Below, one piece after another: positions 1 through 64,000 of a stretch of DNA of 64,000 nt; position 1 is the stretch's first letter, and every line of letters begins with the position of its first letter. The translations under genes were made by a program, and so were the position numbers. The notes under the pieces are model-generated. The model did no database searches. It had not been told where the DNA came from and saw only the letters and a program-made list of their open reading frames with translations. Source of the stretch: a virus (taxonomy: Duplodnaviria > Heunggongvirae > Uroviricota > Caudoviricetes); the IMG/VR virus record IMGVR_UViG_3300011008_000020; one strand, given 5' to 3'.

Positions 1-1254
1 GAGGAAGTCGTTCTCCGGGTCGTAGTCGTGAATCGCGCCTTCCTCCTGCAGGTCGGCGTGGATGCCGCGACCGATGCCCTCCATGACGTCCCAGCCGTCC
101 GCGTCGTTGTCGAACTTGTTGGGCGGGAAGTTCGCACGAATCAGCTTCTTGTAGGCGTCGAGGGTGCGCTGGACGCGCATCTTGCGGTAGTCCTCGGACT
201 TCTCCTGATTGAAGGTGACGAGGCTGTTGATGTCGTACTCGATCACGACATTGTAGCTGTCGTCATAGGAGAAGAAGATTTCGCCGTTGTTGATGGCGGC
301 GACGGCCTGATCGTGGGTCTTGGGGTTCAGCACGCTGGCCGCGTCGGGGTACTGCCGGTAGGTGTTGCTCTCGGTGTAGCTCGCGCCAGCGGTGATGCCC
401 GCGATGAAGGCCACGGCCTGCTCCGCGCTGATCTCGGTGCCATCGTTCAGGATGACGCCGTTGGTCACGTTCAGGATGCGCTCGTAGTCGGCGGCGACGC
501 CGGACAGAACGCCGAACACGTCCTTGCCCGCGTCCTCGGCAAAATACTTGATCTTGCTGCGAATCGCGGTGACGAGGGCGGAGTAGGTGGTCGCGCTGTA
601 AGGGAACGCGAACACGGTGTAGTCCAGCGTCTCGGAGGCATCCAGCATCGCCGTGAAGTCGGCGTTGCTCATGGTGCCGTTCGTGCCGCCAGTCAGGGCG
701 GTGCCCGCGTTGGCAACCAGCGCGGTCGCGGCGGTGCCGGTGAAGTCGATGTAATCGGAGACACCAGCCAGATCGCCAACGGTCTTGACGCCGCTGTGGT
801 TCTCCACCAGAGTGTCGTCCAGATACACGGCCACGTTGAAGTAGCCGGTGCCGAGTTCGGCATTGGCGACGACCGCCACCTTGAGCTTGTTGCCGAGCGT
901 GCCGCCGTGCTTGGCGGTGCAGGTCAGCACCTCGCCGATGACGACGGTGGCCTTGCTGCCCTCGGTGGGGATGAACACGTACACGGTGCCGCAGCCCTTG
1001 AGCGTCTCACGAATGAGCAGCATCATGGGGTCGTCATCGTACACGCTCATGCCGAGCTTGGACAGGTTCGCATCGGGCGCGGAGGCATCAATCTTGATGA
1101 ACTCCTTGCCGGGGCCGTAGCTCGCGCCGATCAGCGGCAGGACGACAGCGCCCTCCAGATTGACCGCGACGGAGCTGGCCTTGCCGGACTTGACGTTGAT
1201 ATAGGTGCCGGGACGCACCTTCTTGCCAGACAGAGTAAAGGTTCCGCCAGCCAT
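1..1254 (-). CDS. phage tail sheath protein (N-terminal part; C-terminus beyond window start)
   Basis: Minus-strand ORF with AGGAGG RBS then ATG at 1254. N-terminus MAGGTFTLSGKKVRPGTYINV resembles contractile tail sheath N-termini. Position downstream of neck genes. Confidence 0.75.
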   Translation of the reverse strand, partial: MAGGTFTLSGKKVRPGTYINVKSGKASSVAVNLEGAVVLPLIGASYGPGKEFIKIDASAPDANLSKLGMSVYDDDPMMLLIRETLKGCGTVYVFIPTEGSKATVVIGEVLTCTAKHGGTLGNKLKVAVVANAELGTGYFNVAVYLDDTLVENHSGVKTVGDLAGVSDYIDFTGTAATALVANAGTALTGGTNGTMSNADFTAMLDASETLDYTVFAFPYSATTYSALVTAIRSKIKYFAEDAGKDVFGVLSGVAADYERILNVTNGVILNDGTEISAEQAVAFIAGITAGASYTESNTYRQYPDAASVLNPKTHDQAVAAINNGEIFFSYDDSYNVVIEYDINSLVTFNQEKSEDYRKMRVQRTLDAYKKLIRANFPPNKFDNDADGWDVMEGIGRGIHADLQEEGAIHDYDPENDFL

Positions 1255-1256
1255 AA

Positions 1257-1514
1257 TCAGTATTCCTCCTTCAACCATTTGTCGATATGTTCACGCATGG
1301 CCTCGACCGTGAACGTCTGCTCCGGGTCGATGTCACACGTTGCGCCGTCGTAGGTGCTCTGGGAAATCCCGAACAGGTTCCTTGCAGACGGACGCAGTTG
1401 CGCGACGGTAAAGACAGGCTCGGTGGACGCCGCGACAGGCTTGGCCGTCACGACAGGCTTGCCCTTGCCAGCCTTGGTGTCTACCGCCTCAATGGGCGGC
1501 TGCTCCTTGTTCAT
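1257..1514 (-). CDS. small hypothetical protein upstream of sheath
   Basis: ORF with RBS GGAGG before MNKEQPP; stop abuts sheath start. Confidence 0.5.
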   Translation of the reverse strand: MNKEQPPIEAVDTKAGKGKPVVTAKPVAASTEPVFTVAQLRPSARNLFGISQSTYDGATCDIDPEQTFTVEAMREHIDKWLKEEY

Positions 1515-1552
1515 GCCACAATCCTCCTTTCGCTCATTGCTTTGGTGCCCGA

Positions 1553-2059
1553 TCATTCTCCCGCGACGATGGCGTCAGGTGCGCCATTCAAAGCAAAATG
1601 CAGGCTTGATGCCTGCACAGTGCGTTCGACGGCCTCGCCATCAAAATCGGCTTCGTTGTAGTAGCGCGGGCTTTCCCAGCGAAGTTGGAGTTGCCACGCG
1701 CCACGCTCAACCTGCTTGATCGACGGGTCGAGCACTCGAAAGCATTTCCCGACCTCGCTCCCGTCTTCGTTCATAAGCGGTATGCAGTTACGCGCCCGCT
1801 TGATCGCTGTGAGCGCGGTCAGGGCGAGGTTTTGTGCCTCGCCGTCAGTCTTGTGAAACAGCTTCACGAACCACGTGTAGGCCATTTCGTAGGTGTTCAG
1901 GGAATCGCCGTTCGTCTCGATCTCCGGGGTGGGGAAGAAAACGGACGGGATGGCGAAGCCTTGAGGAATCTCCCAGTAGTACGGAGTGACGTCTTCAAGC
2001 GCGGAAATGATGAAACGCGCATAGCTGGCGACCTCCTGCTCAAGTCCGTGCATCGACAT
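1553..2059 (-). CDS. putative tail completion / neck protein
   Basis: 168 aa ORF, CAGGAGG RBS, located between HK97 gp10-like and sheath genes (synteny). Confidence 0.5.
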   Translation of the reverse strand: MSMHGLEQEVASYARFIISALEDVTPYYWEIPQGFAIPSVFFPTPEIETNGDSLNTYEMAYTWFVKLFHKTDGEAQNLALTALTAIKRARNCIPLMNEDGSEVGKCFRVLDPSIKQVERGAWQLQLRWESPRYYNEADFDGEAVERTVQASSLHFALNGAPDAIVAGE

Positions 2060-2075
2060 CGCCTCCTGTTGGTGT

Positions 2076-2594
2076 TTAGAATCCGCTGAAATACTTGTCC
2101 AGCCACTGTTGCAGCTTCGCTTCGAGGAAGTGTGGAATCATCTTCTCGATGATTCGCAAACCACTCTCCCAGAAGTGATAGCCCTCGACCCACTGTTGAT
2201 GTAGAATCATGCCGCCCTTCGCGCCGGGCGAGTAGACGAAACGGTCGCCAGACCATGAGCCGGGCACGAAGCGCACCTGAACGCCTCCGGGGTTGGCCCA
2301 GTGCCCGTCGTTCACCCACTGGGCGTAGTCGAGCGTGGAGCCGACCGTCAGCGTCAAGCCGCCGTCCGAGACCTCCCACACGTTGTTGCCGCCGCCCCTG
2401 CTGAACGATATAAGCATCAGGCGGGTGTCCACCGCGCCAGCGGATATGATCTCGTCCTGAATCACGCGCAGGAACTCCTCGCCAAGCCCCTCGAAGAAAA
2501 GGCCGATCTCCTTTTCAAAGGCTCCGCTGCCTGCTTGCTTCATCCGGGCGAAAAAGGCTTCATACTCGGACATGTCGATTGTGATCTCGGCCAT
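2076..2594 (-). CDS. HK97 gp10-family head-tail protein
   Basis: Start MAEITIDMSEYEAF; TAATG overlap with upstream gene; size and position typical of the gp10 family. Confidence 0.6.
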   Translation of the reverse strand: MAEITIDMSEYEAFFARMKQAGSGAFEKEIGLFFEGLGEEFLRVIQDEIISAGAVDTRLMLISFSRGGGNNVWEVSDGGLTLTVGSTLDYAQWVNDGHWANPGGVQVRFVPGSWSGDRFVYSPGAKGGMILHQQWVEGYHFWESGLRIIEKMIPHFLEAKLQQWLDKYFSGF

Positions 2595-2968
2595 TACAGT
2601 CCCACTTCCGTTCCTTCCCGCTTCACCCAAACGTAGATGTGGTGGTTGCGGATGTTCCTCGGTAATTCGGCGATGAATTCGAGGTTGGTTCTCTTGTCGA
2701 GAACCTTGTCGTTCACGCGGATGTCGGTGCCAATCGGCAACGTCAGCTTGATGCGCTCCTCGTAGGCATGCTCCGGGAGATTCTGCACCAATGTGTTCAC
2801 GGTGCCGCCAGAGCTGCCCTGTGCGAAGTGGCAATCCACGTCCGCCACGTCAGGGGTGTCCGGGTAGTTGAATGACGGGCTTCCCGGCAGGCCGTAGCCC
2901 GGAGAATCCTCGTCCCCGATGATGTGATACAGGTCGCACTTATGGTCGAAGAAATCTTCCAACGCCAT
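2594..2968 (-). CDS. head closure / head-tail adaptor protein
   Basis: 124 aa ORF between the gp6-like connector and the gp10-like gene; synteny. Confidence 0.55.
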   Translation of the reverse strand: MALEDFFDHKCDLYHIIGDEDSPGYGLPGSPSFNYPDTPDVADVDCHFAQGSSGGTVNTLVQNLPEHAYEERIKLTLPIGTDIRVNDKVLDKRTNLEFIAELPRNIRNHHIYVWVKREGTEVGL

Positions 2969-2981
2969 GTCGCAGCCCTCC

Positions 2982-3374
2982 TTACAGCTTCCGCAGCCGC
3001 ATGAACACGGTTCCGTTCGCTTGGGAGATCACGTATGGGTCGAGCAGCGAACCCAGTCCCATTTCCGTGAGCGAGACTTCCGAATCATTGGCCGTATAGC
3101 TGTAGTCGTCGAACGTCTCGCTGGTGTACTTGCGCGTGATCAGGTACGAGGAATGGGCGAAGCGCTCCGCCAGCAGTATCACCGCCGTCCTCACGCTCTT
3201 GGGAATCTCCTCGTACTCGTCGCCGGAGAAGTCGTTGTGGGTGTAGGCGATGACCATCTGCTCCGCTCGCACGATGTCGATGTCCAGCTTGTCGTCGTCA
3301 CGGGCTTTCACGTCCTCGAACGAGGAGTAGTCCCGCACGTCATCCGGGTAAACCCACGGTCTTTTCACGGCCAT
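2982..3374 (-). CDS. gp6-like head-tail connector protein
   Basis: 130 aa, immediately downstream of the capsid module; acidic N-terminus typical of gp6-like connectors. Confidence 0.55.
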   Translation of the reverse strand: MAVKRPWVYPDDVRDYSSFEDVKARDDDKLDIDIVRAEQMVIAYTHNDFSGDEYEEIPKSVRTAVILLAERFAHSSYLITRKYTSETFDDYSYTANDSEVSLTEMGLGSLLDPYVISQANGTVFMRLRKL

Positions 3375-3386
3375 GCGGAACCCTCC

Positions 3387-3788
3387 TTACTCGGCTTCTG
3401 CCTTGCGGATGGCGTTCACGATGTCCGGCTTCTTGGTCAGCTTGCCGAGATCAATGCCAACGGTCTCCGCGTAGGCTTTCAGCTCCGCGACCGTCATGCT
3501 TTCCAGCTCGTCCTCGTCGTCAGCGGGAGCGGCGCTCTCGGCGCTGGGCTTCTGGGTGACGGGCTTCTCCTGCGGGGCTTCCCGCGTCTGCGCAGGGGCC
3601 TTGGTGGCCTCGTCGGCGGGCATCTTGCCGTCTACGCGGGCAAAGTAGCCGCTGTTGATGCAAAACTGCGCGATGGCCTCGTCCTCGACCTCGACAAAGG
3701 GGTTGCGCTGGGTGGCGCTGACATAGCCGTTGCTGTGGCTCAAGCCGTGCGTCAGCTTCAAGGTAATCAATCTATCGCCTCCTTCCAA
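3387..3788 (-). CDS. hypothetical head-associated protein with C-terminal Rho_N/SAP-like motif
   Basis: 133 aa; C-terminal MTVAELKAYAETVGIDLGKL resembles Rho_N/HeH DNA-binding motif. Confidence 0.45.
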   Translation of the reverse strand: MEGGDRLITLKLTHGLSHSNGYVSATQRNPFVEVEDEAIAQFCINSGYFARVDGKMPADEATKAPAQTREAPQEKPVTQKPSAESAAPADDEDELESMTVAELKAYAETVGIDLGKLTKKPDIVNAIRKAEAE

Positions 3789-3833
3789 AACGAAGGAAGC
3801 CGCCTCGTGATGAAGCGGCTTCCGGGCAGGTCA

Positions 3834-4763
3834 TCAGGCCAGACCGTAGGCAATCGCGGTGGCGTCGAACTCCTCGACAATCGGGTCGAAGTCGAAGTGG
3901 ACGACGTAGAAGCGCTTGTCCTGCATGACGGCGGTCATGCCCTCGGTGGTCTTGCGGATGATGACGTCGTAGGTGTCCACGCAGATCAGGTTCTGGGGAT
4001 TGACCAGCAGAATCGCATCGGCGGGGAAGTTGGGGACGGTGACGATGGGGTGACCGGCAGGATTGTTGATCATGCCGTCAGTGACAGCGCCACCAGAGGT
4101 GCGGGCCTGCTCCACGAGGAACTTCTCCCACTTGGTCTTGCGGGACGGGGCCATCAGCCAGCGCAGGCTGTTGTCCGCGTACTTGTCGGGCAGCGCCAGC
4201 AGCATGTCGTAGAACACGCCATCGGTCATCGCGCCCGCGTTGACGGAGCCACGGTTCAGGGTGTGACCGGAAGCCTTGATCTGCTTAATCCAGCCATCGT
4301 TGACCTTCAGGAAGTCGTAGTCGGAGTCGCTGGCGTCGGTGGCGCTGTCAGCGTTGAGCATCAGGTCTTCACGGTCGATGCCGAGCTGGGTCGTCATCAG
4401 GTCGGTGACGATGCTCTCGTAGTTCTGACCCTCGATGTTCTCACGCAGGGCCTCCTCGGTGATTTCCCACGGCAGACGGACGGGAGTGGTGCTGTAGGTC
4501 AGCTTCCCGTGCTTCGGGGTGACGCGGTAGCCGTCGTCCACGTTCTCGGTCTTGGCCCGCAGGATGCGACGGTCGATGCCGATCTTGTCGATCTCACCGG
4601 CCTTGGCCCGGCGCTGGACGTGACGAATCAGGTTGCCCAGAGCGGTCTTCTCGAAGGTCTGCTGAATGAACTGCTGCGCCTGTTCCGGGTTCAACAGGCC
4701 ACCCGCAGCGAGGGTCGCGGTGGTGGTAGTACCAGCCTTATTGATCAGTTCGGTGTTGCTCAC
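3834..4763 (-). CDS. major capsid protein (HK97 fold)
   Basis: 309 aa, follows protease/scaffold gene; sequence character of HK97-family MCPs. Confidence 0.8.
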   Translation of the reverse strand: MSNTELINKAGTTTTATLAAGGLLNPEQAQQFIQQTFEKTALGNLIRHVQRRAKAGEIDKIGIDRRILRAKTENVDDGYRVTPKHGKLTYSTTPVRLPWEITEEALRENIEGQNYESIVTDLMTTQLGIDREDLMLNADSATDASDSDYDFLKVNDGWIKQIKASGHTLNRGSVNAGAMTDGVFYDMLLALPDKYADNSLRWLMAPSRKTKWEKFLVEQARTSGGAVTDGMINNPAGHPIVTVPNFPADAILLVNPQNLICVDTYDVIIRKTTEGMTAVMQDKRFYVVHFDFDPIVEEFDATAIAYGLA

Positions 4764-4799
4764 GGTATTGTCCCTCCATTCTATATGTTGTGCTTGGCC

Positions 4800-6205
4800 T
4801 TACAGGATGCCATGCAGGTAGTGCGTGGTCTCGGCCTTCTCGACGTTGCCGGTGGAGCCGTCGTCCATGCCGGTCGCAAGGCCGCGCTGCTTGAAAGCCT
4901 TGGCGATGCCATCCTCGATCATCTTCTGAACAGCGTCGGCGTTCAGGGTCTCGGCGGCGGGGGCCTCCTCGGCCTGCTTCTCGACGGGCTTGGTAGCCTT
5001 CTCGATGGCGTCGGCGATCATCTTCTTGACGGTCTCCTCAGTCATCGTCTCGGCCTGCTTCTCGACCTGCTCCTCGGCAGGCTGATCGGCGGGCTTCATG
5101 GCCTTCTGGATGCTCTCGTCGATCATCTTCTGGATGTCTTCCTTGTTCACTTCGGTTTCCTCCTCATCTTCGTTCTTGTCGTCGGTTTCGGCGTCGTCCG
5201 GCTCGTCCTGATCGTCGTCAGGCTCGTCATCGAATTCCTTGGCGAACTCGATAAGCTGCTGGGCGATGCCATTCAGCTTCTCCTTGTTGGCCTTGGACAT
5301 CTTGCGTCCGGCCTTCTCCACGGCGTCCTCGCCACCGTCAGCAGCATCGGTCGGGTGGGCGTCGTGAAGTTCCTTGGTGATGGTCGCGCCATTGTCGTTG
5401 AGAATCTCGACGATGATCTCGTCGAACTCCTCAAGGGCTTCGCGCACCTTCGCCTCGTCGGTTTCGTAGGCGGGTTCATCCGTCCAGTAGTCCCAACGAC
5501 GCAGCACGGTTTCCAGCGTGTTGAACGCAATCCAGAACTTCTCGGAGCGCACACGCTTCTCGTACTTGTCGCGCATCTCGCCCTTGACGATGGCGCTCTC
5601 GACGCCGAGCGCCTTCGCCAACTTTTCCAGCAGGTTCAGCTTGTCCGGCACGTCGCCGGTCGCAGCAGGCGCGGATTCGGGCGCGGTGGCCTTCTCAAGA
5701 TCCACGTCCTCCGTGGCGTACTTGCCGACGCCGCCCATCGACAGGCCGGTGATCTGGCCCTTCTCGATGGCCTCCCAGACGTCATCGTTGGCGACCTCGA
5801 CGGTCATCAGCCACGTGCCTTTCTGGATGGTCTCGCCCTCGATGACCTGCTCGGCCTTCGTGACGGAACTCTCGACGACGGTCAGGCCGTCCGCCTCCTC
5901 GAAGGAGTGCTGGATGTCGATCTTGTCGCCGTTCTTCATAAACCAGTGAGCGGCCTTTTCGATCTCGCTCTCGGTCATATAGTTGTCGTGGGCGTCCGCG
6001 ACGTTGGGTTCGTAGACGACGCCGGTGACGTAGTGGCTCTCGTTGTCCACCTTGATGATGCGACCGTTGGTCTGGAATCCCTGACCGCCGTCTTCCTCCT
6101 GCTTGGTCAGCAGAAACGACTTCTTGTTCGCAGCCTTGTCCACCAGCGACACGAACTTGATCTTGGCGTCCGTGATCTCAATGGACTTCTTCACATTGCT
6201 CATTT
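4800..6205 (-). CDS. prohead protease (XkdF-like) fused to scaffold-like C-terminal repeats
   Basis: RBS AAAGGAGGTGA then MSNVKKSIEITDAKIKFVSLVDKAANKK (XkdF/prohead protease-like motif). Acidic C-terminus with 3 repeats xQKMIxDxIxKAxKP. Confidence 0.7.
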
Positions 6206-6346
6206 GTGTCTCACCTCCTTTGCTGCATAGTGGTTGATGGTGAATTCTCGCACCATGCCTGCCTCCTTTCACGCAGTCGTCGCCGCGTCAAAGGACGCAG
6301 CAGAGGATTATAAAAAGCACCCACGCGGGAGTGCGGGTGCAATTTA

Positions 6347-6496
6347 TCATGTGGTCAATCTCGGAATGAACGCCATGAGGAAGATGATCAGCTCGTACAT
6401 GAACCGCCCGACGACCACCCCAAGCACAATGACGGCGAGGACGAACAGGCCGAGCGCGATGTCCGAAAGGACTTCGAGGGCTTTCGTGCGTTTCAT
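6347..6496 (-). CDS. small membrane protein (49 aa; absent from ORF track)
   Basis: GAAAGGAG RBS then ATG; hydrophobic core LGLFVLAVIVLGVVVG. Confidence 0.4.
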   Translation of the reverse strand: MKRTKALEVLSDIALGLFVLAVIVLGVVVGRFMYELIIFLMAFIPRLTT

Positions 6497-6705
6497 GTGG
6501 CGCTCCTTTCTTTTTCATTCCGTGTAAAAAAGGAAAGTTCGTGGCGCGGAAACGTCTCGAACTCTCCGTTTTTGCATTTTTAATCAATAATCCGCGACGA
6601 TGATGGTCGGCGTTACAGATTATTGATTTTGTTGTAGAACAGGTGACATCGCCTCGTGTCACCTGTTCTACAACGAGGGCTGCAGGTTGTAACCTGTTAC
6701 CTCAA

Positions 6706-8025
6706 TCATTTCTTGTCCTTGATGATGTCCTTCGCCAGCCTACGCATCTTGGCGGTGATGCAGCGATGCTCGCTCCATCCCGTGAAGTTGCCGTTGGCGT
6801 CGTACAGCGCCCGGTTGTAATGAGCGCCGCCGTTGCCGTAGGGGTAGGCCTTCGGCTGGCCGTGGTCGCTGTTGTCAAGCCGCATGATGACCTTGCCCTC
6901 GTCGTCGTAGTAGTACCGGGTGACGGAGCCGTCCGCGCCCGTCTGCTCCACCACAGCGTTCGCCTTGTCGGTCAGGCCGGGCGTCTGCGTCACCTTGCTG
7001 GTGGGCTTGAAGACGCCGCCGTTGCCGTTCGGCAGCAGGGTGTTGATGGGCTTGCGGTAGGTCTCGTTGCCGCTTCGGGCGCGGTTCTGCTCGTCCAGTT
7101 CTTCGGCCCATTTGCGATCATCGTCCGCGACGGCCTCCGCTTGGAGACGCTTGCGCTCGGCCAGCGAAAGGCCGAGGACTTCCTCGGAGACGACCGGGCT
7201 TGTGATGCAGTGGCAGTTGATTCGCTCGCCGGGCGGCAGGTTGGTGTCGCGTGGGTACATGGGCTTGTAGCTGCCGCCGTCCGCGCCTCGCAGGTCGAAG
7301 GGTTCCTCCTTCGGGACGACCTCGCCGTCCATGTCCACATGGTTCGGGCGGGGCTTGTTCCTGCGGCTTCCAGTGTGCCGCCATTCCTTGCCCTCGACGG
7401 ACGGGGATTGCATCATGGATTCCTGATTGGCGACGGAGTGGGCCGTCAGCATTTCGGTGAGCGCCGTCTGGCGTGCCCTTGCATAGCTGGTGCGGATGCC
7501 GTCGTCCATCAGTTCCCGCGTCACGTCCGCGACGCTCTTGCCCTTGCGCATGGCGTCCTCAAGGATGTTCTGGATTCCGTCGTGGGAGGTCAGCTTCATA
7601 ATCTGGCCGAGCTGCGGCGACCACTGGGAAATCCAATCGACGGTGCGCTGGCGCAGCGCCGTCACCACGAGGCCCTTGTCCACGGTCTTGATGTACTTGG
7701 TCGCAAGGCGGGGGATGACGGCGGAGAGGCCATTCTGAACGATGTCCTGAATGTCGTCGGCAAGGGCCGACGCTTCGCGGTACACGCCCCACGTGTTCTC
7801 GAAGAACTCGTCCACGCTGTCAGCCTGCTCAATCTGCTCGGCGACGATCTCCGTGTCCATGTGCATCGCGTCCGCGAGCTGCTCCTCAAGGTCTTCCGCG
7901 TCGCTGACGGTCTCCTTGGGTTCGACATATCCGGCGTCGTCCAGCAGGTCGGCCATGTCCTCGTCGTCCTTGGCGATGTAGGCGTCGATGGCCTTGATCA
8001 GCGCCTCGCAGGTTTCACACCTCAT
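6706..8025 (-). CDS. MuF-like minor head / head morphogenesis protein with ~150 aa C-terminal extension
   Basis: 439 aa. MuF/SPP1 gp7-like core with the RINCHCI (NCRC-type) motif. 4-bp ATGA overlap with portal gene. Extra C-terminal domain RYYYDDEGKVI...GNGGAHYNRALYD. Confidence 0.65.
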   Translation of the reverse strand: MRCETCEALIKAIDAYIAKDDEDMADLLDDAGYVEPKETVSDAEDLEEQLADAMHMDTEIVAEQIEQADSVDEFFENTWGVYREASALADDIQDIVQNGLSAVIPRLATKYIKTVDKGLVVTALRQRTVDWISQWSPQLGQIMKLTSHDGIQNILEDAMRKGKSVADVTRELMDDGIRTSYARARQTALTEMLTAHSVANQESMMQSPSVEGKEWRHTGSRRNKPRPNHVDMDGEVVPKEEPFDLRGADGGSYKPMYPRDTNLPPGERINCHCITSPVVSEEVLGLSLAERKRLQAEAVADDDRKWAEELDEQNRARSGNETYRKPINTLLPNGNGGVFKPTSKVTQTPGLTDKANAVVEQTGADGSVTRYYYDDEGKVIMRLDNSDHGQPKAYPYGNGGAHYNRALYDANGNFTGWSEHRCITAKMRRLAKDIIKDKK

Positions 8026-9818
8026 GCGCCATCGCCTCGCTTTGCAGGCTGCATCATAAACTGACGCATGGACGCCTTGGTGGCGGGCTGCTCCGGCACG
8101 CTGCCGAGGGACGGCCTTTCACGCTTCGTGACCTGCTTCGGGGTGGTGACAATCGGCGCTGGTGTCGAGGACTTGTCCTCTGCGATCTCCACCAGCGCCT
8201 TGCGCACCTGCCGCATGACCGCGATCAACTCAGCGTTGCCGGTCTGTTCGGCATCCTCCACGCGCTCGTCCACCTGTTCCATGACCTCCGGGGTCACTTT
8301 GCTTTCCGTCGCTTCCGGCGTTGTGGCGGGCGTTTCGGGCGTCTGCGCGGCGTTGTTGGCGTTGATTACCTTCTGGACGGCCAGAGGAACATCGGCCCAT
8401 TCGCCGGTGAAGTCCTCCGCCGTATCGCCGACCATCGTACCGGCCAGCCTGTGCGCCTCGTTGGGCGTCAGGCCACCGGCACGCTCGACGATGTTCAGAA
8501 TCTTGCTCTGGTCGTCGGGGTTGGTGATGTCCGGCGCTCGGAAGGTAATCTCGCAGTATTTGAACTGATATTCCGCCAGCAGCTTGCGGTTGATAATCCA
8601 CGCCATCTCCTGACGGTAGGGAATGAACACCTGCTTCTCTGTGACCTCCATCGCCGTCTGGGCGGTGGCGCGGTTGAAGTCGGTGGTGTAGCCGACGTAG
8701 AGGTCAGGCAGCAGGAAGGAGGACTGAACCTTCTTCCGGGCGTTGTCGATGTAGCCTTGGAACAGTTCGTCCTTCTGTAGCATTGGGGACAAATCCTTGA
8801 CCGTGATCTTCGGCGCGTTGTCCTGCTCGAAGCCGGTCTTGGTGTCGTTGACGCTCTCGCTCTCAAGTACCATGAAGGCGTGCTGCCCGGCGACGCCCTT
8901 GATGCCCTCCATGTACTCCTGCATCTTCTTGAAAGAAGCGTCGGATAGCGTGCCGCCCTCGATCATAATCATCATGGGCGTGTGGCGTCCGTTCTCGAAG
9001 TAGTTGGCGTTGAGGGCTTCGGCCTTGGCCGCGCCGTCCATGCCGGTGACCTGTCCAATCCAGCGGACTTCGCCGTATGGATTGTCACCAATCGGCAGCG
9101 CGATGATCTCGTTGGCTTGGAAGTTGATGTCGATGTTGCCGTCATCGATATACTTGCCGGTGCGCTTGTCCATCACGCGGGGGTCGCCGAACTCCTTGAG
9201 GTAGATCACCTTGCCGCCGACTTCCTGCCGGTACTTCCTGAACTTCTTTTTGCGGTTCATCGCCTCACCCTTGTAGTAGAACACAGTGTCAACATAGGGT
9301 TCGAGCGGGACGGTCATGGTGATGGTGGCAGGCCTGCGGACGTTGACGATCTCCACGACCTCCTTGTCAAGGTTGCGGATGACTTCGACGAAGGCGATGC
9401 CGAACCGCTCCCGCGTTGCAACGATGGAGCCGAACAGGTCTTTGGTGTCCTGATCGAGGGAGAGCAGGTCAAGGATGCGCTGGATTTTGTCGTACTCCTC
9501 GACGATCTCCGGGTGCTCGTCCTCGTCCCACTGCTTGTACTCGTCGAGGTAGTCGATGGACAGGCCGAATCCGCAGACGTTGTTCTTGTAGGCTGTGATG
9601 CACTGGGGCAGGATGGTAGAGTGCTCCACCAAAGTCTCAAGGCCGTCGAAGCTGTACGGGTGGTTCAGCCAGTCGCCAGCGTTGAACTGCTCCTCCGGCG
9701 TGACGGTGGTCTGGGTCAGTGCCTTCTTGACCGGCTTCTCGGAGCGCGGAACAGTCGCAGCGCCGTAGACCACCCTGACGCCGACGTTCGGCGCGTGCTT
9801 CTTGATTTCCTCGCTCAT
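8022..9818 (-). CDS. phage portal protein
   Basis: 598 aa directly downstream of TerL; portal-like size and composition. Confidence 0.85.
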   Translation of the reverse strand: MSEEIKKHAPNVGVRVVYGAATVPRSEKPVKKALTQTTVTPEEQFNAGDWLNHPYSFDGLETLVEHSTILPQCITAYKNNVCGFGLSIDYLDEYKQWDEDEHPEIVEEYDKIQRILDLLSLDQDTKDLFGSIVATRERFGIAFVEVIRNLDKEVVEIVNVRRPATITMTVPLEPYVDTVFYYKGEAMNRKKKFRKYRQEVGGKVIYLKEFGDPRVMDKRTGKYIDDGNIDINFQANEIIALPIGDNPYGEVRWIGQVTGMDGAAKAEALNANYFENGRHTPMMIMIEGGTLSDASFKKMQEYMEGIKGVAGQHAFMVLESESVNDTKTGFEQDNAPKITVKDLSPMLQKDELFQGYIDNARKKVQSSFLLPDLYVGYTTDFNRATAQTAMEVTEKQVFIPYRQEMAWIINRKLLAEYQFKYCEITFRAPDITNPDDQSKILNIVERAGGLTPNEAHRLAGTMVGDTAEDFTGEWADVPLAVQKVINANNAAQTPETPATTPEATESKVTPEVMEQVDERVEDAEQTGNAELIAVMRQVRKALVEIAEDKSSTPAPIVTTPKQVTKRERPSLGSVPEQPATKASMRQFMMQPAKRGDGA

Positions 9819-9831
9819 GTTGTTTCACTCC

Positions 9832-11244
9832 TTATTGGTCTGCGTGCTTGCGCTTGTAGGTGACGGGCAGGCACAGCATGATCACGCAGTCGGCCTCGTC
9901 AGGCGAGGAGCCGATGCGCTTCTTGAAGTCGTCCTTGCTTTCGATCTTGATCTTGCTGGCCTCCGTCATTTCATAGCGTCTGGCCGAAAGCTGGGCGATC
10001 AGGTCGGCGTCGTCCGGGAGCACAAGCTCCACCGGCTTCTGCTGGCCCTTCTCGTCCACGCTCGCAATCATTTCCTTCAAGCAAGCATACATATAGGTTG
10101 TCGTGTCGTGGTAGTAGATGTGGCGGATTCGCTGGCCGAACATGATCGGCTTGACCACCAGCCAGCTAAAGCGGCTGGGGCTGCGCTCCTTGATCTGGCG
10201 CAGGCGGTCAGTGACGCCGCCGCCGACGCCGGAATCGTCGATGCGCACGATGATGGTTCCCTTGTACTTGTAGGTGCGAATCAACTCTATGCCAAGCTGG
10301 ATGATCTTGTCGGCGGTGCGCATCAGGTCGCGCCCGTTCACCTTGTCGTAGATCGTGACCTTCTCGTTGACCTTGTAGGCGATCACGGTCTTGTCGTCGC
10401 CAAAGCGGGCGACGTCGCATGCGATGTCGATCTTTACGGGCTTCGTCAGCGTCCAGTCTGAATGGATGGAGCGGTCGAGCGCCGTCATCGGGAGGAACAC
10501 GTCGTCATCCTGTAACGGGAACTCGCCGTCCACGCGGACGCGGATGAAGTTGGAATCCCTGCCGTACTTGCGCTCCATCGCCGCGATCATGTTCTTGTTG
10601 GTGCGTGGGCAATCGCGGCTTGAAATCCTGTGGGCGCGGTACAGGGCAAGGTCGGCGGTGTGGCTGTCGTAGAACGTGCCGGAGTTCTGGGTGGGGTTGC
10701 CGCACATGAGCAGCTTGTTGTTCTCGCCGGACAGGGTGCCGAGTATGGCCTCCATGATCGGCTCCGAGACACCGGAGGCCTCGTCCACGATGAACAGCAT
10801 GTTGTCCTCATGGAAGCCCTGCATGTTCTCTGGTTTGGTGGCCGTCCTTGCGACGGCGAACCAGCGCTTCTCGTAGCCCACCATGAAGACGTAGGTCTTT
10901 GTCCACTTGAGGATGGTGGAGAGCAGCGGCGACCGGCTGCGCCACTTCTCGATCTCTGACCACAGCACGTCGTGAAGCTGCTGGCGCGTCGGGGCCGTGG
11001 CGACCACGCGGGCGAATGGCCGGGTGGTCATAAACCAAAGGGCGATGACGGCTTCCAGCGCCGTCTTGCCGACGCCTTGGCCGGAGCGCACCGTCACGCG
11101 GGAGGCGTTCGCCACATCCATCATCACGGCGGCTTGCTTCTCGTCCGGGTTGAACTTGCAGATGTCCCGCGCAAAGGCCACGGGGTCATAGACATATTTC
11201 CGAATCAGGTCGGTAAAGGCAGCACGCCGGGCCGCTTCGGTCAT
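9832..11244 (-). CDS. terL: terminase large subunit
   Basis: Walker A SGQGVGKT; 470 aa; follows TerS with 4-bp overlap. Confidence 0.9.
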   Translation of the reverse strand: MTEAARRAAFTDLIRKYVYDPVAFARDICKFNPDEKQAAVMMDVANASRVTVRSGQGVGKTALEAVIALWFMTTRPFARVVATAPTRQQLHDVLWSEIEKWRSRSPLLSTILKWTKTYVFMVGYEKRWFAVARTATKPENMQGFHEDNMLFIVDEASGVSEPIMEAILGTLSGENNKLLMCGNPTQNSGTFYDSHTADLALYRAHRISSRDCPRTNKNMIAAMERKYGRDSNFIRVRVDGEFPLQDDDVFLPMTALDRSIHSDWTLTKPVKIDIACDVARFGDDKTVIAYKVNEKVTIYDKVNGRDLMRTADKIIQLGIELIRTYKYKGTIIVRIDDSGVGGGVTDRLRQIKERSPSRFSWLVVKPIMFGQRIRHIYYHDTTTYMYACLKEMIASVDEKGQQKPVELVLPDDADLIAQLSARRYEMTEASKIKIESKDDFKKRIGSSPDEADCVIMLCLPVTYKRKHADQ

Positions 11245-12107
11245 TCGGCGTCACCGCCGTCCTGCTGGTTCTCGGCGTAGAGGGAGAGCAGGGCTTCCAC
11301 CCAGTCGTTTGCCAGCTTCGATTGCTCGCTCTCGCCCTGCGCCCGGATGCGCTCAATCTCAAGGCGCTCCCGGTTGACACGCATGGCGTCAAGCTGCGTG
11401 AGGATTTTGACCTTCTGGGCCTGCACCTTCGACAGCTCGGCTTCGAGCCGATTCAAGGCGTCTTCGACGGACGTGGTGTTCGTGGTGGTCTCGTCCAGCC
11501 ACTCGCCGTCATACATGCCGGTGCCCGCTTCCTTCTCGTAGCCATGCTCCACGTCGCCGCGCCAGAGGCCCATCCGCTTCTCGCTCTTGAGTTTGGAGAC
11601 GGAGGAAAGCACCTGCCCCTTCTGTTTCTCGCCGGTGGCGATGATCTCCGCCCGGCGCTTCATCAGGCGTAGCTCGCGGGCCTTGAGGAAGGCCAGAGTT
11701 TTCAGCAGTTCCTCCTCAATGCCGTCGATGGCCGTCTCTTTGGCGACAGCCTGCTCATGCTCGTCCATGTACTCAAAGGCGAAGCGTTCAAAGGCTCCGT
11801 GCTTGAGACCGTTCTTGTTGCCCTTTGGTGCGCCGGTGCCGCCCTTGTTGCCCTTCGGCGCTCCGTGGCCCTTTGCGTTCTGGTTGCCCTTGCGGGCCTG
11901 CGAGGAGGGCTTGCGCACCCGGCGCTTGCCGGAGGCCTTGCGCTTTTCATCCAGCGCTGCATCCCAGTCGTCCCTCGACTTCCATCCGCGCACGGTGCTG
12001 GCCTTCTGGTTGAGCTGCTGGGCGATCTCGTTGACGGACTTCTTGCCATCAGATTCAAGCCACATATCCATCGCCTGATCTCGTTCCGGCTGTCGCGTCA
12101 TTCCCAT
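11241..12107 (-). CDS. terS: terminase small subunit
   Basis: GNQNAKGHG/GNKNGLKHG repeats typical of Firmicutes phage TerS; N-terminal HTH-like. Confidence 0.8.
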   Translation of the reverse strand: MGMTRQPERDQAMDMWLESDGKKSVNEIAQQLNQKASTVRGWKSRDDWDAALDEKRKASGKRRVRKPSSQARKGNQNAKGHGAPKGNKGGTGAPKGNKNGLKHGAFERFAFEYMDEHEQAVAKETAIDGIEEELLKTLAFLKARELRLMKRRAEIIATGEKQKGQVLSSVSKLKSEKRMGLWRGDVEHGYEKEAGTGMYDGEWLDETTTNTTSVEDALNRLEAELSKVQAQKVKILTQLDAMRVNRERLEIERIRAQGESEQSKLANDWVEALLSLYAENQQDGGDAE

Positions 12108-12159
12108 TTATCTCACCCCATTCGCTCTCCTTCGGCGTTTGTTTGTGTCAAATGAAATT

Positions 12160-12197
12160 TCGGCAGAAAAATAGAATCCTGCGCCGGGGCAGGATTC
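12160..12197 (-). terminator. rho-independent terminator upstream of terS
   Basis: 9-bp stem GAATCCTGC/GCAGGATTC followed on the minus strand by TATTTTTCTG. Confidence 0.6.
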
Positions 12198-12239
12198 TTT
12201 CATTCTGCGGTGGAATATTGTTAAGAAATTGCGCTGTAA

Positions 12240-12434
12240 TCAGCGCAGATAGGCGGTCAAGGAAAACTTCTGCGCCCGGACGCCGTACTTCTTCGCCAGC
12301 TCCTTCGCCTTGGCCTCGAAAGCTGCCTTGAAGGGATCGATGCGCTTTTTCGCTTCCTCGCGGGAGATCATGCCCTTGCGGTACTCGGCCCGCGCCTGCT
12401 CGGCCTGCATCCTCAGTTCGTCATTGATGGTCAT
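12240..12434 (-). CDS. hypothetical protein (64 aa)
   Basis: ORF with AGAAGGAGGG RBS. Confidence 0.5.
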   Translation of the reverse strand: MTINDELRMQAEQARAEYRKGMISREEAKKRIDPFKAAFEAKAKELAKKYGVRAQKFSLTAYLR

Positions 12435-12540
12435 TGTGGTGCCCTCCTTCTTGTGTTAAGACAATATTAAGGGAACACCCGCGAATTGTCCAGTCCCTTT
12501 TGCGAAGTTTTTTCGAGGTTTTGCAGGGGTGTTGCAAGGT

Positions 12541-13914
12541 TTATTTCGCCTCGCCGTCTTGGAACATGTTGAGGACTTCCTCGGACAGTTCGTAGCGTTC
12601 CATGTTGGACATCGCCTTCTTGGCGTCGCCCTTGAGGAACACAAGGACGTGCTGGTGGCACGTGACGACTTTCCTACCGCCGTCAAACTGCCGGGCCGCA
12701 CGCAGGGCGGCGGTCGCCACCGCGTTCAGCAGCACCATGTTGTTGTACCAGTGAAGCCCGGCGTCCTCGAACGCCTTGATGGTGTCCCCGACGAAGTTGC
12801 GGTAGTTGCCCTCCTTGTCGCGTACCTCGCCGACGACGATGGCGGCGAAGGCGTTGGGCTTGAGCATGTCCACGGAGCGGCGGATAATCTCGCGGTAGGT
12901 ACGCACGAAGTTGGCGTAGTCCATGTTGGAGATGTCACGCGGGTCGTCGGAATACTTTTCGAGGTCGGCGTAGGGCGGACAGGTCATCAGCATGTCGAAG
13001 CCGCGCTCCTTGATGATCTTGTCGATCTCGGCGCTGTCGCCCACCGTCCACACCGGCGCGTCCATCGCCTCGCCATAGAAGTTCCGCTGGCCGTCCAGCA
13101 GCTTCCAGTTTTCCTCGTTGGCGTCGATCTGCTCCTGACGCAGGTCGTTTCCGAAGTAGCGCCTGCCGAGCATGGCGGTGACGATGCCGCGCACGCTGCC
13201 GCCTGCGAACGGGTCGATCACCTTGCCGCCCTTGGGCGAGAACCATGCGACGAGGATTTCCGCCAGCACTGGGTCGAAGATGCTCGTGCCGGTGAGCGTG
13301 GTGTTCTTAGTGGAGTTCTTGGCGAGCGCGTTCAGGCCGTTGCCGAGCAGACCTTCCTCGCGGCCTTCGCCGGATTTCAGGATGGTGTGCCACGTGGCCT
13401 TGCTGGATTGCCATTTTCCGTTGCGTGCGTCCAGCACAGAGAAGGGCGGGTAGATGTAGCGCTCATAGAGGTCTTCGGCGTTCTTGTGGGCTTCGTTGAA
13501 TTTCAGTTCCTCGTCCTCGCCGTTCAGAGCCTCGTCGATCTCGTCGAGGAAGTCCGTGTCGAAGTCGAAGTCTCCGAAGTCGAGGTCGGCCATCTCCTGC
13601 GCCAGCTTCTCAAAATCCCAAGAGGCCAGCTCGTTCGTCTTGTTGTCCGCGATGCGGTATTCGCGGTTCTCCTTCTCGGACAGCTCGCTCACCAGAACCG
13701 GCACCGTCTCAAGGCCGAGTTCCTTCGCGGCCTCGTACCGCGTGTGGCCTACCACGATCACGCCGTCCTTGTCCACGACAATCGGCTGCTTGAATCCGTA
13801 CTTGCGGATGCTGGTCGCAACGTCGCGGATGGCGCTCTGGTTGTGGCGCGGGTTGTTGGGGTAGGGCGTGATGGTGTCGATGGCCCTCATTTCGATCTTC
13901 GGATTCTGGCTCAC
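12541..13914 (-). CDS. ParB-like nuclease domain fused to DNA N4/N6 methyltransferase
   Basis: N-terminal ParB-N motif (VVGHTRYEAAKELG). Motif I DPFAGGSVRG and motif IV TCPPY. Confidence 0.8.
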   Translation of the reverse strand: MSQNPKIEMRAIDTITPYPNNPRHNQSAIRDVATSIRKYGFKQPIVVDKDGVIVVGHTRYEAAKELGLETVPVLVSELSEKENREYRIADNKTNELASWDFEKLAQEMADLDFGDFDFDTDFLDEIDEALNGEDEELKFNEAHKNAEDLYERYIYPPFSVLDARNGKWQSSKATWHTILKSGEGREEGLLGNGLNALAKNSTKNTTLTGTSIFDPVLAEILVAWFSPKGGKVIDPFAGGSVRGIVTAMLGRRYFGNDLRQEQIDANEENWKLLDGQRNFYGEAMDAPVWTVGDSAEIDKIIKERGFDMLMTCPPYADLEKYSDDPRDISNMDYANFVRTYREIIRRSVDMLKPNAFAAIVVGEVRDKEGNYRNFVGDTIKAFEDAGLHWYNNMVLLNAVATAALRAARQFDGGRKVVTCHQHVLVFLKGDAKKAMSNMERYELSEEVLNMFQDGEAK

Positions 13915-13991
13915 GGCAATTCCTCCTAAAGAAAAAGAGCCGACGCATTACGTCGGCTCTGGTCTCCGTCCGCAGCTTGGCGGGGGAGGCG

Positions 13992-14222
13992 TCAGGTCTC
14001 GTTCACGGCGATGCTCTTGTTCGCCCACATGACACATTCTTCCAGCTTGGTCATCGCCAGCGACTTCTCCCGGCTGTCCGGGCAGCACATGTCGATCAGG
14101 CTGGCGTATTCCTTCGCCCGGTCACGCAACGCCTTGTAGCGTGCGCTCTGGTCGCCCTTCGGCTCGTGGGCGTCGAACGTGGCGTCGTGTTGCTTTACTT
14201 CGTACATGGGAATCTCCTTCAT
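13992..14222 (-). CDS. hypothetical protein (76 aa)
   Basis: ORF downstream of promoter 14303-14332. Confidence 0.5.
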   Translation of the reverse strand: MKEIPMYEVKQHDATFDAHEPKGDQSARYKALRDRAKEYASLIDMCCPDSREKSLAMTKLEECVMWANKSIAVNET

Positions 14223-14302
14223 GGCATAAAAAATGCGCCGTCCGTTGGCGCGGGCGGCGCTGGTGGAGAGGAAGGGAATCAGACCTTCTATTTTCAGCGT
14301 AA

Positions 14303-14332
14303 ACTATAGCACATGAAATAGCGGCGTGTCAA
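14303..14332 (-). promoter_or_regulatory. sigma-A-type promoter (TTGACA-18-TATAGT)
   Basis: -35 lies inside palindrome GGCGTGTCAACGCC; TGGTGTCATT motif at 14353-14362. Confidence 0.5.
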
Positions 14333-14378
14333 CGCCCAAAAAGCGGCGCGATTGGTGTCATTAAAAATCTGCGTTCTG

Positions 14379-14681
14379 TCACTTGATCACGATGGCCGCG
14401 TAGCGCGGGTAATCGTAGCCCTCGGATTCGATGGCGATCTTGCGCGGGTCGTGGTCGTTGCTTACGATGATGCAGCACATGTCCCCGTCCTCCACGCCGG
14501 TGAGGTAGCTGAACTGGGTGATGTAGTCGCGGCAGGAAACCATGTCTTCCAACAGGTTCTTCCATGCCACAGCATCCAGCTTCACGTCCGCCACCGGGAT
14601 GATCGGCGAGGCCTCGCCCTTGCCGATGGCCTTGACCAGATTCTCCAAGCTGTCCGGCTTCCTCACGAAATATCCCCTCAT
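14379..14681 (-). CDS. hypothetical protein (100 aa)
   Basis: ORF. Confidence 0.5.
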   Translation of the reverse strand: MRGYFVRKPDSLENLVKAIGKGEASPIIPVADVKLDAVAWKNLLEDMVSCRDYITQFSYLTGVEDGDMCCIIVSNDHDPRKIAIESEGYDYPRYAAIVIK

Positions 14682-14870
14682 GGTTCTCTCCTTTCCGGCT
14701 CTACGATGTAACCTGCCTGCCGCTCATTCTCGGCCTCGATCTCTGTGAGGTACTGCGTCGTCCACGTCTCGCCGCCATCGGCGCTGATGTTGTACCAACT
14801 ATAGCCTATCATGCTATCCTCCTCATTCCATGTGTCCTTTCTGCCCTCGTGACCTCCGGGTGGGTGTGTG

Positions 14871-15245
14871 TTATGCTGCTTTACTCTCTTTATAGATCGC
14901 TCTGGCAACCTTCCTGTTGATGTAGAACCAATCTGTCTTGGCACGCGCCCTCGCGTTCCAGTTGGAGTATTCCTTGTAGGAAAGGAACCCCTCGTTCTTG
15001 AGCTCCCAGATGACCTCCTTGGGGTAGCCCTGCCGTACCCAGCCAGGAAGCCAGCGCCCGCCGAAGAAATAGTCGATGTATACCTTGAAGGAATCGAACG
15101 TGTCCTCGTGCCTGATCTCGCCCTTGAGATAGCCGTACTTCCTGCCGTACTCATCATCCGGCATCTCGTTTTCGTCCCGCAACCACTCGTGAAATCCTTC
15201 AATGAACTCCTGCTTGATCTTCTCCCGCGCTTCGTTTGCAGTCAT
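14871..15245 (-). CDS. hypothetical protein (124 aa)
   Basis: Normal-composition ORF; the overlapping S/T/R-rich ORF 14678-15202 was rejected. Confidence 0.5.
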   Translation of the reverse strand: MTANEAREKIKQEFIEGFHEWLRDENEMPDDEYGRKYGYLKGEIRHEDTFDSFKVYIDYFFGGRWLPGWVRQGYPKEVIWELKNEGFLSYKEYSNWNARARAKTDWFYINRKVARAIYKESKAA

Positions 15246-15260
15246 CGCTTCTCCCTCCTG

Positions 15261-15635
15261 TCAGCCCTTGAGGTTGTAGTACTTGCTCGTGCCCGCCAGC
15301 ACTTCCCGGAGCGTCCTCTTGATGTAGGGGTCCTCATATCCGGCCACGGCCCACTCGGTGAAGGGCACCCGGCCAACCGTTCCGTTGATGTCCCAGCCGG
15401 TGCGGTAGCCGCCGCGCTTCTCGATGATGACTTCCATTCCGCTGCGCTTGTAGGTGACGCCCGTGATCTTTGTCCCGACCGGGAGGCTCTCCAGGAGCTT
15501 CCCGTCATCCTTCATGGCGTCCTCGACGCTGATCTTCATGGATTCATCCGCGATCATCCAGGCGAGATCGTCCACGCTCATGCTCTCGGTGTAGTCGATG
15601 CCATCGGCCTCCGCGATGGTGTAGGTCTGCTTCAT
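15261..15635 (-). CDS. hypothetical protein
   Basis: RBS GGAGAGGAG then MKQTYTIAEADG. Confidence 0.5.
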   Translation of the reverse strand: MKQTYTIAEADGIDYTESMSVDDLAWMIADESMKISVEDAMKDDGKLLESLPVGTKITGVTYKRSGMEVIIEKRGGYRTGWDINGTVGRVPFTEWAVAGYEDPYIKRTLREVLAGTSKYYNLKG

Positions 15636-15665
15636 GGTGGTGTGCTCCTCTCCTGTCGTTGTACC

Positions 15666-15694
15666 TATAATAGCATATTTATTACATTTTGTCA
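15666..15694 (-). promoter_or_regulatory. sigma-A-type promoter (TTGACA-17-TATTAT)
   Basis: Read directly from the minus strand; context GGTATTGACAAAA is shared with the cro promoter. Confidence 0.5.
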
Positions 15695-15733
15695 ATACCT
15701 AAAATGCAAAAAAACAAGAAAAATAAAATGGCC

Positions 15734-16048
15734 TCAGGTGGACGCCGCCCACATGATCGCGTGCCCGCCGTCGGTGAATGTGTCGAGGCTCATGCCGATC
15801 AGGTTCAGCCTGCATTCGCACTCGTCGCAGTCGGCCTCCTCCGGCGTCTCAAGGAATTCATAGACGCCAGCCATGAACCCGCCCCACACGCGGTCGGTAA
15901 CCAGCACATGGTCGCCGTATTTCAGAACCGCGCCCTCTGTGGCGTTGACGCGCCCGGCCAACTTCTCCATTGTGGTCATGTTCGGAAGGATGAACTTGTT
16001 CCGGGTGTTGACGGTGTACTCCTCATGCTTAACGATGATCTCGCTCAT
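15734..16048 (-). CDS. hypothetical protein
   Basis: RBS AAGGAGG then MSEIIVKHEE. Confidence 0.5.
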   Translation of the reverse strand: MSEIIVKHEEYTVNTRNKFILPNMTTMEKLAGRVNATEGAVLKYGDHVLVTDRVWGGFMAGVYEFLETPEEADCDECECRLNLIGMSLDTFTDGGHAIMWAAST

Positions 16049-16061
16049 GGATATGTCCTCC

Positions 16062-16286
16062 TTATCGAATCGCAAAGTTCCGTTTGGTGACGCCGCGCAG
16101 CTTCTCGCGCGCCTCTTTGATCTGGGCGCTGGTCGCGCCAGCGGCCTTCATATCCTCATACAGCCCGGTCTTGCTGATGTAGCCTCGCAGAATCTCGCAC
16201 TTGCCGTCGCGGTCGAAGCTTGCGCTGAATACCAGATTGCCGCAGCGGTCGATCTTGCCGTGGGCCTGCGTCTCGAACCTGAACAT
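16062..16286 (-). CDS. hypothetical protein
   Basis: RBS GAGGAGG then MFRFETQ. Confidence 0.5.
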   Translation of the reverse strand: MFRFETQAHGKIDRCGNLVFSASFDRDGKCEILRGYISKTGLYEDMKAAGATSAQIKEAREKLRGVTKRNFAIR

Positions 16287-16299
16287 GGTCGTTTCCTCC

Positions 16300-16512
16300 T
16301 CACGCCTTGAAGATCGGCTCGTTGCCGTGGTTCTCGTAGATGCCGTCACTGTCCCAAGTGTACTCGTTGCCGGTCATCATGGTTGCCGCTGCCAGCTTGC
16401 CCTTGATGAAGCCTCGAATCTCGCCGAGGATGCTTTCGCTGGTCTTGCACTCGATGGCGGTTTTCAGGAATCTGATGTCCTTTGCCGCAGATTTCAAAAT
16501 CTTGCTCGTCAT
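16300..16512 (-). CDS. hypothetical protein
   Basis: RBS CAGGAGGG then MTSKILK. Confidence 0.5.
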   Translation of the reverse strand: MTSKILKSAAKDIRFLKTAIECKTSESILGEIRGFIKGKLAAATMMTGNEYTWDSDGIYENHGNEPIFKA

Positions 16513-16532
16513 TGCCTTACCCTCCTGTGTCC

Positions 16533-16688
16533 TCAGCGGCTCATGCGTTCGAGGATTTCGCCCTTCACGATTGCGATGTCCTCGTCCAGCTTTCCAAACC
16601 TGTTCTCGGCCCTGAACGTGATCAACTGTTCGAGGAGTTCCTCGTTGCTGGCGTTCTTCGTCCATTCGATCTTCTGCTGCTTGGTCAT
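16533..16688 (-). CDS. small hypothetical protein (51 aa; absent from ORF track)
   Basis: RBS GGAGGG then MTKQQKIEWTKN. Confidence 0.4.
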   Translation of the reverse strand: MTKQQKIEWTKNASNEELLEQLITFRAENRFGKLDEDIAIVKGEILERMSR

Positions 16689-16704
16689 GGTCTTGCCCTC
16701 CATC

Positions 16705-16863
16705 TTACTTCCAAAGGTTCCACTTGACGGTGTACTGGGTCTGTCCGAAGCCGTCCTTGCCGCCCCAAATGCGGATGTCCTCCGCGCCGTTGGCCTTGAG
16801 CTGCTCGGCGAACTTATTGGCGCGAGCCTCGGAGAAGAAGGTCTTGCTGTAGTTGGTGGTCAT
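16705..16863 (-). CDS. hypothetical protein
   Basis: RBS GAGGAGG then MTTNYSKTFF. Confidence 0.5.
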   Translation of the reverse strand: MTTNYSKTFFSEARANKFAEQLKANGAEDIRIWGGKDGFGQTQYTVKWNLWK

Positions 16864-16906
16864 GGCGTTTGCCTCCTCATTCGTCGTTGTCCCTTGCTGT
16901 GCTGCT

Positions 16907-16935
16907 ATATTAAGGAATGTAGTTGCTTTTTGCAA
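16907..16935 (-). promoter_or_regulatory. sigma-A-type promoter (TTGCAA-17-TAATAT) with AACTACATT operator-like motif
   Basis: Spacer contains GCAACTACATTCC, similar to the CAAATGTAG repeats of the cro/cI region. Confidence 0.45.
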
Positions 16936-16967
16936 GGGTTTAGAATGTAATCTTTTTATAATCAGGT

Positions 16968-17012
16968 CGAAATAAAAAGAAAACGCCCCGTCGCCGGGAC
17001 GTTCTCGCCATT
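16968..17012 (-). terminator. rho-independent terminator after HU gene
   Basis: Stem AACGTCCCG/CGGGGCGTT (1 mismatch) followed by TTTTCTTTTTATTT on the minus strand. Confidence 0.6.
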
Positions 17013-17031
17013 TCTTTCCGTTTGCAGGAAG

Positions 17032-17304
17032 TTACAGCAGCGAATCCTTGAGGCCCTTGCCCGCCTTGAAGTGCGGCACCTTGTGGGAAGCCACATGCAC
17101 GGTCTCGCCAGTCTGCGGGTTCTTGCAATCCCGCGCCTCGCGCTGCTTCGCCTCGAAGGTTCCGAAGCCGGTCAGCGTCAGCTTGTCGCCGTTGCGCATG
17201 ACCGCGCCCACCTCGGTGCAGAAGGCGTGGAGCGCCATCTGAGCCTGCTTCTTGGTGATTCCTGCCGCACCTGCCATCTTGGTTACGAGTTCTTCCTTCT
17301 TCAT
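17032..17304 (-). CDS. hup: HU-family DNA-binding protein
   Basis: 90 aa; MKKEELV...GFGTFEAKQREAR...NPQTGE matches the HU/IHF signature. Confidence 0.85.
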   Translation of the reverse strand: MKKEELVTKMAGAAGITKKQAQMALHAFCTEVGAVMRNGDKLTLTGFGTFEAKQREARDCKNPQTGETVHVASHKVPHFKAGKGLKDSLL

Positions 17305-17306
17305 GT

Positions 17307-17957
17307 TCAGTTACCTCCTGTCAAGTCTTTTATTGCATCAATGCCGAAGATCAGTGCGGTGATGCTTTCGATGGCCGCATCAAGGTCTTTTTCGGCAGTG
17401 CGCTTATGTATGTGCTCCCGGTCAGCGATGTCCGACATGGAGACTTGAGGTTCGTCGAGGTATCGAGCCTTCATAACCCGGTACTGGCGCTTGATGCTTT
17501 CCATCGGTGAGCGGTCGCAGAAGGCCGCGTAGATTTCCAGCATACGGTCGAGGTGTTGCAGAATGATCATGGTGCGGGTTGCGCTCTTGCAGATGGATTC
17601 GATGTAGATTTCGTCGGACGGCGCAGAGTTGTTCAGTAGCTTCCAGATGTCGCCGGGCTTCAATTCGTCGATGGCCCGCTCCTCGTCCAGCGTGAAGATC
17701 GCGTTGGTGAAGTGCTCCTTCAACATGCGGTAGTTCTTGAGAAGCAGCCGCGTGTTGTGGAGGCGCTTGTCTATGTTCTTGGCGCTCTCGCGCTTCCTGA
17801 TCGCCGTCTGTTCCTTCTTGAGGGCTTCCGCGCCTTTCCGGGCCGCGTCGCGCACGATGGAACCTTGATCGCCAGCCAAAACGGCGTATGCTGCCTGCGC
17901 CCCTGTGTTGGCGGCAAGCTGTATGAGCTGTTCAAGCTGCTGCATCGACAATTCCAT
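17307..17957 (-). CDS. sigma-70 region-4-like / ArpU-RinA-like transcriptional regulator (putative late activator)
   Basis: C-terminal SMSDIADREHIHKRTAEKDLDAAIESI is HTH/sigma region-4-like; position upstream of the late region. Confidence 0.5.
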   Translation of the reverse strand: MELSMQQLEQLIQLAANTGAQAAYAVLAGDQGSIVRDAARKGAEALKKEQTAIRKRESAKNIDKRLHNTRLLLKNYRMLKEHFTNAIFTLDEERAIDELKPGDIWKLLNNSAPSDEIYIESICKSATRTMIILQHLDRMLEIYAAFCDRSPMESIKRQYRVMKARYLDEPQVSMSDIADREHIHKRTAEKDLDAAIESITALIFGIDAIKDLTGGN

Positions 17958-17963
17958 CCTGTA

Positions 17964-18482
17964 TCACATCCCTTCGAGGAACAATATTCGACTTCCAGTG
18001 AACGGAACCCTGCCTATGATCTCGGCCTCGCTGCACTTGATGTACTTCCTGCCGTACCGCTCCTTCATTTCCCGCCAGACTTCCCACGGGATGACGCAAA
18101 AGCTGTCGAGGGAGAAGCTGACGAGGATGAAGCACTTGGCTCCGAGTTTGAAGTGCTGGTCGAATCGCTTGGCCTGCTGTTCCGTGACGGCGCTCTGCTC
18201 GATCTTCCCGGCGTCGGTGAACTTCGATTCAAAGATGACCGCCTGACCTCCGGCGAGCGTTCCCTTGAAATCCGGCTGGGCCTTCTTCTCGAACACGCAG
18301 ATGAAGTGCGCCCCGTCGTTCAGCTTCCGCACGACGCGCATGGGTTCCGGCGTCTTCTCGATCTGGGCCTTGCCTTCCTCCTCATACCAGCGGCAGCTCG
18401 TCTCGATGATCTGCTCAAGGAGCCGTCCGCGCTCCTTGTTCATGCGACCTGTGACCTGATGCCTGTAACGGTCTCCCGGCAT
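17964..18482 (-). CDS. RecU-like Holliday junction resolvase
   Basis: DFKGTLAGGQAVIFESKF...ILVSF pattern resembles the RecU family. Confidence 0.55.
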   Translation of the reverse strand: MPGDRYRHQVTGRMNKERGRLLEQIIETSCRWYEEEGKAQIEKTPEPMRVVRKLNDGAHFICVFEKKAQPDFKGTLAGGQAVIFESKFTDAGKIEQSAVTEQQAKRFDQHFKLGAKCFILVSFSLDSFCVIPWEVWREMKERYGRKYIKCSEAEIIGRVPFTGSRILFLEGM

Positions 18483-19776
18483 ATCGCTCCCAAAGTCCTT
18501 TCTTCCGAATCCAGTCGATCTTGCCGCGCACCGCCTGAGTGGAGCGCTTCATCGTCTTGGCACAGTAATCGTGGCCGTAACCCGCCTCGATCATCTGCAC
18601 GAGGTTGTGCATGTCGTCCTCGCTCCACTTCACTGTCGCGCTCTTGAGCGGACGAGGAAGGGCGAGGTCATAAATCCGCCTACGGATGCTGCTGGATGTC
18701 CTTTGGAAGGCGTGTTGCAAGTCCTCGTGGGTGTAGCACCCGGCCTCGCACATGGCGGTGAGCAGCGCGTCCTCCTGCACCGTCCACCGGCACTTCTTGG
18801 GCGTGGACATGAGCCTGTTCCGCTGGTCGATCTTCCGCTTCTCCTTGCCCCATGCCGGTTCCATGCCGAGCGCGTTCTCCTCGAAGCGAGAGAAGTCAAG
18901 GATGTCTTGGTTCCTCTCGGCCCACGTCCAGAACTCCTCGATGTCCACCTGTTTCCACATGCACCGTTGCACTCTGGTTTTGTGGACAGGAAGGCCACGT
19001 TCTTCCCATCGACGCATTGAGTAGGTGAGGCTCCCGCTATCGTCGAAACCGACGACTATCCGAGCGACTTGCAGGAGAGATACAAGTTCGCTGCCGTTTC
19101 GGTATGGGCCGAGCTTCAATCGCATTACACGTGTCTTGATCGCGCTTTCGGTTCTACCGAGAGCTTTCGCTATCCTTGGGATGCCGCCATAGCAGCCCCA
19201 TAGTTCGCGCAGTTGGTTTTCATCGTCCGGCGTCCAGTTATTGCTGTAGCTGCCCTTGTGGCACTGCTTGATGATCTTGCTGACAGCGCCTTGGGTGACG
19301 CCGAATTGCTGTGCAATATTTTTCTGAGAGCAGCCTTCGGCGTACAGGTCATAGACCTCGCGGCGCTGCTCGTTCGTCAGCTTGGCGCGGCCATTCTTCT
19401 CGCCAATGGTTGCGGTGTTTGCCAAAATCTTATCCTCCCAGTTTTCGTGCGGCGTCCCGTATGCCAGATTGCAGGGCCGGTTGTCCCGGCTGTCTCCGTT
19501 CAGGTGACGCACGTGTAGGTGGCTGCGGTTCTTCGGCTTCCCGTGGAAGCCCTCGCAGATCAGCGCGTGGACGTTCTGTGTGGTCATGCTTCCGTCCCGG
19601 CGCATCACGTGGACTGTGGCGTAGTCGCCGCAGGTGTATTGCCGGACGGGCTGCAGCGTCACATATCGAACGCCGTCCACGATCTCGCTGTCGATCACGC
19701 TGTAGATGTTCCCGTCACTCCCGGCGAACAGTCCGGCGTAATCGTACAACTCCGTGTACTCGATTGCTCCGCTCAT
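18415..19776 (-). CDS. HNH homing endonuclease with multiple HTH domains
   Basis: N-terminal HNH motif (HVRHLNGDSRDNRPCNLAYGT); repeated HTH-like segments. Confidence 0.75.
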   Translation of the reverse strand: MSGAIEYTELYDYAGLFAGSDGNIYSVIDSEIVDGVRYVTLQPVRQYTCGDYATVHVMRRDGSMTTQNVHALICEGFHGKPKNRSHLHVRHLNGDSRDNRPCNLAYGTPHENWEDKILANTATIGEKNGRAKLTNEQRREVYDLYAEGCSQKNIAQQFGVTQGAVSKIIKQCHKGSYSNNWTPDDENQLRELWGCYGGIPRIAKALGRTESAIKTRVMRLKLGPYRNGSELVSLLQVARIVVGFDDSGSLTYSMRRWEERGLPVHKTRVQRCMWKQVDIEEFWTWAERNQDILDFSRFEENALGMEPAWGKEKRKIDQRNRLMSTPKKCRWTVQEDALLTAMCEAGCYTHEDLQHAFQRTSSSIRRRIYDLALPRPLKSATVKWSEDDMHNLVQMIEAGYGHDYCAKTMKRSTQAVRGKIDWIRKKGLWERYAGRPLQASGHRSHEQGARTAP

Positions 19777-19804
19777 GGCGGTTCCTCCTTCGTGAATGTG
19801 GTCT

Positions 19805-20071
19805 TTACTTCTTGGCCTTGTCGATCAGCGTGAGAATCGCCGCCGCCACTATGTACATACCGAGCATGACCCATAAGGGCGTGAGCGTTACCAGCCACGG
19901 CCAGTTGATGACCTTGGTGTGCTTGAGGATTACAAGCACAATCTCGACGACTTCCATGAGAACCATTCCGCCGATGAACACCCGCACGTATCTACGCTCT
20001 CGGACGTCATTGGCGTACTCTCGCTTCTTCGCAAGGAGCGGGGCGGCTTCCCTGTCAAGGCTTCTCATATC
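19805..20071 (-). CDS. small membrane protein
   Basis: Two predicted TM segments (VLMEVVEIVLVIL; WVMLGMYIVAAAILTLI). Confidence 0.45.
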   Translation of the reverse strand, partial: DMRSLDREAAPLLAKKREYANDVRERRYVRVFIGGMVLMEVVEIVLVILKHTKVINWPWLVTLTPLWVMLGMYIVAAAILTLIDKAKK

Positions 20072-20630
20072 AAAACTTCTTCCCGTGCTTGTAGGGTCTG
20101 GTCTTGTTGTATTCCGCCTTCTCGTGCAGCACACTCTCCGGCGACACGCCATGCTCGCGCAGCCAGCCGAAGATCATGTCGGTGGCGTTGGAGAAGCACC
20201 AGCCCACGTCGTAGACGCCGCGCACGTCGCCGTTGTCGATGTCCACGCCGACGTCGGTGGAATCCCCAAGGGCGAGGCCGAACACGCTGGAAATGACGGC
20301 GTGCAGCTTGCAGACCAAGATCGGCAGCGGCTCCTCCGGCGTCGCGTACACGGGCCGCTCGGACTTGGCGATGTAGGGGATGTCGTAGCGGCCCATGAAG
20401 TCGAACATCCGAATCACACAGTCGATCAGTTCGACGGCGACGCCTTCCATCTTTTCCGGCTTCTCCGGGTTGGAGTACATCATGGGCGTGCCCTTCCGCG
20501 CTTCCTCAAGCGCTTCGGACAGTTCCGAGTGAATCAGGGCAATCGTCTCGCGGGATTCACGCCCATCATCCCACCAGCCATGCGCGAGGGCGGTCTGGTG
20601 GACGTCATTGATCACGTCAACGAAATTCAT
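20070..20630 (-). CDS. MazG-like nucleotide pyrophosphohydrolase
   Basis: IALIHSELSEALEEARKG is an EExxE MazG motif; RBS GGAGGAAAAAC. Confidence 0.7.
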   Translation of the reverse strand: MNFVDVINDVHQTALAHGWWDDGRESRETIALIHSELSEALEEARKGTPMMYSNPEKPEKMEGVAVELIDCVIRMFDFMGRYDIPYIAKSERPVYATPEEPLPILVCKLHAVISSVFGLALGDSTDVGVDIDNGDVRGVYDVGWCFSNATDMIFGWLREHGVSPESVLHEKAEYNKTRPYKHGKKF

Positions 20631-20703
20631 GTTTTTCCTCCAAACTTTCATCTTTGCAGGCGTTTCGTATAAGTATAGTTATATGAAATGCGTGCAAGAC
20701 GTT

Positions 20704-21874
20704 ATTACTCCGGCAATTAAACATTGCCGCCGTGGTCATTAGAATCATCAAGTACTCGATAGGGTGCGAGAGTCGGGTGACCAAAGTATGATTGGACGTG
20801 CTTCGGGTTTTGTGACAGTGATGTCATAAAAGCATTGGCGTTCTGCTGGAGATCGGCCTCTGTCTTGGCTTGCCGTTGGGATCCAATCGTCTGTTTCAGG
20901 TCATTGTTCAGGTATTCGTCTGGATTGTACTCCGGAGAATAGGAAGGGAGGAAAAACAGCCGGATTCGATCCTTGTGTTCCTCTATCCAATCCTCTACAA
21001 GTTTCCCGTGGTGGACCTTGAGGTTGTCCAGAATGATGTAGACTTTACGAGGAATATCCTTGAGCAGCCGCTCCAGAAACTCGATCAACTTCTGCTGATT
21101 CATGCTTTCTTGACTGAACATGAAGTGCAGTTTTCCCTGATTGCTGATGGCGCTGATCATGTTGATGTGCATCTTCCTGGCTTTCGTCTTCAGCACCGGG
21201 GTACGGCCTTTCGGCGCATAGCCTCTGGCATAGTTGGCCACATTCTGTACGGCGGTCTCATCGCCCCAGAAAATCTCTGCATCTTCCTTCTTTGCCTCGC
21301 TGTGGATGGCTGGATACTCTTCCTTCAACCATCGCTGTACCGCTTCCGGCTTTTGCTCAATCGCCTGCTTCGCAGGCCGTTGCACTGTAAATCCCCACCG
21401 CTGGAGATACATCCCCACTGTGCGAATGGGCATATCAATCCCGTACTTGTCCTTGATCAGCTGGCGAACAGCATCCCGCGTCCACAGCGCACACTTCATC
21501 TTCAGTTGATCAGGATTCTTGTCGGTGATGATCCGAACAACTTCCTTCTCCTGATTTGGTGTCAGTGTACGTTTCTCGCCGGCTTTTCTGCCGCGCTTCT
21601 TTGGCTTTAGTGCTGCCATGCCTCCACTCTTGTACTTCCTGATCGTTTCCCGGACCGTTCTCTCGCTGAAGTCAGTTACTTCTATAATCTCCTCCACTGA
21701 CTTCTGTTTCTTGAAGAGTGCGATAACGGTTTTCCGCATCTGATACAGAACTTCCGGCGTGGATTTCCGATAATCAGTTTTCTCTTCGATTCCCATGGTA
21801 TTATTATACCATGTCTGAACCTAACTTGCTATATCCTGTCGGCAATATTTTGTTGCTGAGTTAATAAAGTAAAG
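20704..21874 (-). mobile_element. IS630-family insertion sequence
   Basis: Imperfect terminal inverted repeats (20706-20743 vs 21836-21872; CTCCGGCAATTAAACATTGCCGCCGTGG vs rc CTCAGCAACAAAATATTGCCGACAGGA) flank a transposase ORF; about 1.17 kb. Confidence 0.7.
20717..21796 (-). CDS. IS630-family (Tc1/mariner-like DDE) transposase
   Basis: 359 aa; N-terminal HTH; DDE_3-like core (...ILDNLKVHHG...FLPSYSPEYNPDE). Confidence 0.85.
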   Translation of the reverse strand: MGIEEKTDYRKSTPEVLYQMRKTVIALFKKQKSVEEIIEVTDFSERTVRETIRKYKSGGMAALKPKKRGRKAGEKRTLTPNQEKEVVRIITDKNPDQLKMKCALWTRDAVRQLIKDKYGIDMPIRTVGMYLQRWGFTVQRPAKQAIEQKPEAVQRWLKEEYPAIHSEAKKEDAEIFWGDETAVQNVANYARGYAPKGRTPVLKTKARKMHINMISAISNQGKLHFMFSQESMNQQKLIEFLERLLKDIPRKVYIILDNLKVHHGKLVEDWIEEHKDRIRLFFLPSYSPEYNPDEYLNNDLKQTIGSQRQAKTEADLQQNANAFMTSLSQNPKHVQSYFGHPTLAPYRVLDDSNDHGGNV

Positions 21875-21935
21875 GCGAAATTCTTGCAGAAAGGCACAAC
21901 TTGGATATGTTTCTATTGGTGTCCTTCCGTGGAAT

Positions 21936-21964
21936 ATTATAGCTTCTTTTAGTGGTATTGTCAA
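21936..21964 (-). promoter_or_regulatory. consensus sigma-A promoter TTGACA-17-TATAAT (family member 1)
   Basis: Minus strand reads TTGACAATACCACTAAAAGAAGCTATAATATTCCAC; shares flanks with four other copies. Confidence 0.65.
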
Positions 21965-22239
21965 GCGGAAGATGGCTCTATTGGTGGCTTTTTTACGGAT
22001 TTGTCAAGGTTTCCAGCCTCGAAGGAGGCGCGGAACCTTGGCAACCTGAGTTGCCATCCGGTTGCCGAAGCATAAAAACATACGGAAAGTTGTGGAAAAT
22101 ACGGAAAATTGCGCCTTTGCCAGAGTGGCCGCGCCGGTGTGCTGGTGGTGCCGGAATCCCCTGAAATCGCTGTGCAATATGCGCATAGAACGTGTAGATT
22201 ATAGAGCAATAAGCATAAAAGCAAGGGCAAATACAGGGT

Positions 22240-22277
22240 AAATACAGGAAACGGGCCGAGAATTGCTTCTCGGCCCG
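22240..22277 (-). terminator. rho-independent terminator following tRNA 3' fragment
   Basis: 10-bp stem GGGCCGAGAA/TTCTCGGCCC followed by GTTTCCTGTATTT. Confidence 0.6.
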
Positions 22278-22279
22278 TG

Positions 22280-22320
22280 TGGTCTGGGTGAGAGGATTCG
22301 AACCTCCGGCCTCTTGAACC
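22280..22320 (-). other. tRNA 3'-end fragment (T-arm plus acceptor plus CCA); att-site-like remnant
   Basis: GGAGGTTCGAATCCTCTCACCCAGACCA on the minus strand; no complementary 5' acceptor strand within 100 nt. Confidence 0.55.
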
Positions 22321-22575
22321 CCATTCAACATTTTCCAACTGCATTTTATACGCTTTTCATCGCATATCCCGCGTTATCAGCGGTATAAACCGGCGAAACT
22401 GCGTATATTCATGCGGCTTCAAAAACGTGTGGTTGCCAAGAAGTTGCCAAGCCCATACCCGACCCTGAACTCCGGCGAAAACAGCATCGCTTTAGCGCTC
22501 CATGCGCTATGTTTCCAATGGTGTCGGCACAACATCGTCTATGCATTGGTATTATACCGCCTGCTGAACGTGTTG

Positions 22576-23082
22576 TCAATGGTTCCCCTCTCGCTCGATG
22601 GTCATCTGCGCAATCGGGCACACTTTCCGTTCCGGGAAGTCATAAGCAAAGAGCGCCTCGATGTTCTTGCGAACCGGGCAGCGTTTTGATTCCTTCTCCG
22701 TCTTCTCGCACATCAGGCAGTTCATGTCGATCACCTGATCTTCCATCCACTCAAGGGCGTCGTTCGGGACGTATGTGAACATCTGCTTGTGTGCGCCGGT
22801 GTAATCCGGCGTGACGTTGATTTCAACGCGGGTGTGGTCGATCTCCTGCCTGATCTGTTGCAGCTTCTTCGGCGGCACCGTCGCAAGCACCTTGTCGAGA
22901 AGCCGGTCGGCCAGCGCGACAATCAGCCTGGCATGGCACCAGCCCATGTTGATGCCGCGCAGGCGCTTCTCAAGGTAGCCCAGTTCCGTTTCAAATGTCG
23001 ATACGACACCCATCAACGCTCGGAGGCCGTAATACTCTCGCCCGGACAGGTTTGTGCGTTCGGATGGCTGTTCATTGCTCAT
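22576..23082 (-). CDS. hypothetical protein with C-terminal Cys cluster
   Basis: RBS GGGAGG then MSNEQPSERT; CLMCEK...KRCPVRK. Confidence 0.5.
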   Translation of the reverse strand: MSNEQPSERTNLSGREYYGLRALMGVVSTFETELGYLEKRLRGINMGWCHARLIVALADRLLDKVLATVPPKKLQQIRQEIDHTRVEINVTPDYTGAHKQMFTYVPNDALEWMEDQVIDMNCLMCEKTEKESKRCPVRKNIEALFAYDFPERKVCPIAQMTIEREGNH

Positions 23083-23275
23083 GTTGAACCTCCCTGTCAG
23101 TGATCTTGAAGTTATGGTCACGGGTTCCGAGCTTCACCATGAGCGACATCAGCGCATTGTAGTTGTTTGATTCCAGCATCACCGTCCATGCGCTCGCCGT
23201 GTTTCTGACCCGCTGCGGAAAGTGGACGGCGCTGATCTCCTCAAGGCTTGACCGCCGCAGCAGTTTATACTTCAT
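23072..23275 (-). CDS. hypothetical protein (67 aa)
   Basis: ORF. Confidence 0.45.
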   Translation of the reverse strand: MKYKLLRRSSLEEISAVHFPQRVRNTASAWTVMLESNNYNALMSLMVKLGTRDHNFKITDREVQHEQ

Positions 23276-24090
23276 TGTTCAGGTGCCCCTTTCCTGGCTG
23301 CGGTGAGAACGGCATCGAGCAGCTTCTCCGTCTTGTCACGGGTGAGCCTTCGTCCGCAGCACATCTTCCCTTCCGGGCAGTAGAGCAGATATTCGCACTG
23401 CGGGACAAGATGTGCAGCAAAGTCAGCATTGACTTTTTCGACAACACCCTTTATTTCCCATGCCAGTTCGTTGATAAACTCCTGCGCCCGGTTGCAGAGC
23501 CGCTTATGGCAGAAGTGAATCAGGGCTTCCGGCGTGAAGCCGATCACGAGGTCTGTGGTTGTGGCGCGTGGCATGACCATGTTGACGGCCTCGACAGCCT
23601 CCTTCATGGTGCATCCGCCTCGCTCCAAAATGGCCTTGATGTCGCTGCGGGCATCCCTGATCTGCTGCATGATGGCGTAATATCGCTTGCTCGCCTCTTC
23701 GTTGCCCCTGATTGCTTCCGGGATGACATAGCTGAACGCGCCTTTGTCGATGTAGCGGAAACTCGCCATGTTCTTGACGATGTTGGCCGGATTTTCGTTG
23801 ATGATGTCATATTGCTGCGCTTCGGCCCACATATAGTTGTCCTGCATCTCGAATGGCACCCATGTCCCGATTTCATGCCTCATGCACTGTTCAGCGGTGC
23901 CACGGTCGATTCCTCCAATGCGGAATTTTATGTACTCACAACGAGAGCCGGACATATGGCCGGACTTTTGGCACGCAGCACCGACCGCCTTTGCGCGGTC
24001 TATGGGTGTATCGTAACAGACGCGGGCGAACTCGCCGTGGTTCTTTTCCAGATTCTCAAGCACTCCTTGGTTGATGATTTCGACCTTCAT
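23272..24090 (-). CDS. ThyX-family (flavin-dependent thymidylate synthase-like) protein with non-canonical RHE motif
   Basis: Aligns by eye to ThyX (MKVEIINQGV...; FRIGGIDRGTAEQCMRHEIGTW vs F.i.g.sRa..hQlvRHRiaS; ...HFCHKRLCNRAQEFINELAWEI). RHR is replaced by RHE and the serine is absent. Confidence 0.6.
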   Translation of the reverse strand: MKVEIINQGVLENLEKNHGEFARVCYDTPIDRAKAVGAACQKSGHMSGSRCEYIKFRIGGIDRGTAEQCMRHEIGTWVPFEMQDNYMWAEAQQYDIINENPANIVKNMASFRYIDKGAFSYVIPEAIRGNEEASKRYYAIMQQIRDARSDIKAILERGGCTMKEAVEAVNMVMPRATTTDLVIGFTPEALIHFCHKRLCNRAQEFINELAWEIKGVVEKVNADFAAHLVPQCEYLLYCPEGKMCCGRRLTRDKTEKLLDAVLTAARKGAPEQ

Positions 24091-24124
24091 GGTATCACCT
24101 CCGTGTGATGTTGTCGGTCGTATG

Positions 24125-24562
24125 TTATACCGGCTCTGCAGCGAAAACCTCGTCCTCCCATGCCTTCGTGGCCGCTTCGCCCATCCGAATCGCGTCCATC
24201 ATGGTTTCGCCTTTTCGCGGGCCGACCATCCAGCTCGGTGGCAGCGGCATCGCCTCGTGCTGCGGTCGCCAGATGTGCAGGCAGAAGTTGTGGAGATTGA
24301 CGTATTCATCCTCTGGCGGATGGAGCTCGAAGCAGGCTTCCTCCGGCTTGAAGAACATGCGCTTGATTTCAGCCATTTCCTCCCACGTCGGCATACGATT
24401 CGAGAAGCTGACCGAGACATGATCCCACCAACAGCCCCATGAGCCGATCACAGTGGCAGCGCGGTTTTTCGTACTGGACAGAAGGTAGACGTTTGCCTTA
24501 AAGCCGTCCTGTGATTCTGCGATGACTTGAATCCTGGGAAGCATTCTGATTTCCGTCATGGT
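24125..24562 (-). CDS. hypothetical protein
   Basis: ORF; start at MTEIRMLPRIQ after GAGGGTG. Confidence 0.45.
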   Translation of the reverse strand, partial: TMTEIRMLPRIQVIAESQDGFKANVYLLSSTKNRAATVIGSWGCWWDHVSVSFSNRMPTWEEMAEIKRMFFKPEEACFELHPPEDEYVNLHNFCLHIWRPQHEAMPLPPSWMVGPRKGETMMDAIRMGEAATKAWEDEVFAAEPV

Positions 24563-24973
24563 CTTTATGGTCTTCACCCTCTTTCTTGAGATAGCACTTC
24601 GGAATCGGGACGCCTGTGTAGTGCGGTGGGTCGAAGTTGACGCCAGCGCCACCCTCCGGCATGTGGTGCCATGCGTTGACGTAACGGACGGCCTGATAGA
24701 TGTTGTATGCGATATTGGAATCCTCGCAGCAGTTGACGTTGAAGGATTCGTGTGGCTGCAGGGCAGGGAAGAACAGGTGGCTCATGGTATCAAGGAGTAT
24801 TTCGATACTCCGAAAATCGACATTCGCACCCGTATCGTGGACGTGCTGCAGGAGCGCAAACTTGATCTCATTGAACTGGCCGATGTGCAGCCGGAACAGC
24901 AGCTCGACGGCGCGTTCGAGGACAACAGCCTGTTCGTCAGTCAGTTCAAGGATGACACGATCTCCCGGATTCA
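24498..24973 (-). CDS. hypothetical protein (TTG start)
   Basis: AAGGAGGGGG RBS 6 nt upstream of TTG; (M)NPGDRVILELTDEQ. Confidence 0.45.
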
Positions 24974-24976
24974 AAG

Positions 24977-25280
24977 CTACCCCCTCCTTACGATTGGAGT
25001 TTTCTGTACCATATCCCACACGACCTCGAAGCGATCTGCCGGACAATATGCGAAGTTGGCGCAATCATCCATGAGCATGAGGCGTCCGTCCTCGGAGAAT
25101 GCGAATCCGTCGATGTCGCAGTAGATCAGCCGCCTGGCCCACCCTTCACGCAGGGCGATCTCTTGTGTGTCCGGCTCCCTTCCCGTTTTCTTGTCGATGA
25201 CGTGGAAGCCGGTGATGCAGAACTCGACCTGTTCGCCATACGCAGAACGCAGCATGGCTCTGGATTCAAGATTGCTCATA
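24977..25280 (-). CDS. hypothetical protein
   Basis: RBS GGGAGG then MSNLESRAML. Confidence 0.5.
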
Positions 25281-25290
25281 CTGTGCCTCC

Positions 25291-25830
25291 CTACGCGCCC
25301 AGCTTCTCTCCGCAATCCGGGCAGTATTTTGTGGGCTTGGTGGCCTGATGGCCGCACTCGGAGCAGACATAGATGACGTTCCAGCGCGGAGTTTCGTCGG
25401 CAAGCACGGCCTCCTCAATGGACTGTTCCGCCTCGATTACGGCCTGTTCCAGCGGCAGCTTATCGTCAGGATTCGGCGCTGCCTTGTCGCGCTCGGTTGC
25501 CTGCGCTGCGAGCCACGTCCTGAACATGATTGCCTGCGGCTTCTTGGCGATGGTGGCCGAGCGCAGGTAGTCCATCAGGCCGTCGTAGGTGATGATGGTG
25601 GTGGTATTCTTCCGACCTTCCTTGTTGGTCACGCAATCGCGGGCGAGGTCGAAGCGCCGGTAGAAGCGTTCCTTGTTGTCCTTGTCCTTCGCGTGCCAGC
25701 TCCATGGGGAATGGCCGGATAGGCCGATTCCGGCGCACACGTCCTTGATCATGTAGTAGCGCGTTCCGGCGACGAACACCGTGCGTACCCTGCCAACTGG
25801 CGTGTTGAGAACGTATCTGGTTCTGCTCAT
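25291..25830 (-). CDS. Bro-N/KilA-N-like domain protein with C-terminal zinc ribbon
   Basis: VRTVFVAGTRYYMIKDVCAGIGL is Bro-N-like; C-terminal CSECGH...CPDCG. Confidence 0.55.
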   Translation of the reverse strand: MSRTRYVLNTPVGRVRTVFVAGTRYYMIKDVCAGIGLSGHSPWSWHAKDKDNKERFYRRFDLARDCVTNKEGRKNTTTIITYDGLMDYLRSATIAKKPQAIMFRTWLAAQATERDKAAPNPDDKLPLEQAVIEAEQSIEEAVLADETPRWNVIYVCSECGHQATKPTKYCPDCGEKLGA

Positions 25831-25835
25831 GTTGC

Positions 25836-26078
25836 TTACCTCCCTCTCGGTTCTTCGATGTTCTCGCCTTTCTTGATGGTGTCGCGCAGGTTGCGCAGTA
25901 CGGTCAAGACTTCCATGTTGTACTCGCCGAGCCTGTACTGCCATCCCATCGTAGCGTTCTTGAGCGGGCTGAAATACTCCATCTGGTTTCGCGCCACGTT
26001 CTCCGCTTCTTTCAGTTCTTCATCGGTTACGGAAAGGATGTCATTGCAGATTTGTTTGATCTTATCAATAGCGTTCAT
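25836..26078 (-). CDS. hypothetical protein (80 aa)
   Basis: ORF. Confidence 0.45.
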   Translation of the reverse strand: MNAIDKIKQICNDILSVTDEELKEAENVARNQMEYFSPLKNATMGWQYRLGEYNMEVLTVLRNLRDTIKKGENIEEPRGR

Positions 26079-26088
26079 GAGCGCCTCC

Positions 26089-26340
26089 TCAGTAAATAAT
26101 CAGTGCTACATTGGAACTGTGGACGAGGTATGTCTTCCCGTCGATCTTGACCTGAATCTGATCGCCGTCCTCGAAATCCGTCCAGCTCTGAACTTCTCCC
26201 TTTACCACATCACCGTTTGGCAGGGATATGATCGCCCGGTCAAACTTGTAGTTCAGGTCGATGATCTGTTTGTTGCCGCACGCGGTCAGGGCCAGCGCAG
26301 CCAGCGTGAGCAACAAAATGATGGCAAAAATCCTTTTCAT
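26089..26340 (-). CDS. lipoprotein (signal peptide plus LTAC lipobox)
   Basis: MKRIFAIILLLTLAALALTAC. Confidence 0.6.
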   Translation of the reverse strand: MKRIFAIILLLTLAALALTACGNKQIIDLNYKFDRAIISLPNGDVVKGEVQSWTDFEDGDQIQVKIDGKTYLVHSSNVALIIY

Positions 26341-26352
26341 TCTGAACCTCCT

Positions 26353-26802
26353 CTATCCTTGAGCCTTTGCGGCGCGGTCGTACATGACGATGCTGCCCGC
26401 CGTGGAGACGTTGTAGCAGTAGTCGCCAATGAGCTGCACCGTCTCCCGGCAGCGTTCCAAGATTTCCTGTGGGACGCCGTAATCCTCCGCGCCCAGGAGG
26501 TAGATGCACCTGTCGCGGTGGTGGTAGGCTTCCAGCGGGATGCTGTTCTCTGCCAGCTCCACGGCGACGACAGGGCAATCATATGGGACGTGCCGGAAGA
26601 AGTCATCAATGTCCTCGTAGTGGAACAGTGGGATGTGGCGCGGGGCCTTGATGGTATCGGAGCATTGATGCTTGTACCGGCGACCAATCGTAAAGATGAA
26701 GTCAGCGCCGAGGATGGCGGCAGAGCGCCACAGCGTCCCGATGTTCTTTTCCTTCTTTGCATGGTAGATGCCGATTCCGAAATAGCCCTTTTTCGTGATC
26801 AT
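26353..26802 (-). CDS. SPOUT-class (SpoU/TrmL-like) RNA 2'-O-methyltransferase
   Basis: GIGIYHAKKEKNIGTLWRSAAILGADFIFTIG ... NVSTAGSIVMYD parallel TrmL motifs. Confidence 0.65.
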   Translation of the reverse strand: MITKKGYFGIGIYHAKKEKNIGTLWRSAAILGADFIFTIGRRYKHQCSDTIKAPRHIPLFHYEDIDDFFRHVPYDCPVVAVELAENSIPLEAYHHRDRCIYLLGAEDYGVPQEILERCRETVQLIGDYCYNVSTAGSIVMYDRAAKAQG

Positions 26803-27101
26803 GGATTGTACCTCGTTGCTTCGTGAAAGACATTGGATTCTTTCGTTTCCTCGTCATACCAGCCTCCTGGGGGTTCAGGTAACGGCATCCAATGTGTGAT
26901 TCGGTTATTATAGTTTGCGATCTTGCTTAATCCTGCTATATTGAAATCCCAATCGTCGCCAGATAAATGGAACTCGCCATGTTCCTTGTCGGCAAGAGAT
27001 AGAATTGAGCGAACCGTTTTCGGTGTATTCCCATTTGCATCAAAGACGATACAGGGCGGTTCAGGCCTTCTTTCTTTTGCGTCAATCCACTCCATTTGCA
27101 T
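26799..27101 (-). CDS. DUF551-like phage protein
   Basis: MQMEWIDAKERRPEPP matches the characteristic DUF551 N-terminus. Confidence 0.55.
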   Translation of the reverse strand: MQMEWIDAKERRPEPPCIVFDANGNTPKTVRSILSLADKEHGEFHLSGDDWDFNIAGLSKIANYNNRITHWMPLPEPPGGWYDEETKESNVFHEATRYNP

Positions 27102-27288
27102 CTTGCGCCCTTCCCCATTTCATTTCTTTGCAATCCTTCGCCTTTACTTCCGAGCATCTGCGCTCGTGCTTCTGGCAGTATGCGTAGACGTGAGCAAAGC
27201 CTACAGGGTGGTAATTATTCGGCACATGATATATGCTGAATTTACGCTCTTGCATGTGCGGACATCGCTTGCACTCATGCACTTTCAT
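27082..27288 (-). CDS. small Cys/His-rich protein
   Basis: 68 aa; CKRCPH...YCQKHERRC. Confidence 0.45.
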   Translation of the reverse strand: MKVHECKRCPHMQERKFSIYHVPNNYHPVGFAHVYAYCQKHERRCSEVKAKDCKEMKWGRAQDANGVD

Positions 27289-27851
27289 TCCCGCTCACCT
27301 CGCAGTGGGTCGGCGTCATCGACATAACACCAGCTTTGCGGAGCGCGGGTCATGCCCGTATACACCGTCCGACCTTCTTCGTTGAACGTAAACCGGCTCG
27401 AACCCGTACAGAAGTCGCTCAGTGGGTAGGGCTTCTTGTAGACCTTGAGCTCTGAAATGTGCAAGCCATAGAGCCCAAGAATATACGGCTTGAAATCTTT
27501 GGATGTTGCGGAGTGCTCGTACTTGCGAAGCTCGTCTATCGTGAGGCACGAACCAGCAATCATGGCTTCATCCGAAATATCGCAAAAGCCATTCTTCCAT
27601 CCCGTCACCGTCGTGAACTGATAGATTTTGTCGCAGATGAATTCCAGGACGATAGCGCCGCGCCCCTTGAAGATCATGTGTCCGTCCTCGTCCTGCCAGG
27701 GCGTTTCTGTCGGGCCTTGCGTCTCGTAGACAAAGCACTTGAACGGCGGGTCTTGCTTTGGCCTGGTCTTTCTGACCTCGATCTCCTTCCGGCCCGCTTC
27801 GATCTCTCTGACGTAACGCGGGCGGATGCTCAACATGATGTTCTGATTCAT
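27285..27851 (-). CDS. ASCH domain protein
   Basis: MLSIRPRYVREIEAGRKEIEVRK is ASCH/PUA-like. Confidence 0.6.
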   Translation of the reverse strand: MNQNIMLSIRPRYVREIEAGRKEIEVRKTRPKQDPPFKCFVYETQGPTETPWQDEDGHMIFKGRGAIVLEFICDKIYQFTTVTGWKNGFCDISDEAMIAGSCLTIDELRKYEHSATSKDFKPYILGLYGLHISELKVYKKPYPLSDFCTGSSRFTFNEEGRTVYTGMTRAPQSWCYVDDADPLRGERE

Positions 27852-28084
27852 TCTCCCAACCTCGAAAGCGCCTTGATGCGCTCGTCGTAGGTGTGGACGC
27901 GGCGCATATGAATCTCGCGCTTCTTCCCGTAATACTTCGTGAGAGCTTCCTTTGCCTCACCGGCGTCGTAGTGGTAGTGCTTTGATACCGGCGCAAGTGG
28001 CTCTACCGAGTAGAGGGCGAAACTGACATCACTGTACGGTACGCCGATCAGTTCAGCGATTTCCTTCTGGGTATATGTCTTCAT
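27848..28084 (-). CDS. small HTH protein
   Basis: RBS GGAGGACAAC then MKTYTQKEIAELIGVPYSDV. Confidence 0.5.
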   Translation of the reverse strand: MKTYTQKEIAELIGVPYSDVSFALYSVEPLAPVSKHYHYDAGEAKEALTKYYGKKREIHMRRVHTYDERIKALSRLGE

Positions 28085-28139
28085 GTGGTTGTCCTCCATT
28101 CCCGCGCCCGTCATAGCGGGCGCGGGCGACGTTCTTGCG

Positions 28140-29044
28140 TTACTGTTCCTGGGATTCAACCGCGTCAGGCGCAGCCTGAATGATCGGCATGGCACTGTCA
28201 GAACCGACGTAGGTGCCCGGCAGCTTGCCGTCCCAGTTCTGCGCCTGCACATAGTCAATGAGGCTTTGGGTGATGGAATCAGAGAGCTTCTGGTTTGCCT
28301 CTGCTTCCGCCTCTGCCTGCACCTTGATCTCGTAGGCTTTCGCGTCCGCTTCGGTGCGCGTCACGTCTGCTGCGGCCTCTGCCGCGATCTTCTTGCGCTG
28401 CGCCTCCTGTTGGGCCTCCATCGTCTGTTGCTCCTGCTGGGTTCTGGCCCGCTGGGCTTCCTGCGTGGCGACCTGTTTGGCCTCGACGGCGCTCTCGAAG
28501 GCGTCAGTGAAGTCAATGTTCTCGATGGAGATCGCCGTGGCCGTGATGCCATAGGGTTCCAAGTCGCGCTTCATCAATTCAAGCACTTCGGAGGAAAGGG
28601 TCTCCCGGCTGGCGATCAGGCTTTCGGCGGTGTAGTTGGAAACGACGACCTTGACGTTTTCGTTCACGCGAGGGGAAATCAGCGTTGCGAAGTAATCGCC
28701 GCTGATCGTCTTGTAGAGCGTGTTCGCCGCCTCCGGCGTGACATTGTAATTGATCGAGACGAAAAGCGTGACCTGCTGGATGTCGGACGAGAACGCGACG
28801 ACCTCGCCGTCTCTGATCTGTGTTCGGACGTTGATCGGATGCACCTGATCGAAGTAGCCCGTCACATGGAATCCAGCAGGCAGCACGCCATCCTTGATCT
28901 TGCCAAAGTGGGTAATCACGCCCACGTAGCCGCTGTCCACCTTGGCGAAGAAGCCGTAGGTCGGCATGAAAATGTCCACGATGAACAGAACGACGCAGAT
29001 GACAAGCAGAACGACGGCAGCAGCCTTAATGTAGTCTCTCATAG
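28140..29044 (-). CDS. SPFH/band-7 (prohibitin/HflC-like) membrane protein
   Basis: Strong RBS AAGGAGAG; N-terminal TM (AAAVVLLVICVVLFIV) then SPFH core; coiled-coil Q/A/E-rich C-terminus. Confidence 0.7.
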
Positions 29045-29124
29045 ATAATCTCTCCTTCTTTCGGTTCTTGTGCTTCTTGGTGTTCCGTGCAAAGAATATC
29101 TCGTCCTGATACATTTTCCCCTCC

Positions 29125-29334
29125 TTATTCAGCCATCTCACGTGAGATGTTAGCCTTTGTCTGGCGTAGCATATCGAGCCGCTCCTCGATATGGGAAATC
29201 CGGGCGTTGTATTCCGCAGTTAGGGTTCTCTTTTCGATACACAGCCTTGCGATCTCGTTGTTGATGTCAGTAATCAGTTCAAAGCCGGTTTTCATCCGAA
29301 CTAAGTCTTCCATTGTGCAATCCTCATTCGTCAT
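29125..29334 (-). CDS. small coiled-coil protein
   Basis: 69 aa ORF. Confidence 0.45.
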   Translation of the reverse strand: MTNEDCTMEDLVRMKTGFELITDINNEIARLCIEKRTLTAEYNARISHIEERLDMLRQTKANISREMAE

Positions 29335-29623
29335 CAGCGAACACGACTTTCATGTAGAGTGATTCTGACGGCTTTTTGTAAACCTTGTCTACGGTCACGC
29401 AGACGCCATCCGCCGCCGTCTTGCAGATGTCCGTGATGGTATAATTGGCTTCGTCGTCCTCGAAGGTGCGGCCTTTGATGCCAAGCGGGTCGAGATCGTC
29501 AACCATTTTCGACATCCACAGATCATGCATGGACGTGGACAACTCACGAATGAAGCGATGCCTGCGCAGCTTTGTCAGCAGTCGCCTCCGGGTGCGCATG
29601 ATCTTCATTCTGTGCCTCCCCAC
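29324..29623 (-). CDS. hypothetical protein
   Basis: ORF. Confidence 0.4.
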   Translation of the reverse strand: MGRHRMKIMRTRRRLLTKLRRHRFIRELSTSMHDLWMSKMVDDLDPLGIKGRTFEDDEANYTITDICKTAADGVCVTVDKVYKKPSESLYMKVVFADDE

Positions 29624-30066
29624 GCTACGGCGTTCCTCTGGTCAAAGTCCGGCTTCAACGTCCAGCAGCGCCAGCGGATGTTGTACTCGGATTCATACGC
29701 GCATATTGTCGTCCCTCTGGCCGTCACAAACCGGCGCTGGTAGCCGAGAGCGTTGTGGTGCGTTGTCTCGATGTGGATGCCGGGCAGAATCGTGAACTTG
29801 CCCTTGTCCTCAAGCCACACGAATTGCCAGCCAGCCATTTCATCCAGTTGCAGGACGCGGGGCTGCGTCAGCTCGCGGAGAATAGAAAGTGTTTCGATAA
29901 ACATGGTGTCCAAACAGTCCCCGTGGCCTACCGGCACTTCCCTTTTACCCTCAAAAGGACAATTCTCATTCGAGCTTACACAGACAGCTTCATACCTGTC
30001 TCCGATCTTTTTGCAGCAATGCTCCAAGCCGTCGATGACGCGGTTCAGCTTCTCCAAGTCCTTCAT
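29605..30066 (-). CDS. hypothetical protein, C-terminal WRCW-motif family (paralog 1)
   Basis: C-terminal ...NIRWRCWTLKPDF; similar tails in 44026-44373 and 44420-44893. Confidence 0.5.
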   Translation of the reverse strand: MKDLEKLNRVIDGLEHCCKKIGDRYEAVCVSSNENCPFEGKREVPVGHGDCLDTMFIETLSILRELTQPRVLQLDEMAGWQFVWLEDKGKFTILPGIHIETTHHNALGYQRRFVTARGTTICAYESEYNIRWRCWTLKPDFDQRNAVAWGGTE

Positions 30067-30779
30067 GTCGTTTCCTCCCACTTTGCCGCCCTTCTATATT
30101 CGGGTCTCGGCATCGCCGTCCATAAACGGAATGTCTTGTTGTACTCGTCCTTCCATTCAGTGAGATCGGCGTTGTCGGCGTGCATCATGCCAATGCCGTT
30201 GTTCAACGTCCATGTAATGAGCACGGGCTTGATTATGGAATCAATGAACTCGTCACTTCCATCGACTCGATATTCAAGATAGGCAAAATCAAATTCGCCA
30301 GCCTCGATTTCTTGCAACGACATGACGCGAGGAATCTGTTCCTCGTTGTTTATATCAAGCCTTCGCCGCCAAGACATCATGTTGGTATACCATGCGGTAA
30401 TCACACGAAGTTCAGAAGGGCCGAAGGTAAGTTTTGCAACCGTGTCTTCCGAACCATTCCATTCTCGGAAATATTGTGCGATCTTCTTGAGAACGCCAGT
30501 TCTGTCCGCTCTCTCCTGTTCTTCTTTTTGATGCCGATGCAAGTTGCTGACCTCACGCCAATTCCTGACGACGAAATCGTCATCATCCCTCGCAGGGCTG
30601 CGCATCTGCAGGCCGCAGTTCGGACAGAAGATTCGGTGCACACGGGGGAAGGTCTCGCCATTCATGGCGACCTCAAGAATATCTCGGTATGCCTCACTGC
30701 CACAGAAGCATTTGATTCCGGCTTTCACAGCTTCACCGACGCGGCGCTCGCGATGCCAGTCGTCCTTTTTGTTTGCCAT
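30063..30779 (-). CDS. hypothetical protein with N-terminal zinc ribbon
   Basis: MANKKDD...CFCGSEAY...CPNCG. Confidence 0.5.
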   Translation of the reverse strand: MANKKDDWHRERRVGEAVKAGIKCFCGSEAYRDILEVAMNGETFPRVHRIFCPNCGLQMRSPARDDDDFVVRNWREVSNLHRHQKEEQERADRTGVLKKIAQYFREWNGSEDTVAKLTFGPSELRVITAWYTNMMSWRRRLDINNEEQIPRVMSLQEIEAGEFDFAYLEYRVDGSDEFIDSIIKPVLITWTLNNGIGMMHADNADLTEWKDEYNKTFRLWTAMPRPEYRRAAKWEETT

Positions 30780-30845
30780 TATCTCACTTCCTTCAAAGCA
30801 TGGTAGCCTTCCGCTCAACACTCGCTGAGCGGAAGGCGGCAGGGT

Positions 30846-31223
30846 TTATTCCAGTTCGGCCAGCATCTTCTTGAGGTCTTCCTCGGAGGCGGAGTTCAGG
30901 GCCTCGTCCTGCTTCTTGGCGATGGCATCCATGATGCGGCGCTTCTTCTCAGCGTTCTCGGTGGCCCGGCGACGCGCAGCGGCCTCTTCCTTCTTGACGT
31001 TGAAGATGTACTTCACGATCTCGATCTTGTTCGTGGTTTCCTCGTCGGGCTTGTTCTCGGCGAGCAGGGATTCCTCGCCGCTGACCTTGATCTCCTTGTT
31101 GAGGGCCTTGAATACGGCGTCGAGCTGTGCGGGCGTCAAATCCCACAGATTCTCGACATCCAGCATGCCCTTGTAGTTGAAGCGGTACTTCTCGCGGGTT
31201 GCGATTGCGAACAGATTATCCAT
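30846..31223 (-). CDS. hypothetical protein
   Basis: 125 aa ORF. Confidence 0.5.
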   Translation of the reverse strand: MDNLFAIATREKYRFNYKGMLDVENLWDLTPAQLDAVFKALNKEIKVSGEESLLAENKPDEETTNKIEIVKYIFNVKKEEAAARRRATENAEKKRRIMDAIAKKQDEALNSASEEDLKKMLAELE

Positions 31224-31243
31224 GATTTCGTCCTCCTTTGATA

Positions 31244-31645
31244 TTAAGTGTTCACGATGGGCCAGATTTGCTGCGGCGGTTTTCCATAACCATCGCGCAC
31301 ATCAATCTTGTCCTCGTAAATCATCATGCTGGTCTTGAACGGGAAGTTGTGAGGGCTTATTCCGGCATGCTGCGCTGCGGAGAGGAGCACTCCTTCCGGG
31401 CCGTAGTCGCTGCAAAGATAGTCTATACTGTGTCTCCCGTCATTCTCGGCAGTGAGTTTCTCGACAAGCGCTTCCTTGAATTTGTCGAGTGCCTCCTGGT
31501 CTACCGGCTCATTGAGCATGTCGGCCATCATCATACCCAAGAAGCCTTCCGGGCTGTGATCTCCGTTGTCGTGGTACTGGTGGCCGTCAATCTTGCTGGC
31601 CCACCATTCGGCTGCAGCTTTGGCAATCTCTTGGCTGATCTTCAC
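31244..31645 (-). CDS. hypothetical protein
   Basis: 133 aa ORF. Confidence 0.5.
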   Translation of the reverse strand: MKISQEIAKAAAEWWASKIDGHQYHDNGDHSPEGFLGMMMADMLNEPVDQEALDKFKEALVEKLTAENDGRHSIDYLCSDYGPEGVLLSAAQHAGISPHNFPFKTSMMIYEDKIDVRDGYGKPPQQIWPIVNT

Positions 31646-31658
31646 GCCTGCTTCCTCC

Positions 31659-33731
31659 TTAGAATTCGATCTTCATCACGCGCTCGGTGCTGCCCTTGAC
31701 ACGCACGATCATGTCGTTGCGCTTGGTGGAGCTGAACCCGACGCCGGAAAGCTGGTCTTCCGTGTCGGCCACCGCCATCTTCGAGCCGAGCGCTTCAAAG
31801 ATGCGTTTGTGCTCCATCAGCTCGTTGCGCAGGAACTCGTTGTAGAACCCGTTGGGGCGCTCCGGGTTCGTGCAGCCCTTGAGCATGAACATGTAATGCT
31901 TGTGGCCGATGCCCTGCTGCTCGTCCCAGTAGTTCGGGCTGTACATGACGACGCTGACAGGTGAGAACTGATTGGTCTTGATGCCCCAGATGTCGCGGGA
32001 GCTGACGTTGGACGGCAAGGATTCCTCGATGGTGAAGTTGCCGTTTTCGTCCAGCGTCACGGTGGCGACGGCGACCATCTGGTTCTGTCTCATGGGCTGG
32101 CGGTAGTCGTAGCCGAAAATCTTTCCGTCAAACTCGATCTCCGCCCGGAAGCCGCCCCTTCCGCCACGGAAAGTGAAGCAGTGGACGGCGAACTGGTACG
32201 TGCCGGGAATCATCCGTTCTTTGGTCGGCCACGTGATGTTTTCGACAGCAGCCTTGCCGGGGACGGGGTTGATGATGTCGATGTCCAGATTTCCGCCAGT
32301 CCTGTGCGACAGCTTGTCAGCATAGTAGATGTGCTTGCCGCCGCCCGGTTCCATGCAGTGCGCATCCAGATCGTTGTCGTCCTGCTCGTCATCATTCCAC
32401 TGGATGGAGAAGCGCAGCACGCCCTCGACGTTGCCGCCAGCGTTCTTGACGTTCTGGCGGATGTCGCTGTCCGTCATGTTGCCGGAGTAGGCCCACGAGA
32501 ATCCATTGTTCCACTTGAACATGGTCTTGGCGTCTGGGATGACCGGCGCGATCAGGGAGACCATATTCGATGCGTGCCGGGATTCGAGGAAGGCGTCGAT
32601 CTCGCGGGCGCTGGGGATGACGTCTGCGATGAACTTTTCAATCCCGATGCTTTCCACGCGGGAGAACTGCTTCGGATTGATTTTCTCGGCCTCCTGCATC
32701 ATCTGGTCGAACACGTTTCCGCCTCCGACGATGCGCCTCGCCGCGTCCTTGTTGGAGAACAGGATGTTGTTCACCGTGATGTCGTCCAGCGTGGCGAACC
32801 GGCGCGGCAGGGAATCCATGTAGCCAAGCTCCTGAACGGTCTGCTTTGCCTGTTCCAGCATCTTCTTGGTGAAGATCGCCTTCGGGCGCTTGTAGTTGGC
32901 GGGTGCGACGATCTTCTCATAGCGCCGGACGGCTTCGTCCAGCTCCACGCCCTCGCTGACGTCCGTCAGAAGGGTGCCGATGGAGTGGTTGCGAATCCGA
33001 CCGAGCACCGGGCCGACCGTCTCGGCCATCGCCCAGCAGTAGTTTCCACGCAGGTCTTCGGGGATTCCCTCATAGGCGAACTTGTGCTGCCGCAGCTTTT
33101 CGATGGTTCCGAGCCATTCCGCGCCCTTGTACAGCGTGTTGGAGCGAATCAACTCCAACACGGCGTCGATGGCCTCCAAGCTGATTTCGTTCAGGGAGCG
33201 CATGAAAACATTGCGCGTGTCGCGGAAGTGTGCCTTCTTCCTGTCAATCGAGACGTGCTCTCTCGCATCTGCAGGAGTAAAGACAAATCGCTGGGGCAGG
33301 TACAGGGAGAAATGGTGGTAGGTCTCGACGTCCCAAGTCTTGGGGTTGCAGTATTCCGTCCACTTCTCGCCGACTTCTTCTTTGTGGTACACGAACGGGC
33401 CGACGATCTCGCAGGTGGAAACATACGCGGCCAGCGCATCCATGACGGGCTGGAAGGTGTCGTCCTCGATGTCGAACTCAAAGATGGAACGCATCTTGAG
33501 GTCGTCGTCGAAGTAGACCACGCCGCCAATGTCCTTGATGAAGTGGCGGCAGCAGGAGCAGTCGTACTCGCGCCGCGTGCGGTAGATCAGATTCGTCCCC
33601 TCCGGGAAGCTGTTGATGTAGACGTCCCACAGCTTGTCGCGCTCGGCATTCGTCTCGAACAGCGACCTGCCTTCCGTGACGCGCTCGAAGTGGTCAGCCA
33701 GCTTTTGTCTCAGGTGAATAAACTCATTCAT
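31659..33731 (-). CDS. large hypothetical protein (about 690 aa), possible AEP primase-polymerase-like N-terminus
   Basis: GAGGAGG RBS then MNEFIHL. N-terminal YFDDD ... about 60 aa ... TYHHFSLY could be AEP motifs I/II. No Walker A. Confidence 0.45.
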   Translation of the reverse strand: MNEFIHLRQKLADHFERVTEGRSLFETNAERDKLWDVYINSFPEGTNLIYRTRREYDCSCCRHFIKDIGGVVYFDDDLKMRSIFEFDIEDDTFQPVMDALAAYVSTCEIVGPFVYHKEEVGEKWTEYCNPKTWDVETYHHFSLYLPQRFVFTPADAREHVSIDRKKAHFRDTRNVFMRSLNEISLEAIDAVLELIRSNTLYKGAEWLGTIEKLRQHKFAYEGIPEDLRGNYCWAMAETVGPVLGRIRNHSIGTLLTDVSEGVELDEAVRRYEKIVAPANYKRPKAIFTKKMLEQAKQTVQELGYMDSLPRRFATLDDITVNNILFSNKDAARRIVGGGNVFDQMMQEAEKINPKQFSRVESIGIEKFIADVIPSAREIDAFLESRHASNMVSLIAPVIPDAKTMFKWNNGFSWAYSGNMTDSDIRQNVKNAGGNVEGVLRFSIQWNDDEQDDNDLDAHCMEPGGGKHIYYADKLSHRTGGNLDIDIINPVPGKAAVENITWPTKERMIPGTYQFAVHCFTFRGGRGGFRAEIEFDGKIFGYDYRQPMRQNQMVAVATVTLDENGNFTIEESLPSNVSSRDIWGIKTNQFSPVSVVMYSPNYWDEQQGIGHKHYMFMLKGCTNPERPNGFYNEFLRNELMEHKRIFEALGSKMAVADTEDQLSGVGFSSTKRNDMIVRVKGSTERVMKIEF

Positions 33732-33743
33732 GTGCATCCTCCT

Positions 33744-34145
33744 CTATTTCTGTTGCGGGGCCTCCAATTCAGATTTGACCCAGCTTGTTCCGCTCGCCTT
33801 GTCGTGCAGGGTGATCGCCTCGATGGTGAAACCCTGCATCCGGCAGATCATGGTGCAGATCGTGAACAACGTCCGCGCCATCTTGAGAAGCGCCTGATCA
33901 TGTGGCTTGGGCTTCGGAGCAGCCTGCGTCTGCTTTGGTTTCGCCCTTGCCGCCTTGTGCTCAACCTGAATGAAGGTCGTGCCTCCGAGCTTGTCGGGCA
34001 GCTTCTTTGTGGGCGCTGGCGGCGCTGGCGCTTTCCTGCTTTGGCGCATGATGTTGTTGATTGCAGCGCCAGCCGTGCCGTCGTTGTAGCCCTCATGGTT
34101 TGTCCAACTCTCGTTGACGGTGTGGTCACGTTGAAGGCCGCTCAT
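33744..34145 (-). CDS. hypothetical protein
   Basis: 133 aa ORF. Confidence 0.45.
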   Translation of the reverse strand: MSGLQRDHTVNESWTNHEGYNDGTAGAAINNIMRQSRKAPAPPAPTKKLPDKLGGTTFIQVEHKAARAKPKQTQAAPKPKPHDQALLKMARTLFTICTMICRMQGFTIEAITLHDKASGTSWVKSELEAPQQK

Positions 34146-35236
34146 GTGATACCTCCCGTCCTGATGGTTCTGTCAAGCTCGCAATACTTGATGCCTGCGA
34201 GCGTGTGCTCCCGGCTCTCTGTGTACCAGTTGTTCTGGCACATCCGAGCGTGTACCGATCTCGGCAGCGCATACAGATTATCCGGGTCGAAGTTGCGGCT
34301 GTTGCCGTCGAGGAACACCACTATCCAGCCTTTGGGAATCGGCCCGTGATGCTGTTCGTAGATGTACCTGTGCTTCGGCATCCAGTTCGCTTTGCGCTTC
34401 TTGTAGGTATGAACACCATCTATGGGCTTGTCCGCGATCTTCACCGAGATATATCCGTTCAGGTTTGATTCGTGGCCTACCTCTTTTGTCGTTGGGCCGA
34501 TCTGTCCCTTCTGGAATTGACCATTGCCGCCAGTGCGATTGAAGCCGAGGCGCTTGGCGCACAGTTCACCGATTGTGGCTCTATGAGTGTGTGTTCCAAA
34601 ATTGACGTTGACGCGCCTTGCGATCTCCGCATAGGTCATGTCTGTCGGCAGGCTTTTGATGAATGATACGATTTCATCCGTGAAGCGGGTCTTCCCGGAA
34701 ATCGGCGCGTGGCTCCTGTCCACCTTGAGTTTCTTCATCCGAGCGATCAAAGCGTTGTATGTCTTGGATGCTCCAAACCGCTCATTGAAAGCCTCGATCA
34801 GACGCGGCACGTCCATCTTGCCGCCATGTTCCATCAGCCACGCATCCTGCTCGTCGCTGTACTCCGGGGGATTGCCGTAGCGCACGCCCACGCAGCGGTG
34901 CATCGCGTCGATGACAGACTTCTCGGTGCGGTCGCTGCCGAAGCGGTCGCAGAACACCTTGTAGAACTCGCCGTTGGTGCTGCATCGGCTCGCGGCGTCT
35001 CGCATGAAGTCAAGCTGCTCGTCGGTGAATGAGAATGGCCTGCTGCTCTTTCCGCTCTTGAATCCGTTCTTGCGGCAGAATACCTCGATGGCGTGCGTCA
35101 TTATCGACGTTCCAAACCGGGCGTTGAACGCCGCCGTGGTCTGCGGGAAGTTCATGGTTTTCAAGCACTCCGCAAGGAAGGCTGTTTCTTCCTCACTGTA
35201 CCTATGGTAGTTCGTTCTCGGCTGGCCCTTCCTCAC
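34142..35236 (-). CDS. HNH endonuclease with N-terminal repeated HTH-like modules
   Basis: C-terminal HRYIYEQHHGPIPKGWIVVFLDGNSRNFDPDNL is an HNH_3 motif. Confidence 0.7.
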   Translation of the reverse strand: MRKGQPRTNYHRYSEEETAFLAECLKTMNFPQTTAAFNARFGTSIMTHAIEVFCRKNGFKSGKSSRPFSFTDEQLDFMRDAASRCSTNGEFYKVFCDRFGSDRTEKSVIDAMHRCVGVRYGNPPEYSDEQDAWLMEHGGKMDVPRLIEAFNERFGASKTYNALIARMKKLKVDRSHAPISGKTRFTDEIVSFIKSLPTDMTYAEIARRVNVNFGTHTHRATIGELCAKRLGFNRTGGNGQFQKGQIGPTTKEVGHESNLNGYISVKIADKPIDGVHTYKKRKANWMPKHRYIYEQHHGPIPKGWIVVFLDGNSRNFDPDNLYALPRSVHARMCQNNWYTESREHTLAGIKYCELDRTIRTGGIT

Positions 35237-35238
35237 GG

Positions 35239-35484
35239 CTACTCACCCACCAGCTTGCTGATGGCGTCGTCCTTGCCGATCTTACCATCGGCCTGAAGCT
35301 TGTCCTTGCGCAGCACGACGTCGGCGTTGTTGACCATCTGCTTCGCCAGTCTGGCGATGGCCTCCGCTCGTCCATAGACCCGCTTGACCTCCTCCGGGTC
35401 TGCCTCCGCGCCGCTGATCTTCATGTCGTGCACGGCCTTGATGTTCTCCCCGAGGATTCCCTGCAGCTCGATCAGTGTCATCAT
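35239..35484 (-). CDS. hypothetical protein (81 aa)
   Basis: ORF. Confidence 0.45.
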   Translation of the reverse strand: MMTLIELQGILGENIKAVHDMKISGAEADPEEVKRVYGRAEAIARLAKQMVNNADVVLRKDKLQADGKIGKDDAISKLVGE

Positions 35485-35555
35485 TAATTACGCCTCCTTA
35501 ATGATCACAGACATTCTAATAGTCTTATTGTTTCCCGCCCCATAATGGGGCGAGA

Positions 35556-36146
35556 TTAAAGATTTTCGATTTTGAAAGCCGGGCGCACGGCAAAGACGCT
35601 CGAGGCGAGCCTGCCGTTCGCGCAGCCGTACCTGCCGACAACGCACGCCCCGGTCGCGGAGGAGACGTCACGCAGCCCGTTTTGGAGCCAGTACCACGCC
35701 GTGACTCCATTATGACCACAGAGCGCAATGCGATTACGCCGGAGCTTCATGGGCTCCCACTGTGTCACGTTTTCCAGCTCCTTGACGCCATACTTGTTCT
35801 CGCCGAAGATTTCCTTCTCGGTAGGGATGCGCAGCAGATCGCCATTTTCAAAAGGAATCATCCGAGAACGAATCTCGTCCGGGAAGCGCTTGATGACTTC
35901 CTCGTTTAACGTCGCTCTGAGCGTGCTGGCATCATAGCTGTAGCGCTTTGCGCCGCTCTCGTCGAGGGGATACTCTTTCTCAAAGCAATCCACAGCACAA
36001 AAGATCACGCCGTCCGCTTCTTCCTTCACGGCCATAGCTTCCATGTGTTCGCCGTCCAGCAAGTCGAATGCGATCACGTCACCGATGTCGAAAGCCTTAC
36101 CCATGCTGTCCAAGCCGTCATACTCCACCACAGTCCTACAAATCAT
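35556..36146 (-). CDS. hypothetical protein
   Basis: 196 aa ORF. Confidence 0.5.
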   Translation of the reverse strand: MICRTVVEYDGLDSMGKAFDIGDVIAFDLLDGEHMEAMAVKEEADGVIFCAVDCFEKEYPLDESGAKRYSYDASTLRATLNEEVIKRFPDEIRSRMIPFENGDLLRIPTEKEIFGENKYGVKELENVTQWEPMKLRRNRIALCGHNGVTAWYWLQNGLRDVSSATGACVVGRYGCANGRLASSVFAVRPAFKIENL

Positions 36147-36193
36147 GTTGATACCTCCTTAGTGTGATTGATATGTGAATCGGCTGATTGCCG

Positions 36194-36552
36194 TCACTGT
36201 CCAGTGTTCATCTGCGTAGGCAAGGACGCAGCTTTGCAGTAGATGTCGTAGTCCTCATATTCGACCAGCACCGTGTCCCACCGCCTATTCTTACGGCACA
36301 GGTCAGTGCTCATTTTGACAGGGGTTGGATTGATGATCTCGAACTCAGGCTCATATCCGCCGAGCGTGAAGAAATCGTCTTTTGCGTACCTTTCCGCTCG
36401 TTCGAGGTATTCTGTATAGCCGCCAAACCTGCGTTTTTCATCGTCCGCACTCGGACGTTCGCTACCCCACAGGACGCAAGGCTTTCCAAACTTCCATCCG
36501 GCTTTGGTGTGCTTTATGCTGATCGCTACATACTTGCGTTCAGGATTCACGG
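36194..36552 (-). CDS. hypothetical protein (GTG start)
   Basis: AAGGAGG 6 nt upstream of GTG; VNPERKYVAISIKH. Confidence 0.45.
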
Positions 36553-36690
36553 TCTGCCTCCTTCGGCATGTATGCCTCGAAAATCGCCTTGCCGAGAACC
36601 ACCATACCGGCGAATCCACCGACGATCATAATGTTTCCAATGGCCTGTGTGTACACGCTCATGGCTTTGTAGATTTCCGTGATGCTCATG
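36541..36690 (-). CDS. small membrane protein (49 aa; absent from ORF track)
   Basis: RBS GGGAGG then MSITEIYKAMSVYTQAIGNIMIVGGFAGMVVLG. Confidence 0.4.
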
Positions 36691-36701
36691 TGTGCCTCCC
36701 G

Positions 36702-37715
36702 TCAAAACTGGAATGTGATCTGCCCCTCGATACTGGCCTTCGGCTTCTTCGCGGCCTTCCGGGGCGTTCTCTGAATGGTGTCATTCTTAACTGGTTGTTT
36801 TGACACTGTTGGTGTCGCTTCGGGCAAAAGGAAAGAAGCCTGTGCCAGTTCAGCGATTCCCGGCTCGATCTTCGGTGTCTCCGGCTCCGGGGTCTGTGCT
36901 GCTGCGGGTTCTTCCTTCGCAGGCTTGGTGTCGCCGAAAACGTTCATTATGTAGCGGAACCGCTGCCGGGCGATCTCGATTTCCCGGCGCTCATGCCACG
37001 TCTGCTCGAAGAACATCGGCGTGTACCAGCATCGCTCGGAGTTCTCGCCGAAAAGTACGTGGCCGGTCATGGGGGTGTAGAGTGAATCGCCGATCACGAC
37101 GTAGCCCGCGCAGCCGAGAAGGGATAGCTGGATGTAGCACATCAGGGCGGTGGTGCTGTCGATCTCCTGCGCGGCGAACATGATCTGGTATGGATAGTTG
37201 ATGCCATACTCGACGCTCGCCTCCGCCGCAGCGATCAGGGTCGCGCCCGCGCCGCAGGCACAGTCCATGCAAGAGAACCACCCATTCCGGTCGATTGCCG
37301 CCTGCAACTTGTCCTTGTCGCTGTCGATGGTAATCCGTGCCATCATCTGGCAGATGTTGTATGGCGTGAAGAACTGGCCTCCGAGGTTGTTTCCAAGGTC
37401 GAGATTCATAAACATGTCGCCGAGGAAATCCCCGAAAGAGCCACGCTCAGTCTTATCGACCACGTTCTGGTGAATGATTGCGAGCAACGCGGAGAATTTC
37501 TCGATCTCTGCCGTGTCGTATTTCTCCACGATGGACATGTAGGTTTTCTCCCTGCTCTCGCGGAAGCGGTCATCCACGCAGTTCGAGATGGCGATGGCGA
37601 TGCACCAGACCATATCCTTCCAGACTTCCCAGATGTTGTACTTCCCGGTGAGGGAGTTTATGATCTTGATGAAATCGCGCTGAAACTCGTCCTTGCCGGT
37701 ATATGTCCGGGCCAT
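36702..37715 (-). CDS. HsdM/N6-MTase-like protein lacking recognizable NPP(F/Y) catalytic motif
   Basis: Motif X GQFFTP and motif I MDCACGAGATL are present. The motif IV position reads GDSLYTPM. Low-complexity P/E/K-rich C-terminus. Confidence 0.55.
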   Translation of the reverse strand: MARTYTGKDEFQRDFIKIINSLTGKYNIWEVWKDMVWCIAIAISNCVDDRFRESREKTYMSIVEKYDTAEIEKFSALLAIIHQNVVDKTERGSFGDFLGDMFMNLDLGNNLGGQFFTPYNICQMMARITIDSDKDKLQAAIDRNGWFSCMDCACGAGATLIAAAEASVEYGINYPYQIMFAAQEIDSTTALMCYIQLSLLGCAGYVVIGDSLYTPMTGHVLFGENSERCWYTPMFFEQTWHERREIEIARQRFRYIMNVFGDTKPAKEEPAAAQTPEPETPKIEPGIAELAQASFLLPEATPTVSKQPVKNDTIQRTPRKAAKKPKASIEGQITFQF

Positions 37716-37772
37716 AGCTTCGCTTCCTTTCCGCCGCCCGGATGGCAGTACCGGGCGGCATATTCGGTTATC

Positions 37773-38372
37773 TTACTTGGAGATTCGCGGGGTTACAACG
37801 GCGGAGAAAACGTAGTGGTAGTTGCCCTCGCGGTGATGGTTGTACTTGTATGGCTTGTGGAAGATTTCGATGCTGCCCCAGAGGACGCCGTTGGCGTCGC
37901 ACCACGAGGAAACATAGTCGCTCGCCAGTCGCGCCCGCATGAACTCGTCGGAGCGGTCAAGAGCCTCGGCCATCGCGTGCTCGGCGGCGTCGCCATCGTA
38001 GTCGGCGTGCATCACGCAGAAGCGATAGATGGTCGCTGCCTGCGGCTCGATGTGCGTGAAGCCCGTCTTTCCGGCTTCCTTGGCGGCGTGGGTATCTGCC
38101 ACCATCTGCTGGACTTCGGCCTCGGTGGGTTCGGTGTCGGCCTCGTCGGCCTTAATCCAGATGTTCACCGTGTCGCCGTTGCTCAGATTCAGCTCCAAGC
38201 GGTCGCCCAGATCGCAGATGTAGTCGTACCAGTGGCCGTCAGCGGTGCTGCTGTACACCGGGTAGCCAGCGCGGGAGCTGCGGTCGCCGTCCCGCTCATA
38301 GTCGGTGGGGAAGATTTCGTTGGCCTTGTTCCAAGCCTCCGAGATGCTCCTGACGGTGAAGTGCTTCGTCAT
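37773..38372 (-). CDS. hypothetical protein
   Basis: 199 aa ORF; first gene downstream of promoter 38423-38451. Confidence 0.5.
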   Translation of the reverse strand: MTKHFTVRSISEAWNKANEIFPTDYERDGDRSSRAGYPVYSSTADGHWYDYICDLGDRLELNLSNGDTVNIWIKADEADTEPTEAEVQQMVADTHAAKEAGKTGFTHIEPQAATIYRFCVMHADYDGDAAEHAMAEALDRSDEFMRARLASDYVSSWCDANGVLWGSIEIFHKPYKYNHHREGNYHYVFSAVVTPRISK

Positions 38373-38422
38373 GGTGAAGTTCCTCCTTTGTGAGTGTTTC
38401 CAGTGGTTGCTTTCTGTGGAAT

Positions 38423-38451
38423 ATTATAGCCGCTAATGGTGTCATTGTCAA
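38423..38451 (-). promoter_or_regulatory. consensus sigma-A promoter TTGACA-17-TATAAT (family member 2)
   Basis: Minus strand reads TTGACAATGACACCATTAGCGGCTATAATATTCCAC. Confidence 0.7.
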
Positions 38452-38529
38452 GAGGGAAAATGCCTCTTTTGGAAACTATTTTCGGAATTTCCCGCTTCTT
38501 ATGGTGGTTTTTTCTTGTTGACACTCCTC

Positions 38530-38558
38530 GGCGTGCCTGATATAATGGTGTCAATCCG
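38530..38558 (+). promoter_or_regulatory. plus-strand sigma-A promoter TTGACA-17-TATAAT
   Basis: TTGACACTCCTCGGCGTGCCTGATATAAT followed by GGTGTCAAT. Confidence 0.6.
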
Positions 38559-38565
38559 ATTTGCA

Positions 38566-38645
38566 AGGTCGGAGGGAGTGCGCTTGCGCACGGAAGCGGC
38601 CCACATGGCGTTGTGGGCCGCTTCTCTTTCAGATGTTCCTATTCA
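38566..38645 (+). ncRNA. candidate small RNA (promoter to terminator, about 75 nt)
   Basis: Between plus-strand promoter 38530-38558 and terminator hairpin GAAGCGGCCCAC/GTGGGCCGCTTC with TCTCTTTC tail. Also internal hairpin GTGCGCTTGCGCAC. No ORF. Confidence 0.4.
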
Positions 38646-39019
38646 GCTTTCGGCTTTGCCTCTCTTTTCGCCTGCTCATACTTGAAGAAGGCGTCGATGT
38701 CGAACCACTTGTCCTTGATGATGTGGCCGATCTTGGTGGTGACGCCGCCGAGGCCGGGGTCAACGATACGGATGTACTGGCCGGGCAACTTCTCCCAGTC
38801 CTCAACGCCCACCGTGTCCATGATGTGCATCATCGCAAGCAAGCCGCTCCCGTCAGCGTCGAAATGATCTGCTCCGAGGTAGCCGTGGCCCATGACGTAC
38901 CCGCCAAAGCCGCCAGCGCCTTGACCTTCAAAAAAGACGTGAAACGTCAGGACGCCATGCTCACGCATCGTGATGCGGGTGTCCGTGATCTTGACGTTTA
39001 TGATTCGCTCACTGTTCAT
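38639..39019 (-). CDS. hypothetical protein
   Basis: 126 aa ORF. Confidence 0.5.
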   Translation of the reverse strand: MNSERIINVKITDTRITMREHGVLTFHVFFEGQGAGGFGGYVMGHGYLGADHFDADGSGLLAMMHIMDTVGVEDWEKLPGQYIRIVDPGLGGVTTKIGHIIKDKWFDIDAFFKYEQAKREAKPKAE

Positions 39020-39338
39020 TCAGCTTTGCCTCCTGTTCTTCAAGCCATTTCAGGAAATTGAGCCACATCTGATGCTGATAGACCAGCCCAAGGCCAGTGC
39101 GGCCATGCGCGATCTCCCACTCGGTCAGCGGTTCCTCCTTTGCCTGCTTGATGTCTCGAATCATCACATGGACGCTCTTAGCATCGAGCATCTCCGGGTG
39201 CTTGCGCAGGAAGTCCGTCACCAGCTTCGGCATATAGCCCTCTCTGCCGATGCAGTAGCGCACAGCGCAGTTGATGATGGCTCCGAACTCGTCCACCTCG
39301 TCCGGGCGGAATACCAGCGCTTTTATCTTATCCTTCAT
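39009..39338 (-). CDS. hypothetical protein
   Basis: RBS GGGAGG then MKDKIKALVF. Confidence 0.5.
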   Translation of the reverse strand: MKDKIKALVFRPDEVDEFGAIINCAVRYCIGREGYMPKLVTDFLRKHPEMLDAKSVHVMIRDIKQAKEEPLTEWEIAHGRTGLGLVYQHQMWLNFLKWLEEQEAKLNEQ

Positions 39339-39648
39339 CGACGACGCCTCCCGTATACGCCCCACATACCGGGCAATAGTACACCCTTTCCAGCCCATCG
39401 GGCGAAGCATAGCACGCTTCCTCGCAGGCCGAGCAGCGCCAATACGGGAACTGGATGTCCGGCTGTTTGACTTTCTCCCACTTGGCATCTACCGGCCCAG
39501 CTTTCGGCAGGCCGCAAACCTTGATGCCGAGCGCACGCAGTACCGTGTCCGCAGACACTTCGGAATCTTTCACCGCGATCAAGAGGCCATCGATCATGTT
39601 CTTCACGACCTCGCGTTCAATGAGGTCAGGCTTCTTCGATTGGCTCAT
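39328..39648 (-). CDS. hypothetical zinc-ribbon protein
   Basis: RBS GGAGGAACAAGAAGG then MSQSKKPD; CSACEE...CPVCG. Confidence 0.5.
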   Translation of the reverse strand: MSQSKKPDLIEREVVKNMIDGLLIAVKDSEVSADTVLRALGIKVCGLPKAGPVDAKWEKVKQPDIQFPYWRCSACEEACYASPDGLERVYYCPVCGAYTGGVVDEG

Positions 39649-39913
39649 AACCTTCTTGTTCCTCCACTCTTGCCCCGCACTCCGGGCAGAATTTGTAGCG
39701 CCTGTTGTCATCGACCTTGCCGCCACAGGCTTCGCAGTGGAGCCACAGGTCGGCGTAGACGTTCGGCCTTGAATACTTACGCATCAGCCGCGTGGTGTGC
39801 TCTGCGGGAACCTCAATCGTTGGCTGTGCGTCAATCAGCTCTTGAAAAGCCTCCGTTGTCTCGCGCACCGTCTCCGCTGCATCGCGCAGTATGTCAGCAT
39901 CAATCGCTCTCAT
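39626..39913 (-). CDS. hypothetical zinc-ribbon protein
   Basis: CEACGG...CPECG. Confidence 0.5.
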   Translation of the reverse strand: MRAIDADILRDAAETVRETTEAFQELIDAQPTIEVPAEHTTRLMRKYSRPNVYADLWLHCEACGGKVDDNRRYKFCPECGARVEEQEGYEPIEEA

Positions 39914-40194
39914 AGCGCCTTTCCCTCATTGGCAATCAGAAGCGCCATATATTCGCTTGTGTCTTCGAACGTAACCTTCGACGGTTTGACTTCCTTGACC
40001 TGTCCGCTCTCCATCTCGACGATGGCATACGTCTGGCTGATCTGCCCTCCCGGATGCCCGCCGACCATCGGGCTTGGCTCTATGACATACGCATAGTTCT
40101 CCCACCGATGAAAGAGCGCCTTCTCTCCGTCTACCCTGCAAGGTCGCAGCTTCGGTGACTTCGGCGCAAATGAAAACTCAAACTCTTTCGGCAT
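39910..40194 (-). CDS. hypothetical protein
   Basis: RBS GAGGGAGG then MPKEFEFSF. Confidence 0.5.
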   Translation of the reverse strand: MPKEFEFSFAPKSPKLRPCRVDGEKALFHRWENYAYVIEPSPMVGGHPGGQISQTYAIVEMESGQVKEVKPSKVTFEDTSEYMALLIANEGKAL

Positions 40195-40195
40195 T

Positions 40196-41440
40196 TCATT
40201 TTCCTCCCTCAATATCAAAGAATGTGAGCTGCTTGCCCTTCTCCGCTTTCATACGTTCCTGTTCCCGGCGCTGTTCCAAGACGCGCTGCGCCTCGTCGCG
40301 GATGGCTTGTTGCAACTCTGGCTTCATGTTCGCCACAGAACCACGCGCAACGCCGTCCGCCATAAGTCTGCCGTACTTCTTGACTTTCCTCTCCCAGCGT
40401 TCTTTTGACTTGACGGCCTTCGCCGCCTTCGCTTCGTCGGTGGCGTGTTTGACGGCAATGCCGTTCTGAACGTCCATCAAATCCTGCAGAAGGTCACGCT
40501 GCTCGTTCTTGCCAATGCGGATGTTCCTGATTTCGATGTGCAGTTCGACGTCCGTGCGTCCGTCCCAGTATCTGTGATGCCTGACGAAATAGCTCTCGCG
40601 TCTGTCGTCAATGCCTTTGACTTCCGTGGCGCAGAGCCTACGCCGCAGCGCCATCGGCACCAACGGCGAATCCGGGTCGTGACGCCACATCTTGAGCGCG
40701 ATCTCGGCGTCAGTGCGGGCTACCGGCTTGTCGAATACCTTTAGGCCCTTGAGCAGCTTCTTTTCGGTGTGCTGCAGGAAGCCCTCTGTGTATCTTCGCT
40801 CATAGTACAGGTCGTAGAAGATGTTCGACTTGGTGATGTCGCGTTGCGCTCCGTTCCGGCATACGCACCGTGTGCTGGTGCATCGGCAACGGATGCACTC
40901 TTCGACCTTGTAGCTCGCGGTCTGCCGGATGGAGCCGTCCGGCATGTCCACGTTCTTGAGATTGAGACACACGCCGTCCCATCCGGGATAGAGCGCCATG
41001 TTTCTGTCAAGTGTCCGACGCAGCATGTCGTCGTAGCGTCTGTAGAGCCGCTCGACGGATTCTTCCTCGCTCCACTCGCGGTCGGTGCGGTGAAACTGGC
41101 AGTTGATTCCTGCCGGTAGCTTGAGGCGGTGCGGGCACGGTTTTCCGGGTAGCGGACAGCGGAATAGGGGATTGTCGTTCTCCGCGCACTTGAACTCGCC
41201 GTTCACCCACGTCTCGCCCCACATATCGCCGTGCGCGTGAATCAGCAGCCCGCACGGGCTTTCCCACGTCGGCATGAAGCGATATTCCCGGCAGTAGCCG
41301 AAGTTATTGATTTCGCAGGCCCAGACACCCTCCGGCCACGTTTTGTGATCTTCCAACTTGACGCCTTGCGCCAGCAACCGCTCGGTCAGCTTGTTCGTGC
41401 CTGGTGTCGGCACGGTGGTTTTCATCATATGCCCTGACAT
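40196..41440 (-). CDS. Cys-rich hypothetical protein (possible Fe-S/metal-binding nuclease-like)
   Basis: About 415 aa; clusters CREY...CGLL, CPLPGKPCPH, CIRCRCTSTRCVCRNG. Confidence 0.45.
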   Translation of the reverse strand: MSGHMMKTTVPTPGTNKLTERLLAQGVKLEDHKTWPEGVWACEINNFGYCREYRFMPTWESPCGLLIHAHGDMWGETWVNGEFKCAENDNPLFRCPLPGKPCPHRLKLPAGINCQFHRTDREWSEEESVERLYRRYDDMLRRTLDRNMALYPGWDGVCLNLKNVDMPDGSIRQTASYKVEECIRCRCTSTRCVCRNGAQRDITKSNIFYDLYYERRYTEGFLQHTEKKLLKGLKVFDKPVARTDAEIALKMWRHDPDSPLVPMALRRRLCATEVKGIDDRRESYFVRHHRYWDGRTDVELHIEIRNIRIGKNEQRDLLQDLMDVQNGIAVKHATDEAKAAKAVKSKERWERKVKKYGRLMADGVARGSVANMKPELQQAIRDEAQRVLEQRREQERMKAEKGKQLTFFDIEGGK

Positions 41441-41628
41441 GGTTGTAATCCAAAGTGCTCCTCTAAGGTCTTGCGGACTTCCGACACGCTCATGCCATAT
41501 TCCTTCGCCACACACTTCTCGCAAGTGACATTCTCATAACCGAGTGCGTGACTTATGCGCATATCCCAGGAGTTCAGCTCCTCGCCGCAAACGTGGCACG
41601 GCGCATGGAGCCACTTAACCTTCGGCAT
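41425..41628 (-). CDS. small zinc-finger protein
   Basis: CHVCGE...CEKC. Confidence 0.45.
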   Translation of the reverse strand: MPKVKWLHAPCHVCGEELNSWDMRISHALGYENVTCEKCVAKEYGMSVSEVRKTLEEHFGLQPCQGI

Positions 41629-41803
41629 CTGGATTTATTCCCCTTTCATAGCGTTCCAGTAGTTCGTCGATCTCCTCAATCCATTCCTGCGGAATCGGGC
41701 TACCATCTGTCATGTAACGAAGAACGGCTTGAAACAAGTCGGAGAGTCTGTCCTGATCGTGTATGCGTCGTGGTTTCACGCCGAGCGGCGGCTTACTGTT
41801 CAT
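41615..41803 (-). CDS. small hypothetical protein
   Basis: RBS AAGGAGG then MNSKPP. Confidence 0.4.
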   Translation of the reverse strand: MNSKPPLGVKPRRIHDQDRLSDLFQAVLRYMTDGSPIPQEWIEEIDELLERYERGINPDAEG

Positions 41804-41993
41804 CCTTGGTTTCCTCCTTGCTTCGCTGCTTGGTGGTCGTTCTCTCGTTGTAGGAGAAGCAATAGAGAATCGAAAACAAGGCAATCCACCAGTGCTTGAA
41901 GTAATAGGCGAGCGCGCCGAACACGAAAACAGCACATACTTCCGCGATGCCGCTCAGTATGACATGAGCAAGCATTTCTGGGCTTTTCTTCAT
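41793..41993 (-). CDS. small membrane protein
   Basis: RBS AAGGAG then MKKSPEMLAHVILSGIAEVCAVFVFGALAYYF. Confidence 0.45.
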   Translation of the reverse strand: MKKSPEMLAHVILSGIAEVCAVFVFGALAYYFKHWWIALFSILYCFSYNERTTTKQRSKEETKDEQ

Positions 41994-42010
41994 AGAGGAA
42001 TCAACTCCTT

Positions 42011-42409
42011 TCACATCATCAGGACGGCCACGCCCCATGTGGCGAGAATCTGGGTGAAATGAACCGTCTGGTCGAGAACAAGGCTGATCTTCAACTGATT
42101 GGCTTTTAAGTCGTCAATGATCGCGTGGACTGGCGTGTTGACGAGGTATGCACCCAAGACGAAACGCATCAGCGCGGTGTTGGCCGTACACATGGCAGCA
42201 ACCAGAAGCGGCACCGTTGTCACGAACGACCAACTGAAAGCGTGCTCAAAGAGCGCCATCTTGTAGTCGTTTCGGTACAGCGGGTGCGGCGCGTGCTTCT
42301 CCCACCACTCACGCTGTTTCATCCGGGACAATATGCCCTGTAGGTAGTAGTCGTCGGCGATGTGGCAGAACACCATGATCGCCAGGATTACCAGCTTTCC
42401 AGTGATCGA
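42011..42409 (-). CDS. membrane protein
   Basis: RBS GGAGG then MSITGKLVILAIMVF...; several TM segments. Confidence 0.5.
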   Translation of the reverse strand, partial: SITGKLVILAIMVFCHIADDYYLQGILSRMKQREWWEKHAPHPLYRNDYKMALFEHAFSWSFVTTVPLLVAAMCTANTALMRFVLGAYLVNTPVHAIIDDLKANQLKISLVLDQTVHFTQILATWGVAVLMM

Positions 42410-42429
42410 CATATCCTTGACCTCCATTC

Positions 42430-42599
42430 AGAAGAATCCGCCTGCCTTGAGTATGAAAACTTCGACGATGACGGCAAAGAGCATCGTCCAGAAGTTATGG
42501 AACCCAGTCTCCGGCTCCCCATGTAATATCAACTCGTTATACAAGTTGAGAGTGATGATTCCAACCATCACGATCTGCGGCCATCCAAAGCTACTCATT
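42430..42599 (-). CDS. small membrane protein (absent from ORF track)
   Basis: RBS AGGAGG then MSSFGWPQIVMVGIITL. Confidence 0.4.
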
Positions 42600-42779
42600 C
42601 TCTGCCTCCTCGTCTGGTGGTAGAAAGTCGCGGCAGTCCCGCATCAGATGTGCGTAATACTTCGGCATTTTGTCCAACATATAGCGCAAGGTGTACATGT
42701 CCTTCCCTTTGTAGAGATCGGTCACGTCTCCACGAATGTCGAAGTAGTGGATCCCGTCGTCGCCCTTGCCAGCCGCCAG

Positions 42780-43007
42780 CTAATAATCGCCGATGGCGAA
42801 TATGAAATGCCCTTCTACCGGTTCATACAGAACATAACCAAGCAACATAGCTTTTGCGATTTCATTCCTGAACCGACGCAAAAGAATCAGCGCGAACCAA
42901 TAGCAGCAGCCATGCAGGAAAGTCTCTTGAGCACCGGCGAATCGCTGGATAAACCGCGCGATCTCATTATAGAGTATTGATTTATCTGTTCTGACGATGC
43001 TACTCAC
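42780..43007 (-). CDS. hypothetical protein
   Basis: 75 aa ORF. Confidence 0.4.
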   Translation of the reverse strand: MSSIVRTDKSILYNEIARFIQRFAGAQETFLHGCCYWFALILLRRFRNEIAKAMLLGYVLYEPVEGHFIFAIGDY

Positions 43008-43335
43008 AAGTTACCCTCCGTCCTCTTGCGTCGCGCCACGAAAGGGCATGTACGTCTTTTCCGTCTTTTGAAACGAAAATCTCTCGTGTCCAGCCCCTTT
43101 TGTTCATCTCTTTGAAAACCACTTCTTCTTTGCCAGTCTTAGCGTTCCATGCCGTCTGACCGTTGTATCGCGGCATCTCGATTGCGCCTGTGCAGCCGCA
43201 TTCACGGATGGCGATGAACATCAGCTTTTCGGTTTCCTTGTTGAACCTTCGCTGCCGATTCCGCTCTCGGTAGTCCATGACTACCTTCGCAGCCAAAGAA
43301 AGAATGAGCGCCACCGCCCAAAGTGCATACCACAT
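43000..43335 (-). CDS. membrane-anchored hypothetical protein
   Basis: N-terminal TM MWYALWAVALILSLAAKVV. Confidence 0.45.
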   Translation of the reverse strand: MWYALWAVALILSLAAKVVMDYRERNRQRRFNKETEKLMFIAIRECGCTGAIEMPRYNGQTAWNAKTGKEEVVFKEMNKRGWTREIFVSKDGKDVHALSWRDARGRRVTCE

Positions 43336-43336
43336 A

Positions 43337-43546
43337 TCACTTCGCCTCCTTTCTGTCGTTGATCATCCTGGCGACGGTCTCAAGCTCTGCGGCTCCGTCG
43401 CCGTAGATTGCCGTCGCGCAATCCATGAAAAGCCTGTCCTTGCAGCTTTCGTCAATGCGATGCTCTTTGTAGGAACAGTGGATGCAAGACAATTTTCGCC
43501 CGCATATGTTCAGGCTCTCAACCGTCGCCTTGATGTCGCACATCAT
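43337..43546 (-). CDS. hypothetical protein
   Basis: 69 aa ORF. Confidence 0.4.
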   Translation of the reverse strand: MMCDIKATVESLNICGRKLSCIHCSYKEHRIDESCKDRLFMDCATAIYGDGAAELETVARMINDRKEAK

Positions 43547-43758
43547 TCTTCACCCTGTAACGGCTCGGAGGCGATGGTGACTTCCATGCCACCATGAGCA
43601 GCTTGCTCAATGTACTTGTTGAACAGTGCCTCAAGCAGGATGCAGGCCGTTTCCAAGTCCATGTGTTCCGCGACGACCGCACCGTCGATCTTGAGTGTGT
43701 ACCTGATCTCCGCCACCGTTATTCCTCCTTCGTCAGCTTTTTGTACCTGATGTACCAA
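43543..43758 (-). CDS. hypothetical protein
   Basis: 71 aa ORF. Confidence 0.4.
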   Translation of the reverse strand: MVHQVQKADEGGITVAEIRYTLKIDGAVVAEHMDLETACILLEALFNKYIEQAAHGGMEVTIASEPLQGEE

Positions 43759-44045
43759 TGCCGCTTCCCAGCATCGTCCTTCCGGCGCATCAGTTCAAAG
43801 TCGTTCTGATCAACGATTCCTACCGGCCTGGCTACCATGCTCCTGTTATAACGCGAGCAGGCATATCGAATCGCTTTCCTGAGTGCATCCCGTTGGTAGT
43901 TCTCAGAATAGCCTTTGATCGTGATCTCACAGAGCGGAATACCGTCATGGATGATCTGCAGGATGTCAGCGACGATCTGCTCCATTGCATTCTTGAAAGC
44001 GTCATCCGGCCCGCCCGGCAGCTTTTCAATCGGCGTGATCGCCAT
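43719..44045 (-). CDS. hypothetical protein
   Basis: 108 aa ORF. Confidence 0.45.
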   Translation of the reverse strand: MAITPIEKLPGGPDDAFKNAMEQIVADILQIIHDGIPLCEITIKGYSENYQRDALRKAIRYACSRYNRSMVARPVGIVDQNDFELMRRKDDAGKRHWYIRYKKLTKEE

Positions 44046-44373
44046 TGTCGTTCACCTCCTTCCACGGTTCTTCTTCCTTCCGTTTCTGTGTTGGGTGCGT
44101 ATTCCAGCACCGCCAGCTTATCATGTACTGTTCACGCGGAAGATCGCAATGCCACATGAGAGAGGCCATTGCGTTTATTGTCTCGCCGTTATCTTTGAGG
44201 TAGGCACGAATCGGCCCAGCTCCTCCTCGTATGTCAACATACACAGGCCCTGCAGTTTTCAGTGCTTCTTCAAGCGTGATAACCCATGCCCCGCTTTGCA
44301 GGAGCGATATCGCGTCCTCTACGGCTTCCCTGTCGCATTCTCTGAGGATGATGACGTAATTGTCAGAATCCAT
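44026..44373 (-). CDS. hypothetical protein, WRCW-motif family (paralog 2)
   Basis: RBS GGAAGGG then MDSDNYVII; C-terminal YMISWRCWNTHPT. Confidence 0.5.
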   Translation of the reverse strand: MDSDNYVIILRECDREAVEDAISLLQSGAWVITLEEALKTAGPVYVDIRGGAGPIRAYLKDNGETINAMASLMWHCDLPREQYMISWRCWNTHPTQKRKEEEPWKEVNDNGDHAD

Positions 44374-44419
44374 CGCCCTTCCAAGCACCGCACGGAGGCC
44401 GCTCACAGTTCTGTTTCGA

Positions 44420-44893
44420 TCAGGCATTCCACTCAGTCTCCCTTCTCTGCTTGTTGGATGGACGGCCAGACCAGCATCTCCACTCTGTACCGTAATCATC
44501 GAGGAACAAATCCTCCAGGCTGGCGATCATCTTCATCACGGTGGCAGTGATGCTCTTTGGGTAGATGTGGATGCGGCATGGAATGATACGGTCGATGCCT
44601 TGACCTTCCAGCCAGCACACATCCGCTTCTTCCGCTTCGTCCAGCGTGAGCACCCTCGGCAGCGTGTTGTTGATCGCCTCTGTCAGCTTGACGATTGTGC
44701 CCTCAAGCGAAGCTATTGTCCCGGCCTGCTCCGTCAGCAGCTTCCTGGCGTCGTCAACGATCTTGCCTTGCCCGGCTGTGCATCCATAGGGCCACTCCAT
44801 GCCTGGGTGTGGGTTGTAGGTGCATTTTGCGCAATGGTGTTGTTTTGTAGATAGACAACCTATGGCTCCGATTACCTCTCCTACGTCTGCCAT
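44420..44893 (-). CDS. hypothetical protein, WRCW-motif family (paralog 3)
   Basis: RBS GGGAGG then MADVGEV; C-terminal GTEWRCWSGRPS. Confidence 0.5.
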   Translation of the reverse strand: MADVGEVIGAIGCLSTKQHHCAKCTYNPHPGMEWPYGCTAGQGKIVDDARKLLTEQAGTIASLEGTIVKLTEAINNTLPRVLTLDEAEEADVCWLEGQGIDRIIPCRIHIYPKSITATVMKMIASLEDLFLDDYGTEWRCWSGRPSNKQRRETEWNA

Positions 44894-45008
44894 GATCGCG
44901 CCTCCCACTAAGCATCCGGCGTTTGAAGGTTGTTTGCAATTACACCGAACTTTTCGAGGCCTTTCAGCATATCAGCCGTCGTCAAAGGCTTGAATCGTCT
45001 GCTCCTTT

Positions 45009-45497
45009 TCATTTGTTTGCCTCCATGAGTTCCGGGTTGTCCCACACGTTTCCAACCACAGTCCACTCTTCGATTCCTCCGATGTCCTCGAAAGGCAGGT
45101 CGTCCGGGATTGCTCCGTCGAATCCAGCCGGGAGCTTCTCATTGTAGCTCCATCCGCCGTGCTCTGCGTTCCAACTGAGGAAACCGTATGTGAGGCGCTC
45201 CGGCTCATGGTCAATGTCGAGGTGTGCTGCGATGATGTCGCCCTCGAAAATCCGCACTCCATTCTTGTCTCGGATGCCGGTGTACTGACTGACTGTTTTG
45301 TCCTTCACCGCGTATCTCTGAACCAGAGTGAACCACCCGCCATTTGAATGTGCCCTCGTCGCAATCCAAGAACGATAGATACCCTTTTGCGTTTGGAAAT
45401 ATCGGTGCGTTGCCTCGATGTAACTGCCGAAAACCCATTCTCCGTTATCTGTGCGCTTGCCTCGAAAGACAATCCTTCTCACGCTTTCACCTCCCAC
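45009..45497 (-). CDS. YopX-family phage protein
   Basis: RGKRTDNGEWVFGSYIE matches YopX N-terminal signature. Confidence 0.6.
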   Translation of the reverse strand: MGGESVRRIVFRGKRTDNGEWVFGSYIEATHRYFQTQKGIYRSWIATRAHSNGGWFTLVQRYAVKDKTVSQYTGIRDKNGVRIFEGDIIAAHLDIDHEPERLTYGFLSWNAEHGGWSYNEKLPAGFDGAIPDDLPFEDIGGIEEWTVVGNVWDNPELMEANK

Positions 45498-46273
45498 GGA
45501 AAATCCTGTCGGAAGTCATCGCCCATGAGTTCCCTGATGCTGTCCTTCATAAAAATCGGCCTGCCGGAGTATTCGCACTCCATGAGGATTGCGTCAATCC
45601 ACTCCTTCTTCGGCTGCACCTTGTTCTTGCGGCCTCCCGTCTCTGCACCGACGATCACCCAGTCGGCAGGGACGTGGGAGCAGAAGCCCGGCTGCATCGG
45701 CGCGAGCATCGGCTCGATGGACACGAACAGGTTCTTGACGAGACACTCGTCCGCGTGGTGGAAGCGCCAGAGCATCTTCTGGCTGGTGGCCGTGTAGCCG
45801 TACCAATGTTCATGCGGCAGCAGGCCTTTCGCTGCCAGCTCGTTGTAGCGGTTCGGGTTCTTGGTGAGGAACAGGTATCTGTGCTGCTTCGCCTTCGCAC
45901 AGGCGTCGAACACTTCCTGAATCCACTCGTCGGGCACCCACTCGCCAAAGACGTCCGACATCGAGCCGACGAATATGGTCTTCGGGTTCTTCCATTTCTG
46001 CGGGATGTCCAGACGGTAGCGGTGGAAGGTCGGCGCAAAGCCGAAGGGGTAGGGCGTCGGCACGATCTGGCCGTTCTTCTGCTCTCGGCACTGAATCTCT
46101 TCCAGCACATACAGACCGTTTTCCTCGTGCCACGTGCCCGGCTTATGATCGGGAAGGAATCCCTTAAACCTGCGGGCCATGCCGCGAGCATAGCAGTAGG
46201 CGCAGCCGTGGTTACAGCCGGTGATCGGGTTGAATGAGGCGTCGGCCCAGTCGATCTTGGTGGTCTGTCCCAT
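45479..46273 (-). CDS. phage Gp37/Gp68 (DUF5131) family protein with CX3CX2C radical-SAM-type motif
   Basis: WADASFNPITGCNHGCAYCYA. Confidence 0.65.
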   Translation of the reverse strand: MGQTTKIDWADASFNPITGCNHGCAYCYARGMARRFKGFLPDHKPGTWHEENGLYVLEEIQCREQKNGQIVPTPYPFGFAPTFHRYRLDIPQKWKNPKTIFVGSMSDVFGEWVPDEWIQEVFDACAKAKQHRYLFLTKNPNRYNELAAKGLLPHEHWYGYTATSQKMLWRFHHADECLVKNLFVSIEPMLAPMQPGFCSHVPADWVIVGAETGGRKNKVQPKKEWIDAILMECEYSGRPIFMKDSIRELMGDDFRQDFPWEVKA

Positions 46274-46832
46274 TATGCCTGCTCCTTTCTGATCGCGTTC
46301 TCCGGCGTCAGGCCGTCCAACTGCATCCGGCTCCCTGTCGCTTCCTCTTGCCCACAGTATTTCCCCGTGTAGGGCTTGGAGACGTCAACGGCGTCCATGT
46401 AGACGAGCTGGGTCACGGGGTAGCCGGGATAGAGGAGGATTGTGCAAGGGCTGTCGTTCTTGAGTTCCAGTGTGATGTGGCCGGGGAATCCGGGGTCAAC
46501 GAAGCCCGCGTTCTGCACCGTCAGACCGGCCCGACCAATGGAGGAGCGCCCCTGAACGAAAGCCGCCGCGTCAATCGGCACGATGATGGATTCAATGGTC
46601 GTCGCCAGCATGAACTCGCCGGGCATGATCGGGATGGTCTCGCCGTCCTTGACCTCAAAGCGGGTGTATTTCATTTCCTCGCCGAGCCGGACGATCTGGC
46701 TGGGAACCGGCTTGAGGAAGGTGTGGCCCAGCCGGAGGTTGATGCTGGCCGGATTGACGCTGCTGTCATTCGTCCCGGAGATCATACCGTTCTCAATGAG
46801 ACGCTTCAAACGCTTATCTCCCCAAATCATTT
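46273..46832 (-). CDS. dcd: dCTP deaminase (Dcd/dUTPase fold)
   Basis: MIWGDKRLKRLIENGMI...NPASINLRLGH...GRSSIGRAGL...ITLELKN parallels Dcd. Confidence 0.75.
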
Positions 46833-47083
46833 CTTTTCCCCTCTTTCTCGGCGTCAGCGATGCCCTCCTTGATGCCATCGCTGACCATTTTCCCACACAT
46901 GGATAATGGCCCACGCTGACATGCAACCTTGAGGATTCGCCGCTCATAGTGCCGGTTGTCTTCGCCCTTCTCACGCTGCACGCCGTATAGCTTGCCGATG
47001 GTGTTCAGCGTCATGCCGTGCATCGCGGACTTGAGCGTGTTGTAGGTGTGTCTCCGCGCAAGGCGCGTGATTATATCTGCCAT
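46814..47083 (-). CDS. hypothetical protein
   Basis: 89 aa ORF. Confidence 0.45.
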   Translation of the reverse strand: MADIITRLARRHTYNTLKSAMHGMTLNTIGKLYGVQREKGEDNRHYERRILKVACQRGPLSMCGKMVSDGIKEGIADAEKEGKRNDLGR

Positions 47084-47095
47084 GTAGCAGCCCTC

Positions 47096-48070
47096 CTAAA
47101 CTGTCGTGGTTCCCAGAAGCCTGTGATTCCTGTGCCGGTCTCTGCTGATGTCGAGGCAGAAGCCGTCGCTGCGCTCGGCAATCCTGCTGCCGGTGGCCTC
47201 GTCCATGTCCGAGAGATCGGCGATGTGCCACTCGCTGGATATGATCGTCGGCAGCTTGTTGACGTATCGGTAGTTGATCAGGTCGAAGGCCAGCTTCTTG
47301 TCCGGGCCTGACGGCTGTGTGACCTCGCCGTGCTCGTTGGTGACCGGCTTTAACATGTCGTCTATGTAGAGCACATCGACCGTCTGCAGGCGGCTCATTT
47401 CCTTCTCGTAGTTCTCCGCGTCGTTCACGATGGCCTTGAGCCGCTTGCTGATCTGCGGCCACACCACATAGAGCAGCGGACGCTCGTAGAGCAGCCGCCC
47501 GGCGACAGCGGTGCAGATGTGGGTCTTCCCGCATCCCGGCTGACCGCCCATGTAGAGCCACCGGCCAGCCTTGACGCCTTCCGAGAGGTATCGGTTCGCC
47601 ATGTCAAGCATCGCCTTCTGCCACGGCTCAGTCGCCTCAAAGCGTTTGAACGTGTTTTCCTTGATGCTCTTTTCGAGGCCGGACTGGCGAAGCCGCCAGA
47701 TGCTCTTGCGAATTTCCATGCACCTGCACGGGGTGACATACTCGTAGATGCCGCCGTTGCTGTCAACCTTGAACCCCATCGTGTTGCCGCGATTCAAACA
47801 CAGCTTGCAATCGTAGCCGTCACCGGCGATGGGAGTGTTCTTGCCTTGGGCGGTGTCGGCGGTGTAGCCGTCCTTCAAGTTGCCCGGCGTGTTGTTGTAG
47901 TTATCGACCTTGCGCTGCTCACACTCGATGTCGTACTGCTTGCGTTCTTCCGGCGACATCGCCATAACAGCTTTCATTTGGGCGAGCACCTGCCGCCCAC
48001 GATCAGACAATGGTTTGTCCTTCAAACAGCTTTCGAGGCCCTGAATCGCCAGCTCTCCCAGCGTTGGCAT
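47096..48070 (-). CDS. DnaC/IstB-like helicase loader ATPase
   Basis: Walker A GGQPGCGKTH; Walker B VLYIDDM. Confidence 0.75.
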   Translation of the reverse strand: MPTLGELAIQGLESCLKDKPLSDRGRQVLAQMKAVMAMSPEERKQYDIECEQRKVDNYNNTPGNLKDGYTADTAQGKNTPIAGDGYDCKLCLNRGNTMGFKVDSNGGIYEYVTPCRCMEIRKSIWRLRQSGLEKSIKENTFKRFEATEPWQKAMLDMANRYLSEGVKAGRWLYMGGQPGCGKTHICTAVAGRLLYERPLLYVVWPQISKRLKAIVNDAENYEKEMSRLQTVDVLYIDDMLKPVTNEHGEVTQPSGPDKKLAFDLINYRYVNKLPTIISSEWHIADLSDMDEATGSRIAERSDGFCLDISRDRHRNHRLLGTTTV

Positions 48071-48953
48071 TTCGGCGTCCCCCTTTCTTTCTCGCGTGTT
48101 CATCTGATGCAGCCTTGAACTCGGCGACAGAGAGCACGTTTTCCTCGACGCAGCGGTTCAGGATTGACTTCACGTAGTTGTAGACGCGCTTCCCGTTGCC
48201 GCAGGCTTCGTCTATCACATGGATTATCAGGTCATCAGGGAGACCGTCGTCCCTGAATGTGAGTAGTTCTGCTTCGTTGTTGGGTGTCATACACATAAGG
48301 TTTTCCCTTGCGTATACGATCAATCTATCTACGAACACAGGATTATCTTCTCCGTCATCTTCACCATAAGGGTTTGACGGAATGTTATAATAAACACCAG
48401 CAGGAGTAGGCGTAGCCTTTCCTTTACTTTCCTTTGTGGCATTTGCGGGCCGCATTTCGTCATTTGCGGCCTGCAAATGCGAATTTGATGGCGGCACGTA
48501 GGGATATGTGGATGATGTGACCGCGCTCAACGGCACGAGATTGATGGAACCCGTTTCTTCCGGGCGCAGAAGCCAGTATTCACGAATGGCACTCCGAACG
48601 CGGCGCTTTGCGATAGCGATGGCGTACCTTTTTTGCATACCTCTACTTGTAAGGACACCCTGTGCGAAAAGCCTTTTATCAAAAAGTCCACAACGCAAGC
48701 ATGCCTCAACGGTCGCCTTGACCGTGCCAGATCGTATGCCAGCGCCCATCCGCCTCGCTATGGCGGCGTCACTGTCATCGCTCCAAATGTAGAAGTAGCC
48801 CTCGTCTCCGTATGCCTTCTGGCAGATGTAGAAGTAAATCGAGAACCCAAGCCACCCTTGCGCATCGAGCAGCTTGTCCATTTTTCGGTCATTGTCGAAC
48901 ATGGTAACATCCCAGCCCGCGTAGTCTATGCCTTGTTTCGGCCTGCCGGACAA
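48003..48953 (-). CDS. phage replisome organizer (DnaD-like / Phage_rep_org_N)
   Basis: GWLGFSIYFYICQKAYGDEGYFYIW N-terminal domain; upstream of the DnaC-like gene. Confidence 0.65.
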   Translation of the reverse strand: MSGRPKQGIDYAGWDVTMFDNDRKMDKLLDAQGWLGFSIYFYICQKAYGDEGYFYIWSDDSDAAIARRMGAGIRSGTVKATVEACLRCGLFDKRLFAQGVLTSRGMQKRYAIAIAKRRVRSAIREYWLLRPEETGSINLVPLSAVTSSTYPYVPPSNSHLQAANDEMRPANATKESKGKATPTPAGVYYNIPSNPYGEDDGEDNPVFVDRLIVYARENLMCMTPNNEAELLTFRDDGLPDDLIIHVIDEACGNGKRVYNYVKSILNRCVEENVLSVAEFKAASDEHARKKGGRRNANAGRAGDSGPRKLFEGQTIV

Positions 48954-49040
48954 ATGGATTCACCCTCTTTCACCCCCACGCCCGTCGCCGGGCGCAGGGG
49001 AGTGTTCGTCTATGACACCGTTAGATGCCGTTTGTGGAAT

Positions 49041-49069
49041 ATTATAGCCGCTAACGGTGTCATTGTCAA
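49041..49069 (-). promoter_or_regulatory. consensus sigma-A promoter TTGACA-17-TATAAT (family member 3)
   Basis: Minus strand reads TTGACAATGACACCGTTAGCGGCTATAATATTCCAC. Confidence 0.7.
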
Positions 49070-49101
49070 TATGGTTAATGCAACTGATAGAAACTTTTTT
49101 G

Positions 49102-52100
49102 TTATTCCATCACGGCGTGACTTCCGGCGTCGTCCTTCGTCACGGTGATGTTCTGGGGGAACATGGCCTTCATCGCCTCGTCGTGGGTGATTGCCATGAT
49201 GCACATATCGGTGTAGCGCCGCCGGATGGCTTCAAGGGCCTCGACGTAGGCCCGCACGCCGTCACTGTCAAGGAATGGCGGCTCGTCAAGGAACAGGAAG
49301 CCGAGCTGCACGCCGAGCTTGTTCTTCATCACCTCTGCAAGGGCAAGGATGACGCTCAATGCCGCCTTGACGCGCTCGCCGCCAGAGCGGGACAGGTAGG
49401 GCAAGCGCCCGGTGTCCGCGTCGTTGATGACGACGTCCAGCGTGGTGACCTCCTTCTTGTTGTTGCTCTTGAGCACCTTCTCTGTCACCAGCTCCACGCT
49501 CATGCGGCCCTGCGACATCTGGCCGAGGATATTGGAGGCCGTGGCCTCGAAGATCGGGATGATCGACCTCGTGATGTTGTGCGGAATGCCGTTGGAACCG
49601 AAGGCTTGCTTGAGTATCTCGTACTGCGCCGCCGTATAGGCTTTGTCGTCGATCTGCTTGGCGACTTCGGCCACGTGAGCCTGCAAGACTTTCGTTCGCT
49701 CGATCTCCGCCTCGATGGAGGCCTTGACGCCGACCACGCGGTCTCGCTCGGCCTGTTCGCTGGCGATCTGCTTCTTGATCTCGATGATCTTGGCCGTGAT
49801 AGCGTCCTTCTCGGCGTCCGTCGCGGCTTCACCGGCGAGATTGGCTTCGAGTTCGCTGATGTGCTTCTCGTTGAACTCAATCGCCCGCTGGTACTCGTCA
49901 ATGCGTTCCTGCGCGGCGTCCCTGCGGTCTTTCGCGCCAACAAGCTGCTGTTCCTTCTCGATGCACGGCTTGTACTGCGTGATCGCGTTGACGGCGGCGG
50001 TGTATGCTTCATAGACTTCGGCATAACCGGCGATGTCGGCGTTCACCTTTTCCAGCTCGCTTTTCTTGGTCTCGATCTCGTAGGTGAGGGTGTTGTCGCG
50101 CTCTGTGACTTCCTTGCGACTGGCTTCGAGCCGGGTCAGTTCTTCTTCGTAGGTGGTGATCTGTGCAAGCATCACGGACGCAGAAGCCAGTTCCTTGAGC
50201 CGGGCACGCATCTGGGCGATGGCGGCGGCATCCACGGTGTTGATGGCGTCTCGCCGGGCGATGGCCGCATTCACGTCGTCCGTCAGCTTCGCAAACTCGA
50301 CGCGAGCCGCTTCGGTGGCTTCCGCGTGCTTCTTTTCCAGCTCCGGCAGGGCGTCACGTGCCGCCACGGCGTCCGCGAGGAAGCGGCAGGTGGCGGTCGC
50401 GGCAATCGGGCAACCGCTGTCATCCAGCATGGCGACGCGCTTCTTCTTGCTTTCGATCTCGGTCATGCGCTCACGGAAGTCTGCCCGCGCACTGTTTCGC
50501 AAATCGGAGACCTTGGCTTGGAGTTCGAGGACGGCGCTGTTTGCTGCGTTCCACTTGGCCCTGTTCTCCTCGTCTGCCTCAAGTGCCGCCGTGATGCTGT
50601 CGTGCTCCCGCTGCTGGCGCTCGTACTCTGCGCGGCGAGCGATGGACGCACGAAGCTGTTCCATCCGGGTGTCAAGCTCCTGCGCCCTCTTGGAGTTCTG
50701 GGCGCGGCTGTCCTCACCGGTGCGGATTGCGTTTTCGATGCTGGCACGCTGGGTCTGCATGACGGTGAGGGTGTTCACCTTGTCCTGCAAGGCGTCCCGC
50801 TCAGCCTGCGCCTTGCGGCAGCGTTCCGCGCCGTCAAGGATGTTGCTCTGGTCGTCGAGGATGGAGGCATAGAGCGCCTTGTCCATCTCGGCGCTGAGTT
50901 TCTGCGCCTGCGCACGCCCAATAGCTTCGCGCATTTCGCCGATCTGGCGGCGATACATCGCATAGACCTCCGAGGACGTGTTCAGCTTTGCAAGCTCCCC
51001 GTTCAGGTGTTCGAGTTCGGCGTTCAGGAGTTTGAGTTCGGTGTCACACCCGTCAATGCCAATGACGCAACCGGCGCGGCGATTGCCGAGGACATCGAGG
51101 TCTCCGCACTGCTGCGAGAGTTCATCCTTCTTGGCCTGCAGCGTCCGCACCTCCCGGTTGGCCTCCGTGGCCTTTTCGACGGCCTCGTCGGCCATCTGGT
51201 CGTAGATACCAAGACCGAGGATGTCGGAAAGAATCTGCATGCGCTCCTCTTTGCCCGCTTGCAGGAAAAGCCCATACTGGTCTTGCATGATCAGTGCGCA
51301 GGCGCGAAGGGTCTGGCCGTCGATGCCGATCACGCGCACGATGGCATCCTGCGTGTCGCGCATCTTCTCGCACGAGCGGTCAACCCACTCGCCGTCAACC
51401 TTCTCGGACAGGTTCAAGGTCGCTTTGCCGCTCTTGACGCGGGTGCGTACCACGCGCCACAGCTTGTCGCCGACGCGGAAGGTGAAGTGAATCGCGCCGG
51501 AGCGTGCGCTCTCGTCGTTGCAAATCCAGCCGGTCAGGTCGCCCTCTCGCGGTTCCTCGTAGAGCGCGTCGAAGATCGCGTCCATGAACAGGCTGCTCTT
51601 GCCGACGCCGTTCTGGCCGTTGATGGTCGCAAAGCGCACATCATCGAAGGAGAATGTTTCGTCGCGGTAGTTGCGGTAGTTGGTGACGCTGATCTCGACC
51701 GGCACGAGGACGCCGCTCGCCTTGTCGGCGTGGCCTTCCGCGAGCACGCGGTCAATGATGGAGCGGCCCTTCTCAAGGACGTTTGCCACGGTCTCGTCGT
51801 CGATGACGGTGGCGTTGGTGGCGAGGTACTCCCGCAGGTTCTCCACGGGGTCGTTCTCGGCGGTCAGCTCGGTGCGGTTCACCGTCACCGTGATGTTGCG
51901 CGGGGTGATCTCCTGCACCCAGAACGCTCCCATGTCCATGATCGCCCGTTCGAGCTGCGGACGGTTGAGGGCCTTCTGGTTCTCGTCGGTGCAATCGTAG
52001 ATGACGCGGACGATGGCGTCCTTCACGTCCTGCTGCGGCAGGATGCCGGTCAGGTTGAAGTCGTGGATGCCGTCGTCATCCATGCGGATGGTCTTGAACT

Positions 52101-52953
52101 TGCGCGGGCTGTCAAGCTCCACAAAGTGGTGGTTGCTTACACTCCACCCTTTGTTCCAATCGCCATCCAGCGTATGGACATAGAAGCCGCGCTCCTGTCC
52201 CTCGTCGTTGAAGTTGAGCCGGTTGATCGCGCCGCTGTAGAAGGCCCTCTCGCCGAGGGGCTGCGGCCTGTGGATGTGGCCGAAGCAGCACAGGTCATAG
52301 TTTGCCGTCATCAGCGTCTTGTGGGAAATGATCGGCTCGAACTGGCTGAACATCATGGTCTGGCCGCTCTCGGTGTTCGCACCCTCGACGGTGTAGTGCC
52401 CGACCAGCACAGAAGGATTGCCACGCTGGCACTGGGCCCTCATGCCGACGATCATCTGCTCAAGCGCTTCGGTGAACGCCTGCGTCTCCTGCTCACGGTC
52501 TGCGCCGGGGTTCTGGCTGCGCCAGTAGCCCTTGTCGAAGCCGGGCAAGGCGCAGAGGCTGACGGCGGTGACGTTGGTGTCGATGGAGTAGTGGCCCGGC
52601 TCGGTGATGATCTTGACGTTGCCATTGTTCTCGAAATGGGTCTTGAGCATCTGGTAGTGCTGCTCGCCGTCGTGGTTGGGTGTGCCGCGCACGATCACGA
52701 CCGGCGCGATGTCGGCGAGGCGCTCGATGCGCTGGATGGCGTCGTTGACCTCGGAGATTCCGCGCTCGCTCCACGTCTTGGCGGCGTGGAACAGGTCACC
52801 GGCGTGGATGATCAGATCGGGATTGATCGTCGCCACCTTGTCGATGAACTCGTCGAAGCAGCGCAAGGTGTCCTCGGCGCGGGCGTTCTTCCCGGCCACC
52901 ACCGGCCCCGGAAAGGGGCCGATGTGGGTGTCAGCAAAATGAACGATCTTCAT
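49102..52953 (-). CDS. fused Mre11/SbcD-like phosphoesterase plus Rad50/SbcC-like SMC ATPase (1283 aa)
   Basis: N-terminal MKIVHFADTHIG...DLIIHAGDLFH (calcineurin-like). Walker A GQNGVGKSS, long coiled coil, signature LSRSGGE, Walker B LFLDEPP. Confidence 0.75.
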   Translation of the reverse strand: MKIVHFADTHIGPFPGPVVAGKNARAEDTLRCFDEFIDKVATINPDLIIHAGDLFHAAKTWSERGISEVNDAIQRIERLADIAPVVIVRGTPNHDGEQHYQMLKTHFENNGNVKIITEPGHYSIDTNVTAVSLCALPGFDKGYWRSQNPGADREQETQAFTEALEQMIVGMRAQCQRGNPSVLVGHYTVEGANTESGQTMMFSQFEPIISHKTLMTANYDLCCFGHIHRPQPLGERAFYSGAINRLNFNDEGQERGFYVHTLDGDWNKGWSVSNHHFVELDSPRKFKTIRMDDDGIHDFNLTGILPQQDVKDAIVRVIYDCTDENQKALNRPQLERAIMDMGAFWVQEITPRNITVTVNRTELTAENDPVENLREYLATNATVIDDETVANVLEKGRSIIDRVLAEGHADKASGVLVPVEISVTNYRNYRDETFSFDDVRFATINGQNGVGKSSLFMDAIFDALYEEPREGDLTGWICNDESARSGAIHFTFRVGDKLWRVVRTRVKSGKATLNLSEKVDGEWVDRSCEKMRDTQDAIVRVIGIDGQTLRACALIMQDQYGLFLQAGKEERMQILSDILGLGIYDQMADEAVEKATEANREVRTLQAKKDELSQQCGDLDVLGNRRAGCVIGIDGCDTELKLLNAELEHLNGELAKLNTSSEVYAMYRRQIGEMREAIGRAQAQKLSAEMDKALYASILDDQSNILDGAERCRKAQAERDALQDKVNTLTVMQTQRASIENAIRTGEDSRAQNSKRAQELDTRMEQLRASIARRAEYERQQREHDSITAALEADEENRAKWNAANSAVLELQAKVSDLRNSARADFRERMTEIESKKKRVAMLDDSGCPIAATATCRFLADAVAARDALPELEKKHAEATEAARVEFAKLTDDVNAAIARRDAINTVDAAAIAQMRARLKELASASVMLAQITTYEEELTRLEASRKEVTERDNTLTYEIETKKSELEKVNADIAGYAEVYEAYTAAVNAITQYKPCIEKEQQLVGAKDRRDAAQERIDEYQRAIEFNEKHISELEANLAGEAATDAEKDAITAKIIEIKKQIASEQAERDRVVGVKASIEAEIERTKVLQAHVAEVAKQIDDKAYTAAQYEILKQAFGSNGIPHNITRSIIPIFEATASNILGQMSQGRMSVELVTEKVLKSNNKKEVTTLDVVINDADTGRLPYLSRSGGERVKAALSVILALAEVMKNKLGVQLGFLFLDEPPFLDSDGVRAYVEALEAIRRRYTDMCIMAITHDEAMKAMFPQNITVTKDDAGSHAVME

Positions 52954-52974
52954 TTTGAGGTTCCTCCTTCGTGA

Positions 52975-53946
52975 TTACTGCTGGTTCCTTGCCTTCTTCT
53001 GGCAGTTGAAGCACAAGGGCTTGCCGAACTTGTCGATGCTGTAGTTGTAGACCTTCTCGCTGATCTCTGCGCCGCATACGTCACAGCACGGGCCGCTCTG
53101 CTGGGAGGGTTCAGGGTCATTCAGGAAATCGGGCATACCGTCCTGATAGTCGTCCTTCGGGGGTTCGCCCGCGTCGCTGATGTTGGAGGGAATCATCGGC
53201 GCTTCGTCATCGTCGTCGCCGCTCACGTCGATCACGCGGGCCTGACTGATGTTCGCGGCGTCGTGGCCGTAGAGCGCCTGCGCACCGGCGAAGAATCCGT
53301 CGATGGCGCGTGCCTTGACTTCCGGGTTGTTGAGGTTCGGCACCAAGTACGCGACGATGAAGGGCTTCTTGAGTTCTTCCAGCGTATAGGTGGGCTTGAT
53401 CATCAGCGCCGCACGGATGGCGCGGTTGAGTGCCTTGCTCTCGCAGTGCTCGGCGCGGTACTTCATAAACTGCGCCTTCTGCTGCGCCGTCATGTCAGCC
53501 GTCTCCTCGTCGATGTTCATTTCGCGGCTGGCCTTGTACATGATGTCCTGCCCGGTGAGCTGCGGGGCGAGGATGGTGACGGTGTACTTGACGTCCTTGT
53601 TGGAGCAGGAGCCGCAGTTGACCGGGCGACCAATGGAGCGGTTGACCTCCGCGCACTTGAGGCACTTGGACGGCAGCTCGGATTCAGACTTCACGATGCG
53701 GATTCCCGCCGCCCGCATCAGCTTCAAGAGGCCCTTGCGGGTCAGGGCGTAGCCGGTGCCCTGCTTGTAGATTTCGCCATCCTTGAAGTCCGTGGAGATC
53801 GTGACGGCGTTCATCACCGGCGACTGAATCTCTGCGATCTCGGCCACCGTCTGAATCGGCACGAGGACGTTGAACTTCTCGGCGGGGTACTGCGAGGAAA
53901 GCGCCAGCGCATTGTTGGTGGTGGCGGGCAGGTTGTTGTTTGCCAT
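52975..53946 (-). CDS. putative recombination / ssDNA-annealing protein with zinc ribbons
   Basis: 323 aa adjacent to SbcDC-like gene; CLKCAE...CGSC and CCDVCG...CFNCQ. Confidence 0.4.
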   Translation of the reverse strand: MANNNLPATTNNALALSSQYPAEKFNVLVPIQTVAEIAEIQSPVMNAVTISTDFKDGEIYKQGTGYALTRKGLLKLMRAAGIRIVKSESELPSKCLKCAEVNRSIGRPVNCGSCSNKDVKYTVTILAPQLTGQDIMYKASREMNIDEETADMTAQQKAQFMKYRAEHCESKALNRAIRAALMIKPTYTLEELKKPFIVAYLVPNLNNPEVKARAIDGFFAGAQALYGHDAANISQARVIDVSGDDDDEAPMIPSNISDAGEPPKDDYQDGMPDFLNDPEPSQQSGPCCDVCGAEISEKVYNYSIDKFGKPLCFNCQKKARNQQ

Positions 53947-53949
53947 TTT

Positions 53950-54345
53950 TTACACCTCCATATATTGCATGGTCGAGGGAACTGTGCTATAATGGAGATA
54001 GTCGGAGAACGAGTTCCCACCGTTATCCTTCTGGCCTGTCCGAGCTGCAATCTCGGTCAGGCCCATTTTTATCCCCAGTTCATCCATGACTTCGTACATG
54101 CGCTTTGCCTCAAGGGCCTCGCTTTGCAGCCGGGCGTTGTAGGCGTGGAGCGCGTCGAGCCTGTTCTGGTTTACCTGTTCGGCGACGACCGTCGTGAGGT
54201 AGGCCGCGTCAAACTCTCGGTGAAACAGCTCACTTTGGAAGTTCAGCTTTATGGTCGCGTATTCCAGTGCCGCATCATACTCAGCGTCGGTGATCGGGCG
54301 ACCATAGTGTGCTTCAACGAGCCGCTTGTTCGTTGTCGGTAGCAT
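53950..54345 (-). CDS. hypothetical protein
   Basis: RBS GAGGAGG then MLPTTNKRLVEAH. Confidence 0.5.
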   Translation of the reverse strand: MLPTTNKRLVEAHYGRPITDAEYDAALEYATIKLNFQSELFHREFDAAYLTTVVAEQVNQNRLDALHAYNARLQSEALEAKRMYEVMDELGIKMGLTEIAARTGQKDNGGNSFSDYLHYSTVPSTMQYMEV

Positions 54346-54568
54346 GGTTTTCCTCCTCGATCTCAAAGAACGAGATTTGATGTCCTGCCGCTTTGCGCGG
54401 TCTGAACGACTTGAGCATCTTTTCTTCAAGGTTCGCCAGCGGCGTCGGAAGTCCAGCGCCGAACAGCCTGCGGTAGCAGACCGGGCCGTAGCCGACCAAA
54501 ATGGCCTCCGCGTTCTTGAGCTTGCGGTGGCATTTCCTACACCGGGCGGGCTGGCCTTGCATTTTCAT
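54314..54568 (-). CDS. small zinc-ribbon protein
   Basis: RBS AAAGGAGG then MKMQGQPARCRKCHRKLKN...GYGPVC. Confidence 0.5.
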   Translation of the reverse strand: MKMQGQPARCRKCHRKLKNAEAILVGYGPVCYRRLFGAGLPTPLANLEEKMLKSFRPRKAAGHQISFFEIEEENHATDNEQAAR

Positions 54569-54605
54569 CCTCCTTTCTGTTTCTAATGGTGTCGTCCCGT
54601 GGAAT

Positions 54606-54634
54606 ATTATAGGCGCTGTTAGAAACTTTGTCAA
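54606..54634 (-). promoter_or_regulatory. consensus sigma-A promoter TTGACA-17-TATAAT (family member 4)
   Basis: Minus strand reads TTGACAAAGTTTCTAACAGCGCCTATAATATTCCAC. Confidence 0.65.
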
Positions 54635-54658
54635 GCCCTTTTTTGTCTCTGATCGTGT

Positions 54659-54982
54659 TTATTTTACTGCCGGGGCGCGACGCTGGCCGCGCTGGACAGA
54701 ACCAGACCGGGCGACGCGGGAAACGGAGCGCCCATACTGATGAAACTGGGTCTCAAATTCGGGGTTCAGGAAAACCAGATCATCCGGGTTCGGATTGTCG
54801 CCGCGTTCCCTTGCCTCGGCGAAGCGCTCCATGTTGACGCTCTGGATTCGGCGCTGCAGGTCACGAACGGTGTCCGCATAGTACATGCGCTCCTCCGCGA
54901 CGGCGCGGTACTTGTCCCAGATCACGAGGCGGTCGATGCCGATACCAGCGATCAGCGCGAGAATGATATACAGGGTAATCAT
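54659..54982 (-). CDS. membrane-anchored hypothetical protein
   Basis: RBS AAGGAGG then MITLYIILALIAGIGI. Confidence 0.5.
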   Translation of the reverse strand: MITLYIILALIAGIGIDRLVIWDKYRAVAEERMYYADTVRDLQRRIQSVNMERFAEARERGDNPNPDDLVFLNPEFETQFHQYGRSVSRVARSGSVQRGQRRAPAVK

Positions 54983-55299
54983 ACCTTTGTTTCCTCCTTC
55001 TTGTTGCAAAGCAACGATTTGTAGGCGAATGAGCGGATGCAGGCGGCACAGTTCCGACGACGGTCGCGCTTGCACGTGCCGTCGTGCGGAATCTGCATGA
55101 TGTCCGCGATGCAGACGGGAGAGGCCGCGATGGCGTTCACGAGCCAGTCAAATGATTCGACGCAGGCGGTACACACATCTGCGCGGACGCTGGTGCGAGG
55201 GCGCTGCCCTCCGTAGAGGGCAAGCACCACATCGTCAAAGGTTCCGCGCAGGTGCGCGGGCATGGCTGCGCGTGTGCGCTCGATGTTGTTACTCGGCAT
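54979..55299 (-). CDS. Cys-rich hypothetical protein
   Basis: RBS GGAGG then MPSNNIERT; multiple CxxC. Confidence 0.45.
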   Translation of the reverse strand: MPSNNIERTRAAMPAHLRGTFDDVVLALYGGQRPRTSVRADVCTACVESFDWLVNAIAASPVCIADIMQIPHDGTCKRDRRRNCAACIRSFAYKSLLCNKKEETKV

Positions 55300-55316
55300 A
55301 TACGACACCTCCGTCC

Positions 55317-55577
55317 TTACGCGGCCTGCCGGGCCTGCGGCGTTCCTCCTCCCGCGCCAGCGCGGGCAGCTTGAGGGCGTCGGCGTCCTTGTCGCCGGTT
55401 GGTCAGGGCCGTTTCTGAAACCCTCAACGAGCCACCAGCCTTGATGACTTCGCCGTACACCTTGCACTGGTGGATGATGTCGTAGGCTTTTGACAGGCTC
55501 ACGCTGAACATATCGCGCACCTGTTCCGCGTCGTAGTGCCTCTGCTTGAATCCGAGCGGTGATTTCCTTGCTGGCAT
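55317..55577 (-). CDS. small HTH DNA-binding protein (excisionase/AlpA-like)
   Basis: FSVSLSKAYDIIHQCKVYGEVIK. Confidence 0.45.
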   Translation of the reverse strand: MPARKSPLGFKQRHYDAEQVRDMFSVSLSKAYDIIHQCKVYGEVIKAGGSLRVSETALTNRRQGRRRPQAARAGAGGGTPQARQAA

Positions 55578-55609
55578 ACTGCCTTCCTCCTTCGCGAGTA
55601 CCGGGCTGG

Positions 55610-57592
55610 TTATTCGGTGAGCATGAGCTGGGTCTGCACGTCAATCAGGTAATCGTCACGATTGGCGACGATCTTCTCGTAGGCCTCCCGGCCTTGGAAC
55701 TCGTCCACGACCCTGCGGCTTTCATCGTCCATCTCGTCATAGCTGACGTTGCCGTAGGACGGCGGCAACCATGCCTTATTGCGCCCGACGTAGATGTTCA
55801 AGCGATCAACAATCTTGCGGTCATGGAAGACGATGTGGCAGGTTCCCTTCTTGTAGAACGTGACGGTGAAGTATTTGCAGACGATGTTCTTTGTCTGTCC
55901 GCTGGTCGCCGCAGCACCGAGGACGCTGGTCAGGTCGCACTCGCCAGTCTCGCCCCTGTCCAGATAGTTGAATGCCTTTTCCAGATCGTCGAGGATGGCG
56001 AAGCAGGCGCGGGTGTCCAGCCCTTCCAGTATGTCGCGGTAGTTGCCGCGCTTGTCCGGCTTATACTTCCTTGCGAAGCACCCCCATGTCGGGATGATGC
56101 AGCGCATGTTGACATAATGGGCCTTGTTGGTTTTCCAGCCGTCGAAATAGTGGATGTTGCCATTCTTGAGGTTTTCGTCGAACGTGTGCTTGTCGGAGAG
56201 CATCTCGAAGCAGTGCAGGATTGCGCCCTCCACGCAGACTGTGAGCTGGCCCATGATGCGATTGAGCACCTGCTGGATGTTGAACCGGGAGAACTCGTAG
56301 TCCTTCATTTCGGTGATCAGCTCGTCATAGGCGCTTTTCATGGTCGCGGTCAGCTTGTTGCGGAGCATCGGGAGGGCAAACAGGTCATGCCAGAACTTCG
56401 AGCGCACCCGGCTCAGATACTTGTTCACGTCCTCCTCGTCACAGCGGCTTCCACAGTCGGAATTACCAATCGACAGCGTGATGATCGGGCTGTCAGAGCC
56501 GCTGCCGCAGATGTGGGGAGCCACGCCGTTGTAGGCACGCATGAGTGCGATTCCCGTGTCACAGGTCAGCTCATACTCCCGTAGCAGACGCTCGATGTTG
56601 TCAGACGGCGCGATGGCGTTCTTCACATCCGTCTCGAACTTCTGGGCCTGTGCCTTGCGCAGGTTCTCATAGATTCCATCATCGACGAAAGAGCGCGGGA
56701 TGGTCACGTTGATCAGCGCCACGTCCACCTTTGCCCGGCGCTGCGCTTTGGCGAAGGCGTTCTCCATGAACTTGATGCTCGCACCGGCTTCGGTCAGTTT
56801 CCGCAGAAGCAGCTTCCGGGTGTTGGTGTAGGGGTTGCGGATGGTCTCGGCGTTCAGAATGCACGCGATCTGCCCGCCGTGCTCGCACAGTTCCAGCGCG
56901 TGGAGCAGGTGCATGTCGCCGTCAGAGAAGGGCGGGTTCATAATATAGAGGTCGTAGCGCCTGCGGGTGTTGAACGTCAGGAAGTCGTCGTGGACGACGC
57001 GGTAGCCCTTCGACATGAGGATGGCTTGGAGGTTCGGGTCGATCTCGACGCAATCCACGTTCAGCTTGCCGTTCTCCGCGTAGTCGTACCTCGTGATGCG
57101 GCGATAGAAGCCGCGCTTGGCAGACCTCGCGTGTTCGATCAGGTCGCCCTTACCGGCGCTCGGCTCCAACACAGTCTCGACGCCACGCCACGTCACACCG
57201 GCCAGCAGCTTGCCCGCAACGTTCGACGGCGTTGGGTAGAAGTCGGCGTCGATGGACGGCAGGTAGGCCACGGGCGCTTGCCGGGCCTGCCGGGCGGTGT
57301 GCGCTTTGTAGTAGGCCTCCGCATGCTTCGTCAGCGCGACCTTGGCAGCGTAGAGGGTGTTGGTCGGCTTCTCGGTGTAGTGGATGTAGGACAGTCGCCT
57401 CCCGCCGTCGTAGCGCTGGTCGTCCTCATACACCTGTATGCTGTAATGAGAGCGACTGTAGGAGGGCGAATCGTTGTAGTCGATGCGGCCCACGCGCACG
57501 CCATGGAGGAAGCACGCCCAGCGCTGATTTGGTATCGGGTGGTCAGAGGGTTCCAGCATCGAAAGGTCGTAGAGCTGGATGTGGTCGGTCAT
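55610..57592 (-). CDS. N6-adenine DNA methyltransferase (NPPF) with large C-terminal domain
   Basis: Motif I LEPSAGKGDL; motif IV DLYIMNPPF; RBS CAGGAGG then MTDHIQLYD. Confidence 0.8.
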   Translation of the reverse strand: MTDHIQLYDLSMLEPSDHPIPNQRWACFLHGVRVGRIDYNDSPSYSRSHYSIQVYEDDQRYDGGRRLSYIHYTEKPTNTLYAAKVALTKHAEAYYKAHTARQARQAPVAYLPSIDADFYPTPSNVAGKLLAGVTWRGVETVLEPSAGKGDLIEHARSAKRGFYRRITRYDYAENGKLNVDCVEIDPNLQAILMSKGYRVVHDDFLTFNTRRRYDLYIMNPPFSDGDMHLLHALELCEHGGQIACILNAETIRNPYTNTRKLLLRKLTEAGASIKFMENAFAKAQRRAKVDVALINVTIPRSFVDDGIYENLRKAQAQKFETDVKNAIAPSDNIERLLREYELTCDTGIALMRAYNGVAPHICGSGSDSPIITLSIGNSDCGSRCDEEDVNKYLSRVRSKFWHDLFALPMLRNKLTATMKSAYDELITEMKDYEFSRFNIQQVLNRIMGQLTVCVEGAILHCFEMLSDKHTFDENLKNGNIHYFDGWKTNKAHYVNMRCIIPTWGCFARKYKPDKRGNYRDILEGLDTRACFAILDDLEKAFNYLDRGETGECDLTSVLGAAATSGQTKNIVCKYFTVTFYKKGTCHIVFHDRKIVDRLNIYVGRNKAWLPPSYGNVSYDEMDDESRRVVDEFQGREAYEKIVANRDDYLIDVQTQLMLTE

Positions 57593-57612
57593 GCGTTCAT
57601 CGCCTCCTGTTT

Positions 57613-57861
57613 CTATTTGTTGACGGCCTGCCAGAGCAGGTCTTCCAGATTGTTCATGGCGCACTTGGCCTTGATCAGTTCCAAGTCCGGGATGCTGTCC
57701 AGCATGTCCTTCGTTTTCTTGACCATGTTATAGACCTCGCCAACGGTCGGCCTCGTGTGCTGGACGGCGGGTGCCGGGCGCTGCGGCTGCTTCTTCTTCG
57801 CCGCAGGCTTGCGCTTGCGCGACTTCTTCTTGAATATTCCGAACATCCTCTCGTTCTCCAT
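57613..57861 (-). CDS. basic hypothetical protein
   Basis: 82 aa; K/R-rich. Confidence 0.45.
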   Translation of the reverse strand: MENERMFGIFKKKSRKRKPAAKKKQPQRPAPAVQHTRPTVGEVYNMVKKTKDMLDSIPDLELIKAKCAMNNLEDLLWQAVNK

Positions 57862-58338
57862 TTACAGGTTGTGCTTCTCGGCGTAGATTTGCAGGGCGTC
57901 AATGACAGCCTTGAGGCTTCCCAGCTTTTTCGCCACGTTCTGGAACGCAGTAACTTCATCCGGCCTCACGCGGCCATCCGACGCGATCTGCAGCAGGGCC
58001 TTTGCCACGTCGCCCACGCCCTGCGCTTCGTTGAACAGCTTGATGGCCGTCCGCTCGAAGCACTCGTCCTGTACCGGGTTCACGCGGCCACAGCCGATAG
58101 GGCAGATCATGGCGCAGTAACTCGTCAGCAGTTCCGGCGTGTTGTAGAGCTGCGCCATGCGCCGTGCGTTGATGTTGCTCGGCAGCACCTCGTCACGTTC
58201 CCACCGCCCGATGGTCTCCGGCGAGGAGACTTCCAGCGCCTCCGCCGCACCCTGCTGGGTCGCCAGCTTCTCGTTGTAGGCCGCAGCGTTCAAACGCGCT
58301 TCTCGGAGTTGTTCTCCAAAGGTTTTTCCAACATTCAA
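57862..58338 (-). CDS. XRE-family HTH regulator with C-terminal domain
   Basis: N-terminal FGEQLREARLNAA...LATQQGAAEALEVSSPETIGRWERDEVLPS. Confidence 0.6.
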   Translation of the reverse strand: MNVGKTFGEQLREARLNAAAYNEKLATQQGAAEALEVSSPETIGRWERDEVLPSNINARRMAQLYNTPELLTSYCAMICPIGCGRVNPVQDECFERTAIKLFNEAQGVGDVAKALLQIASDGRVRPDEVTAFQNVAKKLGSLKAVIDALQIYAEKHNL

Positions 58339-58351
58339 AATCCTTCACCTC

Positions 58352-58609
58352 TCACTCGGTCTGTGCTACAATAACTTCACGGTGCTTGAATGCGTCGCGT
58401 TCAACGTCGAAGAACTCGACGGGGAATCCCAGCAGCGCGGAGAGCCGCCCGGCGACCTTCTTTGAAGGGTTGCGCTTGCCATACTCGATGTTCTGGTAAT
58501 GGTCAAGGCTGATGCCGACCGCCTGCGCCGCTTGGGTCTGGGTCATGTGCGCACCGTTTCGGAGGGCGCGAAGCCAAACCCGCTTGCTTGATTCGGTCAA
58601 TAAAATGTC
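58352..58609 (-). CDS. Cro-like XRE-family repressor (TTG start)
   Basis: RBS AAGGGGGTGA; LRALRNGAHMTQTQAAQAVGISLDHYQNIEYGKRNPS is an HTH_XRE motif. Confidence 0.65.
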   Translation of the reverse strand, partial: DILLTESSKRVWLRALRNGAHMTQTQAAQAVGISLDHYQNIEYGKRNPSKKVAGRLSALLGFPVEFFDVERDAFKHREVIVAQTE

Positions 58610-58740
58610 ACCCCCTTGTCGTTGCACTCGGCTGAAATTGACGGTATAATGGAAGTTGGGTTTTTAGCACTGATTCGCAATCTTGCGCGGTTTGCGCCGT
58701 TTGCGTGTTCCGTGGAATACCGTCAAGCTGTTATGGGGAC

Positions 58741-58769
58741 AGTATAATCCACAAATGTAGTTTTGTCAA
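58741..58769 (-). promoter_or_regulatory. cro-type promoter TTGACA-17-TATACT with CAAATGTAG operator repeats
   Basis: CAAATGTAG at 58752-58760 and 58774-58782, in the divergent region between the cro-like and cI-like genes. Confidence 0.6.
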
Positions 58770-58810
58770 TACCAAATGTAGACTTTATTTTGCTTTTTGA
58801 GGTGTTGTGC

Positions 58811-59158
58811 ATGCGACTTGGAGAAAAGGTTCTATCGTTGCTTAAAGAACGAAGGGTGCAGCAAAATGAGTTTGCAAAGGCAATCGGCGTCAGTCCAAAG
58901 ACGGTTAGTTCATGGAAAGAGGAAAACAGAAACCCTTCTTGGGATTTAATAGTCCCTATATGTAGATTTCTGGAAATGACGCCGAATGAACTACTTGAAT
59001 TTGAAGGGCGTTCTTTCGATGTCGAGGAAAGGGAAGAAGGTTTGTTGAAGCGCTATAGATGCCTTGACTTCGGCGGAAAAGCACGTGTCGATGCCTATGT
59101 AGACGGGGAGTATCAAAAAGCACGTTTGGAGGGGGATAGCACAAAGACAGCGACATAG
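58811..59158 (+). CDS. CI-like XRE-family repressor
   Basis: MRLGEKVLSLLKERRVQQNEFAKAIGVSPKTVSSWKEENRNPS. Confidence 0.65.
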   Translation: MRLGEKVLSLLKERRVQQNEFAKAIGVSPKTVSSWKEENRNPSWDLIVPICRFLEMTPNELLEFEGRSFDVEEREEGLLKRYRCLDFGGKARVDAYVDGEYQKARLEGDSTKTAT

Positions 59159-59214
59159 AGAACCGATATTCGGCAACGTATACCCCATTCGACCACGTTA
59201 AGGAGGAAGCTACA

Positions 59215-60174
59215 ATGAAAAAAGTCATTACAATCGTCATTACTTTGGCTCTGCTGATTTGCTGCGCAACACAGGCTGTTGCGGAGGATGCGTATGTAGG
59301 CGCTACCCCTTATGACTTCACCGGGGAATGTCCAGAACAGGTGTTGGAGTTTTGCGCAGAGGGCGGTTCTGCTCTCTATGAGTGGCTTGGTGTTCGCACT
59401 GTCACCTACATCGTTCCTTCCTGTGAGGGACTGGCTGCGGAAAGCTATGCGGCCATCATCAGCGGCATCACCGAGCGCTTGGTCGGAGAGACAGAGAAGG
59501 AAATGATCATTCTTGCCGACGCAGAGTTGAACCAGATTTATGTGCTGCGCGGGGAAGAATATGCGCGGTACTTCACGGAGGAAGATGCGGAGAAGTGCAT
59601 CGTTGCATCGCACGTTGAGCAGCGGAACAACATTTACGATAGCGTTACCGCGTTCTACAAGGCGATGGGCCAAGTGCTCGTTGAAAAGGAGAACGAGATC
59701 GAAGCAGCGCGAGCTTCGGAGGCTGCGGAGGAGGCGAACGACCCGTTCTATGCGGAGTTGTCCGCACAGCCGGTCTATATAAGAAGCGCCAGCCTGATCG
59801 TCCAGTCGGATGAGTACAAATCACTCTATCCAGATCTGCTTCAAGCGACCATCGTCAACAATTCCGAGGACGATGTGAAGGATGTGGTGGTTGCGTTTAT
59901 GGCATGGGACGCCAACAACCTGCCCGTGCTGATTAAGACGCAGTTCGATTTCAGCGCTGGTGCATACGTCAAGCAAGGAAACTACACCGGCGTGAACATG
60001 GTGCCGGGCAGCACGTATGGCGATAACTTCGGCTTTAAGCTGGACGAATCCGTGAAGGGCGTCGCCACAGTCAAGGCCATCGTGGTATCATACGAGACTT
60101 TCGATGGGGAAACGTGGACAAATCCACTGTATGACCAATATGTAGGACAATATGAAGGGAAGAAATTGCAGTAA
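59215..60174 (+). CDS. secreted/lipoprotein moron (DUF4352/DUF5067-like beta-sandwich C-terminus)
   Basis: Signal peptide MKKVITIVITLALLICCATQAVA; RBS AAGGAGG. Confidence 0.6.
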   Translation: MKKVITIVITLALLICCATQAVAEDAYVGATPYDFTGECPEQVLEFCAEGGSALYEWLGVRTVTYIVPSCEGLAAESYAAIISGITERLVGETEKEMIILADAELNQIYVLRGEEYARYFTEEDAEKCIVASHVEQRNNIYDSVTAFYKAMGQVLVEKENEIEAARASEAAEEANDPFYAELSAQPVYIRSASLIVQSDEYKSLYPDLLQATIVNNSEDDVKDVVVAFMAWDANNLPVLIKTQFDFSAGAYVKQGNYTGVNMVPGSTYGDNFGFKLDESVKGVATVKAIVVSYETFDGETWTNPLYDQYVGQYEGKKLQ

Positions 60175-60182
60175 ACTTCCCG

Positions 60183-60440
60183 TCAGCGTTCGGCCAGCGT
60201 TTTCCTGCCGAACTCCCGGATGTAGGGGTTGCCGGGCACTCTCGGCTCCTCGGTGCTTTCAAAGAGGCTGTCCTCCGTTTCGTGCAGCGCCATCTTGATC
60301 GCCAGCACGATTCGGTAGGACGGGTTCTTGGCGCCGCACTCGATTTGCGAGTAGTAGCTGCGAGACACTCCCAGTGTGAGCGCGATGTCGCTCTGCGTCA
60401 AACCGGCGCGGCGTCGCGCATCCCTCAATTTGGTTCTCAT
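60183..60440 (-). CDS. XRE-family HTH regulator
   Basis: RBS GGGAGGTGATACA then MRTKLRDARRRAGLTQSDIALTLGVSRSYYSQIECGAKNPS. Confidence 0.65.
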   Translation of the reverse strand: MRTKLRDARRRAGLTQSDIALTLGVSRSYYSQIECGAKNPSYRIVLAIKMALHETEDSLFESTEEPRVPGNPYIREFGRKTLAER

Positions 60441-60480
60441 TGTATCACCTCCCGCTTCATATAGAAGCATTTTTTAGACT

Positions 60481-60510
60481 ATTATAGACGCAGATGGTGT
60501 CATCTGTCAA
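60481..60510 (-). promoter_or_regulatory. consensus sigma-A promoter TTGACA-18-TATAAT (family member 5) with palindromic operator
   Basis: Minus strand reads TTGACAGATGACACCATCTGCGTCTATAAT; palindrome CAGATGGTGTCATCTG at 60491-60506. Confidence 0.65.
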
Positions 60511-60529
60511 CAGGAAGGAGTTTTGCATT

Positions 60530-60955
60530 ATGTCAATTTTCGGTGAGAGGCTGTATGAGGCCCGCAGGCGGCAGCGGATTACTCAAGGCGATCTGGCAGA
60601 TCGCGCAGGCGTCACCCGGTCGGCCATCGGTGGGTATGAGAAGATGGGAAAGGATGCCAGCTATGAAGTATTGGTGAAGATCGCGCAGGCACTCGGCGTG
60701 ACGACTGACTACCTGCTCGGCATGGACGACAATGCTGGCTGGCATAAGCGCACCGGCGTCGCCGAGAAGTTCTACGATCTTGAGCTTTACTATGACCGTG
60801 CGCCAGACGAGCAGAAAGCCACCATAGACAGCCTGCTCGTGGAGGTGGACAAGTTGCTCGCCTTCTTCCTCGCGTCGCCGGACACGGCGCGGCTGGGCCA
60901 TCTGCGTGACCTCCTCGCGGACGCCCGCAGGCTCATGGGTGATGGCAATGAGTGA
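60530..60955 (+). CDS. XRE-family HTH regulator with C-terminal domain
   Basis: RBS GGAAGGAG then MSIFGERLYEARRRQRITQGDLADRAGVTRSAIGGYE. Confidence 0.65.
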   Translation: MSIFGERLYEARRRQRITQGDLADRAGVTRSAIGGYEKMGKDASYEVLVKIAQALGVTTDYLLGMDDNAGWHKRTGVAEKFYDLELYYDRAPDEQKATIDSLLVEVDKLLAFFLASPDTARLGHLRDLLADARRLMGDGNE

Positions 60956-62138
60956 GAACAAGCCGTTCGTCGTCTACGGCGACTATGGGCGCGACAGCGA
61001 GGGCAAGCGCATCCGAAAGAAGTTCACCGGCGTGGACGAGGTGGAGGCCCGGTTGAAGAAGCGGGAGTATGAGAAGGAACGCGCCATTGGCCTGCACAAG
61101 TACGCCGACACCATGACGGTGCGCCAGTGGACGGACATCTGGATGAACGCCTACCGCTCCGAGATCAAGGGCACGAACAAGGTCTCCTATGACACATACG
61201 TCGGGCGGCTGAACGCAGAGATCGGCCACATGAAGATCAAGGATGTGCAGAACATCCACCTGTACCGATGCTTGTTGACCATGAAAGGAATGTCGAAGTC
61301 GTCCCTCACAAAGTACCGCATGGTGATTCAGCAGGTATTCCGAAAGGCCCGGCAGAACAAGGTGCTCCCGGACGACCCAAGTGAAGACCTCGAACTGCCG
61401 AACGGCACCAGCGGGACGCACCGGGCGCTTGAGAAGTGGGAGATCGACCTGATCTTCGAGAATTGGCAGGTCTATAACAGCGGCCTATGGGTGATGATTA
61501 TGCTGCTGGCCGGGCTTCGGCGCGGCGAGCTGGTGGCCCTCGACTGGGACTACGTGGACATGAAGGAGCGCAACATCGTCGTCGAGCGTGCCGCCGAGAT
61601 CGTGACGAATCAGGCCGTCATCAAGGATTCCGCCAAGACAGAGGCCGGGACGAGGGCGCTGCCGATCTGCGACAAGCTGTTCGATGCGCTGTCCACCGTG
61701 CCGGAGGCGGAGCGCAAGGGGCCGGTGTGCCACAGCAAGGGCGGCGTGCGCCTGACGCAATCCTCATATTCGTGGGGGATGCGCACCTTCAACCAAGCGA
61801 TGGAGCGGATTCTGAACGGCGAGCCGCCAATCCAGCAGGGACGCCGGAAGGATTGCGAGGACAAGAAGAAGGGCCAGAAGGAAAAGGAGGCGCAGGAGCG
61901 CAAGAGGTTTTCCATCCGTGGACACGATCTGCGGTTCACCTACGCGACCGCGCTCTACGACGCGGGGGTCGATGTCAAATCTGCCATGTACTACCTCGGC
62001 CACAGCGACATCCGCATGACAATGAGCCTATACACTCAGCTTTCAAAGGAACGCGAGAACCTGTCCCGCGCACAGGCGATCACCTTCCTCGACAACTGGC
62101 TGAAACCCAAGAACGACGACGAAAAAGACGAAGATTGA
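60948..62138 (+). CDS. int: tyrosine-type site-specific integrase
   Basis: Catalytic residues R (LRRGELVALDW), H-x-x-R (HDLRFTYA) and Y (SLYTQL); overlaps the upstream gene's stop. Confidence 0.9.
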   Translation: MSENKPFVVYGDYGRDSEGKRIRKKFTGVDEVEARLKKREYEKERAIGLHKYADTMTVRQWTDIWMNAYRSEIKGTNKVSYDTYVGRLNAEIGHMKIKDVQNIHLYRCLLTMKGMSKSSLTKYRMVIQQVFRKARQNKVLPDDPSEDLELPNGTSGTHRALEKWEIDLIFENWQVYNSGLWVMIMLLAGLRRGELVALDWDYVDMKERNIVVERAAEIVTNQAVIKDSAKTEAGTRALPICDKLFDALSTVPEAERKGPVCHSKGGVRLTQSSYSWGMRTFNQAMERILNGEPPIQQGRRKDCEDKKKGQKEKEAQERKRFSIRGHDLRFTYATALYDAGVDVKSAMYYLGHSDIRMTMSLYTQLSKERENLSRAQAITFLDNWLKPKNDDEKDED

Positions 62139-62142
62139 CCTT

Positions 62143-62169
62143 CCCGCCTGCATGGCGGGAATTTTTTTG
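62143..62169 (+). terminator. rho-independent terminator after int
   Basis: CCCGCC-tgcat-GGCGGG then AATTTTTTTG. Confidence 0.7.
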
Positions 62170-62202
62170 TGTAAAAATCCACTATTGGTGTCAATTTTCA
62201 TC

Positions 62203-62231
62203 TTGACAATGTTGCCATTAGTTGCTATAAT
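62203..62231 (+). promoter_or_regulatory. consensus sigma-A promoter TTGACA-17-TATAAT (plus-strand family member)
   Basis: CTTGACAATGTTGCCATTAGTTGCTATAATGG; TGGTGTCAAT motif at 62187-62196. Confidence 0.65.
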
Positions 62232-62264
62232 GGATTTGAAAATGACGCGAAGGGAGACAATCAC

Positions 62265-62777
62265 ATGAGCGCAGGCGACACGCGGCAGCAGATTCGAGCC
62301 ATGACGCTTGTCGCCCGGCAAGTACTCGGAGACGGCTTCGGCTATTACCTCACCCAGCGGCCACCCGCGCCCGGAGCGCATCCGAATGACGCGCACGCCG
62401 TCGTCTCGTTGGACGCGAAGATGTGGCATGACGGAATCTGTCAGGAGATTTGGGGCTGGGTTTGCTACCGGCGACAGCTCACCAACGCGGAGGTCGAAGA
62501 ATACGAGCTGCTCCCGGACGAGGACAACCCCGTGAGGTATCAACAATATGGCATCGTGCTGTATGAGCGTGTGAAGGACGCGGACGGGCGCTCAAGGATG
62601 CGGAAGACGCCGGTGACGGAAGGCGGCAGCAGAGGCGAGCGGTTCATCACCAGCTACAAGGGCAAGGCCTTCGCATTGATCGACTTCCTGAACAAGAAGG
62701 CGGGGGCGAAGCTGAATCTAAAGGTCGTCAAGCTGCCGCAGAATGGAACAACGGACGCAGCACCGACACGACAATGA
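62265..62777 (+). CDS. hypothetical protein (moron between int and the element boundary)
   Basis: RBS GAAGGGAGAC then MSAGDTRQQ; 170 aa. Confidence 0.55.
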   Translation: MSAGDTRQQIRAMTLVARQVLGDGFGYYLTQRPPAPGAHPNDAHAVVSLDAKMWHDGICQEIWGWVCYRRQLTNAEVEEYELLPDEDNPVRYQQYGIVLYERVKDADGRSRMRKTPVTEGGSRGERFITSYKGKAFALIDFLNKKAGAKLNLKVVKLPQNGTTDAAPTRQ

Positions 62778-63053
62778 TCGGAGGGCGAGTGAAGCGGCTC
62801 TGCAGTAGCTGCGACGCGGAGCGGTTCAAATCCGACACGTCCGGGAAGGTGCCGAGGGTGTTGCAGTCACCCATCGGCGCAGCCAACGAGGTTACGGGGA
62901 CTTTGAGGCTTAAACTGTAAGACAACCCGGTGGCAGCTCGGAAAGACGGCAGCGGGGCTTCACCGTGTGGATTGCCGGGAAGCACCTGCATCGGCTGGCC
63001 GGGTTGCCGCCCGGCTGGCCCTCCAAGAGTGCTGAGAGGAGGTGGAGGCGGTG

Positions 63054-63320
63054 ATGCTGTTCGGTGACAAGAATACATCGGAGCAGCCCATTGATGAACT
63101 GTGGAGCAGAGCCATTGAACTGCTCCGTGACGGGATTCAAACTCTCAAGGAACTGTTTGAGAGGTTGTATGAAGTATTCAAGGAGGCATGCCGTGTGTGT
63201 GCTCCGCTCCGCCCGCGTTCGTACCATAACGCGGTATGCGGTATCATGCGCACCATCTTCCTTTTCAAGCTACACCCTGCCGCGACCATGCGGTTTCACG
63301 TGGCGGCGACCGGCGATTAG
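63054..63320 (+). CDS. small hypothetical protein
   Basis: RBS AGAGGAGGTGG then MLFGDKNTSEQ. Confidence 0.4.
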   Translation: MLFGDKNTSEQPIDELWSRAIELLRDGIQTLKELFERLYEVFKEACRVCAPLRPRSYHNAVCGIMRTIFLFKLHPAATMRFHVAATGD

Positions 63321-63388
63321 ATGCGGCCCACATATTGAGCTCTGCCGAATGACCGGGCTGGACGATGGGTTATCCAGCCCGGAGTTAT

Positions 63389-63465
63389 GGGAAGGTACGC
63401 TAAGAGAACGCGGAGATCGGGGAGACACGATCTGATTGTTGGTTCAAACCCAACCCTTCTCACCA
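63389..63465 (+). other. tRNA-like element 1 (7-bp acceptor, T-arm, ACCA; aberrant 8-nt anticodon loop)
   Basis: GGGAAGG...GTTGG-TTCAAAC-CCAAC-CCTTCTC-A-CCA; anticodon stem AGATCG/CGATCT with loop GGGAGACA. Confidence 0.35.
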
Positions 63466-63625
63466 GTAGTGCGCGTCACTGTCGCGGCCTGATCACCCGC
63501 GCAGAAGCCTCCCTGTATCGGTAATGACGTTATGGAGCAGGGGTTCACCGTGCGAGTACGAGTGACCAACCGCAAGGCCCTTTTAGCACGGTTTGCGGGA
63601 CAGCCCGGAGAGACGGGCGATTTTC

Positions 63626-63707
63626 GGGAATGTAGCGTAATTTGGTAACGCACACAGGCGGTGCACCTAACCTGCGGTTGTCGGTTCGAATCCGAACATT
63701 CCCACCA
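63626..63707 (+). other. tRNA-like element 2 (7-bp acceptor, D-arm, T-arm GGTTCGAATCC, ACCA; no canonical anticodon arm)
   Basis: GGGAATG/CATTCCC acceptor; D-stem GCGT/ACGC; variable-arm-like AACC-tgc-GGTT. Confidence 0.35.
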
Positions 63708-63924
63708 ACACGCGGGGTCGCGCCCCTCCGTATGATGTGCCCGACAACCAGCCGGGCCGCGAGCCGGACGGATTACAGACCGATAGTAACTGCGACACGA
63801 CGGAGAGTGACGCCGTACAGCCCACAGCGAGAGGGCGGCTTGGCTGCGGCCAACGGAAGCAAAAAGCAAGCCGAAAAACGTAGCCCCGTCTTTCAATCAA
63901 TCGACCATTCACAAAGGAGGAAGC

Positions 63925-64000
63925 ATGGCACATGAAGCAAGCCAGAGCGAAGTCACAGCCGCCTTGAAGCGGCTCGGCAAATATCGCGGCCAGCTCAGTT
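63925..64000 (+). CDS. partial CDS (N-terminus only; continues beyond window)
   Basis: RBS AAAGGAGGAAGC then ATG; MAHEASQSEVTAALKRLGKYRGQLS. Confidence 0.45.
   Translation, partial: MAHEASQSEVTAALKRLGKYRGQLS

Follow-up and report, generated by a model that had tools for sequence, protein, structure and literature searches.

Organization of the head-gene locus

The window, by which we mean the whole 64,000-nucleotide stretch of phage DNA analysed here, contains a head module whose genes were identified by Pfam and PHROG searches and all lie on the minus strand. The genes and features considered in this work are the following.

12107-11241, minus: small terminase (terS)
11244-9832, minus: large terminase (terL)
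9818-8022, minus: portal
6706-8025, minus: MuF-like head morphogenesis gene, 439 aa (PF04233, 7e-16; PHROG 2468, 3e-69)
6605-6707, minus: window copy of the long-hairpin element (covariance-model match)
6582-6628, minus: second hairpin, arms AATCAATAATC and GATTATTGATT, 18 pairs possible with G·U
6526-6567, minus: fourth hairpin, GGAGAGTTCG...CGAACTTTCC, then TTTTTT
6347-6496, minus: 49-aa hydrophobic membrane ORF (MKRTKALEVLSDIALGLFVLAVIVLGVVVGRFMYELIIFLMAFIPRLTT) with a good AGGAG ribosome-binding site
6312-6340, minus: intrinsic terminator, GCACCCGC...GCGTGGGTGC (6340-6317), then TTTTTATAAT
ending at 4800, minus: XkdF-type protease
4763-3834, minus: major capsid protein

The MuF stop codon (6708-6706) is directly upstream of the hairpin element. 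The MuF protein ends in a YD/RHS-repeat extension of ~120 aa (6706-7065), with a TIGR01643 match in the last 119 aa, and its homologues carry varied toxin-type domains at their C termini (PF15644, PF15542, PF06414 and PF18451, in L072, L084, P0016, P0025, P0028, P0076 and P0079). Both the extension and the varied C termini match the MuF polymorphic-toxin family (PMC5576092). A small immunity-like ORF sometimes follows a toxin-type homologue (78 aa in L084). The 49-aa ORF of the window was considered for the same role and rejected, as it is missing from several loci with the same MuF C terminus. It found no family match in Pfam, PHROGs or NCBIfam; an alignment of seven homologues shows 29-55% identity, with D12, F39, L40, F43 and I44 invariant. 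At the same site L072 has an unrelated 51-aa membrane ORF.

The terminator at 6340-6317 has a counterpart in every relative examined, including loci that lack the element, and divides the terS-to-MuF unit from the protease and capsid unit. On the minus strand, terminator-like sites are confined to three places, upstream of terS, at 6340 and downstream of the capsid gene, which places the element at the 3' end of the terS-to-MuF unit. The fourth hairpin, just upstream of the small-ORF ribosome-binding site, is possibly terminator-like in the window only; at this site the relatives have a hairpin with a conserved GAAACGTTTC core and no T-run. Just upstream of terS, a 10-bp GC-containing palindrome (AGAATCCTGCGCC GGGGCAGGATTCT, 12163-12208) is flanked by A- and T-runs, and the scan calls it terminator-like on both strands.

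Within the highly conserved protease leader (6200-6316, minus) are a hairpin, GCTGCGTCC..GACGCGGC, and an upstream ORF of 18 codons (6256-6200, MVREFTINHYAAKEVRHK). The stop codon of this ORF overlaps the likely protease start (ATGA, 6203-6200), which makes ATG 6203 the probable start of the protease in place of GTG 6272 of the ORF list. Antisense to the protease and capsid genes runs a stop-free ORF of 1087 aa (2967-6230, plus) with no Pfam or PHROG match, and comparably long antisense ORFs are seen in the relatives L004 (1597-4695, 1032 aa) and L001 (5489-8404, 971 aa). It is probably a codon-usage artefact, yet strikingly long for ~60% GC.

The phage is temperate: a tyrosine integrase gene (60906-62138) lies beside a tRNA gene. 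Its neighbours are a protein with a DarA_C anti-restriction-like domain (62265-62777) and the tRNA (63626-63704), and the AT and GC skews switch sign near 59 kb; the stretch 60906-63704 is likely the prophage end with the attachment region. An IS630-like DDE transposase gene (20717-21796, minus; PF13358 and HTH domains), situated inside the phage region in a local GC dip of 0.48 against ~0.57, probably marks an insertion sequence. The host is probably a clostridial Firmicute.

Palindromes downstream of the MuF gene

All three palindromes listed in a preliminary description of this DNA are present in the sequence at the positions given there, and they are adjacent rather than nested, as they had been called.

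6631-6648 / 6657-6674: 18-bp perfect inverted repeat, GTTGTAGAACAGGTGACA / TGTCACCTGTTCTACAAC, spacer 8 nt
6582-6592 / 6618-6628: 11-bp perfect pair, AATCAATAATC / GATTATTGATT
6683-6696: small local palindrome, CAGGTTGTAACCTG (CAGGTTACAACCTG on the minus strand)

Their description as lying between the MuF-like gene and the protease is accurate for the MuF side only; the protease is not the direct neighbour, because the 49-aa ORF, the fourth hairpin and the intrinsic terminator intervene. The judgement that they are too strong for chance is borne out by shuffling and by folding. The 18-bp repeat is the longest perfect inverted repeat of the 64-kb window, and its 18-mer matches the window at these two arms only; shuffled windows gave a mean of 0.01 matches, and none of 100 gave two. 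The 212-nt intergenic region folds with -80.5 kcal/mol as the minus strand and -88.4 kcal/mol as the plus strand, against about -46 and -52 for the respective shuffles (z of about -8.7 on each strand). Both strands fold as four hairpins in a row. The minus-strand fold leaves the small-ORF ribosome-binding site unpaired, and the RNA stem of the 18-bp repeat is predicted in it to comprise 18 bp plus 2 bp with one bulge. The 11-bp pair can be extended to 18 nt with 83% complementarity; of its three mismatches, two become G·U pairs when the minus strand is read. The remark that the 18-bp stem has no U-tract is also correct, a T-run being absent after the stem on both strands.

A conserved element at the same junction of related phages

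Using DNA patterns and MuF homologues, we retrieved ~20 distinct related contigs, mainly from rumen and gut metagenomes, whose MuF proteins are 63-84% identical to that of the window. All of them show the same order: the MuF gene, a variable stretch, a terminator of the same kind, TTTTTATAWTCC and the conserved protease leader. A homologous element of identical length, with zero indels, occupies the same junction in ~nine distinct lineages from rumen and gut metagenomes, while the intergenic sequence around it is not alignable among the relatives. The parts of the junction occur in several combinations.

Long hairpin, second hairpin and small ORF: window, L001, L004, L009, L056
Both hairpins, ORF absent: L058, L069
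Long hairpin, divergent second part and ORF: L061, L063, L065
Second hairpin alone, with or without the ORF, directly after the MuF stop: L059, L066, L072, L080, L082
Neither hairpin nor ORF: L083, L084

The small ORF is thus found in most relatives and is missing from L058, L066, L069, L080, L083 and L084. Since L083 and L084 share the gene order and lack the element, their sequences indicate that the element is accessory and dispensable. Conservation in related phages, which the preliminary description had proposed as a check, was found for an imperfect homologue of the palindromes; the perfect 18-bp repeat itself is absent from all relatives found, two of which, with the same gene order, have no element at all. 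Against the refuting condition named in that description, the outcome is therefore mixed.

Three of the relatives have an extra terminator-like hairpin between MuF, or a 66-aa ORF in L069, and the element (L009, 8830-8925, minus; L069, ~4090-4165; L058, ~3825-3870). After this hairpin, L009 and L069 share a conserved stretch with TTGAAC, 17 nt and TATATC, which may be a weak promoter, although it fails the criteria of our scan.

None of the cultured phages is a close relative. Megablast and blastn searches of the region against 50,697 phage records gave zero matches, tblastn with MuF came no closer than distantly related phages of Clostridium, Bacillus and Lactococcus, whose identity was 50% or below, and the MuF search of reference genomes also gave zero matches. 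The exact full palindrome is absent from IMG/VR; the 15-mer CGCGGATTATTGATT gave 46 matches, nearly all by chance. Two single-arm matches, both attributable to chance, were found in 185,579 reference genomes. When both arm variants of the second hairpin were searched, AT-rich bidirectional terminators with no relation to it (L076, L077 and L081) also came up. No further copies of the element exist in the 64-kb window or in 66 other loci (0.5 Mb).

Architecture of the hairpin element

In the relatives the element is an imperfect hairpin of ~84 nt with three helices in one register, and a second, AU-stemmed hairpin usually follows or overlaps it. The full element is 125 nt long in every relative that carries it. 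The alignment is ungapped, and the window position of its column n is 6708 - n.

P1: columns 14-20 with 91-97, GGTKACA : TGTMACC
P2: columns 34-39 with 72-77, TTGTA : TACAA
P3: columns 45-51 with 60-66, GGTGACA-N8-TGTMACC
P1 3' strand in the window: fourth 7-mer copy, TGTAACG, 6611-6617, minus, columns 91-97

RNAalifold found P1, P2 and P3 unprompted. When folded individually, with the downstream arm of the second hairpin left out, all eight relatives tested formed the long hairpin, with z between -2.3 and -6.2 in seven of them and -0.3 in L058. A covariance model built from ten homologues matched the window on the minus strand (6707-6605) with 82.6 bits and on the plus strand with 62.7 bits; the model includes the window copy, and the match is therefore partly by construction.

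The 18-bp hairpin of the window (6631-6674, 8-nt loop) corresponds to P2 and P3 fused, the internal loop between them being closed. In the relatives that loop keeps P2 and P3 apart, and in most of them the central pair of P3 does not match (48:63, mismatched in 6 of 10 sequences); in place of the 18-bp stem they have only a 7-bp core, often mismatched. The P1 5' strand of the relatives is represented in the window by a GGTTACA copy (6694-6688) that lies inside the small palindrome and can pair with 6617-6612. The small palindrome as such (6683-6696) is specific to the window and is not seen in the relatives.

The arms of the second hairpin are near-invariant and AU-rich, whereas its loop of 23-25 nt is fully diverged in sequence; the distance between the arms is 23 nt in 12 of 13 loci. 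In the relatives its left arm and the 3' strand of P2 share columns (74-82 against 72-77) and the centre of its loop is taken up by the fourth 7-mer, which makes the long and the second hairpin mutually exclusive; the energy balance between the two folds lies there anywhere between -14 and +21 kcal/mol. A 9-nt shift of the second hairpin allows all hairpins of the window to form together, and the fourth 7-mer is there also part of the extended stem of the second hairpin.

Evidence for RNA structure and for the folding strand

In register 76% of cells pair, and sliding the partner by 1-3 columns lowers this share to 31-43%. The covariation score was 0.141, and a score at least as high was reached in 7 of 500 shuffles. 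Compensatory pairs are seen at columns 14:97, 17:94, 34:77, 27:84 and 28:83, and column pair 34:77 runs through A-U, G·U and G-C with zero mismatches. These figures come from ten sequences that represent perhaps six independent lineages, with mostly invariant stems and about five co-varying pairs, and the covariation is accordingly suggestive rather than decisive evidence for an RNA structure. It should also be kept in mind that template switching during replication can by itself mimic compensation without any selection on RNA.

A second line of evidence concerns the strand. A G·U pair on the sense strand is an A·C mismatch on the opposite strand. The ratio of G·U to A·C within the helices is 12 to 2, whereas non-helical in-register cells show 10 to 32 (Fisher test, 6.5e-5, on cells that are not independent of one another). 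This excess of G·U points to the minus-strand transcript, that is the mRNA, as the folding molecule. Taken as comparative sequence evidence, these observations favour an RNA-level structure on the coding-sense strand. The preliminary description had offered three options, an RNase III processing site, a protein-binding site within the head operon and an attenuator; the first is compatible with a structure formed by the sense-strand RNA, which the comparison favours. The interpretation given there is thus supported in part, and its gene context was incomplete.

Identities considered and rejected

Several familiar explanations could be set aside. Rfam 15 gave only matches far under the gathering scores in 6200-6800 (best E-values 0.45 to 8), and its sole match in the entire window is the tRNA at 63626-63704. 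The 18-bp hairpin is not an intrinsic terminator: in place of a U-tract, AAAATC comes next when the minus strand is read and GAGGGC when the plus strand is read, and the scan does not flag it. In most loci the second hairpin is also not a terminator, given its AU-rich arms, its loop of 23-25 nt and a GC-rich stem that is not conserved. No sigma-70-type promoter was found in 6100-6900 or in L001, and those in L009 and L069 are at chance level; the scans covered this promoter type. Boxes picked by eye (TTGTAG, GTGACA, TTGTCA, TACAAT, AATAAT and TTGATT) all have wrong spacings. The phage encodes a 453-aa protein (18415-19776, minus) with an HNH endonuclease domain and sigma-70 region 4, judged from these domains a possible phage transcription factor, and its late promoters may therefore deviate from the sigma-70 consensus used in the scans.

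A MITE- or REP-like repetitive palindrome was rejected, since dispersed copies are absent and the element is single-copy at one junction. A stimulator of readthrough or frameshifting at the MuF stop is contradicted by the distance from stop to hairpin, which ranges from overlapping to ~100 nt, and by a terminator in between in some loci. A pac or cos site would hardly be dispensable and distant from terS, and an integrase attachment site is not expected inside the head operon, far from the integrase at ~61 kb. The GTTGTAG...CTACAAC ends superficially resemble a solitary CRISPR-like repeat, but no array or repeated copy was found anywhere. Finally, the constant length suggested a hidden coding segment; conservation is block-wise, however, and is explained by the palindromic register.

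A candidate processing site and its alternatives

We tentatively propose that the palindromes of the window are an unusually perfect copy of a conserved, dispensable RNA element of the sense strand that serves mRNA processing or stability in the manner of an RNase III site, a reading that we hold to be quite possible while still short of probable. The element would be part of the head-module transcript, after the MuF stop and before the small membrane ORF and the terminator that ends the unit. Its double-stranded stem would act as an RNase III-type site that separates, or differentially stabilizes, the terS-portal-MuF message and the message of the small ORF. Cleavage would leave a protective hairpin remnant on the MuF side and would free a small-ORF message ending at the terminator 300 nt downstream. 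The sequences show the structure, its conservation, the strand that folds and the single copy, and they speak against a terminator and a sigma-70 promoter; the nuclease and the effect on expression are inferred.

An idealized E. coli RNase III substrate has 22 bp, which is two A-helical turns, and the polycistronic message of phage T7 is processed at interrupted hairpins of a similar kind (PMC3867540). The predicted stem of the window, 18 + 2 bp, is close to this ideal and thus compatible with the RNase III reading; with regard to the 20-22 bp of near-continuous double-stranded RNA expected of such a substrate, it qualifies, whereas the helix of the relatives is coaxial but interrupted. Indeed, the 7-bp stems of the relatives would on their own be poor RNase III substrates, which argues against this reading. 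Whatever the role of the element may be, it is not needed for head-gene expression, because L083 and L084 have the same gene order without it.

The first alternative, which we consider unlikely but not negligible, is that the conserved object is double-stranded DNA. A phage or host protein would bind the four GGTKACA copies together with AATCAATAATCC / GGATTATTGATT, possibly as the operator of a promoter for the moron-like ORF; two of the four copies are direct and two inverted, around one shared centre of symmetry. Such a site would account for motifs that are near-invariant while the spacers between them have diverged in sequence and remain exact in length (125 nt; 23 nt), and the fixed 23-nt arm distance across a diverged loop, in particular, is more easily understood through recognition of double-stranded DNA than through RNA. 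Copies 1 and 2, as well as copies 3 and 4, are 31 nt apart, or about three helical turns, and the central mismatch of P3 tolerated in most relatives means that pairing is not strictly kept. The phage is temperate, and an accessory ORF with its own terminator has a moron-like layout. However, the inner half-sites are 15 bp apart from centre to centre and would face opposite sides of the helix, and further operators would be anticipated close to the gene of the repressor itself. GGTGACA occurs 9 times in the window against ~8 expected, and the 12-13-nt motifs are not found at other plausible sites there with up to two mismatches, the 12-mers having no other match at all at that threshold. Protein-binding sites would not be expected to show an excess of G·U, or compensation between copies 1 and 4. 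No sigma-70-type promoter accompanies the putative operator in the window or in L001, nor one above chance level in L009 and L069, and L058, L069 and L080 keep the element although they lack an ORF that it could regulate.

A conformational switch or an attenuator formed by the 5' leader RNA of the small ORF, in which mutually exclusive long and second hairpins would control its transcription or translation, seems to us distinctly unlikely. In the relatives the two folds indeed cannot coexist, owing to the overlap of the second hairpin's left arm with P2, and in L001 they are nearly equal in energy (-38.9 versus -40.8 kcal/mol). Elsewhere the preference varies widely: L009 and L056 favour the long hairpin by 8-21 kcal/mol, L004, L058 and L069 favour the alternative by 8-14 kcal/mol, and in the window the 9-nt shift removes the overlap, so that the hairpins form together. 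The controlled gene would be a short, hydrophobic and conserved ORF, and a hairpin with a T6 run does lie just before its ribosome-binding site in the window; that site, on the other hand, stays single-stranded in the fold predicted, a conserved GC-rich stem beside a U-tract is missing from the second hairpin, which is not a terminator in most loci, and each hairpin module is also found without the ORF. An antisense promoter was not found in the scan.

Loop closure and its possible origin in template switching

The right arm of the 18-bp stem reads TGTTCTACAAC in the window, versus TGAAATACAAC or AGAAATACAAT in the relatives. The change from AAA to TTC, a cluster of 3 nt, has turned the right arm into the exact complement of the unchanged left arm, and by closing the internal loop between P2 and P3 it produced the perfect 18-bp stem. 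In L056, L061, L063 and L065 the same loop is closed through the left arm, by a change from AAC to TTT or TTC. From these alignments the same internal loop appears to have been closed twice independently, from opposite arms. Clustered multi-base changes that complement the other arm are a signature of template switching during replication (PMC8794818, PMC7202029). The locus offers a clean natural example in which multi-base changes shut one RNA-hairpin loop on two occasions, each time through a different arm, as would be predicted if RNA stems are built and repaired by template switching during replication.

Could template switching be all there is? It is improbable, in our judgement, that the palindromes have no function of their own and are by-products of such events in a quasi-palindromic, weakly constrained spacer between transcription units. 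Template switching does explain why the perfect 18-bp stem is unique to the window and why the clustered multi-base differences carry the published signature by complementing the other arm exactly (PMC8794818, PMC7202029), and a spacer of this kind fits an element that is dispensable as a whole. It does not explain why register, length and motifs are kept across MuF identities of 63-84% when the flanking intergenic sequence cannot be aligned, or the G·U bias of the helices, which indicates selection on one strand; the double closure of the same loop is likewise unexpected of a mere by-product.

A very doubtful possibility is that the long and the second hairpin together are the gene of an autonomous small non-coding RNA acting in trans, for instance as a regulator or decoy, with the ORF as an optional passenger. 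In L069, L058 and L080 the terminator follows the element after ~30-45 nt with no ORF between, and the extra terminator-like hairpin in L009, L058 and L069 would seem to insulate the element from upstream transcription. A convincing promoter was not found; TTGAAC-17-TATATC of L009 and L069 fails the scan, and in the window, L001, L004 and L056 the element begins 5-12 nt after the MuF stop, where there is no room for a promoter. In addition, nothing elsewhere in the window is complementary to the conserved segments of it that are single-stranded. The boldest version, an exchangeable clostridial-phage module encoding an autonomous trans-acting RNA (for example an anti-defence decoy or an RNA cofactor of head assembly with its gene next to those for portal and MuF) that is transcribed by itself in phages like L069, where the element stands between two terminators with no ORF, has in our estimate only the slimmest chance of being correct; if it were, the perfect stem of the window would be an adaptive strengthening of that RNA.

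If, instead, the reading at the level of the sense-strand RNA is true, the element represents an undescribed structured RNA motif at the boundary where the genes for packaging, portal and MuF give way to those for protease and capsid in a group of uncultured Firmicutes phages of the rumen and gut. This boundary is a likely point for setting the very unequal amounts of minor and major head proteins.

Comparison with known systems

The changes in the stem resemble the correction of quasipalindromes by template switching in that a clustered change has made the arms exact complements, here twice. That comparison concerns a mutational mechanism rather than a function, and the inversion of the spacer is not seen here.

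In size and form the element is similar to REP/BIME, ERIC, Correia, RUP and MITE-like hairpins, which are imperfect palindromes of 80-130 nt that are intergenic, transcribed, variably present and able to fold in mRNA. Unlike these, it is single-copy and confined to one genomic junction.

The leaders of type I toxin mRNAs offer a putative likeness only: in a prophage, a hydrophobic ORF of ~50 aa comes after ~190 nt of strongly structured leader. Neither an antisense nor a divergent RNA gene was identified here, however, and the leader modules also occur without the ORF.

The comparison with morons concerns the small ORF. Like a moron, it is an accessory gene that, with its own terminator, sits between conserved head genes of a temperate phage and is variably present. 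It differs in that sigma-70-type scans detected no promoter of its own, and the hairpin modules are independent of the ORF.

RNase III hairpins are well known from the polycistronic mRNAs of phages, such as the early and late signals of T7, sib of lambda and those of SP82 in Bacillus. The element has no sequence relationship to them, and the upper stems of its relatives are much weaker; it is dispensable and stands beside a terminator, not between co-expressed essential cistrons. The likeness lies in an imperfect, non-coding intercistronic hairpin with internal loops and no U-tract in a phage operon, and the stem of the window, at ~20 bp, is near two helical turns (PMC3867540). As an intercistronic hairpin of a phage operon, the element is of a familiar kind, and it leaves the known picture of phage gene regulation unchanged.

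Follow-up and report, generated by a model that had tools for sequence, protein, structure and literature searches.

The stretch of DNA analyzed here (64,000 nt; hereafter the window) carries phage genes that, from ~1,500 to 58,600, are nearly all on the minus strand. The site under study lies among them, at 22039-22579, and the phage genes on its two flanks are all on that strand. To the right are repressor-like HTH genes, a gene for a fused Mre11/Rad50-like protein, and genes for dCTP deaminase, a SpoU methylase and ThyX. To the left are genes for a pyrophosphatase, an HNH endonuclease, a ParB-methyltransferase, the small and large terminase subunits, portal, protease and major capsid protein. 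This gene annotation bears out the placement of the site, in an initial annotation made from the sequence alone, between the early and late halves of the phage map. Phage genes continue past both ends of the window, with sheath, tube and tape-measure genes beyond the left end (contig L024) and DnaN, HNH, SSB and an IS481-type element beyond the right end (L018, L019). Thus, the integrase gene at 60942..62138, the only one in the window, is not at a prophage end.

The gene adjacent to the site on the right encodes protein p168 (22576-23082). Between 21880 and 22575 there are only implausible open reading frames for a small protein, and the gene calls of L021, an independent assembly, are empty there. 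A consensus scan found a promoter at either side. Promoter 1 (22551..22579, minus strand; TTGACA-N17-TATAAT) matches the consensus at 12 of 12 positions and is predicted to fire through the right-hand repeats and the tRNA-like core described below, toward a terminator. Promoter 2 (21936..21964, minus strand) has the form TTGACA-N17-TATAAT followed by ATATTCCAC and belongs to a repeat family, D1, with further copies at 38.4, 49.0 and 54.6 kb. It is conserved in all of the relatives that we aligned and is predicted to drive the operon that runs from the pyrophosphatase gene to the late genes. The occurrence of this promoter family on either side indicates that the DNA on both sides of the site belongs to the same phage.

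An insertion sequence of the IS630 family (~20699..21870, minus strand) lies between promoter 2 and the pyrophosphatase gene, in the 5' UTR. Its transposase reading frame (20717-21796) matches DDE_3 (3e-41) and also HTH_33, HTH_32 and HTH_29, and its 31-nt terminal inverted repeats (20699-20729 and 21840-21870) are 74% complementary. The initial annotation had the site abutting IS630. An IS630-type element is indeed nearby, and "abutting" is loose wording for an element whose end is 410 nt from the CCA of the tRNA-like core and 169 nt beyond the last of the repeats on that side. No IS630 was found at this position in the related contigs L017/L053, L055 and L066. Because no relative has the element and its location is outside the repeat arms, we conclude that it is a strain-specific insertion, a bystander with no role in the site.

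At the center of the site is the 3' part of a tRNA gene. The 49 nt at 22280..22328 (minus strand) are identical at 49 of 49 positions to tRNA-Pro(GGG) from the anticodon stem to the CCA. Read from 22328 to 22280, they correspond to positions 29-77 of the full tRNA-Pro(GGG) genes in L008, L023 and L057 (100%) and comprise the 5' strand of the anticodon stem, the anticodon loop, the variable loop, the T arm, the 3' acceptor strand and CCA. The initial annotation had described a tRNA 3' end without a 5' half; this was correct, and the exact match to tRNA-Pro is longer than the fragment then claimed. The 28-mer GGAGGTTCGAATCCTCTCACCCAGACCA occurs once in the window, at 22307-22280 on the minus strand, where chance would give no occurrence even with 3 mismatches allowed. 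A search of IMG/VR with this 28-mer returned 15 contigs, and in L008 alone is it the end of a complete tRNA-Pro(GGG) gene. In eleven of the other contigs the match begins at an identical position, as is the behavior of att cores, and 14 att sites in IMG/VR share the core together with its left boundary. The site itself is not an assembly mis-join, as the independent assembly L021 reproduces it intact at 100% identity.

Other identities for the fragment were considered and rejected. ARAGORN, and Rfam at the gathering threshold, called no tRNA gene at the site, and the only match in a permissive Rfam scan there was a weak one to tmRNA (11.9 bits, E 0.017), an identity ruled out by the exact match to tRNA-Pro. 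The fragment is not a functional tRNA gene: there is no complete cloverleaf, and the CTGGGTG acceptor strand is missing upstream. Nor is it part of a split or intron-containing tRNA, since neither a 5' acceptor strand nor a D arm lies upstream of it. The related contigs L053/L017, L055, L066 and L068 likewise carry a partial fragment and not a full tRNA gene. The 64-kb window contains no second copy, either of the core or of the tRNA-His 3' end, that could mark prophage ends.

The core occurs as two alleles that differ by three compensated pairs in the T stem. Type A is present in the window, L055 and L060, and type B in L053, L066 and L068. Both alleles also serve as att cores in many unrelated IMG/VR phages, a pattern that fits the tracking of two host tRNA-Pro alleles.

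Directly after the CCA is a 12-bp hairpin (22251..22278, minus strand) with a predicted free energy of -23.8 kcal/mol (z = -6.6), in line with the strong terminator that had been noticed there. Its T tail is weak (GTTTCCTGTATTT), which is why a consensus terminator scan did not return it. Among the relatives a hairpin always follows the CCA, and its sequence varies: L055/L057 and L066 have a homologous hairpin in the same place, and L053 and L068 have one of another sequence. In L057 the hairpin stands after a complete tRNA gene. We rejected the idea that the hairpin is the native terminator of a host tRNA gene, brought in with transduced host DNA, since it is homologous to the phage-borne hairpin of L055 and L057. 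The junction of CCA and hairpin found here was absent from IMG/VR and from GTDB genomes. After the hairpin comes a T-rich tail with two copies of CCTGTATTT 11 nt apart (22229..22248, minus strand; also seen as AAATACAGG at 22229-22237 and 22240-22248, with the same 11-nt spacing). These repeats, which the initial annotation had listed as well, are not conserved in L053, L055 or L066 and probably belong to the tail of the terminator and not to a site that proteins bind.

Short repeats flank the core on both sides. To the right, which is upstream in the sense of the tRNA, the motif GTTGCCAAG is present at 22432-22440 and 22443-22451. On the tRNA-sense strand it reads as two copies of TGGCAAC with 11-nt spacing (TGGCAAC-TTCT-TGGCAAC, 22432..22449, minus strand), at -121 and -110 from the start of the core; we refer to these as the P-arm pair. 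The initial annotation had listed these direct repeats at 22427-22445; the repeats exist, and their true place is ~5 nt further right. On the other side (22039..22067) are the P'-arm copies, CGGCAAC, TGGCAAC and an inverted GTTGCCA, 11 nt apart and, in the tRNA sense, +213, +224 and +235 after the CCA. They correspond to CGGCAAC at 22061-22067 and TGGCAAC at 22050-22056 on the minus strand and TGGCAAC at 22039-22045 on the plus strand, and they contain the inverted repeat GGCAAC/GTTGCC that had been pointed out earlier. TGGCAAC is not in excess in the window as a whole (10 found, 8.4 expected); 4 of the 10 heptamers, however, are concentrated in a 411-bp interval that surrounds the core (Poisson P ~3e-7 per interval, ~5e-5 after correction for position).

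Two further conserved elements accompany the repeats. An A/T-rich box, GTATAAAATGCAG (22339..22351, minus strand), is located 10 nt upstream of the core, and a similar box (GYATAAAATRCA or its complement) is at the same distance in L010, L005, L007, L023, L053, L055, L066 and L068. A bending or accessory protein might bind this box. A conserved block, TTTTCCGTAT...CCGTATGTTTTTATGC (22068..22110, minus strand), lies immediately upstream of the P' repeats; its core columns, TTTTCC-TAT and TGTT-TT, do not vary in an alignment of four lineages. A TGGCAAC-like pair just after the integrase gene (62211-62227) was also considered as a second att arm and was judged to belong to the spacer of a repeated promoter family.

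The whole arrangement is conserved in related phages. A pattern search for the P-arm pair with the core returned one metagenome contig, L017, and one genome, L023. L017 is from the same phage as the 69-kb contig L053, and the two are collinear with 19246-29305 of the window at 70-88% identity and lack the IS. Searches with homologues of the flanking proteins added four further lineages, represented by L055, L060-65, L066 (a 101-kb contig) and L068/70/71. Six lineages (the window, L053/L017, L055, L060-65, L066 and L068) keep the layout between p168 and the pyrophosphatase, with the adjacent p168 protein only 63-86% identical among them. The order is ThyX, p168, promoter 1, the TGGCAAC pair, the A/T box, the core, the hairpin, the conserved block, GGCAAC-TGGCAAC-GTTGCCA, promoter 2 and the pyrophosphatase. 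The comparison with related prophages proposed in the initial annotation thus found both the partial tRNA fragment and the layout kept at the same locus.

In an alignment of four of these lineages (the window, L053, L055 and L066; mean column identity 68%), the invariant islands are the two promoters (in promoter 1, both the -35 and the -10 hexamer), the P-arm pair, the A/T box, the core, the TTTTCC-TAT block and the P' repeats. The arms rank among the best-conserved non-coding blocks, and the P' arrangement GGCAAC-N4-TGGCAAC-N3-AGGTTGCCAAG is invariant in all four and is present in the integrated form L057 as well. The point at which the tRNA fragment is truncated is identical in all relatives, and it coincides with the point at which the sequences of free and integrated forms (attP and attL) diverge. 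In a population variant, L059, both P-arm repeats are lost through a 50-nt deletion; given this variant, the site may be dispensable in some genomes. Beyond these lineages, megablast found no close relatives among GenBank phages, in which the att region matched only a 43-nt stretch of the core, and neither a protein search with p181 nor a pattern search with the P' arm found relatives in IMG/VR.

Some of the relatives are found integrated in a tRNA-Pro gene, and others, such as L055 and L068, in free form. In the 1.6-kb contig L057, ARAGORN calls a complete tRNA-Pro(GGG) gene, which is accompanied by a promoter of host type and followed by the phage hairpin, the P' repeats and promoter 2. L055 and L057 encode one and the same pyrophosphatase protein; beginning with tRNA position 30 the two contigs agree at 99.9% identity, and ahead of that position they are unrelated. 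L057 is thus the attL that matches the attP contig L055. Two other contigs, L069 and L073, have the p171 protein gene, promoter 1, the P arm and the core as in the attP contigs L068, L070 and L071. After the CCA their terminators differ from those of the attP contigs, and L069 runs on into host genes (for a secreted protein, a sigma factor and the CCA-adding enzyme). L069 and L073 are attR junctions. L069 has a type A T arm and its sister attP contigs have type B, which hints at a crossover 5' of the T stem; as the strains also differ by several single-nucleotide changes in the P arm, this is no more than suggestive.

The Clostridiales bin RUG103 (L023) has both a TGGCAAC-armed attL and a TGGCAAC-armed attR, around a 1.4-kb insert. 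Its left part consists of a full tRNA-Pro gene, a hairpin, a TGGCAAC/GTTGCCA pair and the insert, which is AT-rich and has no integrase. Its right part consists of a TGGCAAC pair at -121/-110, a 48-nt core, a host terminator and a transporter gene. In the L060 lineage, several short contigs end inside the core, as one expects at a point where the coexistence of free and integrated forms makes an assembly graph fork.

The candidate enzyme for the site is the tyrosine integrase encoded at 60942..62138 on the plus strand (Pfam Phage_integrase), an intact, full-length reading frame in the opposite orientation to the core and separated from it by 38.6 kb. Homologous integrases in IMG/VR adjoin the same core. 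The integrases of L011/L046 (54-56% identical to that of the window), L005/L049 (41-42%) and L047 (50%) are each followed, after the stop codon, by a direct-repeat pair with 11-nt spacing, the tRNA-Pro(GGG) core and a terminator. In contigs of the L046, L049 and L047 types the core begins ~70-110 nt after the repeat pair, and L046 and L047 have more copies of the repeat, some inverted, on the P' side. The geometry is shared among att sites. The P-arm pair is at -121/-110 relative to the core start in the window and in the attR of L023, at -120/-109 in L017 and L007, at -124/-113 in L046 and at -121/-109 in L049 and L050, and across the att sites compared the P'-side repeats are 105-280 nt after the CCA. 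The motif at this distance is TGGCAAC in L007 and in the attR of L023 and another one in L046, L049 and L050. Such differences between phages are expected from diverging arm-binding domains. This shared geometry with the int-adjacent attPs of homologous integrases, combined with diverging motifs, makes it a well-founded reading that the repeats flanking the core on both sides are putative arm-type sites, that is, P and P' arms. The initial annotation had likened them to integrase arm-type sites, and their clustering, their conservation and their geometry all agree with that comparison.

Because homologues of the window integrase adjoin the same core with the same arm geometry, this integrase is the best candidate for the enzyme that uses the site, and we think it likely that it does so. 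The pairing of this particular protein with TGGCAAC arms is something we infer from these parallels; among its homologues, none was found beside a TGGCAAC-armed site. No core was found within 2.5 kb of the integrases of L044 and L045 (55% identity), and none near that of L067 (71% identity), in which the gene context HTH-Int-DarA_C-DnaN is conserved. A search of IMG/VR for close matches to the integrase gave only a 41.5-kb contig of the same phage, and the best match among GenBank phages is below 30% amino acid identity.

Relatives with this layout have recombined into host tRNA-Pro genes, and the site is therefore the working attP of the lineage. We are confident, if short of certain, in this conclusion: 22039-22579 is in all likelihood an attP, complete and unsplit, that belongs to a temperate phage of myovirus type; the phage targets tRNA-Pro(GGG) and probably has a genome of ~100 kb. 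The layout of P arm, core, terminator and P' arm is very probably the one with which the lineage integrates. We propose that the integrase is heterobivalent. Its N-terminal domain would bind the arm repeats, its core-binding and catalytic domains would bind the inverted halves of the anticodon stem, and strand exchange would take place within or near the anticodon loop. Integration would join the 5' part of the host tRNA gene to the 3' part and terminator carried by the phage, forming attL. This would keep tRNA-Pro functional, with the phage hairpin terminating the rebuilt gene. The 3' fragment of the host gene would be displaced, along with the terminator that follows it, to a place behind the P arm, forming attR. 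In the phage map the cut would fall between p168 and the pyrophosphatase operon.

With its attP unsplit, the phage of the sequence analyzed is not integrated by way of this site; the earlier picture of an integrated prophage with an internal relic does not apply to it. We infer that the sequence is either an unintegrated genome (circular or virion-derived) or the middle junction of a tandem lysogen. The protein clusters of the exact integrase, p168 and pyrophosphatase each have a longest contig of 103,255 nt, and contigs of relatives measure 100.6 and 101.0 kb. The source thus appears to be a complete phage genome in free form, ~100 kb long with two IS elements in addition, and the 64-kb window covers all but ~39 kb of the presumed 103 kb. 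Integrated forms were seen for the relatives and none was observed for the strain in the window.

Several other explanations could account for part of this evidence. The initial annotation had proposed that the locus is a scar or ancestral attachment site, a fusion of two elements or a mosaic junction, possibly linked to IS630. A tRNA fragment that lacks its 5' half and lies in a phage genome near an IS does look like such a remnant. We now give this explanation almost no weight. The site has two arms of one kind, a perfect core, an intact terminator and the same promoter family on either side, its layout is kept as a unit in six lineages that lack the IS, and integrated forms exist. A different possibility is that the window is the junction between two copies of the phage in tandem at tRNA-Pro (a polylysogen). 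Where two copies of a lysogenic phage meet in tandem, a junction like attP forms anew, and the arrangement of P arm, core and P' arm would be the same in it as in a free genome. A perfect tandem would, however, collapse in short-read assembly, and the longest contig, close in size to those of the relatives, suggests a single genome-length contig; we therefore regard a tandem as very unlikely. The attP could also be an orphan, intact and no longer used, in a phage that is episomal, integrates elsewhere or is effectively lytic. The distance of 38.6 kb between integrase and attP, the lack of any observed integrated form of this phage, the variant without P-arm repeats and the accumulation of two IS elements in the genome would all be consistent with disuse. 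An unused site would nonetheless be hard to reconcile with a core that matches a current host tRNA allele at 49 of 49 positions, with arms, terminator and boxes that are invariant across lineages otherwise 25-35% different, with relatives of the same layout found as attL and attR, and with an integrase that is an intact reading frame in a conserved context. Disuse is thus an improbable explanation.

It is also conceivable that the site is a working attP and that its enzyme is not the integrase at 60942-62138. In L053, L060 and L066 a XerC-like recombinase (359-374 aa, with a SAM-like N-terminal domain) is encoded 3.4-4 kb upstream of the site, just upstream of the block formed by ThyX, p168 and attP. 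It is unrelated to the window integrase (19% identity). Recombinase genes are usually near their att sites, and this nearness favors the XerC-like protein, or else the enzyme could be a recombinase encoded in the part of this genome beyond the window. Yet neither the window nor L055 has the XerC-like gene at that position, and a phage of the L055 type has nevertheless integrated, as L057. Xer-type recombinases normally have no arm-binding domain, whereas the site has conserved arm repeats. The genes for homologues of the window integrase directly adjoin this core, with an arm geometry like that seen here, and the gene context of the integrase is conserved in L067. We consider another enzyme unlikely and prefer the integrase at 60942-62138.

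A further idea concerns the role of the promoters. The arrangement of promoter 1, attP, terminator and promoter 2 is kept in all six lineages. The attP might be a conserved, transcriptionally insulated unit far from int, in which transcription across the site gates integration or excision. Promoter 1 would fire through the P arm and core into the terminator, and promoter 2 would restart the operon that leads toward the late genes. We regard this as a speculative and rather doubtful proposal. If it is true, attR in a lysogen could yield a stable RNA that ends in the 3' half of tRNA-Pro, and the 39-kb separation of int and attP would be a selected layout that puts the prophage ends at the boundary between early and late operons.

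The site is readily compared with the attPs of heterobivalent tRNA-targeting integrases, which follow the logic of the lambda-type Int (for example, those of P4, P22, HP1 and mv4, and the islands in Islander [PMC4383910]). Elements that target tRNA genes split the target gene and restore it with a copy of their own, and the displaced fragment marks the far end of the element [PMC4383910]. As in those attPs, the core here is the 3' part of a tRNA gene that would be rebuilt on integration, repeated, putative arm-type sites are present on both sides with helical spacing, and the element encodes a tyrosine integrase. Unlike in those attPs, int is encoded on the other strand at a distance of 38.6 kb, a separation that the relatives appear to share, and the site has a strong consensus promoter on each side and lies within the main leftward direction of transcription. 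Our search of the literature on the separation of int and attP found nothing usable. Williams, in 2002, reportedly described an anticodon-loop class of tRNA integration sites, and the left identity boundary here, in the anticodon stem, matches that class.

The attPs that we found in IMG/VR (L046/L011, L047, L049/L005 and L050) have the same 48-49-nt core as the window and a paired arm repeat ~110-124 nt upstream of it (~68-79 nt in L047). Beyond the P'-side terminator, more repeats are present in L046 and L047; contigs L049 and L050 stop 130-142 nt past the CCA. In contrast to the window, int in these phages ends directly at the P arm, and the arm motifs are others: GGCAGTA in L046, GTGGTCA in L047 and GTGGTC in L049 and L050. 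The core also resembles the tRNA genes and pseudogenes of phages in having a T arm, a 3' acceptor strand, CCA and a terminator. It differs from them in that no 5' acceptor strand or D arm lies upstream and in that its truncation point is fixed. Neither the TGGCAAC arm motif nor this integrase clade is known to have a characterized member; integrases of GenBank phages are less than 30% identical.

What is new here is an uncharacterized lineage, a new arm motif, and an integrase gene and attP that are 38.6 kb apart and in opposite orientation, with strong, conserved promoters on both sides of the attP. This separation, apparently a trait of the lineage, is the sole unusual feature, and no new mechanism is needed to explain the site. 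For annotation, the analysis provides an attachment site, a target gene and a likely integrase for an uncharacterized lineage of ~100-kb temperate phages, whose hosts we place among Clostridia-type bacteria of the rumen and gut. The two T-stem alleles of tRNA-Pro(GGG) can aid host assignment. The integrase is not at the prophage end, and tools that assume that attP is beside int would misplace the ends of such prophages.

Finally, the family of tRNA-Pro integrases to which these phages belong uses at least six arm motifs: TGGCAAC, GGCAGTA, GTGGTCA, TACTAATAAC, TACTGCTTAC and CTGCTAAC. The family could be a source of orthogonal integrases. With one core, one arm geometry and many motifs, it offers a natural series in which to study how arm specificity diverges.

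In one related lineage, contigs with the phage attachment site (attP) and a contig with an attR junction carry different alleles of the core, the 3' part of tRNA-Pro(GGG). The T stem of the core is type B in the three attP contigs (L068, L070 and L071) and type A in the attR contig (L069), and the p171 protein is identical between L069 and the attP contigs. This difference is compatible with a crossover on the 5' side of the T stem, whether in the variable region or in the anticodon stem-loop, and with mismatches in the T arm being tolerated. Because the attP and attR strains differ by several SNPs, the T stems are only suggestive of the crossover position.

Contig L059 (JGI 3300011002) has a 50-nt deletion, equivalent to window positions 22409-22458, that removes both TGGCAAC repeats of the P arm. 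The contig otherwise matches the att region of the window, and it may represent a naturally occurring variant defective in integration, or an artefact of assembly.

L018 and L019, independent 41-kb contigs matching the phage, both terminate within the integrase gene, int (window ~61649-62055), and contig L020 begins with 63 nt of a diverged form of the int sequence that precedes 61781. Taken jointly, the three contigs point to strain variation inside int or to a mosaic breakpoint there. In three related lineages, the SpoU methylase and Zn-ribbon genes are separated by a gene for a XerC-like tyrosine recombinase (L053 4615-5739, L060 1-526 and L066 142-1254). The equivalent position in the window (~25831-26347) has an 83-aa ORF (26089-26340) instead.

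The pyrophosphatase operon has the IS630-family insertion (20699-21870) in its 5' UTR. This insertion is strain-specific, being absent from the relatives L017/L053, L055 and L066. No clear TA target duplication was found at this insertion. Contig L021, which matches the window's phage, departs from the window sequence 6 nt inside the transposase ORF, and this divergence suggests a second IS variant with the same end.

Successive operons in the window are headed by a family of putative near-consensus promoters, TTGACA-N17-TATAAT, found on the minus strand at 21921-21995, 38408-38482, 49026-49100 and 54591-54665, with further members at 22551-22579 (-) and 62203-62231 (+). Relatives also keep this family. 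Most of its members are followed downstream by the motif ATATTCCAC, which could serve as an operator.

A phage-borne tRNA-His(GTG) is called at 63626-63707 (+; 82 nt), with an Rfam tRNA score of 42 bits. It has normal acceptor, D and T arms but an abnormal anticodon arm, in which a CAGG/CCTG stem encloses a loop of ~12 nt. The call is kept in L018 and L019 (contigs 99.5-99.7% identical), and the region has 85% identity in the relative L067. Elsewhere, a single 1,283-aa ORF (49102-52953, -) fuses an N-terminal calcineurin-like phosphoesterase (Mre11/SbcD-like) to a Rad50/SbcC-like SMC ATPase. A 490-aa protein matching head maturation protease families is encoded by a gene containing imperfect tandem repeats of ~100 nt each (4889-5159, -), which may specify a repetitive scaffold-like domain.

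The Clostridiales genome bin RUG103 (L023 6506-7992; OMZP01000019.1) has an AT-rich 1.4-kb insert between a full tRNA-Pro and a displaced core, flanked on both sides by TGGCAAC arm repeats. The insert contains no integrase and has three small genes, two of which match DUF3467 and DUF2283. It may be what is left of a decayed prophage; alternatively, the phage Int may be able to mobilise it in trans as a small element.

Follow-up and report, generated by a model that had tools for sequence, protein, structure and literature searches.

The window, that is, the whole 64,000-nucleotide stretch of viral DNA analysed here (IMG/VR record IMGVR_UViG_3300011008_000020), encodes a protein that, from end to end, has the sequence and predicted fold of the flavin-dependent thymidylate synthase (ThyX) family. 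Within this family it falls in a largely phage-borne class that had not been described before and that we call charge-swapped. From the residues that it keeps and those that it has exchanged, we consider it probable that the protein is a catalytically competent dTMP synthase whose FAD/phosphate pocket has been remodelled, and that it catalyses the reaction dUMP + CH2-THF + reduced flavin to dTMP. The features on which this reading draws are collected in Table 1.

Table 1. Features of the ThyX gene and of other genes in the window; residues of T. maritima, M. tuberculosis and PolB enzymes are given as Tm, Mtb and PolB.
Feature	Positions	Strand	Remarks
ThyX-family gene, 272 aa, charge-swapped Cys4 class	23272..24090	-	Pfam, Foldseek, JGI gene calls, ribosome-binding site
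Flavin-pocket motif G-H45-M-S47-G-S-R50	23941..23958	-	H45 and S47 canonical; R50 replaces Glu (Tm E58)
R63 ... E67-Q68 ... R71-H72-E73	23872..23904	-	R63 = dUMP-phosphate Arg (Mtb R87); E73 replaces Tm R80/Mtb R97
Lineage-specific insertion T76-N103, 28 aa	23782..23865	-	Separates the RHE motif from the substrate-recognition peptide
Substrate-recognition peptide K106-N-M-A-S110-F-R112-Y113	23752..23775	-	= Tm N85..S88-G-R90-Y91
N170 ... R175	23566..23583	-	dUMP-phosphate Arg (Tm R147/PolB R166) replaced by Asn; Arg five residues downstream
E188	23527..23529	-	Replaces the neighbouring-subunit FAD-phosphate Arg (Tm R165/Mtb R190); HMM alignment
R197-L-C199-N-R201	23488..23502	-	R197 = catalytic uracil-activating Arg (Tm R174); C199 = first Cys4 ligand
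C-terminal Cys cluster C232-x5-C238-P-E-G-x3-C244-C245	23356..23397	-	With C199, putative Cys4 metal site, Zn or Fe-S
MazG-like NTP pyrophosphatase	20070..20651	-	phrog_3301/9236/5658 'pyrophosphatase', E=2.7e-29; PHROG only
IS630-type transposase gene, DDE_3	20717-21796		Inserted between the MazG-like gene and the ThyX block
Methyltransferase-like, SpoU	26353-26802
Methyltransferase-like, N6_Mtase	36702-37715
DUF5131 Gp37/Gp68 protein	45479-46273		Radical-SAM-like N-terminus
dCTP deaminase-like gene (DCD)	46273..46974	-	Pfam DCD PF22769, 108 bits
Methyltransferase-like, DUF4942	55610-57664

Family membership and the RHE motif

What defines ThyX in the literature and in annotation pipelines is a "strictly conserved" RHRX7S motif together with the clamping of FAD by arginines. 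The gene in the window is an intact ORF that starts with ATG behind a strong ribosome-binding site (GGAGG, 7 nt 5′ of the start), and the JGI gene calls give an identical protein. A 286-aa antisense ORF over the gene, proposed by a caller trained on the longest ORFs, was rejected by GC3 analysis. Pfam Thy1 (PF02511) matches the protein with E=1.1e-22 and 81.2 bits (cut-off 24.8) over profile positions 10-188 of 191, and its PHROG assignment is phrog_85, "thymidylate synthase". The AF2 model, with a mean pLDDT of 75, matches the ThyX structures of M. tuberculosis, C. glutamicum and T. maritima with a Foldseek probability of 1.0 at 15-20% sequence identity; the TM scores are moderate, ~0.45-0.53, because the model has two low-confidence loops. 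The best 50 PDB matches listed are all ThyX, and the matches in the viral library are ThyX models too. The full-length ThyX assignment that the earlier note had made by eye is borne out. By sequence, the PDB holds no member of the swapped class (best E-value 1e-4), and none of 50,697 phage genomes matched the surrounding 10 kb in a megablast search.

Residues were mapped by HMM alignments to PDB chains and by a broad MAFFT set. The segment RHEIGTWVPFE comprises residues 71-81, and in the HMM alignment R71-H72-E73 falls on the canonical RHR (Mtb R95-H96-R97), as the earlier note had read it; RHE is present in 120/120 homologs of at least 55% identity among the matches listed. That note had also held that the motif serine is absent, because it counted seven residues after RHE and so reached E81. 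The serine is in fact present as S110, displaced by a 28-aa insertion, in a peptide that aligns to the "LSQRF/Y" of the M. tuberculosis and C. glutamicum enzymes and to Tm S88-G-R90-Y91, and SFRY occurs in 120/120 homologs of at least 55% identity among the matches listed. A literal search for RHR-X7-8-S fails on the arrangement R71-H72-E73-X36-S110, which amounts to one substitution and the insertion, with Ser and R-Y kept. On accurate realignment, then, the serine half of the motif is intact (S-x-R-Y), while the third arginine is indeed replaced by Glu. "Degenerate" is not the word for positions that are invariant under strong conservation.

The remaining equivalences are H45 to Tm H53, S47 to Mtb S71, R63 to Mtb R87, R71-H72 to Tm R78-H79, S110/R112/Y113 to Tm S88/R90/Y91 and R197 to Tm R174. 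In the T. maritima enzyme, R174 activates dUMP, and S88, R90 and Y91 assist methylene transfer (PMC8316439); the roles of Mtb R87 and Arg190 and further dUMP contacts are described for M. tuberculosis (PMC6514825), and dUMP contacts and the roles of R166 and the R174 equivalent for the PolB structure (PMC5003785). The catalytic and substrate residues H45, R63, R71, S110, R112, Y113 and R197 are invariant in 54 close homologs and are kept in 39-43 of the 43 swapped-class representatives (S110 and R197 in 43/43, Y or F at position 113 in 41/43, R112 in 39/43). An apparent loss of Tm R74 was partly corrected, since the M. tuberculosis-type phosphate arginine R87 is conserved as R63.

Could the protein nevertheless be an inactive relative, binding nucleotide or flavin in a regulatory or structural role? 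Its departure from the literal RHRX7S, which has served to screen for genuine ThyX (PMC2826268), would fit a pseudoenzyme, as would a score of 48.8 bits against the NCBIfam equivalog TIGR02170 (thyX), under the trusted cut-off of 87.9, which also counts against the competent-synthase reading. The top Foldseek match (E=6.6e-7) is the "atypical" C. glutamicum ThyX (PDB 3FNN/3GE9), which is dispensable for thymidylate synthesis; however, that protein, "structurally atypical" according to its depositors, is a cellular enzyme with a canonical RHR, and what makes it atypical has no connection with the swap. Pseudoenzymes lose catalytic residues, whereas here all of them are invariant across a clade at 22-35% identity. 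In addition, the gene is located in replication/nucleotide modules, and some members of the clade, including the swapped-class P0127, carry inteins, whose targets are essential active enzymes. An inactive protein is therefore very improbable.

Exchange of charges in the flavin pocket

The Thy1 fold and domain are common, over the full length, to the query and to canonical ThyX (T. maritima TM0449, PDB 1O26; M. tuberculosis Rv2754c, PDB 2AF6/3GWC), and H53, Mtb S71, the first two residues of RHR, S-x-R-Y, R174 and Mtb R87 all have their counterparts in the query. Against this background, three changes are coupled: Tm E58 to R50, R80 to E73 and R165 to E188. The RHR arginines chiefly clamp the FAD phosphates (PMC6514825), and both arginines of the clamp (Tm R80 and R165; Mtb R97 and R190) are Glu in the query. 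It differs further from canonical ThyX in an H178-to-R change, in having N for R147 and a new Arg five positions further on, and in the addition of the 28-aa insertion, a four-cysteine site and a C-terminal extension of ~45 aa.

Among 100 representatives, the residues at positions 50, 73 and 188 are E/R/R in 50 and R/non-R/(E or Q) in 44, with ~6 mixed. Arg occupies position 50 in 43/43 swapped-class representatives vs Glu in 40/40 canonical ones, and position 188 is E or Q in 43/43 of the former and R in 40/40 of the latter. Position 73 is variable within the swapped class (E, S, K, H, Q and others). The class is monophyletic in the tree (43/43), with a mean identity of 35% and a minimum of 22%, a divergence which indicates that it has long been maintained by selection. 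Since the change of R80 to E is coupled to those of E58 to R and R165 to E across a monophyletic and deeply diverged class, the sequences indicate that the RHE pocket is rewired and not decayed. The covariation stems from one ancestral event and is thus not independent statistical proof of physical coupling. A search of the literature on RHR variants and on the E58/R165 contact gave nothing usable.

If both arginines of the clamp have become Glu, how would the flavin be held? In the competent synthase that we favour, acidic and basic residues of the FAD phosphate/ribityl pocket would have changed places (Tm E58 to R50, neighbouring-subunit R165 to E188), with R50 taking over phosphate binding and pairing with E188, so that flavin would still be bound. 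The third RHR arginine (Tm R80) would thereby be freed to vary, having become Glu in the query lineage, and the nucleotide site and the chemistry would be unaltered. Several points count against this proposal. The three basic-to-acidic changes of the query lineage (E67, E73 and E188), together with R147 to N, strip much of the positive charge from a pocket for three phosphates, and R50 and R175 may compensate incompletely. The PDB, as noted, holds no swapped-class member, and the insertion and the cysteine loop are modelled at low confidence. Lastly, one paper gives Tm R80 as a direct ligand of dUMP (PMC3498832).

Insertion, apparently relocated arginine and four-cysteine site

To the exchange common to the class, the query's subgroup would have added E67, a loop of 28 aa ahead of the substrate-recognition peptide and a shift in the place of the dUMP-phosphate arginine. 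The RHE-to-Ser spacing is 36 residues in the query vs 7-8 in the sister and canonical groups. The insertion is conserved in sequence (G75, P79, Y86 and P101), and is modelled by AF2 at pLDDT <50. At positions 170 and 175, the pair is N/R in 9 sequences and Q/R in 1, vs R/(N, M, Q, I or L) in ~120; this looks like a relocated arginine, specific to the query subgroup.

It is tempting to see in these subgroup changes around the phosphate site (N170 for R147, E67, E73 and the conserved loop by the substrate-recognition peptide) a neofunctionalised enzyme, acting on another substrate (for example UMP, as PolB does, dUDP/dUTP-Mg or a nucleoside) or yielding another product (for example 5-hydroxymethyl-dUMP) and so feeding a non-canonical base into phage DNA. 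There is a precedent in PolB/SVIThyX2 (PDB 4P5A), the UMP-methylating ThyX paralogs of polyoxin biosynthesis, in that extra, lineage-specific loops near the active site of PolB have altered its specificity (PMC5003785). However, PolB has an unaltered RHR and a full set of phosphate arginines, lacks the Cys4 site and resides in an antibiotic gene cluster. Its specificity loops (117-131 and 192-201) come after the recognition peptide, whereas the query insertion comes before it, so that the query's only large insertion matches neither Loop 1 (Tyr124/Tyr126) nor Loop 2. In addition, the PDB sequence matches of the protein and of its family profile include the M. tuberculosis and C. glutamicum enzymes but not PolB (4p5a). 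The uracil-reading and catalytic residues R197, R112, S110, Y113 and R71 are invariant, the phosphate arginine has seemingly moved (R175) rather than been lost, and R63 is retained. We consider such a change of function quite unlikely; the gene content that bears on it is taken up below.

The C-terminal cysteines pose a different problem. Across ~150 representatives of both classes C232, C238 and C245 do not vary, Tm ThyX lacks them, and C199 is present in 43/43 swapped-class representatives. The resulting Cys4 site, which is common to the swapped class and its canonical sisters and found in no solved ThyX, would tie the C-terminal tail to the helix of the catalytic arginine; AF2 pLDDT is <50 at residues 233-244, the cysteine loop. 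These sisters (metagenomic sequences such as P0164, P0179, P0185 and P0202; ~30-37% identity; largely phage/metagenome borne) resemble the query in C199, C232, C238, C245, R201 and overall length but differ from it in having E50/R73/R188 and an RHR-Ser spacing of 7-8 residues. Some of them carry a fused guanylate-kinase-like NMP kinase or contain inteins; the long "fusion" representatives, considered as informative domain fusions, proved to be mostly inteins.

An alternative explanation would leave the reaction as it is and alter the supply of cofactor or electrons: flavin would be held via a divalent metal, or FMN used in place of FAD, and an Fe-S cluster at the Cys4 site would relay electrons to the flavin from ferredoxin or flavodoxin, as an adaptation to hosts that live strictly anaerobically in the gut or rumen. 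E67, E73 and E188 stand where canonical enzymes have phosphate-binding residues, the Cys4 site, invariant as described, lies two residues from the catalytic Arg, and the viral contigs on which the relatives lie are of gut or rumen type. Furthermore, 16 related large-phage loci encode a class-V aminotransferase (cysteine-desulfurase-like) at a distance of ~2.5 kb from ThyX. On the other hand, canonical E/R/R sisters also have the Cys4 site, which is thus not linked to the swap, and the spacing C-x32-C-x5-C-x6-C is diagnostic of neither Zn nor Fe-S. The variability of position 73 is hard to square with a fixed metal-binding triad, and the literature offers no support, a search on Cys-cluster or Fe-S ThyX having given nothing usable. 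We regard this explanation as unlikely. It is still more doubtful that the class is mechanistically distinct, with a carboxylate-metal site instead of the Arg clamp to hold the flavin nucleotide, the nucleotide substrate or both, with Fe-S wiring to ferredoxin or flavodoxin, and with an insertion-bearing subgroup that may take deoxyuridine in another phosphorylation state, for example dUTP coming directly from the phage dCTP deaminase. If this were true, anaerobe-infecting phages would need neither NADPH nor the usual kinase steps for their thymidine nucleotides.

Gene content and significance

The dCTP deaminase, the MazG-like and radical-SAM-like Gp37/Gp68 (DUF5131) proteins and the three methyltransferase-like genes listed by the earlier note are all present in the window, as is an Nmad4 "nucleotide modification associated" gene. 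The note took the set, together with the motif, as a sign of nucleotide-pool remodelling or non-canonical pyrimidine modification in place of plain dTMP synthesis, and Nmad4, DUF5131 and the several methyltransferases do speak for the neofunctionalised enzyme considered above. Yet a dCTP deaminase, an NTP pyrophosphatase and a ThyX make up the textbook route from dCTP through dUTP and dUMP to dTMP. In this prophage, the deaminase is likely the source of dUTP/dUMP and the MazG-like protein likely supplies dUMP from dUTP, so that, with a competent ThyX, the three would lead from dCTP to dTMP during prophage replication. No ThyA or second ThyX was found in the window, making this ThyX its sole thymidylate synthase. 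A Bacillus-phage-type MazG found no match there by BLAST or phmmer, and terminal inverted repeats of the IS630-type insertion were looked for and not found.

Phage 5-hmdU thymidine-hypermodification pathways use ThyA-family enzymes (PMC8989533). Among the ~70 annotated ORFs of the window, neither the 5-hmdU set (ThyA-family dUMP hydroxymethylase, 5-hmdU DNA kinase and transferases) nor, near ThyX, a glycosyltransferase, kinase or other hypermodification gene was found. A literature search on Nmad4/DUF5131 gave nothing usable. In 55 related loci, no conserved ThyX neighbour is in common with the window, which argues against an obligate multi-enzyme modification pathway. Synteny around the homologs is confined to one large-phage lineage, and in large-phage homologs ThyX lies among Pol III alpha, ligase and UvrD. 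With the serine kept, the pocket apparently rewired and the uracil-reading and catalytic residues invariant, the proposal of modification instead of dTMP synthesis loses its footing in the protein as well as in its neighbours. As far as the sequence of the window goes, it gives no evidence for a modified base, and none need be invoked.

The best annotated INPHARED matches, the ThyX proteins of Bacillus phages PBC1 and DZ1 and Clostridium phage phiCP34O (24-31% identity), likewise lie in a replication/nucleotide module beside MazG-type pyrophosphatase or dNMP kinase genes, a neighbourhood annotated in cultured Bacillus phages with canonical ThyX. Unlike the query, they have the canonical GH-x-S-x-x-E and RHR-x8-S, and PBC1 and DZ1 lack Cys4. 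MAG taxonomy was set aside as host evidence: the labels (Oscillospiraceae, Bacteroidales, Alistipes, Bacilli and Absconditabacterales) are mutually inconsistent, and the phage contigs were therefore probably mis-binned.

About half of the nearest 150 sequence clusters make up one old clade, nearly all from phages of gut- or rumen-type communities, in which the clamp charges are inverted (E58R/R165E), the third motif arginine is drifting and the chemistry-bearing residues are retained. Annotation by motif filters or by the TIGR02170 model overlooks these swapped-class enzymes or under-calls them. The four-cysteine site that they share with their canonical sisters is unexplained by any solved ThyX structure, and the swapped clade itself is a natural experiment on flavin binding by ThyX.

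Family membership and the displaced motif serine

The ThyX-like protein studied here (the query, whose residue numbers carry no prefix) is encoded by an intact minus-strand ORF of 272 aa, delimited exactly by ORF listing and translation, with a GGAGG Shine-Dalgarno sequence 7 nt ahead of its ATG. The identical protein appears in JGI gene calls on two further contigs. The window has a GC content of 57%, its real genes have a GC3 of ~0.8 and antisense shadows show high GC1; a retrained gene caller predicts 79 genes, nearly all on the minus strand. Such high-GC1 shadow ORFs overlie many of the genes, including ThyX, and are liable to mislead length-based gene calling.

The query matches Pfam Thy1 (PF02511; E=1.1e-22, 81 bits, profile positions 10-188 of 191) and the PHROG for thymidylate synthase, and its AlphaFold2 model (54 homologs in the input alignment, mean pLDDT 75) matches PDB ThyX structures and ThyX models of viral proteins with probability 1.0. 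It scores below the NCBIfam thyX equivalog threshold (48.8 bits vs a cut-off of 87.9), and lacks a literal RHRX7S and both FAD-clamp arginines. Given these matches and the low equivalog score, the query is a divergent ThyX-family member, in agreement with the earlier note; its domain, fold and catalytic residues place it in the family and predict ThyX-like working. Public pipelines label its relatives "thymidylate synthase ThyX/(FAD)".

The query and its family profile were aligned by HMM with ThyX of M. tuberculosis (Mtb) and C. glutamicum; a broad MAFFT set provided a second alignment, and the T. maritima (Tm) reference sequence is identical to PDB 1KQ4/1O26. R71-H72-E73 (RHE) takes the place of Mtb R95-H96-R97 and Tm R78-H79-R80, and S110-F-R112-Y113 that of the substrate peptide Tm S88-G-R90-Y91. 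The string RHEIGTWVPFE, which had been read as a degenerate motif devoid of its serine, is indeed present. The serine, however, is S110, which lies further downstream because a 28-aa insertion, T76-N103, intervenes, so that RHE and serine are 36 residues apart vs 7-8 canonically. Both RHE and SFRY occur in 120/120 homologs listed (55-81% identity). Invariant in the 54-sequence alignment are H45, S47, R50, R63, E67, Q68, R71, H72, E73, K106, N107, S110, R112, Y113, N170, R175, E188, R197, C199, R201, C232, C238 and C245. Since the RHE positions are so tightly conserved, "degenerate" is the wrong word.

In Mtb ThyX, FAD is hydrogen-bonded at its AMP phosphate, ribityl and FMN phosphate by RHR and by a second subunit's Ser71 and Arg190; dUMP is held by Arg95, Arg199, Arg87, Ser105 and Arg107, with Tyr108 as the lid (PMC6514825, a review of structures). 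In T. maritima ThyX, R174 activates dUMP, and S88, R90 and Y91 assist methylene transfer (PMC8316439); R80 has also been given as a dUMP ligand (PMC3498832). In the PolB complex, the phosphate ligands include R166 (Tm R147), R82 and H83, and the uracil readers are R193 (Tm R174) and R98 (PMC5003785). Mapped from this literature, all base-reading and catalytic residues are kept in the query, likewise the Mtb-type phosphate arginine (R63), and the substitutions are R80 to E73, R165 to E188 and R147 to N170. All three map to the phosphate-rich pocket common to FAD and dUMP.

An ancient charge swap within a Cys4 clade

Scanned exhaustively with HMMER, 1.84 billion cluster representatives yielded 926 relatives at E<=1e-3, and key alignment columns were tabulated for the best 150 of these. 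Among those 150, four cysteines (Cys4: C199, C232, C238 and C245) are invariant whatever the RHR or RHE motif, which places the query in a large "Cys4" ThyX clade (P0121-P0270), mostly phage or metagenomic. T. maritima ThyX, which is the only solved enzyme in the alignment of these columns, lacks the cysteines, as does ThyX of Bacillus phages PBC1 and DZ1 in the MAFFT alignment. They may hold Zn or Fe-S. Together with the new carboxylates, they make it attractive to suppose that the same reaction proceeds with an altered cofactor, metal or mode of electron supply; yet the canonical sisters have Cys4 too and position 73 varies, and we consider this rather improbable.

Positions 50, 73 and 188 are equivalent to Tm E58, R80 and R165. 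Among 100 scorable representatives, 50 have the canonical E/R/R, 44 have R/(E,S,K,H,Q,N,V,T,D,G)/(E or Q), here called swapped, and about 6 are mixed; the clade thus holds both classes. In a neighbour-joining tree, the swapped sequences form one monophyletic group (43/43, zero intruders), and this group is as divergent as the canonical set (mean identity 35%, minimum 22%). H45, Q68, R71, S110 and R197 are retained in 43/43 of its members, R63 in 42/43, Y/F113 in 41/43, R112 in 39/43 and the four cysteines in about 43/43. Given the two states, the monophyly and the retained residues, "RHE" is part of an ancient rewiring that has been stably inherited. An inactive pseudoenzyme is contradicted by such full catalytic-residue retention over deep divergence, and is most improbable.

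A Glu and an Arg lining the flavin-phosphate pocket traded places, after which the third motif arginine (Tm R80) was free to vary. The canonical E58-R165 salt bridge would be replaced by one of reversed polarity, R50-E188, and R50 would take over phosphate binding. We infer this from the covariation and because, in Mtb ThyX, Ser71 (three residues ahead of the counterpart of E58) and Arg190 belong to the same subunit and touch the same FAD groups (PMC6514825). The Fisher p-values (~1e-27) are descriptive and not independent evidence, since the swap occurred once.

Among the best 150 of the 926 relatives, a 24-36-aa insertion, E67 and N170+R175 occur only in the query's subgroup; outside it, R170 is accompanied by N/M/I/L/Q at 175. 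Judged from these columns, the phosphate arginine looks relocated, not lost. In several long relatives (P0127, P0191, P0220, P0231, P0246, P0255), inteins interrupt ThyX between the RHR motif and the motif Ser; some of these inteins include HNH or LAGLIDADG endonuclease domains. The query's insertion lies in this same loop. A guanylate-kinase-like NMP kinase is fused to ThyX in two canonical members.

Genomic setting

The window is a temperate phage or prophage, and no DNA similarity was detected to any of 50,697 deposited phage genomes. The tRNA-His gene is likely the attachment site, and the right end, with integrase, DarA_C protein and tRNA-His, is a probable prophage boundary.

Features of the window
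Feature	Position	Strand	Remark
Nmad4 (nucleotide modification associated domain 4) protein	15734-16075	-	113 aa; 80.8 bits (Pfam); ~7 kb from ThyX
HNH_3 endonuclease + sigma-70 region 4/HTH + Myb-like DNA-binding domains	18415-19776	-	453 aa
MazG-like pyrophosphatase	20070-20651		
IS630-type DDE_3 transposase	20717-21796	-	between ThyX block and MazG-like gene, downstream of ThyX
Stretch adjoining transposase gene	21797-22575		~780 bp, no convincing ORF
Shadow ORF	23248-24108	+	286 aa; antisense, spans all of ThyX, longer than it
ThyX (query)	23272-24090	-	
C232, C238, C245	23356-23397	-	C-terminal tail
C199	23494-23496	-	two residues past catalytic Arg
DCD, DUF5131, YopX genes	45009-46974	-	tightly packed
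dCTP deaminase-like gene (DCD)	46273-46974	-	position 46273 common to DCD stop and DUF5131 start
SbcD-like metallophosphatase + SbcC/SMC-like ATPase	49102-52953	-	1283 aa, one chain
HTH repressor-like gene	57862-58338		
Tyrosine integrase	60906-62138	+	
DarA_C (defence against restriction) domain protein	62265-62777	+	
tRNA-His gene	63626-63707	+	

The genes flanking ThyX are small and of unknown function: DUF7694, a Bro-N/zinc-ribbon protein and a SpoU-family methylase. The transposase gene has an atypically low GC3 (0.61 vs ~0.8); neither terminal inverted repeats nor an Rfam match was found at its region. The SbcD-like and SbcC/SMC-like parts are usually two separate proteins.

The deaminase, MazG and Gp37/Gp68 genes pointed out earlier were all located, the last as DUF5131, with a radical-SAM-like N-terminus; DCD is translationally coupled to it and a YopX gene follows. 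DUF5131 and YopX also lie near ThyX homologs in three related loci. No ThyA or second ThyX was found in the 64-kb window. DCD, an NTP pyrophosphatase and ThyX make up the standard route dCTP to dUTP to dUMP to dTMP. In the cultured Bacillus phages PBC1 and DZ1, which have a canonical ThyX, the ThyX-MazG and dNMP-kinase arrangement is annotated.

Of the contigs on which homologs were found, 48 are from IMG/VR (many 100-220 kb long) and seven are "MAG" contigs; the conflict among the taxonomic labels of the latter suggests that these are phage contigs mis-binned into MAGs. The labels for the close homologs (L003-L009, GTDB) are Oscillospiraceae, Bacteroidales, Alistipes, Clostridiales, Bacilli and Absconditabacterales. 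The window's ThyX neighbours are not conserved around the homologs on these 48 and seven contigs. In one large-phage lineage, the homolog lies among Pol III alpha, NAD-ligase, UvrD, metallophosphatase and class-V aminotransferase genes. In L042-L056 (IMG/VR, 120-220 kb), class-V aminotransferase (cysteine-desulfurase-like), PARP catalytic-domain and Macro-domain proteins are encoded about 2.5-6.5 kb downstream of ThyX, and the Pol III alpha and UvrD genes of these large phages contain inteins. The unconserved neighbours and the replication-module setting indicate that the gene travels alone and lands in replication or nucleotide modules; thus, a self-sufficient thymidylate synthase fits better than one part of a base-modification pathway with several enzymes.

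Meaning of the swapped class

The earlier note had proposed a non-canonical pyrimidine modification, that is, neofunctionalisation of substrate or product, here confined to the insertion-bearing subgroup. This proposal is weakened by the invariance of the uracil-reading and catalytic residues, by a phosphate arginine relocated instead of lost, and because neither conserved partner genes nor hypermodification genes were found; we regard it as unlikely. The query probably belongs to a charge-swapped Cys4 class of ThyX and is active as a dTMP synthase, with DCD and the pyrophosphatase as its partners in dTMP supply.

In the searchable literature, neither the swapped class nor the Cys4 site nor the insertion was found described, and none of them is represented by a solved structure among PDB sequence matches. 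An evolutionary study of ThyX dropped sequences more than two dissimilar residues away from RHRX7S (PMC2826268). The query provides no evidence of a new DNA base; the swapped ThyX is moderately interesting for annotation and to enzymologists who work on ThyX.
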